DNA of 64,000 bases, from the NCBI GenBank assembly GCA_032718475.1, contig JAUCBJ010003176.1:6397-70396 (forward strand), read 5' to 3'. Of the stretch, positions 1 through 64,000 are shown one piece after another. Every line of letters starts with the position of its first letter. The first letter of the stretch is position 1. This stretch comes from Nemertoderma westbladi (lineage: Eukaryota > Animalia > Xenacoelomorpha). The position numbers and the translations under genes are program-made. Below the pieces are notes generated by a model. It saw only the letters and a list, made by a program, of their open reading frames with translations. It ran no database searches and was not told where the DNA came from.

Positions 1-1618
1 TAGTATTTTGTATAAGATCCCATTTCCACTGTCCGAGCTCGCTTGACCTAGTACTAGTATTTTGTATAAGATCCCATTTCCTCTGTCCGAGCTCGCTTGA
101 CCTAGTACTAGTATTTTGTATAAGATCCCATTTCCACTGTCCGAGCTCGCTTGACCCAGTACTGTTAGTATTTTGTATAAGATCCCATTTCCACTGTCCG
201 AGCTCGCTTGACCTAGTACTAGTATTTTGTATAAGATCCCATTTCCACTGTCCGAGCTCGCTTGACCCAGTACTGTTAGTATTTTGTATAAGATCCCATT
301 TCCACTGTCCGAGTTCGCTTGACCTAGTACTAGTATTTTGTATAAGATCCCATTTCCACTGTCCGTGCTCGCTTGACCTAGTACTAGTATTTTGTATAAG
401 ATCCCATTTCCTCTGTCCGAGCTCGCTTGACCTAGTACTAGTATTTTGTATAAGATCCCATTTCCACTGTCCGAGCTCGCTTGACCCAGTACTGTTAGTA
501 TTTTGTATAAGATCCCATTTCCACTGTCCGAGCTCGCTTGACCTAGTACTAGTATTTTGTATAAGATCCCATTTCCTCTGTCCGAGCTCGCTTGACCTAG
601 TACTAGTATTTTGTATAAGATCCCATTTCCACTGTCCGAGCTCGCTTGACCCAGTACTGTTAGTATTTTGTATAAGATCCCATTTCCACTGTCCGAGCTC
701 GCTTGACCTAGTACTAGTATTTTGTATAAGATCCCATTTCCTCTGTCCGAGCTCGCTTGACCTAGTACTAGTATTTTGTATAAGATCCCATTTCCACTGT
801 CCGAGCTCGCTTGACCTAGTACTAGTATTTTGTATAAGATCCCATTTCCTCTGTCCGAGCTCGCTTGACCTAGTACTAGTATTTTGTATAAGATCCCATT
901 TCCACTGTCCGAGTTCGCTTGACCTAGTACTAGTATTTTGTATAAGATCCCATTTCCACTGTCCGAGCTCGCTTGACCCAGTACTGTTAGTATTTTGTAT
1001 AAGATCCCATTTCCACTGTCCGAGCTCGCTTGACCTAGTACTAGTATTTTGTATAAGATCCCATTTCCACTGTCCGAGCTCGCTTGACCTAGTACTAGTA
1101 TTTTGTATAAGATCCCATTTCCACTGTCCGAGCTCGCTCGACCTAGTACTAGTATTTTGTATAGGATCCCATTTCCACTGTCCGAGATCGCTCGACCTAG
1201 TACTAGTATTTGGTATAAGATCCCATTTCCTCTGTCCGAGCTCGCTCGACCTAGTACTAGTATTTTGTATAAGATCCCATTTCCTCTGTCCGAGCTCGCT
1301 CGACCTAGTACTAGTATTTTGTATAGATCCCATTTCCACTGTCCGAGCTCGCTCGACCTAGTACTAGTATTTTGTATAAGATCCCATTTCCACTGTCCGA
1401 GCTCGCTGGACCTAGTACTAGTATTTTGTATAAGATCCCATTTCCACTGTCCGAGCTCGCTCGACCTAGTACTAGTATTTTGTATAGATCCCATTTCCAC
1501 TGTCCGAGCTCGCTCGACCTAGTACTAGTATTTTGTATAAGATCCCATTTCCACTGTCCGAGCCTGCTGGACCTAGTACTAGTATTTTGTATAAGATCCC
1601 ATTTCCACTGTCCGAGCT
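1..1618. repeat. 54-bp tandem satellite, left part (runs off the window start)
   Basis: Unit tagtattttgtataagatcccatttccactgtccgagctcgct(t/c)gacctagtac, with 57-bp and 53-bp variants; contains palindromes GAGCTC and CTAGTACTAG. Broken mid-unit by the LTR element. Confidence 0.97.
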
Positions 1619-2168
1619 TGTTAGCTTATCCAATTCCGCTAACACAAACCCATAGAGTGAGCCATAAAGCAATATTGGGAGCACGAGGTTGATTACCAAT
1701 CAACCTCGTGTCAGCCCAGTAAACGGGGACAATAGGCCCCAAAGGAGACACACACAATAAGGGTCAGGGGTTACTCCCCTGACAAGAGAGAGAACAGCAA
1801 GGGCGAAGGGAAGCACTTCAGAGGGGGGCAAAGGGTGCCAACAGGGGTATCAACCAATCAGAGGGGGGAAAGGCATCGATTGAGTAGCAATAAGGCCACC
1901 GTGCAATATAACCAGTTACCAGTAATCATACCGGTCAGTTATTCAGTTTACTCAGTCAGATCAGTAGGGTGGAACGGGGACTTCTGTCACCGTCCGCTAC
2001 CGCCATTATATATTACCTATTGTGTCATACTATATTATATCAACTGTCAGACTATTATACCTTTATACATATTACCCAACATCAGAACTCTTTTACCTTT
2101 CACACACGGCGGGGACGCGTGGGCAGAAAACCCAAACGGATAAACCGGGATCCGTAGATCCCGTCACA
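1619..2168 (+). repeat. 5' LTR (550 bp)
   Basis: TGTTAGC...GTCACA; no difference from 8387-8936 seen by eye (the 102-aa and 62-aa ORFs in both copies are identical). TATAA near 1907 and an Inr-like TCAGTT near 1935. Confidence 0.95.
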
Positions 2169-2227
2169 GTGACAGAACTAGATCCGCCCAGCTGCCCTGA
2201 CAGTGATAGACTGACACCAAAGGCGAG

Positions 2228-5200
2228 ATGAGCCGAGAGAAAGGAACGACACCGCCGCGGACCCCGGACGACGATCTAACGATCCGCGAGGCCACGGCGA
2301 GACGATACGAACCCACGACGCCGGTCGATGCTACGCCGACCACGTCGACGCACGTTGACGCCACGTCGATAACGAGCAACACGGCGAACCAAGGTGTGGG
2401 GGGTCGTCTACCAGGAGAGAGCGAGTCGAGTAGAGGAGACGAGTCGGGAGGAGAAGAGAAAGACGAGTCGACGCGGAGCGAGGGTCGACGATACCGATGT
2501 CGCCGGTCCGCCACAGGCCGAGGACGACAAACGGTCCACCGGAACGGCGACGGTGGGGCCGTCGGTACGACGTCGGACCCGGAGAGACAGAGGAGAGGTC
2601 GGCGACGAGGACGTCGGGGTTTCTGATCGACTTCGACGGGCCTACCTCGCGACCAGGGAGCAACTGAGAGAGGCCAAAGGAGGGGCGAAGATAGACGAGG
2701 TGAGACTGAGGAGACGACTAGGTGAGTCGAACAGATACTTTGATCACCTAGTGCGTTCTGGGCAGGGAGAACTGGCCAGGGAGAGAGCGAGAGGGGTTGC
2801 CTTCGAACTGTTTGAACTATGGGAACGTAGGGGTATGGGGCCTGGTGTAGTGTACATAGGGCCATACTTAGTCGATGCCAGGGAATTTAGGTTAGTGGGT
2901 TGGAAGAGACCTGGGGAGGGCGAATCCGAGGTTAACTCCGAGGATTCGGTCTCGTCGGTCGGAGGAAGTTCCGGGAAGCGGGGGAAAGTTAGTAGGACGG
3001 AGGGGCGACGGGAGTCCGTCGCAACCGATAAGTCTGCTACATCCTCCGCAAAAGAAAGAAGGGTGCGAGAGAGTGAACGCGTGGCGTATAAATTAGAAAA
3101 GGCGGCGGCAGAGCGGAAACAGTTAGAGGGGCAATTGAGAGAGCAAACCGCATTATTAGAGTTGGTAAGGGAGGATAGAGAGAGGGCCGAGGAGCGTAGA
3201 GAGCGGGAGCATATCGCGATAATAACCGGGAGAATAGAGAGCGAGCCGGCGAGGCAGCCTGGGATGCTTGCGAGAGAGTCCCGAGAGTGCGGAGAGAGAG
3301 AGTTAAAGCAAAAGCGTGAGCGATATCTTTTGCTTGACCGACTGGCGCTGCTTGCGCAATATCGGGCCAAACTTAAACGGCGCCGACTAGAACTGGCGCG
3401 GTTGGAGATATCAGAGAGTGAGCCCCCACTTACAGGCACCGGGCGAGAGAGCCAGAACTGGTGTAGCCGTACGGGCGGGGGGGGTAGTAGTAGTACGTTA
3501 GAGACAGTTAATATTAATAGTACCGTAGTAGATAACCCTAATCCCTTTATTACAGGAAATAATATTTTACCGGGTAGTAGTAATTTAAATTTAAATACAA
3601 ATATTCTAAATAATAATTTCAATTCAAACCCGCAAAATAATTCGAATAATAATTTAAGTTTAGAGAATAGTAGTGATCTAAGTAATTTAAATAATTTAAA
3701 TAATAATTCCGTTTCAAATTCTAATAATTTAATTGATTTAACAAATAATATTGGGAATGGTGCTATTAATATGAGCGTGTCGGACGTACATAACCCGGCA
3801 GACGGTGGCCTGGTAGGCCACGTAGTTAGTAGGCAGGAAGTGGCAGGGTTGAGCCAACCCGACGGCGGCCTGGTAGGCCACGTAGTTGGTAGGCAGGAGG
3901 TAGCGGGGTTGAGCCAACCCGAAGTAGGCCTGATGGGCCACGCAGTAGTAGAGAGAGAGGCGGGGGTGAATAGACCCAGCCGTAGTAGAGACAGTGCGTC
4001 GACTAGAGAGGGGTGTAGAGACGAAGTAAGAGATAGTGAAGTTAGATGTGGCGGGTGGGGGGGGGCTACGGGCGCCCCACCACATAAGATTAGTGGCGAG
4101 AGAGGGGGGGCAGAGAATGCCCCACAAGAGGGGTATAGAAGTGTAGTAAGAAATAGTGAAGTTAGAAGTGGCGGGTGGGGGGGGGGCTACGGGCACCCCA
4201 CCGCGAGAGATTAGTAGAGAGAGAGGGGGGGCAGAGAGTGTCCCACAGCCGTCAGCGGATAATGCGCGGGCCGAATCAGGTAAACCGCAACACCCGGCGA
4301 CGGAGAGTAATAGGGGGATTGCGAGTATCCCCAGCGGCGTGCGATCGAGCAGAGAGAGGCAGGTTGACGTCGCGAGAGGGCAGGCGAAGCGTCGAGCCCG
4401 ATCAGAAGAGAGAAGAAGAACAGTGGAGTTTAACCGGGAGGTCGACGAGAGATCTCACGAGCCGGAATACTACACAGAAAAGAGAAGAAGAGAAGATAGT
4501 AGAAGAAGTGTCGCCACGAACGATAGCAGTGCGAGGACGGATAACGGACCGTCGATAGTAGAGATGGAGTCAGGGAGCCAGTGGGGTCGAACTTCGGGAG
4601 ATTGCCGTCGCCCCGGAGAAACGCACCGCACGCCAAGAGAGGGGTACAGGACGTACCAATACGAAGACGAGAACAGGAGAGGGGATCGAAGGGAAACTTC
4701 CCGACGGGATATAGCTGCCGATCGAGAGTGCAGTAGTCGCGGGGAGATTCGAGATTCGCGAAGAATAAACTTCGGTTCGGAAGGGCACATGCAGACTGCA
4801 GGACATACTGTAGGCCTTACTGCACATACTATTATAGGCCATGCTGGGAGAGATAGAGTAGGCGATGGGGTAGCGCGAACGACGGGATTAAACCCGGAAG
4901 TCGCGGAGTACATACCGGTAGGTAGGCGAGAGGTAGGTAGGCCTATATCGGTACAGCAGCATGACTATAATACACAGGGACATAACATATATCCAGGGGA
5001 GGGGGGAGTTATTGGAGATAGACGTATGGGCCCCAATGTATTAACATCAACCCCAGTACCAAACATACCGGCTGGGGGGGGACAGGGTGACATTCCCCCA
5101 TCACAATATCGACAATGTACCCCGATAGGAGCGAGAACATCGAACTCCCTGGACGAGAGCAGGTCGTGCGGACAGTCACCACCACACGCGGCCATACAGG

Positions 5201-5619
5201 GGACTGCTAGTCCACAGTTAGCTGGTAGCAGGGCCACACCGTGGCAGGGACAGAAAGAAAATAACACCATAAATAAACACAATCCCAATATACCCAGTAG
5301 GCCGAGTCTAGACAACCAAAACATTAAATCGGTACATATAAACCTAAGCGCGATACGTGAAGGACTATACAGGAAACGCTATAATCCAGGATTCCAATGT
5401 CAATTACATCGGGACGGAACCCATAAGACCAGGAGTTGCAAGTACTGGCAAGCGTTGCCCAAACGAGATCGTGTAGCCTACACAGACGCAAACGGACTAT
5501 GTCATCGATGTGTGGTAAAAGGACACAGATCCGGAGAGTGTTGGAAAGGGAGAGGATATGAAAGGACTAAACCAGGGGCAGAGAAGCCCATTAGAAACAT
5601 AAGGGAGTCGGGAAAGTAG
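2228..5619 (+). pseudogene. Gag-like polyprotein split over three frames (ORFs 2228-2626, 2394-4214, 4156-5619)
   Basis: Charged coiled-coil N-terminus, Asn-rich tract, and C-terminal CQLH-x4-H-x4-C...LCHRC-x4-H-x4-C double knuckle with the spacing typical of BEL/Pao Gag. The second frameshift is in a G run that has one more G than its tandem duplicate at about 4055. Confidence 0.7.
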
Positions 5620-5969
5620 AAGGAGGCGTGTTGCATACACACGCAGGACGGACACAGTGCGAGGGGGCATTACATGGGCAGACACCGCGTATACCGAGGG
5701 ACGAGCGGGGGTCGTCGAGGGCTCTAATGCCAGCGCACATACGAAGGGGGAGGCCAGCAAAGGTAGCACCGAAGAGAGTGTGGCGAAGAGTTAGAGGACG
5801 TATAGGAGGGCAGCAGGAGAGTGCCTACTGGAAGAAGGGGCACCTGAGAGTTTTTAGTCGTCCAAAGTTTTGGACTGAGGGGGGTGGGAATGAGGGCGAG
5901 ACGCCCTTCCCACGCACAAAATATAAAATAATTATTTAATTAAAATTAAGAAAATAATTAAATAATAGA

Positions 5970-7790
5970 GTAGGTAGAAGTTAGGTAGTAAGAGTTAGTT
6001 AGTTAGTCAGTTAGTTAGTTAGTTAAAGAGGGTACGTAAGTACCGCTAGTTAGAGAGTTAGTAGGTACGTAGTACCTAATCAGAGTTAGAGTTAGTAGGT
6101 ACGTAGTACCTAGAGTTAGAGAGTTAGTAGGTACGTAGTACCTAGAGTTAGTTAGAGTTAGTAGGTACGTAGTACCTAATCAGAGTTAGAGTTAGTAGGT
6201 ACGTAGTACCTAGAGTTAGTTAGAGTTAGTAGGTACGTAGTACCTAATCAGAGTTAGAGTTAGTAGGTACGTAGTACCTAGAGTTAGAGAGTTAGTAGGT
6301 ACGTAGTACCTAGAGTTAGTTAGAGTTAGTAGGTACGTAGTACCTAGAGTTAGTTAGAGTTAGTAGGAGGGTACGTGTAGTACCGTTAGTAGAAGAGTTA
6401 GTAGGAGGGTACGTGTAGTACCGTTAGTAGAAGAGAGTTAGAGGGTACGTAAGTACCGCTAGTTAGTTAGAGATAGAGGGTACGTAAGTACCGCTAGTTA
6501 GTTAGAGTTAGAGGGTACGTAGTACCGATAGTTAGAGAGTTAGAGGGTACGTAGTACCGTTAGAGAGTAGGAGTTAAGGGGTACGTAGTACCGTTAGAGA
6601 GTTAATAGGAGTTAGAGGGTACGTAAGTACCGATTAGAGAGTAAGAGTTAGAGGGTACGTAGTACCGTTAGTTAGTGGAGTTAGAGTAAGAGTTAGAGGG
6701 TACGCAGTACCGTTAGAGAGTAGGAGTTAAGGGGTACGTAGTACCGTTAGAGAGTTAGTAAGAGTAAGAGGGTACGTAGTACCGCTAGCTAGTAGAGAGA
6801 GCTAGAGTAGTAAGAGGGTACGTAGTACCGCTAGTTAGGGGTGTTAGTAGTAGCAGTAGAGGGTTGTGGGCACCGTAAGCGCCACGTAGTTAGAGTTAGT
6901 AGGGAATGCGCTGAACTTAGTGGGGCACGGGCGTGATGATGTGTGTGATGTAAGAGCAGGGTATGTTAATTAGAGTTAGTGGGAGTTAGAGGTTAGTAAG
7001 AGGGTACGTAGTAGTACCGGTTGTGGTTGTGGGCACCGTTAGCGCCACGTAGATAGAGGTAGAGTTAGTAAGAGGGTACGTAGTACCGGTTGTGGTTGTG
7101 GGCACCGTTAGCGCCACGTAGAGAGTTAGTAGAGTTAGAAGGTGCCGTGCACAAGAGGTGCCGGGCACAAAAAGAGTTAGTAGAGTTAGAAGAGAGTTAG
7201 TAGAGTCAGTAGTAGTTCACATAATTAACGTACCCACTCTGCCGGCACTCAGAGCGTCACGTGTAGGCGATGAGACGTAAAGGGGATGTAGAGGAGTAGA
7301 GACGGGCACATAGGGTGCCAGAGAGTAGAAGAGTAGAGACGGGCACATAGGGTGCCAGGTAGTAGAGTAGAGTGTTAGAGGTAGTAGAGAGGGCACATAG
7401 GGTGCCAGGTAGTAGAGTAGAGCAGAGGGGGCACATAGGGTGCCAGGTAGTAGAGCTAGAGAGGTAGTTGAGTAGTAGAAGGGCACATAGGGTGCCAGAT
7501 AGTAGAGTGGTTGTGGGCACCGCAAGCGCCACGTAGTTAGTAGAGCTAGTTAGTAGAGTTAGTAGAGCTAGTTAGTAGAGTTAGCAGAGCTAGTGGAGTA
7601 GAGTTAGTAGAGCTAGTTAGCAGAGTTGGTAGACTCAGAGGAGTCAAGTAGAGTTAGTAGAAGTAGAAAGTTAGTAGAGAGTTAGAGTCAGTAGAAAGTT
7701 AGAGGCTCTCAGTTAGAGCTAGAAGTAGTAAGAGTTAGTAGTTAGTAGAGTCAGATAGTTAGAGTTAGTGAGCAGTAAGTAGATAGTATG
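5970..7790 (+). repeat. Internal purine-rich degenerate repeat region of the LTR element, with arrayed short hairpins
   Basis: Repeated taggtac-gta-gtaccta, ggtac-N3-6-gtacc and ggcac-atagg-gtgcc motifs between C-poor gagttagt(a) spacers. Confidence 0.85.
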
Positions 7791-8377
7791 ATAGCACAGG
7801 GGTAGCATTAGAGATTAAAGCCTTAGGGAGTGACAAGAGAGTGGAGAGGTGATAGTGCGGAGTGCGGAGTGAGTGGTGTAAGTACTATAGTCATACAACC
7901 TTTCTCAATTAGCTACTGGGACTGGGGGGCTAAGTGACTATGGCACTAGGGGCAAGACGCCAGACGATTTCACATTTCCTGAGTGCGACGGCACGGAGGG
8001 GGGGTGAGATTCGTCAGAAGGGATAAGGTAGTCAAGGAGGGATGGAGTAATAGTGCGGAGTGCGAAGAGAGCGTGGGCGCAATTCAAGTGTGGGGGAGGA
8101 GAAGTGAGAGGAAGAGTGTGGGACGAGGAGGTCCGGGAGTATGCGAGAGTTGGAGTAGAGTGGTGAGAGTGTTGGGGAAACAAAAATTGTGTGAGAGAAG
8201 CGCACGATCGGCCCGACACGAGACGCCAGAGGGTAGTGACATCATACCCATAGGGAGCGGCCTGGAAAGCCGACTCCGAAAAAAATATACCCACCCCACA
8301 CCCGATAATAGATCGGGATCCAGCGGAATTGTAGCGCACTTTAGTTGGATGCTATCTTCTTACCGGGAAGATAGCAT

Positions 8378-8386
8378 GGGGGGGAG
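8378..8386 (+). other. Polypurine tract (plus-strand primer)
   Basis: GGGGGGGAG directly before the TG of the 3' LTR. Confidence 0.85.
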
Positions 8387-8936
8387 TGTTAGCTTATCCA
8401 ATTCCGCTAACACAAACCCATAGAGTGAGCCATAAAGCAATATTGGGAGCACGAGGTTGATTACCAATCAACCTCGTGTCAGCCCAGTAAACGGGGACAA
8501 TAGGCCCCAAAGGAGACACACACAATAAGGGTCAGGGGTTACTCCCCTGACAAGAGAGAGAACAGCAAGGGCGAAGGGAAGCACTTCAGAGGGGGGCAAA
8601 GGGTGCCAACAGGGGTATCAACCAATCAGAGGGGGGAAAGGCATCGATTGAGTAGCAATAAGGCCACCGTGCAATATAACCAGTTACCAGTAATCATACC
8701 GGTCAGTTATTCAGTTTACTCAGTCAGATCAGTAGGGTGGAACGGGGACTTCTGTCACCGTCCGCTACCGCCATTATATATTACCTATTGTGTCATACTA
8801 TATTATATCAACTGTCAGACTATTATACCTTTATACATATTACCCAACATCAGAACTCTTTTACCTTTCACACACGGCGGGGACGCGTGGGCAGAAAACC
8901 CAAACGGATAAACCGGGATCCGTAGATCCCGTCACA
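8387..8936 (+). repeat. 3' LTR (550 bp)
   Basis: Direct repeat of 1619-2168, followed by the TSD GAGCT and resumption of the satellite unit. Confidence 0.95.
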
Positions 8937-10436
8937 GAGCTCGCTCGACCTAGTACTAGTATTTTGTATAGGATCCCATTTCCACTATCCGAGCGCGCTG
9001 GACCTAGTACTAGTATTTTGTATAAGATCCCATTTCCTCTGTCCGAGCTCGCTCGACATAGTACTAGTATTTTGTATAAGATCCCATTTCCTCTGTCCGA
9101 GCTCGCTCGACCTAGTACTAGTATTTTGTATAAGATCCCATTTCCTCTGTCCGAGCTCGCTCGACATAGTACTAGTATTTTGTATAAGATCCCATTTCCT
9201 CTGTCCGAGCTCGCTCGACCTAGTACTAGTATTTTGTATAAGATCCCATTTCCTCTGTCCGAGCTCGCTCGACATAGTACTAGTATTTTGTATAAGATCC
9301 CATTTCCACTGTCCGAGCTCGCTGGACCTAGTACTAGTATTTTGTATAAGATCCCATTTCCACTGTCCGAGCTCGCTCGACCTAGTACTAGTATTTTGTA
9401 TAGATCCCATTTCCACTGTCCGAGCTCGCTCGACCTAGTACTAGTATTTTGTATAAGATCCCATTTCCACTGTCCGAGCTCGCTGGACCTAGTACTAGTA
9501 TTTTGTATAAGATCCCATTTCCACTGTCCGAGCTCGCTCGACATAGTACTAGTATTTTGTATAAGATCCCATTTCCTCTGTCCGAGCTCGCTCGACCTAG
9601 TACTAGTATTTTGTATAAGATCCCATTTCCACTGTCCGAGCTCGCTTGACCTAGTACTAGTATTTTGTATAAGATCCCATTTCCTCTGTCCGAGCTCGCT
9701 CGACATAGTACTAGTATTTTGTATAAGATCCCATTTCCTCTGTCCGAGCTCGCTCGACATAGTACTAGTATTTTGTATAAGATCCCATTTCCTCTGTCCG
9801 AGCTCGCTCGACCTAGTACTAGTATTTTGTATAAGATCCCATTTCCACTGTCCGAGCTCGCTCGACCCAGTACTGTTAGTATTTTGTATAAGATCCCATT
9901 TCCACTGTCCGAGCTCGCTCGACCCAGTACTGTTAGTATTTTGTATAAGATCCCATTTCCACTGTCCGAGCTCGCTCGACCCAGTACTGTTAGTATTTTG
10001 TATAAGATTCCATTTCCTCTGTCCGAGCTCGCTGGACCTAGTACTAGTATTTTGTATAAGATCCCATTTCCACTGTCCGAGCTCGCTCGACATAGTACTA
10101 GTATTTTGTATAAGATCCCATTTCCTCTGTCCGAGCTCGCTCGACCTAGTACTAGTATTTTGTATAAGATCCCATTTCCACTGTCCGAGCTCGCTTGACC
10201 TAGTACTAGTATTTTGTATAAGATCCCATTTCCTCTGTCCGAGCTCGCTCGACATAGTACTAGTATTTTGTATAAGATCCCATTTCCTCTGTCCGAGCTC
10301 GCTCGACATAGTACTAGTATTTTGTATAAGATCCCATTTCCACTGTCCGAGCTCGCTCGACCTAGTACTAGTATTTTGTATAGATCCCATTTCCACTGTC
10401 CGAGCTCGCTCGACCTAGTACTAGTATTTTGTATAG
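8937..10436. repeat. 54-bp tandem satellite, right part
   Basis: Same unit as 1-1618, resuming at gagctcgctcgacc. Confidence 0.97.
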
Positions 10437-10472
10437 AAATCTCACCTCTACATCGGTTTACCGAGATTAACA

Positions 10473-10875
10473 AGAGGACCATTACCCGAAATCTATTTTT
10501 TATTTATTTTTAAAACTACTTTTCTGAAACTTTAACTCAATGATCTGTGATCTTTTTTTATGAAAAACTAAGTATGGATGGCTTCGTAAACCATTATGTT
10601 CGAAAAATATAATACACCTTTTGTGCAGGTCGGTTCTTTTCTAAAATTGAATGCATTTTTATGTTATTTTTATAAAATATTTCATGTTAATATTAAGGAT
10701 CTGTAATACCTCCTGCGTTGAAGTTATCGGTCCAAGACTTTGGCAAAATGGACCTACAGTAGATAAATGTAGGCAATCTGATGTGAAAATTTCAGTAAAA
10801 AATTATAGTTATGGAAATATTTATGGGGGTTTTAGTATGTTCGCGTTCGGGCTATGTTTTGGGGATCATATGTTT
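10473..10875. mobile_element. Fragment of a non-autonomous DNA transposon, inverted homologue of about 30080-30441
   Basis: ccattaccc..aaatctattt, atgatctgtgatctttttt, gcttcgtaaaccatt.tgttcgaaa and tgtgcaggtcg match the reverse complement of 30280-30440. Confidence 0.7.
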
Positions 10876-11100
10876 TGAGTAGACAAAGAGTAGCAGGTGA
10901 AATATCGTAAATTATCGAAAATTTAACTTAAATGTAATAGAAACAGACACGCACGTACAGTATCCCCCAAAATAAATTTCTAACTTCATTTATACTTAGG
11001 CAAAAAATAGAAAATACATATATGTGGTTCTACAGTACATTACATGAATAATATAGTATACTGTGTATATTATATCGAATGAAAGTTATTTCCTATGATA

Positions 11101-14100
11101 ATGATAAACTGGCAGTTATATTGGAAATATGTGGTTCCATGATAAACTGGCAGTTATATTGGAAATATGTGGTTCTATGATAAACTGGCAGTTATATTGG
11201 AAATATGTGGTTCTATGATAAACTGGCAGTTATATTGGAAATATGTGGTTCCATGATAAACTGGCAGTTATATTGGAAATATGTGGTTCTATGATAAACT
11301 GGCAGTTATATTGGAAATATGTGGTTCTATGATAAACTGGCAGTTATATTGGAAATATGTGGTTCTATGATAAACTGGCAGTTATATTGGAAATATGTGG
11401 TTCCATGATAAACTGGCAGTTATATTGGAAATATGTGGTTCTATGATAAACTGGCAGTTATATTGGAAATATGTGGTTCTATGATAAACTGGCAGTTATA
11501 TTGGAAATATGTGGTTCTATGATAAACTGGCAGTTATATTGGAAATATGTGGTTCTATGATAAACTGGCAGTTATATTGGAAATATGTGGTTCTATGATA
11601 AACTGGCAGTTATATTGGAAATATGTGGTTCTATGATAAACTGGCAGTTATATTGGAAATATGTGGTTCTATGATAAACTGGCAGTTATATTGGAAATAT
11701 GTGGTTCTATGATAAACTGGCAGTTATATTGGAAATATGTGGTTCCATGATAAACTGGCAGTTATATTGGAAATATGTGGTTCTATGATAAACTGGCAGT
11801 TATATTGGAAATATGTGGTTCTATGATAAACTGGCAGTTATATTGGAAATATGTGGTTCTATGATAAACTGGCAGTTATATTGGAAATATGTGGTTCTAT
11901 GATAAACTGGCAGTTATATTGGAAATATGTGGTTCCATGATAAACTGGCAGTTATATTGGAAATATGTGGTTCTATGATAAACTGGCAGTTATATTGGAA
12001 ATATGTGGTTCTATGATAAACTGGCAGTTATATTGGAAATATGTGGTTCTATGATAAACTGGCAGTTATATTGGAAATATGTGGTTCTATGATAAACTGG
12101 CAGTTATATTGGAAATATGTGGTTCTATGATAAACTGGCAGTTATATTGGAAATATGTGGTTCTATGATAAACTGGCAGTTATATTGGAAATATGTGGTT
12201 CTATGATAAACTGGCAGTTATATTGGAAATATGTGGTTCTATGATAAACTGGCAGTTATATTGGAAATATGTGGTTCTATGATAAACTGGCAGTTATATT
12301 GGAAATATGTGGTTCTATGATAAACTGGCAGTTATATTGGAAATATGTGGTTCTATGATAAACTGGCAGTTATATTGGAAATATGTGGTTCTATGATAAA
12401 CTGGCAGTTATATTGGAAATATGTGGTTCTATGATAAACTGGCAGTTATATTGGAAATATGTGGTTCTATGATAAACTGGCAGTTATATTGGAAATATGT
12501 GGTTCTATGATAAACTGGCAGTTATATTGGAAATATGTGGTTCTATGATAAACTGGCAGTTATATTGGAAATATGTGGTTCTATGATAAACTGGCAGTTA
12601 TATTGGAAATATGTGGTTCTATGATAAACTGGCAGTTATATTGGAAATATGTGGTTCCATGATAAACTGGCAGTTATATTGGAAATATGTGGTTCTATGA
12701 TAAACTGGCAGTTATATTGGAAATATGTGGTTCTATGATAAACTGGCAGTTATATTGGAAATATGTGGTTCTATGATAAACTGGCAGTTATATTGGAAAT
12801 ATGTGGTTCTATGATAAACTGGCAGTTATATTGGAAATATGTGGTTCTATGATAAACTGGCAGTTATATTGGAAATATGTGGTTCTATGATAAACTGGCA
12901 GTTATATTGGAAATATGTGGTTCTATGATAAACTGGCAGTTATATTGGAAATATGTGGTTCTATGATAAACTGGCAGTTATATTGGAAATATGTGGTTCT
13001 ATGATAAACTGGCAGTTATATTGGAAATATGTGGTTCTATGATAAACTGGCAGTTATTTTGGAAATATGTGGTTCCATGATAAACTGGCAGTTATATTGG
13101 AAATATGTGGTTCCATGATAAACTGGCAGTTATATTGGAAATATGTGGTTCTATGATAAACTGGCAGTTATATTGGAAATATGTGGTTCTATGATAAACT
13201 GGCAGTTATATTGGAAATATGTGGTTCTATGATAAACTGGCAGTTATATTGGAAATATGTGGTTCTATGATAAACTGGCAGTTATATTGGAAATATGTGG
13301 TTCTATGATAAACTGGCAGTTATATTGGAAATATGTGGTTCTATGATAAACTGGCAGTTATATTGGAAATATGTGGTTCCATGATAAACTGGCAGTTATA
13401 TTGGAAATATGTGGTTCTATGATAAACTGGCAGTTATATTGGAAATATGTGGTTCTATGATAAACTGGCAGTTATATTGGAAATATGTGGTTCTATGATA
13501 AACTGGCAGTTATATTGGAAATATGTGGTTCTATGATAAACTGGCAGTTATATTGGAAATATGTGGTTCCATGATAAACTGGCAGTTATATTGGAAATAT
13601 GTGGTTCTATGATAAACTGGCAGTTATATTGGAAATATGTGGTTCTATGATAAACTGGCAGTTATATTGGAAATATGTGGTTCTATGATAAACTGGCAGT
13701 TATATTGGAAATATGTGGTTCTATGATAAACTGGCAGTTATATTGGAAATATGTGGTTCTATGATAAACTGGCAGTTATATTGGAAATATGTGGTTCCAT
13801 GATAAACTGGCAGTTATATTGGAAATATGTGGTTCTATGATAAACTGGCAGTTATATTGGAAATATGTGGTTCTATGATAAACTGGCAGTTATATTGGAA
13901 ATATGTGGTTCTATGATAAACTGGCAGTTATATTGGAAATATGTGGTTCTATGATAAACTGGCAGTTATATTGGAAATATGTGGTTCTATGATAAACTGG
14001 CAGTTATATTGGAAATATGTGGTTCTATGATAAACTGGCAGTTATATTGGAAATATGTGGTTCTATGATAAACTGGCAGTTATATTGGAAATATGTGGTT

Positions 14101-14880
14101 CTATGATAAACTGGCAGTTATATTGGAAATATGTGGTTCTATGATAAACTGGCAGTTATATTGGAAATATGTGGTTCTATGATAAACTGGCAGTTATATT
14201 GGAAATATGTGGTTCCATGATAAACTGGCAGTTATATTGGAAATATGTGGTTCTATGATAAACTGGCAGTTATATTGGAAATATGTGGTTCTATGATAAA
14301 CTGGCAGTTATATTGGAAATATGTGGTTCCATGATAAACTGGCAGTTATATTGGAAATATGTGGTTCTATGATAAACTGGCAGTTATATTGGAAATATGT
14401 GGTTCTATGATAAACTGGCAGTTATTTTGGAAATATGTGGTTCCATGATAAACTGGCAGTTATATTGGAAATATGTGGTTCTATGATAAACTGGCAGTTA
14501 TATTGGAAATATGTGGTTCTATGATAAACTGGCAGTTATATTGGAAATATGTGGTTCTATGATAAACTGGCAGTTATATTGGAAATATGTGGTTCTATGA
14601 TAAACTGGCAGTTATATTGGAAATATGTGGTTCCATGATAAACTGGCAGTTATATTGGAAATATGTGGTTCTATGATAAACTGGCAGTTATATTGGAAAT
14701 ATGTGGTTCTATGATAAACTGGCAGTTATATTGGAAATATGTGGTTCTATGATAAACTGGCAGTTATATTGGAAATATGTGGTTCTATGATAAACTGGCA
14801 GTTATTTTGGAAATATGTGGTTCTATGGTAAATTGGCAGTTAGGGTAAATCTGTGGTTCAATTTTAACTGGCAGTTATTT
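11101..14880. repeat. 38-bp tandem satellite (about 99 copies)
   Basis: Unit atgataaactggcagttatattggaaatatgtggtt(c/t)t-type, nearly homogeneous, decaying at the right edge. Confidence 0.97.
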
Positions 14881-15189
14881 TGTAAACTGGAGTTATATTT
14901 TACATATGCAATTTAACAGTAAACGGCCATATTATCATTTCGATAAAACCGGGAGTTTAATTATTTTGTTTCGAAAAACCCCCACTTTTTTTATCTATAA
15001 TTTTAAATTATTTTGTATCTTTTTAAAACCCCCGGTTTAAAAATTAACCACCATTTCAAAATTATAACATGGGTTTAAAAAACAGGACCCGGGGTTTTTT
15101 AAAGAACCCGGGTTGTGTTTTTTCAGTGTAGCTATTAATGTCTCTGTTTTTCTCGTATAACGTCGGATATTATATGTATTATTTTCTAG

Positions 15190-15352
15190 TATTATCAATG
15201 GGTTTGCCTTACCGTTGAAACAGGAACACAAAGTGTTTCTAACAAAGGTGCTACTACCGTTACATACACCACGATGTTTGGGACTCTATCACGCGCAACT
15301 GGCTTACTGTATGGTTCAGTTTATCGAGAAAGACGCCTCTCTTACAGAGCCG
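15190..15352 (+). CDS. PPP2R5: PP2A B56 (B') regulatory subunit, internal exon A; upstream exons lie outside the window
   Basis: ttctag|...|gtaagt; encodes [25 protein letters not shown]...[21 protein letters not shown], a canonical B56 segment. Confidence 0.95.
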
Positions 15353-15847
15353 GTAAGTCAGTCTTTTGTATATTAATTCATAGTTTATTAAATAAATATT
15401 AAGTAGTTTCAACGAAATGAAATCACCGACCACGAAACCCCGACCGGAAGATTATATTTATGTAATATCCATGCATCATCGTTAATTGAAAGACAAACGG
15501 ACAGACCGACAAATAGACGGACAGGCAGAGGGTGTCTATTCAATAAAATGTTAAAACTGACACTGGAAATGAAATCACCGACCAAGAACACCTGCAAATT
15601 GAATAATCTAGACAATCTAGGTAATATGTATCCATATTTTTTGGCACAAACAAACAGACCGACCAACACGCGCATACAGACATACAACGTCTATATTCCA
15701 TCAAAAGTTAAAACTGAGATCGAGAATGAATTTATCGACCACGGACGCAACATTTAGCAGCGTGTTTCTTTATTTTATGGAGAAATTTGAATAATCCCTC
15801 ATTTTCTATAGAAAATAACGGTAAAGTTTGAAAATATTTTGCGAGCT

Positions 15848-16973
15848 TCAGCGTGGTACACTTTTTGTCAGCTTGGACGGGAAACCGTTAACACACTGCG
15901 TGGTACACTTATTGTCAGCTTGGACGGGAAACGGTTAACACTCAGCGTGGTACACTTATTGTCAGCTTGGAGGGAAACGGTTAACACTCAGCGTGGTACA
16001 CTTATTGTCAGCTTGGACGGGAAACGGTTAACACTCTGCGTGGTACACTTATTGTCAGCTTGGACGGGAAACGGTTAACACTCAGCGTGGTACACGTATT
16101 GTCAGCTTGGACGGGAAACGGTTAACACTCAGCGTGGTACACTTATTGTCAGCTTGGAGGGAAACGGTTAACACTCAACGTGGTACACTTATTGTCAGCT
16201 TGGATGGGCAACGGTTAACACTCAGCGTGGTACACTTATTGTCAGCTTGGTTGGGAAACGGTTAACACTCAGCGTGGTACACTTATTGTCAGCTTGGACG
16301 GGAAACGGTTAACACTCAACGTGGTACACTTATTGTCAGCTTGGATGGGCAACGGTTAACACTCAGCGTGGTACACTTATTGTCAGCTTGGACGGGAAAC
16401 GGTTAACACTCAGCGTGGTACACTTATTGTCAGCTTGGAGGGAAACGGTTAACACTCAGCGTGGTACACTTATTGTCAGCTTGGACGGGAAACGGTTAAC
16501 ACTCAGCGTGGTACACTTATTGTCAGCTTGGTTGGGAAACGGTTAACACTCAGCGTGGTACACTTATTGTCAGCTTGGACGGGAAACGGTTAACACTCAA
16601 CGTGGTACACTTATTGTCAGCTTGGATGGGCAACGGTTAACACTCAGCGTGGTACACTTATTGTCAGCTTGGTTGGGAAACGGTTAACACTCAGCGTGGT
16701 ACACTTATTGTCAGCTTGGACGGGAAACGGTTAACACTCAACGTGGTACACTTATTGTCAGCTTGGATGGGCAACGGTTAACACTCAGCGTGGTACACTT
16801 ATTGTCAGCTTGGACGGGAAACGGTTAACACTCAGCGTGGTACACTTATTGTCAGCTTGGACGGGAAACGGTTAACACTCAGCGTGGTACACTTATTGTC
16901 AGCTTGGACGGGAAACGGTTAACACTTAGCGTGGTACACTTATTGTCAGCTTGGACGGGAAACGGTTAACACT
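15848..16973. repeat. 47-bp tandem repeat (about 24 copies), intronic
   Basis: Unit ctcagcgtggtacacttattgtcagcttggacgggaaacggttaaca with 46-bp variants. Confidence 0.95.
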
Positions 16974-17452
16974 TTTTTATAAAATTATGGATTGATTGGT
17001 TAACGAAAATCCCTAAGTATCACTTTTGATAACAATTTTTTCACAATCTAGGACGACGGTGGATACCAATTTATTTTTCATACCATTTCAGCGCCAGATT
17101 CTCAATAAAAAGAGCCATAACATGGTGCAATAGGCCTGGTTATAGTGACATAGTTTGTAAGAATTGATTATATTTCGACTATTTTTCTGACCACTTTGTG
17201 ATTTTGAACTAAGTATTCCTGAATTCCTTCTGTATTCCTGTTTTTTTTTGGCTAGACCTAAAAATTACACAATTATTTGTCAAGTCAATGTGTTAGAAAA
17301 TATAATATTATTTATTGTATTTAGGAAATAACACAAAGAAATATTATTGTTTCTAGGTAACTTGGCAAAACAATAAACTCATTTGATTACTACAATATCG
17401 CACTACACAATAAATCTATCGAGCAGTTACTGATATTTTCTTATTTCCCAAG

Positions 17453-17623
17453 GTGGTTTCCCGGTTACTCAAATATTGGCCTAAAACATGTAGTCAAAAA
17501 GAAATAATGTATCTCGGTGAGATTGAGGAGATATTGGATGTGATAGACCCACAGCAGTTCCAGAGCATTATGGTTCCATTGTTCCGACAGATATCCAGAT
17601 GCGTCAGCAGCTCGCATTTCCAG
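17453..17623 (+). CDS. PPP2R5: PP2A B56 exon B
   Basis: cccaag|GTG...CAG|gtttgt; [33 protein letters not shown]...[15 protein letters not shown] and SSSHFQ indicate the alpha/beta/epsilon (widerborst) subfamily. Confidence 0.95.
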
Positions 17624-17629
17624 GTTTGT

Positions 17630-20600
17630 GTTCCATACAATCCCTATCGTTCCATACAATCCCTATCGTTCCATACAATCCCTGTCGTTCATACAATCCC
17701 TATCGTTCCATACAATCCCTATCGTTCCATACAATCCCTATCATTCCATACAATCCCTATCGCTTCCATACAATCCCTATCGTTCCATACAATCCCTATC
17801 GTTCCATACAATCCCTATCGTCCCATACAATCCATTGAGTTCCATACAATCCCTATTGTTCCTTACAATCCCTATCGTTCCATACAATCCATATGCGTTC
17901 CATACAATCCCTATTGTTCCTTACAATCCCTATCGTTCCATACAATCCCTATCGTTCCATACAATCCCTATCGTTCCATACAATCCCTATCGTTCCATAC
18001 AATCCCTATCGTTCCATACAATCCCTATCGTTCTCATACAATCCCTATCGTTCCATACAATCCCTATCGTTCCATACAATCCCTATCGTTCCATACAATC
18101 CCTATCGTTCCATACAATCCCTATCGTCCCATACAATCCATTGAGTTCCATACAATCCCTATTGTTCCTTACAATCCCTATCGTTCCATACAATCCCTAT
18201 CGTTCCATACAATCCCTATCGTTCCATACAATCCCTATCGTTCCATACAATCCCTATCGTTCCATACAATCCCTATCATTTCATACAATCCCTATCGTTT
18301 CATACAATCCCTATCGTTTCATACAATCCCTATCGTTCTCATACAATCCCTATCGTTCCATACAATCCCTATCGTTCCATACAATCCCTATCATTCCATA
18401 CAATCCCTATCGTTCCATACAATCCCTATCGTTCCATACAATCCCTATCGTTCCATACAATCCCTATCGTTCCATACAATCCCTATCGTTCCATACAATC
18501 CCTATCGTTCCATACAATCCCTATCGTTTCATACAATCCCTATCGTTCCATACAATCCCTATCGTTCCAATACAATCCCTATCGTTCCATACAATCCCTA
18601 TCGTTCCATACAATCCCTATCGTTCCATACAATCCCTATCGTTCAATACAATCCCTATCGTTCCATACAATCCCTATCGTTCCATACAATCCCTATCGTT
18701 CCATACAATCCCTATCGTTCCATACAATCCCTATCGTTCCATACAATCCCTATCGTTCCATACAATCCCTATCGTTCAATACAATCCCTATTGTTCCATA
18801 CAATCCCTATCGTTTCATACAATCCCTATCGTTTCATACAATCCCTATCGTTCAATACAATCCCTATCGTTCCATACAATCCCTATCGTTCCATACAATC
18901 CCTATCGTTCCATACAATCCCTATCGTTCCATACAATCCCTATCGTTTCATACAATCCCTATCGTTCCATACAATCCCTATCGTTCCAATACAATCCCTA
19001 TCGTTCCATACAATCCCTATCGTTCCAATACAATCCCTATTGTTCCATACAATCCCTATCGTTCCATACAATCCCTATCGTTCCATACAATCCATATCGT
19101 TCCATAAAATCGCTATCGTTCCATACAATCCCTATCGTTCCAATACAATCCCTATTATTCCATACAATCCCTATCGTTCCAATACAATCCCTATCGTTCC
19201 ATACAATCCCTATCGTTCAATACAATCCCTATCGTTCCATACAATCCATATCGTTCCATACAATCCGCTATCGTTCCATACAATCCCTATCGTTCCATAC
19301 AATCCCTATCGTTCCATACAATCCCTATCGTTCCATATACAATCTCTATCGTTCCATACAATCCCTATCGTTCCATACAATCCCTATCGTTCCATACAAT
19401 CCCTATCGTTCCATACAATCCCTATCGTTCCATACAATCCCTATCGTTCCATACAATCCCTATCGTTCCATACAATCCCTATCGTTCCATACAATCCCTA
19501 TCGTTCAATACTACCCATCCCTATCGTTCCATACAATCCCTATCGTTCCATATAATCCCTATCGTTCCATATACAATCCCTATCGTTCCATACAATCGAT
19601 ATCGTTCCATACAATCCCTATCGTTCCATATACAATCCCTATTGTTCCATACAATCCCTATCGTTCCATATACAATCCCTATTGTTCCATACAATCCCTA
19701 TCGTTCCATATACAATCCCTATTGTTCCATACAATCCCTATCGTTCCATATACAATCCCTATCGTTCCATACAATCGATATCGTTCCATACAATCCCTAT
19801 CGTTCCATATACAATCCCTATTGTTCCATACAATCCCTATCGTTCCATATACAATCCCTATTGTTCCATACAATCCCTATCGTTCAATACAATCCCTATC
19901 GTTCCATACAATCCCTATCGTTCCATATAATCCCTATCGTTCCATATACAATCCCTATTGTTCCATACAATCCCTATCGTTCCATATACAATCCCTATTG
20001 TTCCATACAATCCCTATCGTTCAATACAATCCCTATCGTTCCATACAATCCCTATCGTTCCATACAATCCCTATCGTTCCATATACAATCCCTATCGTTC
20101 CATACAATCCCTATCGTTCCATACAATCCCTATCGTTCCATACAATCCCTATCGTTCCATATACATTATACAATCCCTATTGTTCCATACAATCCCTATC
20201 GTTCCATATAATCCCTATCGTTCCATATAATCCCTATCGTTCCATATACATTATACAATCCCTATCGTTCCATGCAATCCCTATCGTTCCATACAATCCC
20301 TATCGTTCCATACAATCCCTATCGTTCCATATAATCCCTATCGTTCCATACAATCCCTATCGTTCCATACAATCCCTATCGTTCCATACAATCCCTATCG
20401 TTCCATACAATCCCTATCGTTCCATACAATCCCTATCGTTCCATATACATTATACAATCCCTATCGTTCCATACAATCCCTATCGTTCCATACAATCCCT
20501 ATCGTTCCATACAATCCCTATGCGTTCCATACAATCCCTATCGTTCCATACAATCCCTATCGTTCCATACAATCCCTATGTTCCATACAATCCCTATCGT

Positions 20601-23600
20601 TCCATATCAATCCCTATCGTTCCATACAATCCCTATCGTTCCATATACAATCCCTATCGTTCCATACAATCCCTATCGTTCCATACAATCCCTATCGTTC
20701 CATACAATCCCTATCGTTCCATACAATCCCTATCGTTCCATACAATCCCTATCGTTCCATACAATCCCTATCGTTCCATACAATCCCTATCGTTCCATAT
20801 ACATTATACAATCCCTATCGTTCCATACAATCCCTATCGTTCCAATACAATCCCTATCGTTCCATACAATCCCTATCGTTCCATACAATCCCTATCGTTC
20901 CAATACAATCCCTATCGTTCCATACAATCCCTATCGTTCCATACAATCCCTATCGTTCCATACAATCCCTATCGTTCCATACAATCCCTATCGTTCCATA
21001 CAATCCCTATCGTTCCATACAATCCCTATCGTTCCATATACATTATACAATCCCTATCGTTCCATACAATCCCTATCGTTCCATACAATCCCTATCGTTC
21101 CAATACAATCCCTATCATTCCATACAATCCCTATCGTTCCATACAATCCCTATCAGTTCATACAATCCCTATCGTTCCATACAATCCCTATCGTTCCATA
21201 CAATCCCTATCGTTCCATACAATCCCTATCGTTCCATACAATCCCTATCGTTTCATACAATCCCTATCGTTTCATACAATCCCTATCGTTCAATACAATC
21301 CCTATCGTTCCATACAATCCCTATCGTTCCATACAATCCCTATCGTTCCATACAATCCCTATCATTTCATACAATCCCTATCGTTTCATACAATCCCTAT
21401 CGTTCAATACAATCCCTATCGTTTCATACTATCCCTATCGTTCCATACAATCCCTATCGTTCCATACAATCCCTATCGTTCCATACAATCCCTATCGTTC
21501 AATACAATCCCTATCATTTCATACAATCCCTATCGTTCCATACAATCCCTATCATTTCATACAATCCCTATCGTTTCATACAATCCCTATCGTTCAATAC
21601 AATCCCTATCGTTCCATACAATCCCTATCATTTCATACAATCCCTATCGTTTCATACAATCCCTATCGTTCAATACAATCCCTATCGTTTCATACTATCC
21701 CTATCGTTCCATACAATCCCTATCGTTCCATACAATCCCTATCGTTCCATACAATCCCTATCGTTCAATACAATCCCTATTATTTCATACAATCCCTATC
21801 GTTTCATACAATCCCTATCATTTCATACAATCCCTATCGTTTCATACAATCCCTATCGTTCAATACAATCCCTATCGTTTCATACTATCCCTATCGTTCC
21901 ATACAATCCCTATCGTTCCATACAATCCGTATCGTTTCATACAATCCCTATCGTTCCATACAATCCGTATCGTTCCATACAATCCCTATCATTTCATACA
22001 ATCCCTATCGTTTCATACAATCCCTATCGTTTCATACTATCCCTATCGTTCCATACAATCCCTATCGTTCCATACAATCCCTATCGTTCCATACAATCCC
22101 TATCATTTCATACAATCCCTATCGTTTCATACAATCCCTATCGTTCAATACAATCCCTATCGTTTCATACTATCCCTATCGTTCCATACAATCCCTATCG
22201 TTCCATACAATCCCTATCGTTCCATACAATCCCTATTGTTCCATACAATCCCTATCGTTCCATATACAATCCCTATTGTTCCATACAATCCCTATCGTTC
22301 AATACAATCCATATCGTTCCATACAATCCCTATCGTTCCATATACAATCCCTATTGTTCCATACAATCCCTATCGTTCCATATACAATCCCTATTGTTCC
22401 ATACAATCCCTATCGTTCCATATACAATCCCTATTGTTCCATACAATCCCTATCGTTCAATACAATCCCTATCGTTCCATACAATCCCTATCGTTCCATA
22501 TAATCCCTATCGTTCCATATACAATCCCTATTGTTCCATACAATCCCTATCGTTCCATATACAATCCATATTGTTCCATACAATCCCTATCGTTCAATAC
22601 AATCCATATCGTTCCATACAATCCCTATCGTTCCATACAATCCCTATCGTTCCATATAAAATCCCTATTGTTCCATACAATCCCTATCGTTCCGTACAAT
22701 CCCTATCGTTCCATACAATCCCTATCGTTCCATACAATCCCTATCGTTCCATATAATCCCTATCGTTCCATATAATCCCTATCGTTCCATATACATTATA
22801 CAATCCCTATCGTTCCATGCAATCCCTATCGTTCCATACAATCCCTATCGTTCCATATAATCCCTATCGTTCCATACAATCCCTATCGTTCCATACAATC
22901 CCTATCGTCCCATACAATCCATTGAGTTCCATACAATCCCTATTGTTCCTTACAATCCCTATCGTTCCATACAATCCCTATCGTTCCATACAATCCCTAT
23001 CGTTCCATACAATCCCTATCGTTCCATACAATCCCTATCGTTCCATACAATCCCCATCGTTCCATACAATCCCTATCGTTCCATACAATCCCTATCGTTC
23101 CATATAATCCCTATCGTTCCATACAATCCCTATCGTTCCATACAATCCCTATCGTCCCATACAATCCATTGAGTTCCATACAATCCCTATTGTTCCTTAC
23201 AATCCCTATCGTTCCATACAATCCCTATCGTTCCATACAATCCCTATCGTTCCATACAATCCCTATCGTTCCATACAATCCCTATCGTTCCATACAATCC
23301 CTATCATTTCATACAATCCCTATCGTTTCATACAATCCCTATCGTTCAATACAATCCCTATCGTTTCATACTATCCCTATCGTTCCATACAATCCCTATC
23401 GTTCCATACAATCCCTATCGTTCCATACAATCCCTATCGTTCAATACAATCCCTATCATTTCATACAATCCCTATCGTTCCATACAATCCCTATCATTTC
23501 ATACAATCCCTATCGTTTCATACAATCCCTATCGTTCAATACAATCCCTATCGTTTCATACTATCCCTCTCGTTCCATACAATCCCTATCGTTCCATACA

Positions 23601-25997
23601 ATCCCTATCATTTCATACAATCCCTATCGTTTCATACAATCCCTATCGTTCAATACAATCCCTATCGTTTCATACTATCCCTATCGTTCCATACAATCCC
23701 TATCGTTCCATACAATCCCTATCGTTCCATACAATCCCTATCGTTCAATACAATCCCTATCATTTCATACAATCCCTATCGTTCCATACAATCCCTATCA
23801 TTTCATACAATCCCTATCGTTTCATACAATCCCTATCGTTCAATACAATCCCTATCGTTCCATACAATCCCTATCATTTCATACAATCCCTATCGTTTCA
23901 TACAATCCCTATCGTTCAATACAATCCCTATCGTTTCATACTATCCCTATCGTTCCATACAATCCCTATCGTTCCATACAATCCCTATCGTTCCATACAA
24001 TCCCTATCGTTCAATACAATCCCTATTATTTCATACAATCCCTATCGTTTCATACAATCCCTATCATTTCATACAATCCCTATCGTTTCATACAATCCCT
24101 ATCGTTCAATACAATCCCTATCGTTTCATACTATCCCTATCGTTCCATACAATCCCTATCGTTCCATACAATCCGTATCGTTTCATACAATCCCTATCGT
24201 TCCATACAATCCGTATCGTTCCATACAATCCCTATCATTTCATACAATCCCTATCGTTTCATACAATCCCTATCGTTTCATACTATCCCTATCGTTCCAT
24301 ACAATCCCTATCGTTCCATACAATCCCTATCGTTCCATACAATCCCTATCATTTCATACAATCCCTATCGTTTCATACAATCCCTATCGTTCAATACAAT
24401 CCCTATCGTTTCATACTATCCCTATCGTTCCATACAATCCCTATCGTTCCATACAATCCCTATCGTTCCATACAATCCCTATTGTTCCATACAATCCCTA
24501 TCGTTCCATATACAATCCCTATTGTTCCATACAATCCCTATCGTTCAATACAATCCATATCGTTCCATACAATCCCTATCGTTCCATATACAATCCCTAT
24601 TGTTCCATACAATCCCTATCGTTCCATATACAATCCCTATTGTTCCATACAATCCCTATCGTTCCATATACAATCCCTATTGTTCCATACAATCCCTATC
24701 GTTCAATACAATCCCTATCGTTCCATACAATCCCTATCGTTCCATATAATCCCTATCGTTCCATATACAATCCCTATTGTTCCATACAATCCCTATCGTT
24801 CCATATACAATCCATATTGTTCCATACAATCCCTATCGTTCAATACAATCCATATCGTTCCATACAATCCCTATCGTTCCATACAATCCCTATCGTTCCA
24901 TATAAAATCCCTATTGTTCCATACAATCCCTATCGTTCCGTACAATCCCTATCGTTCCATACAATCCCTATCGTTCCATACAATCCCTATCGTTCCATAT
25001 AATCCCTATCGTTCCATATAATCCCTATCGTTCCATATACATTATACAATCCCTATCGTTCCATGCAATCCCTATCGTTCCATACAATCCCTATCGTTCC
25101 ATACAATCCCTTTCGTTCCATATAATCCCTATCGTTTCATATAATCCCTATCGTTCCATATACATTATACAATCCCTATCGTTCCATATAATCCCTATCG
25201 TTCCATATAATCCCTATCGTTCCATATACATTATACAATCCCTATCGTTCCATACAATCCCTATCGTTCCATACAATCCCTATCGTTCCATACAATCCCT
25301 ATCGTTCCATATAATCCCTATCGTTCCATATAATCCCTATCGTTCCATATACATTATACAATCCCTATCGTTCCATATAATCCCTATCGTTCCATATAAT
25401 CCCTATCGTTCCATATACATTATACAATCCCTATCGTTCCATACAATCCCTATCGTTCCATACAATCCCTATCGTTCCATACAATCCCTATCGTTCCATA
25501 TAATCCCTATCGTTCCATATAATCCCTATCGTTCCATATACATTATACAATCCCTATCGTTCCATACAATCCCTATCGTTCAATACAATCCATATCGTTC
25601 CATACAATCCCTATCGTTCCATACAATCCCTATCGTTCCATATAAAATCCCTATTGTTCCATACAATCCCTATCGTTCCGTACAATCCCTATCGTTCCAT
25701 ACAATCCCTATCGTTCCATACAATCCCTATCGTTCCATATAATCCCTATCGCTCCATATAATCCCTATCGTTCCATATACATTATACAATCCCTATCGTT
25801 CCATACAATCCCTATCGTTCCATACAATCCCTATCGTTCAATACAATCCCTATCGTTTCATACAATCCCTATCGTTCCATACAATCCCTATCATTTCATA
25901 CAATCCCTATCGTTTCATACAATCCCTATCGTTCAATACAATCCCTATCGTTTCATACTATCCCTCTCGTTCCATACAATCCCTATCGTTCCATACA
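17630..25997. repeat. 19-bp tandem satellite (about 440 copies) filling almost the whole intron
   Basis: Unit gttccatacaatccctatc with many variants; source of the [19 protein letters not shown] pseudo-ORFs. Confidence 0.97.
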
Positions 25998-26175
25998 AAC
26001 TACCAATAAGGTCGGTGTAGTTAGTTACACAGAATTTAAAAGTAAATAATTCAGAATAAACTGTAGTTTTTTTTGCTATAACGGATAGTAACAGATAATA
26101 CGACTACCATTAATGGAAACAAAATAAAATTGATTGGTCAGTTAATTGTTTACTTAATTGCCATGGATACCCCAG

Positions 26176-26303
26176 GTAGCGGAGCGAGCTCTGTACTATT
26201 GGAATAACGAATACATAATGAGTCTTATAGAAGAGAACTGTTACAACATATTACCTATAATGTTTCCGTCGTTATATAAAGTATCTAAGGAACATTGGAA
26301 CCA
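26176..26303 (+). CDS. PPP2R5: PP2A B56 exon C1 (128 nt; first alternative)
   Basis: ccccag|GTA...CA|gtgagt; [42 protein letters not shown](Q). Confidence 0.95.
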
Positions 26304-26744
26304 GTGAGTCTGTGGTTGAGGTCCCTCCTTATTTACCTTGGTGTTATATCCTTTCTGGTTATATGTTATATACCTTTTGGTTATATGTTATATAGTATCT
26401 ATGTTTATTTATATTAAGATCAAGTGATTGGTCAGTGTTATAATACCATTTCTGTCTTTCATTTTTCTCTTACGTCTTTCATATGCCTCACAGTATATTA
26501 GGACATAACCATACTCTTATATTCCGCCCGAATATTTATTTACTTCCCTATAATGCATTGTGGTTGTCCTTCACGTTAGAACTCATTCGATTACAGACGT
26601 AAGGTTTCTGAAGTTTGTTACCAATGTTACTGAACATACATTAGCTACCACAATAGCTACTGGACAATTCGGTTACTGCACCTATATTGGCTAGATTTAT
26701 ACATCTGTTGCGTTGGAAAAATTGTATGCATTATGGTTGTCGTG

Positions 26745-26937
26745 GATATTTCCTCTACATTGGTCACCGTGGGTTGCTCTAGGGTTGTTTACATTAGTTG
26801 CCCTGGTTACGTTGTGTACATTAGTTGCCATAAATACATGGCTTATATTGGTTGCCATGGATATCTTATTTACATTGGTTGGCCTGGTTATTTTATTTAC
26901 ATTGGTTGACCTGGATACATTATTTACATTGGTTGCC
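26745..26937. repeat. Degenerate ~27-bp minisatellite leading into the exon C2 acceptor
   Basis: Repeats of ttatttacattggttgcc(a/c)tggata; the last copy ends in the acceptor gccag. Confidence 0.75.
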
Positions 26938-26939
26938 AG

Positions 26940-27067
26940 GTAGCGGAACGAGCGCTCTATTACTGGAACAACGAATACATCGTACAAAACTTAGAGGAAA
27001 ATGGGACAGAACTAATGCCCCTTCTGTTCCCAGCTTTGTACAAAATATCCAAGGAACATTGGAACGC
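26940..27067 (+). CDS. PPP2R5: PP2A B56 exon C2 (128 nt; duplicated alternative)
   Basis: tgccag|GTA...GC|gtgagt; [42 protein letters not shown](A); same length and phases as C1, no stop codon. Confidence 0.9.
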
Positions 27068-27399
27068 GTGAGTGATAGTTGCAGATCATTAGATTCAATT
27101 AGAATTAACATGAACTGATCAGAGTCATATAATATGACTTTAATTAACATGAACTCATCAGAGTCATATAATATGACTTTAATTAACATGAATTGGACTG
27201 TTCGTTATTTAGCTTATTGGCAGCAAAAAAACACATAATTTCGAAATGATAACACCACCAACCACTTAGTGGGTGAGCCAGAATTTTTATTTTTTGCTTT
27301 TAATCTTTAGCTACAAGCGTTTAAAAAGTGTCTCTTTCGATATTGTACCACTCCCTCCGCAGTTATTCTTCAACCTTATAGCGAGTTGTTGGTACTGAT

Positions 27400-27700
27400 A
27401 GACAGCCAGAGGATTCCAAGTATGTAAAAACATTTGGATTTGGTTGAAAATACCTGAGACATGGGCATTTGAAAGTTGCATGTATTTTCATCTGCACTGG
27501 GCTATTTATTCTGTTTAATAAATTCCATTAATCTGAAATATTTTTCTAATGTTCTAGAACATGACTTATTTATTCAATAGAATAAATGGCCTTCAACGGT
27601 TGCAAATATATGCAACTTTCGAATGCTAATATCTCAGCTATTTCCAACCAAATTCAAATGTTTATATATATTTGGAATCCGTTCATGTTGTTCAGCTTTC
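27400..27700. mobile_element. Foldback/MITE-like element with long imperfect inverted arms
   Basis: 27411-27490 (ggattccaagtatg...gaaagttgcatgtattttca) is an imperfect reverse complement of 27601-27680. Confidence 0.7.
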
Positions 27701-27813
27701 CATTGGTATACATGGTATCACTATACACCATGTCCCAGAATATAGTGTCGTAATTCAGTGACACGGCCACCCCCCTACTTTTTTTTACAAATCGTAATGA
27801 GATTGCTTGAAAT

Positions 27814-28966
27814 AATGTAAACTCATAATGTAAACACAGAATGTAAACACAGAATGTAAACAAAGAATGTAAACAAAGAATGTAAACACACATTGTAAAC
27901 AAAGAATGTAAACAAAGAATGTTAACAAAGAATGTAAACACAGAATGTAAACAAAGAATGTAAACACAGAATGTTAACAAAGAATGCAAACAAAGAATGT
28001 AAACACAGAATGTAAACAAAGAATTTTAACAAAGAATGTAAACACATAATGTAAACAAAGAATGTAAACACATAATGTAAACACATAAAGAATGTAAACA
28101 CATAAAGAATGTAAACACATAATGTAAACTCATAATGTAAACACAGAATGTAAACAGAATGTGAACACATAATGTATACACAGAATGTGAACACTTAGTG
28201 TAAACACAGAATGTAAACAAAGAATGTAAACACAATGTAAAGAAAGAATGTAAACACATAATGTAAACAAAGAATGTAAACACATAATGTGAACACAGAT
28301 TGTGAACACATAATGTAAACACAGAATGTAAACAAAGAATGTAAACAAAGAATATTAGCAAAGAATGTAAACACAGAATGTAAACACAGAATGTTAACAA
28401 AGAATGTAAACAAGGAATCTAAACACAGAATGTAAACAAAGAATTTTAACAAAAAATGTAAACACATAATGTAAACAAAGAATGATTACAAAGAATGTAA
28501 ACATAGAATGTAAACACAGAATGGAAACAAAGAATGTTAACAAAGAATGTAAACAAAGAATGTAAACACAGAATGTAAACAAAGAATTTGAACAAAGAAT
28601 GTAAACACATAATGTAAACACATAATGTAAACACATAATGTAAACAAAGAATGTAAACACAGAAGGTAAACAAAGAACGTTAACAAAGAATGTAAACACA
28701 GAATGTAAACACAGAATGTAAACAAAGAATGTTAACACAGAATGTTAACAAAGAATATAAACAAAGAATGTAAACAAAGAATGTAAACAAAGAAGTTAAA
28801 CACAGAGTGTAAACAAAGAATGTAAACAAAGAATGTAAACACAGAGTGTAAACAAAGAATGTAAACAAAGAATGTAAACATAGAGTGTAAACAAAGAATG
28901 TTAACAAAGAATGTAAACAAAGAATGTAAACAAAGAATGTAAACAAAGAATGTTAACAAAGAATGT
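27814..28966. repeat. ~13-bp tandem repeat aatgtaaaca(a/c)ag
   Basis: Direct reading; source of the minus-strand FTFCVYILCLHS pseudo-ORFs. Confidence 0.95.
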
Positions 28967-29096
28967 GAATTGAAAAGTTACTGTTAATGCAGTCAATCAA
29001 CAATATAACATAAACTAGACACATAAACTGTATGACGACTAACAACTTAACTGTATTATAAAACGTTACATTATTACTTACCGGTTCCGGCTCCGG

Positions 29097-29365
29097 TTTA
29101 GTTGCTATGGTTTCTCTATGGTACTACTCTTGTTTTTAGTTGCTATGGTTTCCCTATGGTACTACTCCTGTTTGTAGTTGCTATGGTTGCCCTAGGGTAC
29201 TACTCCTGTTTTTAGTTGCTATGGTTTCCCCAAGTATTGCTCTTGTTTAATAGTTGCTATGGTTTCCTCGGCACTGCTCCTATTTTTAGTTGCTATGGTT
29301 TCCCCGGCACTGTTCCTGTTTTTGGTTTCTACGGTTACCCCTTGAACTGCTTCTGTTCTTGGTTG
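29097..29365. repeat. Degenerate ~39-bp minisatellite
   Basis: About 7 copies of ttagttgctatggtttccctatggtactactcctgttt. Confidence 0.8.
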
Positions 29366-29758
29366 TTGCCTTGCCGCTTTTGATTTAATTGATTTCCTAT
29401 GTCTGCATGTAATTAACTATTGTTGCTGTTTCTTACTCTATATTAATTAATGTTAATTAATTTAACCAATGATTCGCAATTTGTTGTTTATTTTAATTAT
29501 TCTTATTTTATAATATTTGTGGGTAATTAATAGTTTCTGTTTTCTGTGAATGAAATGTTTGTTTTTCTTTCGACATTAGTTTTTGGAGACTTTCGTTACT
29601 TTTCAAAGTTTGTTTGTTTGACTTATATTCTTAACTCACCTGATAAATAAATATATTAGTAAATCTGCCTATAATTATTTGTTGCTATTATATGTAGTTA
29701 TTGGTTAATAATGTGTAACATTATTTTCACTATATCTATTTTACTGAGCGTAGCAAGA

Positions 29759-30441
29759 TTAAGTGTAGTATTACCCTATTACCCAGGATGAGACTGATAT
29801 TTTCGAAAATTTTCCAATTTGTTTAATCTATTTCTGTAGTTTGATAGAAAGGAAACATCGGTTTTCACCTTGGAGTAATTTTTATCACCACAAAAGGGCA
29901 CTTCAAAATTTGAAATTTTCGACATTCTTAAAACTTTTTTTCATAAAAATGTTTTTTTTGAATATTTTAGCATTTTCAATATTTTCATAGATAAACTAGG
30001 AAAATACCCCAGGGTCGAACGACGCAGTCCAAAAAGAAACATAATATTTGTGTAAAAAAATATGCATGCATTTATCTCAAAATATATGATCCCCAAAATA
30101 TAGTCCGAACATACTAAAGCTCCCATAAATTTTTCAAAAACTATAATTTTATGCTGAAATTTTCATATCTAGGTGCTAAACTCGTGGACCGAGAACTTCA
30201 ACCCTGGTGGTATTACTGATCCTTCTACATGGGATATTTTACATATAAAAGCCTGAAAATTAATACAATTTTTTAAAAAACGACCTGCACAGGAAGAGCC
30301 ATATGTTTCGAACAAAATGGTTTACGAAGCTGTCCAACATCAGTTTTCAAGTTAAAAAAAGATCACAGATCATTGTGTTAAAATTTCATAATAGTAGCTT
30401 TATAAATAAAATAAATAGATTTGGGGTAATGGACCCCTTAA
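29759..30441. mobile_element. Putative non-autonomous DNA transposon with TTAA-flanked end (Kolobok-like)
   Basis: Right end ggggtaatggaccc|ttaa; possible degenerate left end ttaa|gtgtagtattaccc; second copy at 10473-10875. Superfamily is inferred from the terminus only. Confidence 0.5.
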
Positions 30442-30794
30442 GAATCGAGAGCATAGTGAAAATATGTTTGATATTTAGCATACAATTAGAGTTAGATTGA
30501 TATGCATCGTTGACAGTTGCCTGCTGTCGACTGTCTGTTGTCGGCTGTCGGTTGTCTGTTGTCGGCTGTCGGTTGTCGGTGTAGTATTTACATCCGGGAG
30601 TTGTTAGTTTACATTTGGAATGATTATTTATAAGTTCAGGATAAGAATATCTTTCGAATATGTGTTGGATACGGTTTGTTTAATAAAACAAACTTGTTTA
30701 ATGCAAGTCTGCATCAATCACATACAGCGCCTGGGTCTATAGCAATAGTGTTAACCGAAATCCCGTCCATCTTCAGGATTTCATCTCTGGATAT

Positions 30795-32175
30795 GGATTG
30801 TTTTCGGCTGGAACCCAGTTCAAGAAGCGAACTGGAAAGCTATGGACTCATAGTGGACCCAGTGGTCACAAGTCCCAGATAGACCATATTCTCTTTCGTA
30901 GGAAATACAGGAGCTCTATACGAGACTGTAATGCATTTACACTTCGACCCTTCTCCAGTGATCACCGCCTTATTGTGGCCAAGGTGAGACTTAGTCTGCG
31001 TGCTAGCAGAACAACGAAATCTGCCTTGCCGCGGCATGACTGGTCCTCTCTGTTGCAACAGCCACGCGTGAGATCCAGCTTCACACTACAGCTGAGCAAC
31101 AGGAGGTATGAGGTTCTTGCCTCTGAGACAACAGTTCACTGCGAGGGCTATACTGCCTTGGAAGAAGCAGTTAACTTTGCAGCTGCAGAAACAGTTCCTG
31201 TATACTCTCGAAACAAAGGACCCTGGACGGACCACAAAATTCGGAAGTGCCAAAATGACCTCTATAAGGCGGAGAAAGAGTCCCGACTCAAACAGACTAC
31301 AGCGGCCAAGAATGCAGATAAGGCTGCATCTAGTTGCTACTCTGTTATTCTACAGGAGCTAATAAACCATCAGGGTTAAGGCAGAATCACCTTGAATCAC
31401 TTTGAAAAGCTCCTCAATAATGACAGGGTATTGCCTGATAACTTTATAGAAGTAAAGGTGTCTGAGTCTGTACTCCCAGATATTCCCATTGGCGATATCT
31501 CCTTTGCAGAAGTGAAGGCTGCTGCAAAGAGCATTAAGACCAATCGTGCCAGTGGAGTAGATGGTGTTCCCTCTGAGGTCTTTAAAATACCTGAGTGTTT
31601 GAAGCTCATTTATCCCATCATAGTAGACATGTACAGAACAACAAGAGTCCCACAAGAAATGAAAACAAATAAGTTGGTGCCAGTTCCCAAGAAGGGCAAC
31701 CTAACACTCTATGGTTCTTTTCGGGGCAATCTCATTGATTTCGATTGCTGCAAAGCTATACAATATAATTGTATTAAATCGCATCAGGGATCCCATTGGG
31801 CTCCGTGGAAATCAGAATGGGTTCCGTAAAGGTCGTGGGACCATGGAGCCCATTTTGGCACTTCGAAGGATAATTGAAGAGTTATCATAAATGAAAGACT
31901 GGCATCTGGCAGCTGGCTGTTATCTTTGCTGACTTCTTCAAGGCCTTTGATTCACTATGTTCTACGCATGTCCTTTGATCATCATAATGATGATGGGGTG
32001 ATGGTAACACACCTACTGGCTCCAGAAGACGAGGAAATCATGGAGTGAATAAGCATGGTGGGCAGCCCATGACTTTCTTTGAGACGCATCTTAAAGGACA
32101 CTGGCCTTGAAGATGCGGATAATCTAGCAAATGTCATGGGTGATAGGGAGTTGTGGCGGCGCACTTTTGTCGACA
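30795..32175 (+). mobile_element. Decayed, internally deleted RTE-clade LINE (end of endonuclease, start of RT, C-terminus)
   Basis: WTHSGPSGHKSQIDHIL...SDHRLIVAKV (APE), RASGVDGVPSEVFK, LVPVPKKGNL, NQNGFRKGRGT, IFADFFKAFDS, and C-terminal DRELWR; several frameshifts and stops. Confidence 0.88.
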
Positions 32176-32367
32176 AGCCGGCACAGCATTCTTAATATAT
32201 ATGTAATATATATATATATATATAATGCAGCTGCAATGCAGCATGCCGATCGTAGTAGTAGTAGTTTAATTAAACAGTCGAATGATTTCAGGGAGTTAAT
32301 AAAACGATTGTATATTTACCATTTTTATACAATAATAAATCGGATATCTATTTATTATTCTTTCCAG

Positions 32368-32469
32368 AACTATCGTCGCTTTGGTTTACAACGTCCTTAA
32401 ATCGTTTATGGAGATGAACAGTAAATTATTCGACGAACTCACATCTAATTACAAGGCTGAACGCCAAAA
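32368..32469 (+). CDS. PPP2R5: PP2A B56 exon D
   Basis: ttccag|A...AA|gtgagt; [33 protein letters not shown](K); phase-compatible with either C1 or C2. Confidence 0.95.
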
Positions 32470-33145
32470 GTGAGTATTTTATTGAACGGAGGGGAGGGGG
32501 GGGGGGGGGGGGTGGGGGTCATGTATAAATTTATATAATTAATTAGAGTCCGTTAAACTTAAGTTAGTCCGTTACTACATTCATCTATCAATAATATATC
32601 CGACATCCAATATACGTTTGTTTGGGGCCTATCCAGTTGGTTATAATACATTGTTATATTAGTTTCTAAGTAAATATAATATTCCGATCTTTGTAGTTGT
32701 AAATCATGTATCTATTTGAACTCAGTAGAAAATAATGTGTAATGCACCATTTGTAAAGTTCACTATCACAATATTGAATATAGAGTTTACGTTGTTATAT
32801 TAAAGAAAAACAATTTTTTCTATTTTGGAACTTCCAGTTGGGGAAAATCCATAATATGGGGGGGGGGGGGGAGCGTTTCACTTCAATAGTTTCAGTAATA
32901 ATAATAATGATTTTAATTATTATTCTTATATTTTTATATATAATAGGTAATAGTAAATTAGTAATATTAATATAATATATATATAAAATATATTATTATT
33001 ATATATGTATTTTGTATGAATATTTATTTCGTTGATATATTGAAACGTGATATAAAGTTGCTTTATACTCTGTGTAGTGCGTTTTAAATTTATGATTATA
33101 TACTGCTCTAGTCGTTTAATGAATTAATTAATTCTGTTTTTTAAG

Positions 33146-33269
33146 AGAAAAAAAGAAAGAGAGAGAAAGAGAGGAGCTTTGGAAGCGTTTAGAAAAACTC
33201 GAAGTGCAGCAAACTAATCAGTTAGCGAAACCGCGCCAATCAGGTTACAGAGCTATAGCCGCCCAATAG
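33146..33269 (+). CDS. PPP2R5: PP2A B56 last coding exon
   Basis: ttttaag|A GAA...TAG; EKKKEREREELWKRLEKLEVQQ...IAAQ*, matching the B56 alpha/epsilon C-terminal helix. Confidence 0.92.
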
Positions 33270-34520
33270 TAATAAAGGTTATCCAGCAACCAATCAGCGG
33301 AGTGCTCCTCTCCAACTATTCGATTAGTCGAGGGTTTGCCTAACTGTTGCTCACCAGTTGTTATTGGTTGGTTCTCGGGAGGTTGCATAGCAACATATCG
33401 TTGTTATAAGGAGACCCTCCCATCGAAATATTATTAGACTATAGATAAATAGGTATTTATATGTAGGGCACTGTTAACTTGTTTGCCCTAGAAATATTTG
33501 TAGTTAACTTGCTTAACTGCAGCTTAATATGGTAGACTTTCACTAATTTGTCGAGTGTTGGTTATTTTAGATGTACAGTGAGGTTTAGTGCATTTTACTT
33601 TGTAGATTACAGAGTGAACTTTTTAAATTATCGTACATATATTTTTTATAAAGTGTGCTCATTTATATATTAATTGTATTCTCTAGGGGTCTATTTCGTG
33701 ATTTTTTGAATAAGGATTTTCTGAGTTCTCATTAAGTTAACTATTACGTTTATTGTGTTGTGGTTTACATTGGTTAGCAGTTTATAAACACAACTAATTC
33801 GAAATGATGTTATTTTAATGTAAAAGAAACTGTTAGCTTTTTAGGTAAATGTTAATATCGTCTGAATTCTTAATATTTAATAGCCTTAATCTGGCCGATG
33901 TTAGTTCGTATTGGAGTAGTTTGGATTACATTGTTGTAGTTACAGGTATTACTGCTTTAATTTAATTAGAATATTTATTATTACAGACTTACTCATTTAG
34001 TAGAAGGCGTCTTTACTAGTGCCACTAGGAATGGTACGTGTACACAGGTTATTGGCAGTCATCCGTTACCCAGGGAACATAAGTATATGGAACTGTTGCT
34101 TAGCAACACTTGTCCCGAGGTAAATTTAGTTATTCGTTTGAGCTAATATAGTATTTATTTGTACTATTTGGATAGGCATTATAATTTAGGGCTAATATTG
34201 TGAAGCAGCTTTTATTTAGTGTTAATTATTTATTAAAGTATCAAATTGTTCATTTTACTTTAACAAATTTCCTAATTATTTATTAAGTATTCCAACTGAA
34301 TTGTCTTCATAATTAATTATTGTAGGATTTGTGGTTCGAAACAATCAACATTTTGTGTTTCTTAATCACCTTCTGTGACTGACGTCATAAAATATTTTGT
34401 AGGTCTATCAGCTGTTTCCCAGATATTCCAATGGGATTCCTGTAACCACTTGCCCATTTAGCCCTCCGTTTATTAAATATAATAAACAGTTGATTTTAAC
34501 TTCGTACTGCAGTAGTTCAA

Positions 34521-37453
34521 CGCGTACCGCAATAGTTTTACTATCGCGTACCGCAATAGTTTTACTATCGCGTACCTCAATAGTTTTACTATCGCGTACC
34601 GCAATAGTTTTACTATCGCATACCGCAATAGTTTTACTATCGTGTACCGCAATAGTTTTACTATCGTGTACCGCAATAGTTTTACTATCGCGTACCTCAA
34701 TAGTTTTACTATCGCGTACCGCAATAGTTTTACTATCGCGTACCTCAATAGTTTTACTATCGCGTACCTCAATAGTTTTACTATCGCGTACCGCAATTGT
34801 TTTACTATCGCGTACCGCAATAGTTTTACTATCGTGTACCTCAATAGTTTTACTATCGCATACCGCAATAGTTTTACTATCGCGTACCGCAATAGTTTTA
34901 CTATCGCGTACTTCAATAGTTTTACTATCGCGTACCGCAATAGTTTTACTATCGCATACCGCAATAGTTTTACTATCGTGTACCGCAATAGTTTTACTAT
35001 CGCGTACCGCAATAGTTTTACTATCGCGTACCTCAATAGTTTTACTATCGCGTACCGCAATAGTTTTACTATCGCGTACCGCAATAGTTTTACTATCGCG
35101 TACCGCAATAGTTTTACTATCGCGTACCGCAATAGTTGTACTATCGCGTACCGCAAATAGTTTTACTATCGCGTACCGCAATAGTTTTACTATCGCGTAC
35201 CGCAATAGTTTTACTATCGCGTACCGCAATAGTTTTACTATCGCGTACCGCACTAATTTTACTATCGCGTACCGCAATAGTTTTACTATCGCGTACCGCA
35301 ATAGTTTTACTATCGCGTACCGCAATAGTTTTACTATCGCGTACCGCAATAGTTTTACTATCGCGTACCGCAATAGTTTTACTATCGCGTACCGCAATAG
35401 TTTTACTATCGCGTACCGCAATAGTTTTACTATCGCGTACCGCAATAGTTTTACTATCGCGTACCGCAATAGTTTTACTATCGCGTACCGCAATAGTTTT
35501 ACTATCGCATACCGCAATAGTTTTACTATTGCGTACCGAGCGTACCGCACTAATTTTACTATCGCGTACCGCAATAGTTTTACTATCGCGTACCGCAATA
35601 GTTTTACTATCGCGTACCGCAATAGTTTTACTATCGCGTACTTCACTAGTTTTACTATCGAGTACCGCAATAGTTTTACTATCGCGTACTTCACTAGTTT
35701 TACTATCGCGTACCGCAATAGTTTTACTATCGTGTACCGCAATAGTTTTACTATCGCGTACCGCAATAGTTTTACTATCGCGTACCGCAATAGTTTTACT
35801 ATCGCGTACCGCAATAGTTTTACTATCGCGTACCGCAATAGTTTTACTATCGCGTACCGCAATAGTTTTACTATCGCGTACCGCAATAGTTTTACTATCG
35901 CGTACCGCAATAGTTTTACTATCGCGTACCGCAATAGTTTTACTATCGCGTACCGCAATAGTTTTACTATCGCGTACCGCAATAGTTTTACTATCGCGTA
36001 CCGCACTAATTTTACTATCGCGTACCGCAATAGTTTTACTATCGCGTACCGCAATAGTTTTACTATCGCGTACCGCAATAGTTTTACTATCGCGTACCGC
36101 AATAGTTTTACTATCGCGTACCGCAATAGTTTTACTATCGCGTACCGCAATAGTTTTACTATCGCGTACCGCAATAGTTTTACTATCGCGTACCGCAATA
36201 GTTTTACTATCGCGTACCGCAATAGTTTTACTATCGCGTACCGCAATAGTTTTACTATCGCGTACCGCAATAGTTTTACTATCGCGTACCGCAATAGTTT
36301 TACTATCGCGTACCGCAATAGTTTTACTATCGCGTACCGCAATAGTTTTACTATCGCGTACCGCAATAGTTTTACTATCGCGTACCGCAATAGTTTTACT
36401 ATCGCGTACCGCAATAGTTTTACTATCGCGTACCGCAATAGTTTTACTATCGCGTACCGCAATAGTTTTACTATCGCGTACCGCAATAGTTTTACTATCG
36501 CGTACCGCAATAGTTTTACTATCGCGTACCGCAATAGTTTTACTATCGCGTACCGCAATAGTTTTACTATCGCGTACCGCAATAGTTTTACTATCGCGTA
36601 CCGCAATAGTTTTACTATCGCGTACCGCAATAGTTTTACTATCGCGTACCGCAATAGTTTTACTATCGCGTACCGCAATAGTTTTACTATCGCGTACCGC
36701 AATAGTTTTACTATCGCGTACCGCAATAGTTTTACTAACGCGTACCGCAATAGTTTTACTAACGCGTACCGCAATAGTTTTACTATCGCGTACCGCAATA
36801 GTTTTACTATCGCGTACCGCAATAGTTTTACTATCGCGTACCGCAATAGTTTTACTATCGCGTACCGCACTAGTTTTACTATCGCGTACCGCAATAGTTT
36901 TACTATCGCGTACCGCAATAGTTTTACTACCGCGTACCGCAATAGTTTTACTATCGCGTACCGCAATAGTTTTACTATCGCGTACCGCAATAGTTTTACT
37001 ATCGCGTACCGCAATAGTTTTACTATCGCGTACCGCAATAGTTTTACTACCGCGTACCGCAATAGTTTTACTACCGCGTACCGCAATAGTTTTACTATCG
37101 CGTACCGCAATAGTTTTACTATCGCGTACCGCAATAGTTTTACTACCGCGTACCGCAATAGTTTTACTATCGCGTACCGCAATAGTTTTACTACCGCGTA
37201 CCGCAATAGTTTTACTATCGCGTACCGCAATAGTTTTACTATCGCGTACCGCAATAGTTTTACTATCGCGTACCGCAATAGTATTTCAAACGCGTACAGC
37301 AATAGTTTTACTATCGCGTACCGCAATAGTTTTACTACCGCGTACCGCAATAGTTTTACTATCGCGTACCGCAATAGAATTACAAACGCGTACCGCACTA
37401 ATTTTACTATCGCGTATCGCAATAGTTTTACTATCGCGTACCGCAATAGTTTT
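34521..37453. repeat. 24-bp tandem satellite (about 122 copies)
   Basis: Unit cgcgtaccgcaatagttttactat; source of the 8-aa-periodic ORFs on both strands. Confidence 0.97.
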
Positions 37454-39180
37454 AATACCTTAGTGCTCAATAAACTAACTTATTGGTGCATTTATTTGTG
37501 TTGTTGGTTGTGCGATTCGTATCAATTGGTTTAGTATAGAAACCTGGATTTAATGCATCAGATAATGTCGCCCATTACTGTGCAGTTTGTGTTAGTTTTC
37601 CCCGTTGCTAGGTAACTAGGGTAACAACACTTGCTATATGTTGTCTGATACATTTTTTCACGGTTTAGTTTTTGACATTTGAGGGATATAGTTTATTTTA
37701 CTGTTACTAAATTACTTATTTTTGACCTCGAATGTGATTATTTATATCAAGGTTTATTAGAAGTGGTTTGTGTATGTTGTAGTGTGGGTAGTATCGTTAT
37801 AGTGTGGAAAATATCAGTGTAGTGTGAACTATATCAGTGTAGTGTGAACTATATCAGTGTAAGTAGTGCGGATATCATTGTTTATCAGTATTTTATCAGC
37901 GTTGCTATTCATCAATTTATTATTTACATTGGATTATTTGCTGTATATAATTGCTGATATACAATTAATAATATTAAACTCATTTTGTTGATAAATAATT
38001 AAGGGGCGAGGCATGGAGTTAGATATGAGCCTAGCCTAAGATCTACTTGAAAGTGGATCACTTGTATACAAACGATTTTATACGGCTGATTTAGGCCAAT
38101 TTTGTTTCTTTTTCGATTTGCAAATAAGTTTAATAGCAATTCAAAGTAGCCAATCACAGCGTCAGTGTAGCTTTAAATCTTTTCTAGGATATGCAAATCG
38201 GTTTTTACAAATACGAGTGACGAATAGCTTGAAATATTTTTAAGCCAATCAAATAACTCAAGGTTGCCTCGTGCTGGTAGCGTAGTGGAGGGGAATTCAA
38301 ATTTAACAATTCACTACAAACAGAACCCAAACATATTAATATTATTTTCTTATTGAAATAATAACAACTAATAAGCTACATGGATACACCACGACCCTTA
38401 ATGTAGGAACGTTCTTGTAACATTTTGTTTATGTATACGCTTTGGTATTATTTTAAATGATATGTAAAAACCGATACTAATGTGAAGAATAGCTGTGATG
38501 CGATTTCGCAAGACTTTTTTATAAAACACTTTTTAAAGGCAAAATCGAAAATTCCGGCTTCAATTCAACGGCGAATTGAACTAGTTTTGTGTTTCAAATT
38601 TCAGGCAATGTGATGAAAATTGTTTGTTTGTGTGTGTGTGGGGGGGGGGGGGGGGGGGGGGGTGGTCCGTGTCATCAGAAAATTATCTCTATTACGGGTC
38701 ATGGTGTACCTATACCTACACAATTTAATTAATCATGTTAATATAATTCATTTAATCACAAATATTAATTTATGTACAGTACAAATATTGTTTTATTTGA
38801 TTAAAATGACAACTAATAATAAGTTCTATCTTGTCTCAATGGTATTTGAGTTAGAAATGTTACTTTGTAAGAATTAATCTAATAGGGCGGGGCCTAAAGA
38901 GTTTATTTAAGATAGGCAAATCAAATAAAACCAATCAAACATTAGGTAAATCACATCAATCAGCTTGTAAAAAAATGCATAAGAAGTTTGTCGACAATAA
39001 ATTGAACGCTGTGGTTATAGGTATATGAATATAAGAGTGATGATATCATTGATTTTGGCTAGTCGTATAAGAAGTAAGCCCAGCTTTGTGAGTGGTCAAT
39101 CTGCAGTTTGAAAATAAGAGTTACATAGTAACACAAACTTTTAGATACGTTTTTAAAATCCAATAGTGTCTACTGCACCG

Positions 39181-41820
39181 TCAAGGTCCCTGAGGTTTAG
39201 GACTTAATTCTTCATGGAACAACTCACAGTAATCCTCAGTGTCTTTGAACAGAGCCACTTGGGTGTTGGAGTTGCACGGCTGTTTCTTGAAGGAACACAC
39301 GTTGAGATGGGATCCGGCGATGGCCGTATAAATATAGAAAACGTCCTGGAATTTGGGGTTCATTGTGCGGCTCTCCCATTTCGAAGAGTCGCTGTCTTCC
39401 AAATGCAGTACGCCCTCATCGGTGTGGATGGTATACACGTCGCTGAGTCCGAAATGGGTTGGTTGCACGTCGCTGGAGGCCTCGCAATGTCTGTCGGAGT
39501 TTGGGAGACGTTTAGTGTGAGAGTTCGATATGGAGACCAGACAGGTGACCCCAGCGTCTGTTTTTATGGTAGCGCACATATCATCTTTAGCTGCTATATT
39601 GGTGGTACTAGTAGATTCAACTGTAACACAAATATGGTACTTCTGGTTTGGTTGATATTTCGCATTAAAGTCAGCGATACGATATAAATAATGGTTCCTC
39701 TTCTCCGAAGCTTCAAACTTAACAACAGTTGGTTTTTCCAGAGTAGCGAAGTGGTGCAATGTAAAACGCTTTCCTTCTAAATCTTTGTCATTATTCGCTT
39801 TGAAGCTCAGAAAGTTGCCATGGAAACTGATAACTTTAATTGGGACAAATTGTGACTCTTTAACTTGTAGGCCTAACTGTATTGTTGACTGAACGCTCGA
39901 GGACTTAGCTCCCTTAGTAAGTCCCAGCAATGTTTCCGAATACGTAATGTTGTAGGAATACTCACCAGAATCTACTGGGAACTGCGGTTCAATATAAAGT
40001 ACGTCTCGCGTTTCATTACGAACTTTAATACGTCGACGTCTCTGACTTGGGATGGATGTATCGTTTACAATGACGCCGGATGGTAAAGTGAAGTTAAACT
40101 CTTGGGGAACCGGTAATTGAGGATATCGGGTCGCTGTAATTTCCATTCGCTTAGACTTGGAGGAATCGGGTTCGATGTGATTGTGAGACGCTGTTATTTT
40201 ATTAATTTTAGGTAAAGTGCATATCGCCTCCAGACCCCGGGACTCCTTCGTCTTGAACTTGTATTTAACAAATTCGTCGATTTGATGGACGAGAATTCCT
40301 TTTAGTTCCGGGGGTTCAGAACAGCGAGCCTTCAGAGCTAAGGATTTTTTCACAAACTTTTTGTATGCCGGGTAAAAGTTGCAGTCGCAGGTCAATGCAT
40401 TGTTGAATAATGTAAGAATGTAAATGTGTTTTAATACTTCTTCTGTTAAAAGTTTTTCTATGTTAACAGATGTTATTTTATTATTATTAAGATACAGCTC
40501 TGTAAGGGTTTCACCTTTAAATGCATTATCATCTATTGTGCTGATCTCATTGTGGCTGAGATCTAGGATCTTTAGGTTAGGGTAACCGTGAAACTGTTTT
40601 GGATGTACCTTCTTTATTAAATTGTGAGCCAAATGAAGGAACCTCAGCTCGGGATACGATGACGTGGTTGGTGCGTTTAAACTGATCTTATTTTTTGTGC
40701 AGTTGAGGCTGCGGAGATTATCTAATTTAACTGAACTATCAAGATAACTCGTCAACTCGTTATTAGAGAAATCCAGAACCGTTAGTTGTGGATTAGTTTT
40801 CATAAACGCTACTGGTAGAGATTTCATACCAGCACTATTGTAACTTACAGTCCATATTTGATGGGAAGCTGTAGTCTTCAAAAAATCGCCTTCACTTTGT
40901 AAGCCGTTCAAACGATAAGTTTTAATCTGAGCGCCAAAATTTTCATTCATCTTTTCTGATACTTTATAAGCCGTCCAGGACAGATCTACAATATTGAGCT
41001 TGGGGAGATCACCCGTGGCTTTACCAATAGCTCCATGGATAACTGACGAATCTAACTTTTTATTTCCCCTTAGAACGATATCTCGAATACCTTTAGTGTA
41101 ATCATCACGTGGATCCCTCAAACAATTACTTTCCAGCTCCTCAATCTCCATAAATGGAAGATTCAATTCTATAACAGGCATCATTGAGGTCGTGTGATCC
41201 TTTGTAAGTCGTCGTTTATCTTTTGCCAATGTGTTGTAACCAGCTTTTAGAACCAATTTACCAGCGTTTCCAGATTTGTGTTTGTAGCCCTTAAATCCAC
41301 GAGATATCTGATAGAAGTCATTGATTTGGTTGTGATCTAAATACAGGATAAACAGCCTAGGGGTGGCAGGAGTGAAGGAACCCGGTTCAATAGAGTGAAT
41401 GGAATTACCTGTCAGGTGCAGAAAATATAACTTCGGCATGGAAGTAAACCAAGTCGATTTAACTTTAGAAATCGTGTTGTACGAGAGATCCAATTCTTCT
41501 AAATTCTGTAGACTAGAAGCGGCTAAAGTGGGATTGAATTCTTTTAAAGAACTCCGAGTGATTTTGAGCACAATGAGAGTATTCTTTCCAACGGTTTCGT
41601 CGTCAGATAGATGCGTTATAACGGTGTTGGTGAGTTTGATGACTATAACAGTGTCACTTAAACCCAACGGGAACTCAGCAATATGTCTTCCCTCTTGCCC
41701 ATCGCATTCAACCATATCAGTTATACAGGTGTCCTTGCAGAATCGACTTAAACAGGTGTACGTAGCATCCACAGATATAAGTAGGCAATAAGCCAGCAGT
41801 GTATGCAGTATTTTTGACAT
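39181..41820 (-). CDS. Intronless secreted leucine-rich-repeat protein (signal peptide, LRRNT, LRRs, LRRCT, Ig-like, FN3-like, extra C-terminal domain), 879 aa from ATG 41820
   Basis: MSKILHTLLAYCLLISVDA signal-like start; LxxLxLxxNxI repeats; NALTCDCNF...CSEPPELKG cap; DSGEY Ig motif; QPNQKYHICV FN3-like motif; uninterrupted 2.6-kb non-repetitive ORF. Confidence 0.88.
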   Translation of the reverse strand: MSKILHTLLAYCLLISVDATYTCLSRFCKDTCITDMVECDGQEGRHIAEFPLGLSDTVIVIKLTNTVITHLSDDETVGKNTLIVLKITRSSLKEFNPTLAASSLQNLEELDLSYNTISKVKSTWFTSMPKLYFLHLTGNSIHSIEPGSFTPATPRLFILYLDHNQINDFYQISRGFKGYKHKSGNAGKLVLKAGYNTLAKDKRRLTKDHTTSMMPVIELNLPFMEIEELESNCLRDPRDDYTKGIRDIVLRGNKKLDSSVIHGAIGKATGDLPKLNIVDLSWTAYKVSEKMNENFGAQIKTYRLNGLQSEGDFLKTTASHQIWTVSYNSAGMKSLPVAFMKTNPQLTVLDFSNNELTSYLDSSVKLDNLRSLNCTKNKISLNAPTTSSYPELRFLHLAHNLIKKVHPKQFHGYPNLKILDLSHNEISTIDDNAFKGETLTELYLNNNKITSVNIEKLLTEEVLKHIYILTLFNNALTCDCNFYPAYKKFVKKSLALKARCSEPPELKGILVHQIDEFVKYKFKTKESRGLEAICTLPKINKITASHNHIEPDSSKSKRMEITATRYPQLPVPQEFNFTLPSGVIVNDTSIPSQRRRRIKVRNETRDVLYIEPQFPVDSGEYSYNITYSETLLGLTKGAKSSSVQSTIQLGLQVKESQFVPIKVISFHGNFLSFKANNDKDLEGKRFTLHHFATLEKPTVVKFEASEKRNHYLYRIADFNAKYQPNQKYHICVTVESTSTTNIAAKDDMCATIKTDAGVTCLVSISNSHTKRLPNSDRHCEASSDVQPTHFGLSDVYTIHTDEGVLHLEDSDSSKWESRTMNPKFQDVFYIYTAIAGSHLNVCSFKKQPCNSNTQVALFKDTEDYCELFHEELSPKPQGP

Positions 41821-41895
41821 TATAAACTTCAAAGGTTATATAGGCCGACACCATATAGATAATCGAACTTTCGAAATATATTTACAGTTTAGGTA

Positions 41896-41901
41896 TTTAT
41901 A
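41896..41901 (-). promoter_or_regulatory. Candidate TATA box of the LRR gene
   Basis: CTATAAATA on the minus strand about 75 bp upstream of the ATG. Confidence 0.45.
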
Positions 41902-43749
41902 GTGGTTAGGTCCTGGCGTATTAATTAGGTCCTATCTAGCAGCTATTTTTAACATAACAATAAATGAAAATAAAAACATAAGTTATTGCAATTTAAATTT
42001 TGATCCTGATGTCTAAGTGTAACCGTAGCGGTAATTCAACAAAATTAAATGTATCGATCCGGCCTTTAGGCTCATAATGCGCGAGGACCTAAAGCTACAT
42101 TACACTTACACCTTACATTATACATTGCCCGTAAGGGAAACAGGGACACCACTTCAAGCATTAGTATAGTCATAGTCTAGGTAGCAAATTTTTTATAATA
42201 TGGTTTCTAAAGTTGTCTTTGTGTGCTTCATGTATTGTATTGTACTTTATTAAAGTTCTCGAACATTTTTCAGATATTTTTTATGGAATATCATTATATT
42301 CCAGTAGCACATCATTTATTATGTTAGATGGATGGTACTGGTCTGGTAGTACAGTACGTGTGGACTAATTCCCTTACAAATGGCTACCGGTAATAGGACA
42401 GCGGTAGGGCCAGGGGTGAAAATCCCCGAATAATCTACTGCAGCAAAGAATCTTTGTAAAACTGAATTTATCAAGAAGGACTACCGGTACAGCACTAAAA
42501 TTCTAAAAGCCGAATATAAATTACGTTGAACATTATAATGCTAGAGCAACCAAAAGTCAAAAACCTAATTTATTCAATTCAAACAATGGAATGTTCATGA
42601 ATGTTTATATGTGTTGTCACGGAAACGCCATGAAGCTTCTGTAGGGAATTTTTTGTGTCAGTGCATGTAAATAACTTGCTCCACGTAGAGGACCGTTTTA
42701 GCATCGAATTTGTGGGGATGGAGGGGCTGGGCTGATAATTTATTGAGTGTAACGTAAACAATTCCAATAATTACCAGTTATGAGTAGGGCCTTAGGGCCT
42801 ACTGCTTAGCATGCTTCAACGCGGTTTGGTGGTATCTGGTTCTACCAAATCTGGTACGTGAAATAACCTGGGCTATACGGGTAGCTTACATAGCTCTAGT
42901 ATTCATAAAGTGCTAAATATTCATAATCATTTAACTATATTTATTGTTACCTTATTGAGTTATTTTGCCGGTTAATTAACCCGCAGACAGGTGTTGGTGC
43001 CCGCGGGTTAAAATACCCGGGAAATGAACTCAACAATAGGCGAAGATGTTATACCGCTCCAGGGTAAAATCGACGCAAATAGGAATAGCATCTGATCACT
43101 CCCAAAAATACAACTGTAACCTGTAAAACTATTGATTTTCATTTATTACTTTGGTTAGAATAATGTGCCATTGTAACATATTAACAATAATTTAACATTG
43201 AGTCGACATATTAATTCACCGAGATGAGATCTGCGTCCAATTCCACTCCCCCACCCCCCCCCCCCCGTTTCTCTACAGGTATCGATATTTCCTGAATAAT
43301 TTATCTGGCCGTTGCGTTGGGTGGTCGAGGGTGCGTTTGGGGTGGGAGGGGGGGGGGGGGGGGGGGGACTTAAAAGTCGCGGTCCTGCTAAACTCCCCAA
43401 AGAACCCAAAAAAACCCCAAAAACCCAAGAGAATCCAATAGTACCCAAAAATATAACCCAAAAGAACCAAATACTGTAGACGTGTATAATGCAATTGGTT
43501 ATGCCAGATTTGTTCAACTCGACTGATTCAATAATCCCATAGCAACAAACCACGTGGTTTGGAGAGATATGAGATATTAATTTCAAGAAAATTACGCGAT
43601 TCCTAAATTTGTACACTACCCGGTTAAAAAGTACGCATGTGATGGGATTAGTCCTACAATGGCGCCAATAAAAGATACGTTATTTTCTCTCAACATCTCA
43701 ATATCATAGGATAGATAACCATCAATCGTCCGTAACTAGACCTCTTTAA

Positions 43750-46700
43750 AAAAACATGTGACTAAAAGAACCTCTCCAAGTACTCAATATATCAGACACA
43801 ATATTAACGAAGGACCAGATAAACTTGTTAAAAAGGGGCCTAACCTTTACTCCCACACCTAGAGACAATATGATAGAAGCAAAAGCAGATATACATAGAT
43901 TTGCAATGAAGTCAAATTTCCATGCTAATCTTAAAGTAAACTCTGTGAATTCCAATAATCAATCCCTCATATACGGGAAAACGAGATATTAATTATGTAA
44001 CCAGGGGAAACAACTCAACATTAGACGCGTGTTGATATGCTGTCATCTATTTCACCAGATTTAAACAAAATTAAAGACTTCAATCTAAGTATAAATGAAA
44101 GGAAATCTCTAAATGATTTGAGAATTAATGTCTAGTTTAGTTTAGTTTATTTCGCCACACATGTTAAAATACATAAATACAACAAACAATTATACCTGGC
44201 ATCAACTTATAAATACGCTACTGCGTGTTACACGGGATTGTTGCTAAATAATAATATACACGGGAAATAAAATTATTACACAATTATACAGTAGGTTTTC
44301 CACTGTTTAAAAAATTAAAATAAGTACAATTATTATTATTATTGCACTCAAAATACACCTAATGGTGTACATCATCAAAAAGATAATTAATTTCTCTTTT
44401 AGTTGAAAATATGATGAAATGAAAATTACAATTACACTCAAAATACGATATACAATAAAATCACGTAAAATAAAATAAAATAAATCAGTACTTTCAGTAC
44501 TTTGTACAGTCTGACCGTGTCAGTCTGCATCTTCACTTTGTGTATTAGTACCTTGTACCAATAAACGATTTACTTGTGGTACCGTGTACCATTTATTTGT
44601 TTGAATATTGCCCGTCTGACCGTGTCAGTCAACCTTTATTTGTGATAGCGGTACCGTGTACCGTCTGTACGGTGTACAGCTCAAGAATGGATTATTGGGG
44701 CATTTGAAATTCTGAAACACAGCGTTTGTAGGGTCCAATGAGATGAATGAATGTATGAGAACTTGGCATTCTTCCCAGCTGACAAAGGTGGTGCAATAGT
44801 AGTAATGAATACAACCGATTATGAAAAAATGGTAGATGTTCACTAATATGATTCTAAAACTTATGATAAAATTAATACATGCAAGGATACAGCTGTTCAT
44901 AAAGAAATTGGTACTCTTTGTAATAAGTATAAGGACAATTTGACTCCTACTGAATACAAACATATTACGAATGACCAGTACAAGTAAAGTCATATTTACG
45001 TTCTTCCAAAAATTCATAAATGTAGCGAATTAAAAGATAACGCTGATGAAATTAGAGATGGATACTTACATACTAAATTGTCAACAGACATTCCATCGAG
45101 ACCTATCATCTTAAGTGTAGACTCTCCCACATCCAAGTTGTCAGCTCTGATAGATGAGGTAATCAAGCCTATGGTACCTACTTTTCCTAGTTACATCAGA
45201 GACACTAAGCATTTTTCGAACACTTTACCCCAGAGCATAGATGAAAATGAAAATTTTGTCAGTTTTGATGTAACATCTCTTTATACAAATATACCACACA
45301 ATGAAGGAATCGCTGCATTAGCATATTGGCTAAACCAAAAACGTAATTTACTTCAAGAACGTTTTACCAACGATTTTATTATGGACGCCATCACCATTAT
45401 ACTTAAAAGTAATTATTTTGCACATATACATACAACGACTGGAAAGTATTATTTACAATTAGAAGGGACAGCCATGGGGACTAAATGCGCATCGAACTAT
45501 ACAAATTCATACATGGCGCATAAAGAAGTTATTATTGCGGAAAAAATATATACGGAGAATTGGAAAGCGAAAAATTCAAAAAGAACTGGAAAATATTGTT
45601 AGATGACTTTTTCACCAAATGGAATATAAACGGCCGATAACAGTAACAGGTCTACATGACTTAATAAACAGTATTAACCCAAATATCCAATTCACCATGG
45701 AACAAAGCCGAATGAAATTGCCATTTTTGGATGTTATGGTACATAGTCAACAACGCAAGTAGGATTGAGTGTGACATATTTCACAAACCGACTGACTCTA
45801 GGCGGTATCTTGATTACATATCTTGCCATCCTTCCCACATACTGCGTGACATTCCACCAAACCTTGCATGCAGGGTGTGTATGATTTGTAGACAACGAGA
45901 ACAAAAAATTCCAAAGATTATACGAATTTAATTTTAAGATTTATAAAATTGATCTGATTCGCTGCAACGATCCCATAGGACTAATTAATAGAGCAATTGA
46001 AGAAGCCTCTAGAAGACCCAAATCTGAATTACGGGGGGGGACAAACAAAGGCATCGAAAACCCATTTTTCCTTGTGTTATCACACACAACCCCAACATAA
46101 ATTGCCACATAAACATTAAATTGAAACCAATATTCAGAATAATGTCAGAAAAAACACCCAGGGGTTATAGTCTAAATGATAAACAAGTTATTATTGCCAG
46201 GAGACAACCACCGTCGCTAAGAACTACATTAAAAAGAAAACCCAAACCACAAGGATTACCTGGATCAAAGAAATGCGAAAATAAAAAAGGAACTTGCGAA
46301 ATTTGTGACGTCATAGGGGTAGTCACTGCAGTTAAATTCAAAAACTCAGAAGAACTTTTCACCATTCGGCACAGATTGAACTGCAACAGTACGAATGTAA
46401 TTTATGTAATGACGTAATGATGACGTAATGACGTGTGAAGGAAGCAAAGAGGATTATATTGGACAAACAATGAACTTTAGACATCGAACTAATCTACATA
46501 AAAACCACATACGTGACAGGAGCCAAAAACAAATGAAATGCAGCGAGCACATTAAAAATTGTCTGAGGGGAAAATTTACCATAACGCCTTTTTTTTAAAT
46601 GCCCATATGATGACTTGCCATTACTACTAACGTATGAAGACCATTTCATAAACTTATTTAAGCCTTCATTGAACTGTTAAAAAAGAGGGGTAATCCCCAA

Positions 46701-46890
46701 CCACCACTAATCTGAACCTCAACAATAGGAGCCCTAACAATATGTTCAACAAAGACATTCGATACAATGGAACTTTAACTACTTTACATAGATATTGGAA
46801 TTGGACACTCTCATGCTATAACTGTTATACACAGTAATTTGATGCCATTTAAAATATTTTACCGCTGAAAAGCTATTAGGGCGAAATGCA
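43750..46890 (+). mobile_element. Decayed Penelope-like retroelement (RT plus GIY-YIG endonuclease)
   Basis: LNISDTILT...LLKRGLTFTPTP, PADKGGAIVVMN, RPII, FDVTSLYTNIP, GTAMGT, HKPTDSRRYLDYISCHP, CNSTNVIYVMT...YIGQT; many frameshifts. Confidence 0.9.
44132..44762 (-). mobile_element. Secondary insertion inside the Penelope-like element, probably a LINE/SINE 3' end
   Basis: Separates ERKSLNDLRIN from PADKGG; minus strand ends in aataaactaaactaaacta, a short-repeat tail as in L2/CR1-type elements. Confidence 0.5.
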
Positions 46891-47150
46891 ATAGACTACT
46901 ACTTACCCCGACCTGTTCCACTACACTACGGCTCACATAGACCTGTTCCCCTACACTATTACTTACCCCGACCTGTTCCAATATACTACTACTTACCCCG
47001 ACCTGTTCCATTACACTACAACTCAACTAGACCGGTTTCACTATACAATTACTTTCCTCAACCTGTTCCACTACACTACAACTCACCAGAGCTGTTCCAC
47101 TACACTATTACTTACCCCAACCTGTTCCAATATACTACTACTTAACCCTA
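46891..47150. repeat. ~30-bp degenerate tandem repeat, block 1
   Basis: cctgttccactacactactacttaccccga-type units. Confidence 0.85.
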
Positions 47151-47364
47151 TCTTCTGGTGAGGCACTTTTGTCTTTTGCAGTTCTCTTTCATTAATTAAG
47201 TATTAAGTTATTCATTTTTTTTTTATGTGGGATGTATATTTAAAAACATTTTTTTTGTCTAAATTATTCAGAAATACGAAAATAATTATTTTTACCATGA
47301 AATTTAAGATCTTTTAATACTGTTTTATTATTGTATGAAAATTTTTGCATTTGTATTAAACTGA

Positions 47365-47826
47365 CATATATAAGGAGCTGAAAGAGTCCCGACTCAAACA
47401 GACTACAGCGGCCAAGAATGCAGTTAAGGCTGCATCTAGGTCCCTGAACAGGCAGTACTCTGTTAATCTACAGGAGCTAATAAACCAACAGGTTGATGCC
47501 ATCAATGATGCCAACGACAGCAGGCAATCATCCCAGGCATGGAGATCGATCAACTTGCTTGCTGGTCAAAAAAGCCAACCAACCACCAAGGTTAAGGCTG
47601 AATCACCAGCCGATTGCCTCAATGGTTGGAAGGCCCACTTTGAAAAGCTCCTCAATAATGACAGGGTCATGTCTGATAACTTTATAGAAGTAAAAGTGTC
47701 TGAGTCTGTACTCCCAGATATTCCCATTGGCGATATCTCCTTTGCAGAAGTGAAGGCTGCTGCAAAGAGCATTAAGACCAATCCTGCCAGTGGAGTAGAT
47801 GGTGTTCCCCATGAGGTCTTTAAAAG
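47365..47826 (+). mobile_element. RTE LINE fragment, same family as 30795-32175
   Basis: Near-identical HFEKLLNNDRV...ASGVDGVP segment; retains sequence deleted from the 31.3-kb copy. Confidence 0.88.
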
Positions 47827-48540
47827 TTCTACTACACTACAAGTCATCAGACCTGTTCCACTACACTATTGATTACCCCGACCTGTTCCAATAGACTACT
47901 ACTTACCCCGACCTGTTCCACTACACTACAATTCACCAGAGCTGTTTCACTACACTATTACTTACCCCGACCTGTTCCAATATAGTACTACTTACACCTA
48001 CCTGTTCCACTACACTACAACTCACCCAGACCGGTTCAACTATACTATTACTTACCCCCGCCTGTTCCACTACACTACAACTCACCTAGACCGGTTCCAC
48101 TACACTACTACTTATCCTGAGCTGTTCCACTACACTAGGACTCACCCTTACCTGTTCAAACTACACTATTACTTACCCCGACCTGTTCCACTATACTACA
48201 ACTCACCAGACCTGTTCCACTACACTATTACTTACCCCGACCTGTTCCATTACACTACAACTCAACTAGACCGGTTTCACTATACAATTACTTTCCTCAA
48301 CCTGTTCCACTACACTACAACTCACCAGACCTGTTCCACTACACTATTACTTTCCCCGACCTGTTCCACTACACTTCTACTTACCTCGACCTGTTTCGAT
48401 GCACTACAACTCACCCAGACCGGTTCCAATACACTACTACTTACCTCGACCTAGTCCACTACAGCATTACTTACCCGGACCTGTTCCACTACACTACGAC
48501 TAACATAGACCTGTTTCACTACACTATTACTTACCCGATC
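47827..48540. repeat. ~30-bp degenerate tandem repeat, block 2
   Basis: Same units as 46891-47150, alternating between two subtypes. Confidence 0.85.
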
Positions 48541-48544
48541 AGTA

Positions 48545-49229
48545 GATAGTATCATCTTGTTTCTTGCGTTATACGTGTTTATGAGGGTCCTGAATCCGAT
48601 GGAATTAATAAAAACAGCAATCATTCTTCTCAATCAAAATCTTGTAATTTTTGGTGATAGGTACGCAATTTGGTGCTAGTACCAAAATTTGCCATATTAC
48701 GCTTGAAAATACGAGTAGCAATGATCTGGCATATTATAAATGTATTCCATTAGAATCAGCGCCCTAGAAAACCTGAAAATGTGAATTTATAGCATCGCAT
48801 AAATGAATTAAAAATTTTGTGTTCTAACTGAAAACTGCTGGTTACTTGTTTTTTTTCATTTTTTTCTACGCAGAGAGGACTAAACAGCCATTTATAGTAA
48901 TAATATCATTTTTAAATATTTTCCAATGTATTTTGCGCCCCAGAAAATCTGTATTGATATACAGGTAGCCGAAAAATGTTACTTTCAAATTTTGTGAAAA
49001 TTGTGCACTACTTGTAATTTTGGTGCTGCAATATAACCACCCCAGTGCATTTTTTCGAAATTTTTTTTTTCCGGTCGGATCCAGATTCGTGATACCTACG
49101 TACAAACAAAAAACGTTTTACGTTCACGTTTTCTTAGAAATTTGTAGGTTTTAGAGGGGGGTGGGGGGTCAATATGACCCCCCCCAGTATTTGTACAACA
49201 CTTTATAGCCCGGTACTAATAGGGGTCAA
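48545..49229. mobile_element. Putative piggyBac-like non-autonomous element end
   Basis: Subterminal palindrome ggggggtcaatatgacccccc (about 49163-49186) and terminus ccggtactaataggggtcaa resembling GGG|TTAA; left boundary uncertain. Confidence 0.45.
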
Positions 49230-49279
49230 GGAATTAATTTCAAAGGGAAATAATTTTAAAAATTAATTTTTTTTACAGA

Positions 49280-49467
49280 ATGGATCTAGAACTAGAAGAA
49301 TTACATCCCGGAAGTTTGGCAGAACTTATAAGTCGGCGAACGTTGTTAGAGGAGACTTTCGTTGAGGCCGAAATAGTCAACATTGTTAATCCATTGAAAA
49401 ATGGTGCTTCTAAAAAGGGTGACTCTAAGAGAGCCAAAGTATCATACAACACTTTGGTATTCCTATT
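49280..49467 (+). CDS. Unknown four-exon gene, coding exon 1
   Basis: ATG 49280 (2 nt after a ttttacag acceptor), MDLELEELHPGSLAELI...TLVFL, donor tt|gtaagt, phase 2. Confidence 0.6.
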
Positions 49468-49974
49468 GTAAGTATTTAATAAATAATAGAATAGAAAAAG
49501 GTATTCATTCCTGTTGAACGTTATTTGTAATTAAAGCAACGAGTATAATATTATTTAACAAATTAAATAAGTGAAAAATAAATAATCAATGTTGATAAGA
49601 TGTAATTGAAAAGGTTAAAGGACTACCATTTTTAATCAGGAATATATTTAATTACTAGTCACTAAGAAACTTAAGGAAAGACTACTTTAATTTCAGTGTT
49701 TGAAAATATAAAGTATGTGAATTGTTTAAGATTTTTTATACAGAAAAGCTGTTATAATTAGAAATTTTTTGCGGTGTATGATTAAACTCATGCATTTAAT
49801 GTAATGCAGAGTTTTATATAAAAGTATGTCCAACTATATCCCCGGCATCATTACTGTCTATAAGTACATCCCAATAAGTTCCAGTCCTCCTCCCTCTCCT
49901 TCATATACAGCATGAGTATGTCCTACTGCAACCCTCCTCACACACAGACGAGGTATGTTCTACCTCTGGTCTTG

Positions 49975-50155
49975 GGACGTTAGTGCCTTCGAGACATTAG
50001 TGCATGCGGCCACTAATGTCTCTGTACCTTTAGTGCCCGCGGTCACTTAGTTGCGTTATCGTGGGCACTAATGTCCCATAGGACGTTCGAGCACGCGAGA
50101 CGTTAGTGCCTGCGAGACGTTAGTGCCCGCGAGTCTTTAGTGCCTGCGAGACGTA
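49975..50155. repeat. Short ~20-bp repeats gagacgttagtgcc in both orientations (transposon-terminus-like)
   Basis: Direct reading. Confidence 0.55.
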
Positions 50156-50286
50156 GGCACATTAATTTGTTTAACTTTACTGGAGACAGTGTATAATAAA
50201 AAAAACAAGGTGCAGTACTACAGTATAATCGTCCGAGGACGCACTAACTAATGTATTATATGTATATACTGTATATGTATATATGT

Positions 50287-51530
50287 ATAATGTTCTGTTG
50301 GAACACAATTACGTGTCTTATCGTGTCAATCATGTGATAGAACGCAATTAGGTGGGTCTGAACATAATGTTCTATTATAGAACACAATTATGTGGCTTTG
50401 AACGTAATGTTCTGTAAGAACACAGTTGTGTGGCTTTGAACATAATGTTCTTTTAGAACATAATTTTGTGGTTTTGAACATTATGTTGTTTTAGAACACA
50501 ATTACATTGATTTGAATATAATGTTCTGTTAGAACACAATTACGTTGATTTGAACATAATGTTGTGTTAGAACACAATTACGTTGATTTGAACATAATGT
50601 TGTGTTAGAAAACAATTACGTGGCTTTGAACATAATGTTCTGTTACAACACAATAAAGAGGCTTTGAACATAATGTTCTGTTAGAACACAATTACATGGC
50701 TTTGAACGTAATGTTCTGTTAGAAAACAATTACGTGACTTTGAACATAATGTTCTGTTACAACATAATTACGTGACTTTGAACATAATGTTCTGTTAGAA
50801 CACAATTACATGGCTTTGAACATAATATTGTTTTAGAACACAATTTCGAGGCTTTGAACATAATGTTCTGTTACAACATAATTACGTGGCTTTTAACATA
50901 ATGTTATGTTAGAACAAAAATATGTGGCTTTGAACGTAATTTGCTGTTGGAACAAAAATACGTGGCTTTGAATATAATATTGTTTTAGAACACAATTTCG
51001 AGGCTTTGAACATAATGTTCTGTTACAACATAATTACGTGACTTTGAACATAATGTTCTGTTAGAACACAATTACATGGCTTTGAACATAATATTGTTTT
51101 AGAACACAATTTCGAGGCTTTGAACATAATGTTCTGTTACAACATAATTACGTGGCTTTTAACATAATGTTTTGTTAGAACACAATTTCGTCGCTTTGAA
51201 CATAATGTTATATTAGAACATAATTTCGTGGCTTTGGACATTATGTTGTGTTATAACACAATTACATTGATTTGAATATAATCTACTGTTCGAAAACAAT
51301 TACGTGGCTTTGAACATAATGTTCTGTTACAACACAATAAAGTGGCTTTGAACATAATGTTTTGTTAGAACACAATTACATGGCTTTGAACGTAATGTTC
51401 AGTTAGAACACGATTACGTTGATTTCAACATAATGTTATGTTAGAACATAATTACGTGGCTTTGAACATAATGTTCTGTTAGAACAAAATTACGTAGAAA
51501 AAAATACGTGGCTTTGAACATAATGTTCTG
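50287..51530. repeat. Degenerate 38-bp tandem repeat, intronic
   Basis: Unit tgaacataatgttctgttagaacacaattacgtggctt. Confidence 0.9.
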
Positions 51531-51668
51531 ATTTGGTTTTATATTAGACGTGTGGTGATGTTTCATGATTTTCATTTTCGGTATTGCATTGTGTACATTA
51601 TCAGGGAATTATTTTATTTATATTTGAATACTATTTGTGTGTTATTATAAATATTATATTTATTGCAG

Positions 51669-51945
51669 AGACATTGTCACAGGCTCGTTGTTCTGTGTCT
51701 TTAATAAAGGGCACAAAGAGACTCTTACTTTCTTCAATAAGAGTGTGGGGGTAGGCGATTTGGTTCGCATTATAGAACCAGCACACCGCGGGGAGTTATT
51801 TGGGGGGACTCCCATTGTCGTCATAGAAGAGTCTCCAATAAAAATTCATGTATTGAGTGTACCACGGAAACTCATCCAGATGAAGCCTATTACGGATACA
51901 ATGGAGCCCTTTTCCATTGTAATGAACGACTTGCAACTTCAAGGA
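51669..51945 (+). CDS. Unknown four-exon gene, exon 2
   Basis: ttgcag|A GAC...GGA|gtaagt; phase matches exon 1; DIVTGSLFCVF...VGVGDLVRIIEP...LQLQG. Confidence 0.65.
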
Positions 51946-53217
51946 GTAAGTTTAGACAGTTTTCTTACACTTTAAGTCTTGCTGTATAAATTAATGGTTA
52001 CTAATGTATTTTTTTAGAAAATATATATTACATAACTATGCGACGGATTCAAAGCTAAAAAAAGTTTTAATAATGATTTAGGCAATAGGTTATTTTAAAT
52101 CTACAGATAAAATTTGGTAATTAAAAATTAGACACAAAATTAAAAATGTAATTAATAATGACATATGAAAAATTACACCACTTTTCATAATATAGTTCAT
52201 ATTATTAACAGAGCATTCGATTGAGGTTAAAAAGGATAGATCTGAAGGAGGAAAACCAATGTAAAATCAAAAAAGCTTATGGAAAACTTAATGAAAATGT
52301 TAAAGTAGCTGGGCAGAAGTTAAATTAATTGATGTGTGCAAACTTGGATAATTTATTGTTCGATTCCACTCACAATAAAAAATAAAACCGTCTGCGTATT
52401 GAAATAAATATTTTCTAATTTTAAATATTTCATTGTGAAGGCGCTGCTGGCTTTTGATAAAATAGTGGCGACACAACTTCCTATCACATATTCGATTTTA
52501 TAGATCATCTGTATCTTCAGGGACAGTATTTTTTAAGTATTATGTTCCTGGACATGTATGTCAATGTACTTGACACATTGACATGATCAGAGACATGATC
52601 TGACAGATGTTAGGACAATTGAGACCCGGACAATTGTGACTCCGAAATTTGAGACTGAGACAATTGCAACACGGTAAATTGCGAGTCATGATTTTCTAAA
52701 AAAAGGATGATTCGTAATATGGATCCTTCCCACACATTTTTCTACAAATTTTGATGAATTTGCATGGAATTTGAAACAGGGCTAGTTTCGCCTCCCCCTA
52801 CCTGTGATAGATCTTTTTACAGAACACAAGCGAAAACAGTGGAATAGAAATAGCTGGTTCTCTGTTAGGAACCTTTTATGACATATAACATTAGGGATCT
52901 CTGGCCATGTGTTAACCATCTTTAACTCAGGCCAACTACTACGTTTAATTATTAGTTTTAAATTTATGCCAGGTCTGATCTGATAAGAAATGAATATTTA
53001 ATATCGCGACAATTTAATTCTATAATTACTTATAGAAATGTAATGATTGACTAATTTTATGTAGACATAGGTACTCTGTGTTATTTTTTTGTTGTCATTG
53101 TGTTTTGGACTTGAGTGTTTTATGAGGTTCTTCTGATGTGTTTGACGGTGATCGAATGTGTTCGGTCGTGTTTGTCTTTCAGTACCTTCCCTAATAATTA
53201 ATTAATTTAAATTTTAG

Positions 53218-53445
53218 ACAACCATTAAATCAACTCATCGTGGGGTTGTATGCGACGGCCTCTATGGCTATTACAACCGTTGCCCGTGCTTTTCCTCTCA
53301 AATCACTAAGGACATTCGATGGGTAATCCAAACTGATGTGGTTCTAGAAAACGTTCCCGTCAACACCGAGGGAAAAGCAATCCGACAGGGTGTTTTTCAC
53401 TCCAGTAGATTTAGCTCGCTTTTCCTGGGACAGGGAGCAATGAAC
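53218..53445 (+). CDS. Unknown four-exon gene, exon 3 (absent from the ORF track)
   Basis: ttttag|ACA...AAC|gtttgt; 76 open codons, TTIKSTHRGVVCDGLYGYYNRCPCF...FHSSRFSSLFLGQGAMN. Confidence 0.65.
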
Positions 53446-54076
53446 GTTTGTTAATTATAATATTTAATTTTATTACGTAATTTAAAACCTTAAATAAAAT
53501 ATGATACAATGTAATTAAACATAAACATAGATAAATAAAATAATTGTTTATTTCGTAGGTCCAAGAAAAAAATATTTTATTGGACGCACTGTAGTTTATT
53601 TTTCTTGTTATTTTAATATAAAGAGGAGAATTAAATTTTTAAATATCTTTCTTTCAATGAAATGCACACTGCAGAAATGTACATGGAATAGTTTTTAGAA
53701 TCCAAGGCCCTGCCAGGCCGAGACTTACATTTCATTTTTTTTAACCTAACAGGATAAAATAAAATTTTCAAAATTCTCTGTTTTTCTTTTCTTTTATATT
53801 AACTTTTCTAGAGCATGTTATAACAGGGTTTAAATATAGACTGCTCCTGGGAGCAGTTAGGTGAAGATAATGATGTAAGGGCGGAGGTCTGTTGTCCAGT
53901 GGTTTAAGTTACAATAATATAAATTCGGCATATTGCCACCTTCATGAGTATGGTTGTAAATTATTAAGAATTAATATTGCGGCAAATTGCCACATTTTTA
54001 AGGGTTGTTACGGAAACGGTTCATATTATGTTTTTCCTTACGTGATAAATTAATTTTAATTCTTTTTTTTATTTAG

Positions 54077-54301
54077 TCAAAAACTCAGACATTAACAAAT
54101 CGGCAAGTGCGGCGACATGTGAATCAGCAAATCCAACAATATAATGGTCAATGGAATGTTGTTGGATGGTCGAAATCAAGTAGTTTTGGAGCCGATGAAG
54201 AAGGGGGGACAATGTTCGACTCTTCAAAATTACATATATCATCTGTTAGACCAATTGGACCGTATGAGTTTCAGCTTCTCGAATGTAAGCTATTTAATTA
54301 A
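54077..54301 (+). CDS. Unknown four-exon gene, exon 4
   Basis: atttag|TCA...TAA; SKTQTLTNRQVRRHVNQQIQQYNGQWNVVGWSK...LHISSVRP...; a possible further donor (t|gtaagc) lies near 54284. Confidence 0.6.
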   Translation, partial: SKTQTLTNRQVRRHVNQQIQQYNGQWNVVGWSKSSSFGADEEGGTMFDSSKLHISSVRPIGPYEFQLLECKLFN

Positions 54302-54569
54302 AAATAGTTTAATAATTTCTGTTAATGATAACGATCATTAGCACTTTGAGTATCAAAAACAGTACGATGGACCAATATAAATTTGGTTATTATATTATAA
54401 ACAATCTAGTCCTATGAAAAAATTTAAAATTTATAATAAATATGTAATATATTTCGCTATTTAAGAAAGCTTTAAGTGAAAATTAAATGTAAAAGTTGAA
54501 GAGTATCATATACTTAGTCCAATGGGAAATAATTTATTATTTTCATTAATTTTAATTAGTCAATCAAGT

Positions 54570-54933
54570 CCTTACTGATAGATGTGTACAGCAGTAGCGA
54601 AACTGCACCGATATATGTTTGATGCAATCAGTGATCAGTTAAAGGCAGTCAGCTGAACGGTAGGTCTCACTTCACGGTGAAAGGCATTATGAAGAGTCTA
54701 ATCCTGGAAATGACCGTGAGGGTGAAGTCCGAAATGGGAGAAGGAAAGGGAGGGTTACATAATGACGATTGGTGTGTAACATTAACTAACCAATATGGGA
54801 AGCAGCAAAACAAACTTGGGAGGCGAAACCTACCAATCAGCTGACTGCCATTAGCCGATAAATGAATGCATGCAACGTCTATAAGTACAGTTGCTCTTTA
54901 GTTTGCTACTCCTGTACATACCTCTCTGTAAGG
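54570..54933. mobile_element. MITE with ~90-bp imperfect terminal inverted repeats
   Basis: ccttactgatagatgtgtacagcagtagc...ggcagtcagctga mirrors tcagctgactgcc...gctactcctgtacatacctctctgtaagg. Confidence 0.75.
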
Positions 54934-55452
54934 TTTTTTACTTAACTTGGTTTAGGAATTAAAATTAAACAGCATATCCTTTTAACACGTGTTAACTTCC
55001 GAATTAGTTGTTAGGAGCTTCAGGGCTACACTGTTGGTCCAGTTCTAAAACTGACAGGACCATAGGCAGAGTTAAAAAAAAAGAGAGGGCCGGATTTCAA
55101 AATGCCCCGATCGAGATAATTTAATCCAAAAAATATCAATGTGTTTTGTGTCCCTGGTGTATAATTTTTTGAAAATTTAAAATTTTAGGATGGCTAAAAA
55201 TTAAATTACAAAAAAAAAATATACATCACTATGTATAACTGTAATATTAAAGTAATGAAAAGTAAATAACTATGCAATAGAAGTAGTAGTTTTCTTATAT
55301 ACAATTGCTGCATATAAATAATAAGGGAAAGTTATATAATTTAAATTTATTATCGATGGCGATAGTAGTATGATAGACATAGAAAGTAATAATACAAAAA
55401 TTAATATTAAAATTTAACCAATTTTTATTTGTCTCATAGGTGTTGATCCTCT

Positions 55453-56200
55453 AGCCCCCCCCCGCTGGCGCCCCTGTCGGCGGCGCCCCCATCGGCGGCG
55501 CCCCCATCGGCGGTGCCCCCTTCGACGTTGCCCCTGTCGCCGCCCCCATTGGCATTGCTCCTGTCGCCGCCCCCGTCGGCGTCGTTCCCGTCGGCGTCGT
55601 CCCCGTCGGCGGTGCCCCCGTCGGTGGCGCCCCTGTCGGCGGCGCTCCTGTCGGCGTCGCCCCTGTTGCCGCCCCCGTTGGCGTCGTTCCCGTCGGCGTC
55701 GTCCCCGTCGGCGGTGCCCCCGTCGGTGGCGCCCCTGTCGGCGGCGCTCCTGTCGGCGTCGCCCCTGTTGCTGCCCCCGTCGGCGTTGCCCCTGTCGCCG
55801 GCCCCGTTGGCGTCGCCCCTGTTGCCGCTCCCATCGCTGTCGCCCCCATCGCCGCCCCCGTCGGCGTCCCCCCCGTCGCCGCCCCCGTCGGCTTCGCCCC
55901 CGTTGCCGCCCCCGTTGGCATCCCGCCCGTCGCTGTCCCCGTCGGCGTCGCCCCCATCGCCGCCCCCATTGCCGCCCCCGTTGCTGCCCCCGTCGACGCC
56001 CCCATCGGCGCCACCCCCGTTGGCGTTGCCCCCGTCGCCGCCCCCCTAGGCGCCGCCCCCGCCGCCGCCCCCATTGGCGCCCCTTCCGCCGCCCCCGTCG
56101 GCATTGCCCCCATCGGCATCGCCCCAATCAGCGCCCCCATCGGCGCCGCCCCCATCGGCGTTGCCCCCGTCGCCGCCCCCATCGGCGCCGCTGCCGACCG
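55453..56200. repeat. GC-rich degenerate 12-15-bp repeat (gcccccgtcggcg...)
   Basis: Very high GC island in AT-rich surroundings; open in several frames because of composition. Confidence 0.85.
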
Positions 56201-56588
56201 GCTGGATGTTGGACCGGAATTGTAATTCTAAGAGGACTATAATTTTCTTTTTGAATCCGCCCCGTGGTGTCGTTTTGTGTCTTTGTTTCTTTGTATTATC
56301 TTTACTATTATTGGTATTGTGGTGGTCAATTATTTTCCGAAGAATCGGCGAAAGGAGTAGAATATTTGTAATGTAAATATCTTGTGATAAAGTTATTAAG
56401 TTGTCTTAGGCATATTTGTGTATATCATGTACGTATAAGATGTTTCATCGAAATATATAACATAAATAAATTTAAGGTCGTGGTGGGGAGGGCTGCTATG
56501 TCTCATATGATTGAATAATTAATTTAGCTGTACTTGTTCTCAAATTCTATTTATATATTTATTATTTAAATTTAACTTATTATTTTCG

Positions 56589-59500
56589 ACAGTATCTCAG
56601 TAACTAGAAGTCGGTGTTACACATTAATTGCTATACAGTATCTCGGTAACTAGAAGTCAGTGTTACACATTAATTGCTATACAGTATCACGGTAACTAGA
56701 AGTCGGTGTTACACATTAAATGCTATACAGTATCTCGGTAACTAGAAGTCGGTGTTACACATTAATTGCTATACAGTATCTCGATAACTAGAAGTCGGTG
56801 TTACACATTAATTGCTATACAGTATCTCGGTAACTAGAAGTCGGTGTTACACATTAATTGCTATACAGTATCTCGGTAACTAGAAGTCGGTGTTACACAT
56901 TAATTGCTATACAGTATCTCGGTAACTAGAAGTCGGTGTTACACATTAATTGCTATACAGTATCTCGGTAACTAGAAGTCGGTGTTACACATTAATTGCT
57001 ATACAGTATCTCGGTAACTAGAAGTCGGTGTTACACATTAATTGCTATACAGTATCTCGGTAACTAGAAGTCGGTGTTACACATTAATTGCTATACAGTA
57101 TCTCGGTAACTAGAAGTCGGTGTTACACATTAATTGCTATACAGTATCTCGGTAACTAGAAGTCGGTGTTACACATTAATTGCTATACAGTATCTCGGTA
57201 ACTAGAAGTCGGTGTTACACATTAATTGCTATACAGTATCTCGGTAACTAGAAGTCGGTGTTACACATTAATTGCTATACAGTATCTCGGTAACTAGAAG
57301 TCGGTGTTACACATTAATTGCTATACAGTATCTCGGTAACTAGAAGTCGGTGTTACACATTAATTGCTATACAGTATCTCGGTAACTAGAAGTCGGTGTT
57401 ACACATTAATTGCTATACAGTATCTCGGTAACTAGAAGTCGGTGTTACACATTAATTGCTATACAGTATCTCGGTAACTAGAAGTCGGTGTTACACATTA
57501 ATTGCTATACAGTATCTCGGTAACTAGAAGTCGGTGTTACACATTAATTGCTATACAGTATCTCGGTAACTAGAAGTCGGTGTTACACATTAATTGCTAT
57601 ACAGTATCTCGGTAACTAGAAGTCGGTGTTACACATTAATTGCTATACAGTATCTCGGTAACTAGAAGTCGGTGTTACACATTAATTGCTATACAGTATC
57701 TCGGTAACTAGAAGTCGGTGTTACACATTAATTGCTATACAGTATCTCGGTAACTAGAAGTCGGTGTTACACATTAATTGCTATACAGTATCTCGGTAAC
57801 TAGAAGTCGGTGTTACACATTAATTGCTATACAGTATCTCGGTAACTAGAAGTCGGTGTTACACATTAATTGCTATACAGTATCTCGGTAACTAGAAGTC
57901 GGTGTTACACATTAATTGCTATACAGTATCTCGGTAACTAGAAGTCGGTGTTACACATTAATTGCTATACAGTATCTCGGTAACTAGAAGTCGGTGTTAC
58001 ACATTAATTGCTATACAGTATCTCGGTAACTAGAAGTCGGTGTTACACATTAATTGCTATACAGTATCTCGGTAACTAGAAGTCGGTGTTACACATTAAT
58101 TGCTATACAGTATCTCGGTAACTAGAAGTCGGTGTTACACATTAATTGCTATACAGTATCTCGGTAACTAGAAGTCGGTGTTACACATTAATTGCTATAC
58201 AGTATCTCGGTAACTAGAAGTCGGTGTTACACATTAATTGCTATACAGTATCTCGGTAACTAGAAGTCGGTGTTACACATTAATTGCTATACAGTATCTC
58301 GGTAACTAGAAGTCGGTGTTACACATTAATTGCTATACAGTATCTCGGTAACTAGAAGTCGGTGTTACACATTAATTGCTATACAGTATCTCGGTAACTA
58401 GAAGTCGGTGTTACACATTAATTGCTATACAGTATCTCGGTAACTAGAAGTCGGTGTTACACATTAATTGCTATACAGTATCTCGGTAACTAGAAGTCGG
58501 TGTTACACATTAATTGCTATACAGTATCTCGGTAACTAGAAGTCGGTGTTACACATTAATTGCTATACAGTATCTCGGTAACTAGAAGTCGGTGTTACAC
58601 ATTAATTGCTATACAGTATCTCGGTAACTAGAAGTCGGTGTTACACATTAATTGCTATACAGTATCTCGGTAACTAGAAGTCGGTGTTACACATTAATTG
58701 CTATACAGTATCTCGGTAACTAGAAGTCGGTGTTACACATTAATTGCTATACAGTATCTCGGTAACTAGAAGTCGGTGTTACACATTAATTGCTATACAG
58801 TATCTCGGTAACTAGAAGTCGGTGTTACACATTAATTGCTATACAGTATCTCGGTAACTAGAAGTCGGTGTTACACATTAATTGCTATACAGTATCTCGG
58901 TAACTAGAAGTCGGTGTTACACATTAATTGCTATACAGTATCTCGGTAACTAGAAGTCGGTGTTACACATTAATTGCTATACAGTATCTCGGTAACTAGA
59001 AGTCGGTGTTACACATTAATTGCTATACAGTATCTCGGTAACTAGAAGTCGGTGTTACACATTAATTGCTATACAGTATCTCGGTAACTAGAAGTCGGTG
59101 TTACACATTAATTGCTATACAGTATCTCGGTAACTAGAAGTCGGTGTTACACATTAATTGCTATACAGTATCTCGGTAACTAGAAGTCGGTGTTACACAT
59201 TAATTGCTATACAGTATCTCGGTAACTAGAAGTCGGTGTTACACATTAATTGCTATACAGTATCTCGGTAACTAGAAGTCGGTGTTACACATTAATTGCT
59301 ATACAGTATCTCGGTAACTAGAAGTCGGTGTTACACATTAATTGCTATACAGTATCTCGGTAACTAGAAGTCGGTGTTACACATTAATTGCTATACAGTA
59401 TCTCGGTAACTAGAAGTCGGTGTTACACATTAATTGCTATACAGTATCTCGGTAACTAGAAGTCGGTGTTACACATTAATTGCTATACAGTATCTCGGTA

Positions 59501-62104
59501 ACTAGAAGTCGGTGTTACACATTAATTGCTATACAGTATCTCGGTAACTAGAAGTCGGTGTTACACATTAATTGCTATACAGTATCTCGGTAACTAGAAG
59601 TCGGTGTTACACATTAATTGCTATACAGTATCTCGGTAACTAGAAGTCGGTGTTACACATTAATTGCTATACAGTATCTCGGTAACTAGAAGTCGGTGTT
59701 ACACATTAATTGCTATACAGTATCTCGGTAACTAGAAGTCGGTGTTACACATTAATTGCTATACAGTATCTCGGTAACTAGAAGTCGGTGTTACACATTA
59801 ATTGCTATACAGTATCTCGGTAACTAGAAGTCGGTGTTACACATTAATTGCTATACAGTATCTCGGTAACTAGAAGTCGGTGTTACACATTAATTGCTAT
59901 ACAGTATCTCGGTAACTAGAAGTCGGTGTTACACATTAATTGCTATACAGTATCTCGGTAACTAGAAGTCGGTGTTACACATTAATTGCTATACAGTATC
60001 TCGGTAACTAGAAGTCGGTGTTACACATTAATTGCTATACAGTATCTCGGTAACTAGAAGTCGGTGTTACACATTAATTGCTATACAGTATCTCGGTAAC
60101 TAGAAGTCGGTGTTACACATTAATTGCTATACAGTATCTCGGTAACTAGAAGTCGGTGTTACACATTAATTGCTATACAGTATCTCGGTAACTAGAAGTC
60201 GGTGTTACACATTAATTGCTATACAGTATCTCGGTAACTAGAAGTCGGTGTTACACATTAATTGCTATACAGTATCTCGGTAACTAGAAGTCGGTGTTAC
60301 ACATTAATTGCTATACAGTATCTCGGTAACTAGAAGTCGGTGTTACACATTAATTCCTATACAGTATCTCGGTAACTAGAAGTCGGTTTTACACATTAAT
60401 TGCTATACAGTATCTCGGTAACTAGAAGTCGGTGTTACACATTAATCGCTATACAGTATCTCAGTAACTAGAAGTCAGTGTTACACATTAATTGCTATAC
60501 AGGATCTCGGTAACTAGAAGTCGGTGTTACACATTAATTGCTATACAGTATCTCGGTAACTAGAAGTCGGTGTTACACATTAATTGCTATACAGTATCTC
60601 GGTAACTAGAAGTCGGTGTTACACATTAATTGCTATACAGTATCTCGGTAACTAGAAGTCGGTGTTACACATTAATTGCTATACAGTATCTCGGTAACTA
60701 GAAGTCGGTGTTACACATTAATTGCTATACAGTATCTCGGTAACTAGAAGTCGGTGTTACACATTAATTGCTATACAGTATCTCGGTAACTAGAAGTTGG
60801 TGTTACACATTAATTGCTATACAGTATCTCGGTAACTAGAAGTCGGTGTTACACATTAATTGCTATACAGTATCGGTAACTAGAAGTCGGTGTTACACAT
60901 TAATTGCTATACAGTATCTCGGTAACTAGAAGTCGGTGTTACACATTAATTGCTATACAGTATCTCGGTAACTAGAAGTCGGTGTTACACATTAATTGCT
61001 ATACAGTATCTCGGTAACTAGAAGTTGGTGTTACACATTAATTGCTATACAGTATCTCGGTAACTAGAAGTCGGTGTTACACATTAATTGCTGTACAGTA
61101 TCTCGGTAACTAGAAGTCGGTGTTACACTTTAATTGCTATACAGTATCTCGGTAACTAGAAGTTGGTGTTACACATTAATTGCTATACAGTATCTCGGTA
61201 ACCAGAAGTCGGTGTTACACATTAATTGCTATACAATATCTCGGTAACTAGAAGTCGGTGTTACACATTAATTGCTATACAGTATCTCGGTAACTAGAAG
61301 TCGGTGTTACACATTAATTGCTATACAGTATCTCGGTAACTAGAAGTCGGTGTTACACATTAATCGCTATACAGTATCTCGGTAACTAGAAGTCGGTGTT
61401 ACACATTAATCGCTATACAGTATCTCGGTGACTAGAAGTCGGTGTTACACATTAATTGCTATACAGTATCTCGGTAACTAGAAGTCGGTGTTACACATTA
61501 ATTGCTATACAGTATCTCGGTAACTAGAAGTCGGTGTTACACATTAATTGCTATACAGTATCTCGGTAACTAGAAGTTGGTGTTACACATTAATTGCTAT
61601 ACAGTATCTCGGTAACTAGAAGTAGGTGTTACACATTAATTGCTATACAGTATCTCGGTAACTAGAAGTCGGTGTTGCACATTAATTGCTATACAGTATC
61701 TCGGTAACTAGAAGTCGGTGTTACACATTAATTGCTATACAGTATCTCGGTAACTAGAAGTCGGTGTTACACATTAATTGCTATACAGTATCTCGGTAAC
61801 TAGAAGTCGGTGTTACACATTAATTCCTATACAGTATCTCGGTAACTAGAAGTCGGTTTTACACATTAATTGCTATACAGTATCTGGGTAACTAGAAGTC
61901 GGTGTTACACATTAATTGCTATACAGTATCTTGGTAACTAGAAGTCGGTGTTACACATTAATTGCTATACAGTATCTCGGTAATTAGAAGTCGGTGTTAC
62001 ACATTAATTGCTATACAGTATCTCGGTAACTAGAAGTCAATGTTACACATTAATTGCTATACAGTATCTCGGTAACTAGAAGTCGGTGTTACACATTAAT
62101 TGCT
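56589..62104. repeat. 46-bp tandem satellite (about 120 copies)
   Basis: Unit acagtatctcggtaactagaagtcggtgttacacattaattgctat; homogeneous core with variants toward both edges. Confidence 0.97.
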
Positions 62105-62490
62105 GTTGGATTTATCAATAGACCAATTCCACCATTGCCACTATCATCTGCTGACGCGAGGGCGAGTCGCCAACCGCCCCCCATGTCCTTAATCAGAACC
62201 TCATCAGTCTGTCCAGTCTGCATTCGGTGCTCTTGAACACCCACTGCGTTAAGAGAAAGCTTATCTGCCAAGGCAGTCAGCTCACCTTGTCGCATTGGGG
62301 ACCCGAGTGTTAGGGTGTTTACTGAGGCTAGTCTAGTGACTTGCCTTAGATTCACCAATGGCTTTGTTGGTCGGGGTGGAACATGAGAGTAGCTTCCAAC
62401 TCCAGAATCCCTCTCCCCATCACAATCTGGCCTCCCTGGCCAGAGCCCTGGGCCAGGGCCCTCCCTAGCATACCTCGGCTCTAACAACCC
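62100..62490 (-). mobile_element. 5' fragment of an RTE-type LINE (start of APE endonuclease)
   Basis: RLASVNTLTL, AVGVQEHR and GNGGIGLLIN are APE motifs I-III; the 3' part is cut off by the 46-bp satellite. Confidence 0.8.
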
Positions 62491-63184
62491 AGAAGGTAAT
62501 CTACCACCAATCAGTCGAAGATCTTACAATTCTGTGGACGACGAAGCAATTAGCGTTAGCGAGCAGATACTCTCTACTTTCAGCCCCAGTATTGGGGATG
62601 AGTTCATTAGCATGTAGGAGGCGATGTTACGCCCTGTCGCGTCCTATATGTATAACCAAAACGATGGCGTCACTGTTCTGCCAATAATAACCACCGAGAC
62701 CATCGATGGGAAGAATGCAAGAATGATCCACGGTGCTGTTATCAAGGGCCCCGCTCATCTGACAAGTGATTCATCTAAGTTGCCTTTAATCGTATTCCAA
62801 ATGATAGATCGATCAGTAGCTGAGAAGGCCAAAGAGGTCTATCACGATTCTACATTGTTCCACTATAAAGAACCTGAGGGTATAAGGAATGATATTTTGG
62901 TGGTCTGCTACCGTCTAGGGTTGTGGCCAGTAAAAATTTGACATAATCGTGGACTGTCGAGAGTGCGAATCCAAACAGCTAGCATCGTACATGCTCGGGC
63001 TATGTAGATAATAGAGTCAGATGGAATCACCAACTGGGAGGAGTATCTTCCTAGTACTTTAACCAAACTCAGGAGTATAGCAAGACTGATTCATGCCGAG
63101 AATAAACTCTTGGCTGTTTGCAATAATAACGAACTTGAGGGTTTCCTCGCTAACTTTAGACGGATTTACATAATGGGCCGCTAG
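62490..63184 (+). pseudogene. Endogenous viral element: orthomyxovirus-like (Articulavirales) polymerase acidic subunit PA, C-terminal domain
   Basis: One frame with stops at 62615, 62939, 63005 and 63182. DGVTVLPIITTETIDGKNARMIHGAVIKGPAHLTSDSSKLPLIVFQM and NNNELEGFLANFRRIYI align by eye, in order, with recalled influenza PA segments [48 protein letters not shown] and ASPQLEGFSAESRKLLL. Confidence 0.8.
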
Positions 63185-63654
63185 GAACAATTATGATAAA
63201 TATATAAATTGAAGTGAATATACTAAAAGAACTAACCTCTCTTTTGTGGTAGGTGTCAAGTCATTTAAAGTTTGTGTCATATCTGAGTCATCTTCAATTG
63301 CATCTGTAGTGGTAGACATGGTAACCTGTGAAGTAGTGTTGTCTGAAATGCCATTTAGATGTCACTTGTCATTTTAAAGTGATTTGTAGTCACATCTGAT
63401 TGTGTTTTATTGACATAAATAAATATTTGTTAAAGTCATTATTTTGAAACAGAGTGGAATGAGATTAAAATGATGAAAAATAAAAATATTTCAAACATGG
63501 GTATATCTTTGGAACCATATATCACCGTTATAACAAAACAGGTTTAGCTCTCAATATACCAAAATTTTCCAAAACTAATATTCAATAAAATGGGGTAATT
63601 TGTTTTTAAAATAATGGTATTGTTCTAGAATGGTAGCTATTTTTCTAAAACATG

Positions 63655-64000
63655 TCAGTTTTCATTTAGCAGCATTCCCATGGTAACAGTAATTATATTC
63701 CAGAATTTTATGTCACATTTAGAATTGTTAGACCAGTAGCTATCTTTTTCAAAAGATGCGATGAATTTATATTGAGTTATTAGAATACTACAGCATGTTT
63801 GTTGTTTTATCATTTCCATGACAACCGGTGATAACACCAAGTCAGCTACTGATTTAGATTTGTTATCATATCAAAATGAATGGCCAGAAGCTAGGTCTTC
63901 CCAAAAATATAAGTTCCGGGTGGTTACCAAAAAGAATCCCCTATGCTGGCTGGCCCATGGACTAATACAGTCCCACTCGCCAACAGAGTGCCATCGGATC
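63655..64000 (-). pseudogene. Possible degenerate WD40-repeat fragment
   Basis: SDGTLLASG, NLYFWE, VADLVLSP and DIKFWNI across two frames with stops; runs off the window end. Confidence 0.3.

Follow-up and report, generated by a model that had tools for sequence, protein, structure and literature searches.

A probable endogenous PA gene fragment of an undescribed orthomyxo-like virus in animal genomic DNA

Part of a PA polymerase gene, derived from an undescribed orthomyxo-like virus and called the fragment below, was found at 62471-63178 (+) of the window, the name used here for the whole 64,000-nucleotide stretch of DNA that was analysed. We hold it to be, quite probably, a non-functional endogenous viral element that was likely inherited and was likely made by a host LINE reverse transcriptase copying viral RNA into the germline. 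Its identity as the PA C-terminal domain of a virus of the Articulavirales was confirmed by sequence and by predicted fold. Viruses of this group are segmented, negative-stranded and replicate in the nucleus. The host is likely an invertebrate.

The fragment was delimited with BLASTP and phmmer and comprises about 236 codons in one frame. Translation of 62393-63181 (+) through the stops (written as X) yielded a single frame, interrupted three times by stop codons (62615-62617, 62939-62941 and 63005-63007, all +); an earlier note on this DNA, made from the letters alone, had described the frame in the same way. The middle piece, which it gave as 105 aa, measures 107 aa from stop to stop and about 105 from the ATG. 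Two motifs were located where they had been placed before, IKGPAHL at 62741-62761 (+) and ELEGFLANFRR at 63131-63163 (+). Across 15 aligned PAs, H122 of the first motif is invariant and G119 and P120 are nearly so, and E249 and R256 of the second are nearly invariant. Residues 206-262, which hold the second motif, alone gave 51.5 bits against the PA profile. The bounds given earlier (62490-63184) had to be shifted, as homology begins at about 62471 (residue 27 of the translation) and extends to 63178. The stop codon that closes the frame (63182-63184) belongs to a host repeat starting at 63181 and not to the viral gene. The GC content is 44% in the fragment versus 32% in the right flank. The fragment corresponds to residues 384-607 of the 674-aa PA of Xinjiang sediment orthomyxo-like virus 1 and breaks off before the C-terminal end. 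A whole PA subunit has an N-terminal endonuclease domain and a PB1-binding extreme C terminus; both were absent from the window by profile search.

The best match among 1.84 billion representative proteins was the Xinjiang virus (phmmer, E 7e-20, 28-31% identity). The PA of dog whelk orthomyxo-like virus (E 3e-12) was the other of the best named matches, and unnamed environmental proteins were also among the best. Fourteen representatives matched at E ≤ 0.001, of which 10 lie above the Pfam Flu_PA cut-off, three lie below it and one is without a family. Pairwise BLASTP with the Xinjiang PA gave 28% identity over 236 columns (E 6e-30; query residues 27-262). The earlier note had held a better match to a cellular or transposon protein to be one of the outcomes that would speak against a viral origin; none was found among the named matches. 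A sequence search of solved structures returned three matches, all of them orthomyxovirus PA: two 622-aa chains of Thogoto virus (8z85 and 8p0b; E 6e-7 and 7e-7) and an influenza D chain (E 0.009).

Comparison with the Pfam Flu_PA profile, proposed earlier as a check, was only partly favourable. Flu_PA was the sole family matched, and the score of 13.5 bits (E 0.021) is under the 23-bit cut-off of this influenza-centred profile (PF00603), under which the fragment is not filed; a full-length relative (P0006) likewise fell under the cut-off, with 16.9 bits. Against a profile of six PAs (thogoto-like viruses and Goettingen virus) the fragment scored 75.1 bits, shuffled versions 6.0 or less (651 of 1000 reported) and the reversed sequence -3.7, in a control that is not fully independent because the six PAs had been found with the fragment as query. 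All four stop-bounded pieces matched the PA profile in order (82.6, 51.5, 6.3 and 5.9 bits), and residues 1-24 of the translation gave no match to it. In a six-frame profile search of the window, PA was detected nowhere but at the fragment. No relative was returned by a word-based protein search of the fragment against longer proteins, by a word-based search of the alignment against proteins of 1181-3370 aa (a length range that leaves out normal PAs), or by locus scans of viral contigs and metagenome contigs.

A structure of the fragment was predicted with a mean pLDDT of 78.7; the model was built from the alignment of PA relatives and is therefore not independent of the sequence match. Structure search retrieved Thogoto PA (E 6e-11). 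Structural alignment with this PA gave Z 17.0 and an rmsd of 5.5 with 237 aligned, and the top five rows were all orthomyxovirus PA; influenza PA was also matched. Weaker fold matches were to bunyavirus L proteins (Z 7.6-10.7), and the best non-viral row had Z 6.2. Among predicted viral structures, the dog whelk virus PA ranked first (TM 0.72) and the PA of Wenling orthomyxo-like virus 1 fourth. The PA-C fold, with which the earlier note had proposed a comparison, is present in the predicted model, and its assignment to the PA C-terminal domain is backed by this fold together with the Xinjiang, whelk and Thogoto sequence matches.

The PA tree contained 15 rows, with influenza, quaranja, isavirus and amnoon rows left out. 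The fragment was placed on the same side of a 98/96 branch as eight relatives (a side of nine rows), with no resolved position within it. Identity ranges from 23 to 30% with those eight relatives and is 18-20% with Goettingen virus and five thogoto-like PAs. Grouping with the five thogoto-like PAs was rejected by the tree test (p-AU 0.018), and membership of that group was discarded; grouping with these five plus Goettingen virus was not rejected (AU p 0.27). Pairing with the Xinjiang virus had a support of 67/39, and pairing with the whelk virus was not rejected (AU p 0.13). The Xinjiang and whelk viruses share the fragment's side of the 98/96 branch but are only 28-29% identical to it over about 225 columns, and they are RNA sequences with uncertain hosts, whereas the fragment has decayed and forms part of a genome assembly. 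Thogotovirus PA (Thogoto, Bourbon, Sinu and Varroa orthomyxovirus-1) is the closest solved-structure match by sequence and fold, yet just 18-20% identical. Judged by its sequence, the lineage of the fragment is less than 30% identical to anything found. The suggestion of an undescribed Articulavirales lineage stands at the species or genus level; the lineage is not isolated, however, as its nearest named relatives form a published, mostly aquatic orthomyxo-like group.

Parts of this group have been described before. In the sections available of one report, the whelk virus groups with acoel, salmon louse and comb jelly sequences, subject to a caveat on contamination (PMC10101049). The name 'Metamyxovirus' was proposed on the basis of PB1 for a clade of aquatic viruses whose hosts include a whelk, lizardfish and marine flatworms (PMC10636315, Petrone et al. 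2023), and the virus of the whelk host in that clade is presumably the dog whelk orthomyxo-like virus. As far as the available text of Petrone et al. goes, data of this kind do not allow the hosts to be verified, and their candidates included no endogenous elements (PMC10636315). The description of the whelk virus itself rests on RNA and includes negative-strand small RNAs of 26-30 nt (10.1101/166488; correction PMC7051039). An endogenous origin is named as a limitation in the portion seen of Leung et al. (PMC12277240), and a ctenophore virus of the same family is reported from embryos (10.64898/2026.08.30.748148). Two short PA-like proteins, P0008 (254 aa) and P0009 (163 aa), lie on contigs of 180,179 and 125,271 bases, respectively. 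They pair at 96/92 beside the whelk virus in the PA tree and may be endogenous fragments in other genomes.

Seven sequencing runs were listed, six of them of organism A. Runs X1 and X2 are from sample S1 of study P1, and X3 is from sample S2 of study P2; the DNA label of the runs is presumed, and one of the two samples may be the source of the window. On the left, the fragment is neighboured by the 5' portion of a LINE-like repeat of very high abundance (62101-62439, -), which contains the start of an AP-endonuclease-like frame. An endonuclease of the AP type is a trait of LINE elements. The piece is cut at both ends, with its 5' side toward the PA fragment. Its summed contig depth was 5e5-1e6 in X1 and X3, and other copies continue past 62101 and 62439. 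Atlas features pointed to Exo_endo_phos (score 0.94, 180 of 256 shared), a lead without an E-value, and no match was obtained for the piece in Pfam or the PDB. Its far cut end adjoins a tandem array of 120 copies of 46 bases (56589-62104). The left junction zone spans about 30 bases (62440-62470); here the depth in X1 dropped from 97,941 at 62431-62461 to 104 at 62462-62492, and two X3 contigs depart from the window at 62466. The right flank (63181-64000) consists of one or more AT-rich dispersed repeats of middle abundance (X1 depth 2e3-1.5e4), other copies of which differ before 63181. No telling inverted or direct repeats were found at the junctions.

A further copy of the LINE-like piece, with five differences, lies on a contig of 2356 bases in run X5, which carries the label organism B. 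This copy may stem from mislabelling, contamination, a close relative or transfer. X5, presumed to be RNA, covered the repeat parts only.

Among the pieces listed (24 of 524 and 26 of 5504), no contig bridged either junction, and the linkage of the PA fragment to its flanks therefore rests on the assembly of the window. Both junctions lie in repeats, as might result if viral RNA-derived or foreign sequence had been misjoined to host repeats, by assembly chimerism or contamination. Such an artefact is very improbable, since RNA viruses have no DNA stage, and near-identical and diverged versions of the fragment recur, with decay, in two samples of two studies. An endogenous origin, as proposed by the earlier note, is backed by the assembly context, in which viral coding sequence is contiguous with host DNA, and by the decayed versions in runs of both samples. 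The window copy shows its decay in three stops, and elsewhere copies have gaps or an internal joint.

The PA stretch was fully covered by X1, X2 and X3 (30 of 30 bins); X4 (organism A) and X6 gave no cover of it, which at their shallow depth carries no weight as to absence or expression. At least four versions of the stretch were distinguished, at about 0-4%, 8-12%, 16% and 21% from the window, with contigs joined into versions across regions by depth only. The near-identical version showed 0/91, 1/104, 0/124, 4/180 and 4/95 differences and the 8-12% version 37/337, 22/180 and 11/134. The 16% version had 18/110 differences, and the 21% version had 50/239 and an internal joint (62757-63107). 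One-base gaps occur in other copies at 62572 and 62821. Several contigs, the longer ones measuring 918-2248 bases, run on with other letters beyond the junctions, and loose ends lie at 62466, 62519 and 63178.

Codon positions were counted for the 40 best supported of 109 difference rows; two ambiguous rows were dropped and one doubled position was counted once. Among the rows listed, 23 of 30 between-version differences fell at the third codon position (binomial p 1.5e-6), compared with two of the seven that set the window apart from every X1 contig (Fisher p 0.025). Because the former cluster at third positions and the latter do not, the versions would likely have diverged as coding strains of a virus and then have been integrated separately. 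Had there been one old integration, duplicated later, with versions diverging as neutral host DNA, differences should be even across codon positions instead of 23 of 30 at the third, and copies 11-21% apart would not be expected to align nearly gap-free. This history is improbable, although every version overlaps one and the same portion of PA (the compared stretch being that portion only), the flanks are repeats, which favours duplication, and duplicated viral inserts are described by Li et al. and Russo et al. in the passages available (PMC4384744, PMC6580184).

Selection after integration would account for the third-position bias equally well, if a PA-C-like domain had been co-opted as a host gene family under purifying selection and the window held a broken allele. 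Two of the stops are indeed peculiar to the window copy. The fragment lacks its own start, however, and repeats truncate it on either side; in other copies the frame is broken by gaps, or an internal joint is present, and a look-up of three open pieces found none of them recorded as a called protein. Co-option is accordingly quite improbable. Two of the seven window-peculiar differences sit in stops 1 and 2, within whose codons the window differs from all aligned X1, X2 and X3 contigs, and these stops are therefore recent or allelic. The non-functional state is shown for the window copy only, as stops 1 and 2 are missing from all aligned contigs.

For the preferred origin, separate integrations of related viral strains, a sequence of events can be proposed. 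A nuclear-replicating, segmented negative-strand virus would have infected the germline, the enzyme of a retrotransposon would have copied parts of its PA segment more than once, and the copies would have decayed after integration. Read on the minus strand, antisense PA lies at the 5' side of the LINE piece, which is the arrangement expected if the enzyme had left the LINE RNA for a viral template of negative sense. We tentatively infer from this that a LINE template switch onto negative-sense viral RNA may have produced the PA-LINE arrangement. A later insertion of a 5'-truncated LINE gives an identical picture. The 3' part of the LINE is missing, cut off at the tandem array. A search of the window for this 3' end, a poly(A) tail, a target-site duplication and the second half of the right repeat found none of them, and the LINE may therefore have landed later. 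Other viral segments, PB1 included, were not detected among 118 open frames of at least 62 aa outside the tandem arrays of the window, a search that short decayed pieces would escape.

Objects of this kind are known from ticks and insects, PA included; the lineage and the presence of several versions are new. Orthomyxovirus inserts are reported in Ixodes, Bombyx and Melitaea, with repeated independent integration (PMC4384744), and in the firefly Photinus pyralis (PMC6191289). Those of Chilo suppressalis include one from PA (PMC12810003), and non-LTR retrotransposons are given as enriched two-fold near the inserts of Ixodes scapularis (PMC6580184). In the parts of these reports that were available, the elements of Ixodes, Chilo, Bombyx and Photinus are, like the fragment, partial polymerase-gene inserts. 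Tick and most moth inserts are described there as quaranjavirus-like and the moth ones as 49-77% identical to known viruses, in contrast to less than 30% for the fragment. The PP2A B56 gene of the window, moreover, had no close insect match. No endogenous element of the whelk/'Metamyxovirus'-like group was reported in the literature searched; the supplements of screens for endogenous viral elements could hold one. It is possible, though rather doubtful, that the host is a member of some thinly sampled animal lineage outside the arthropods and repeatedly captured PA from an undescribed, diversified genus-level branch of the Articulavirales.

The value of the find lies in the lineage and the host. 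The deep history of influenza-like viruses rests on transcriptome sequences, the hosts of which are unverified according to the authors, as far as the available text of these papers goes (PMC10636315, PMC10101049, PMC12277240). An inherited insert would link a virus lineage with its host free of such doubt, and its age could be judged from which populations and sister species carry it or lack it. If the host and the repeated capture are as just supposed, no earlier germline record of the whelk/'Metamyxovirus'-like group would exist, and a dated history of infection would replace transcriptome associations that are prone to contamination. Several versions with differences mainly at third codon positions would document the strain diversity of a never-sequenced virus, and the fragment, antisense and heading a LINE, would be a candidate for producing antiviral piRNAs outside arthropods. 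Should P0008 and P0009 prove similar, such fossils would be a recurring feature.

The rest of the window is animal genomic DNA, with spliced PP2A B56 exons, a leucine-rich repeat (LRR) gene, retroelements and long tandem arrays. One PP2A B56 exon showed 72-85% identity among the best 120 of 1415 matches. Three exons of this gene were 70-80% identical to those of molluscs, insects, vertebrates and others, the vertebrate rows being mostly alpha isoforms. In a PP2A B56 tree the gene had a long branch (0.45 versus a median of 0.064) and a weak link to a mite (77/87), with no supported neighbour. One exon is present in two diverged tandem copies, at 26176-26304 and 26940-27068 (+), each with an AG before it and a GT donor in the same phase, which suggests that they are likely spliced in a mutually exclusive manner. 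Just past the last PP2A exon found, the LRR gene (39184-41835, -) has an 884-aa open frame with leucine-rich repeats and likely Ig-like parts, and its search returned generic families only. A weak match to IDO at 38617 was dismissed as low-complexity noise.

About half of the window consists of long minisatellite arrays with units of 13 to 54 bases and lengths of up to 8.4 kb, several of them within introns. A very recent LTR retroelement (1619-8937) lies inside a 54-base tandem array. Its two 551-base terminal repeats are 100% identical, and 5 bases are duplicated at its ends. The element has gag-like frames, in which a zinc knuckle was weakly matched, but no pol was found, and it is likely non-autonomous. 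Two pieces of one LINE-like family (30700-31830 and 47360-47830, +) are 83-96% identical, and the LINE-like piece next to the PA fragment did not match this family. A decayed reverse-transcriptase element at 44700-46420 (+) has a weak RVT_1 match followed by a cysteine-bearing frame, which we take to resemble the GIY-YIG end of Penelope elements. An exon-like, GC-rich frame of about 256 aa, rich in Pro, Ala, Val and Gly, occupies 55441-56227 (+) and ends to the left of the 46-base array.
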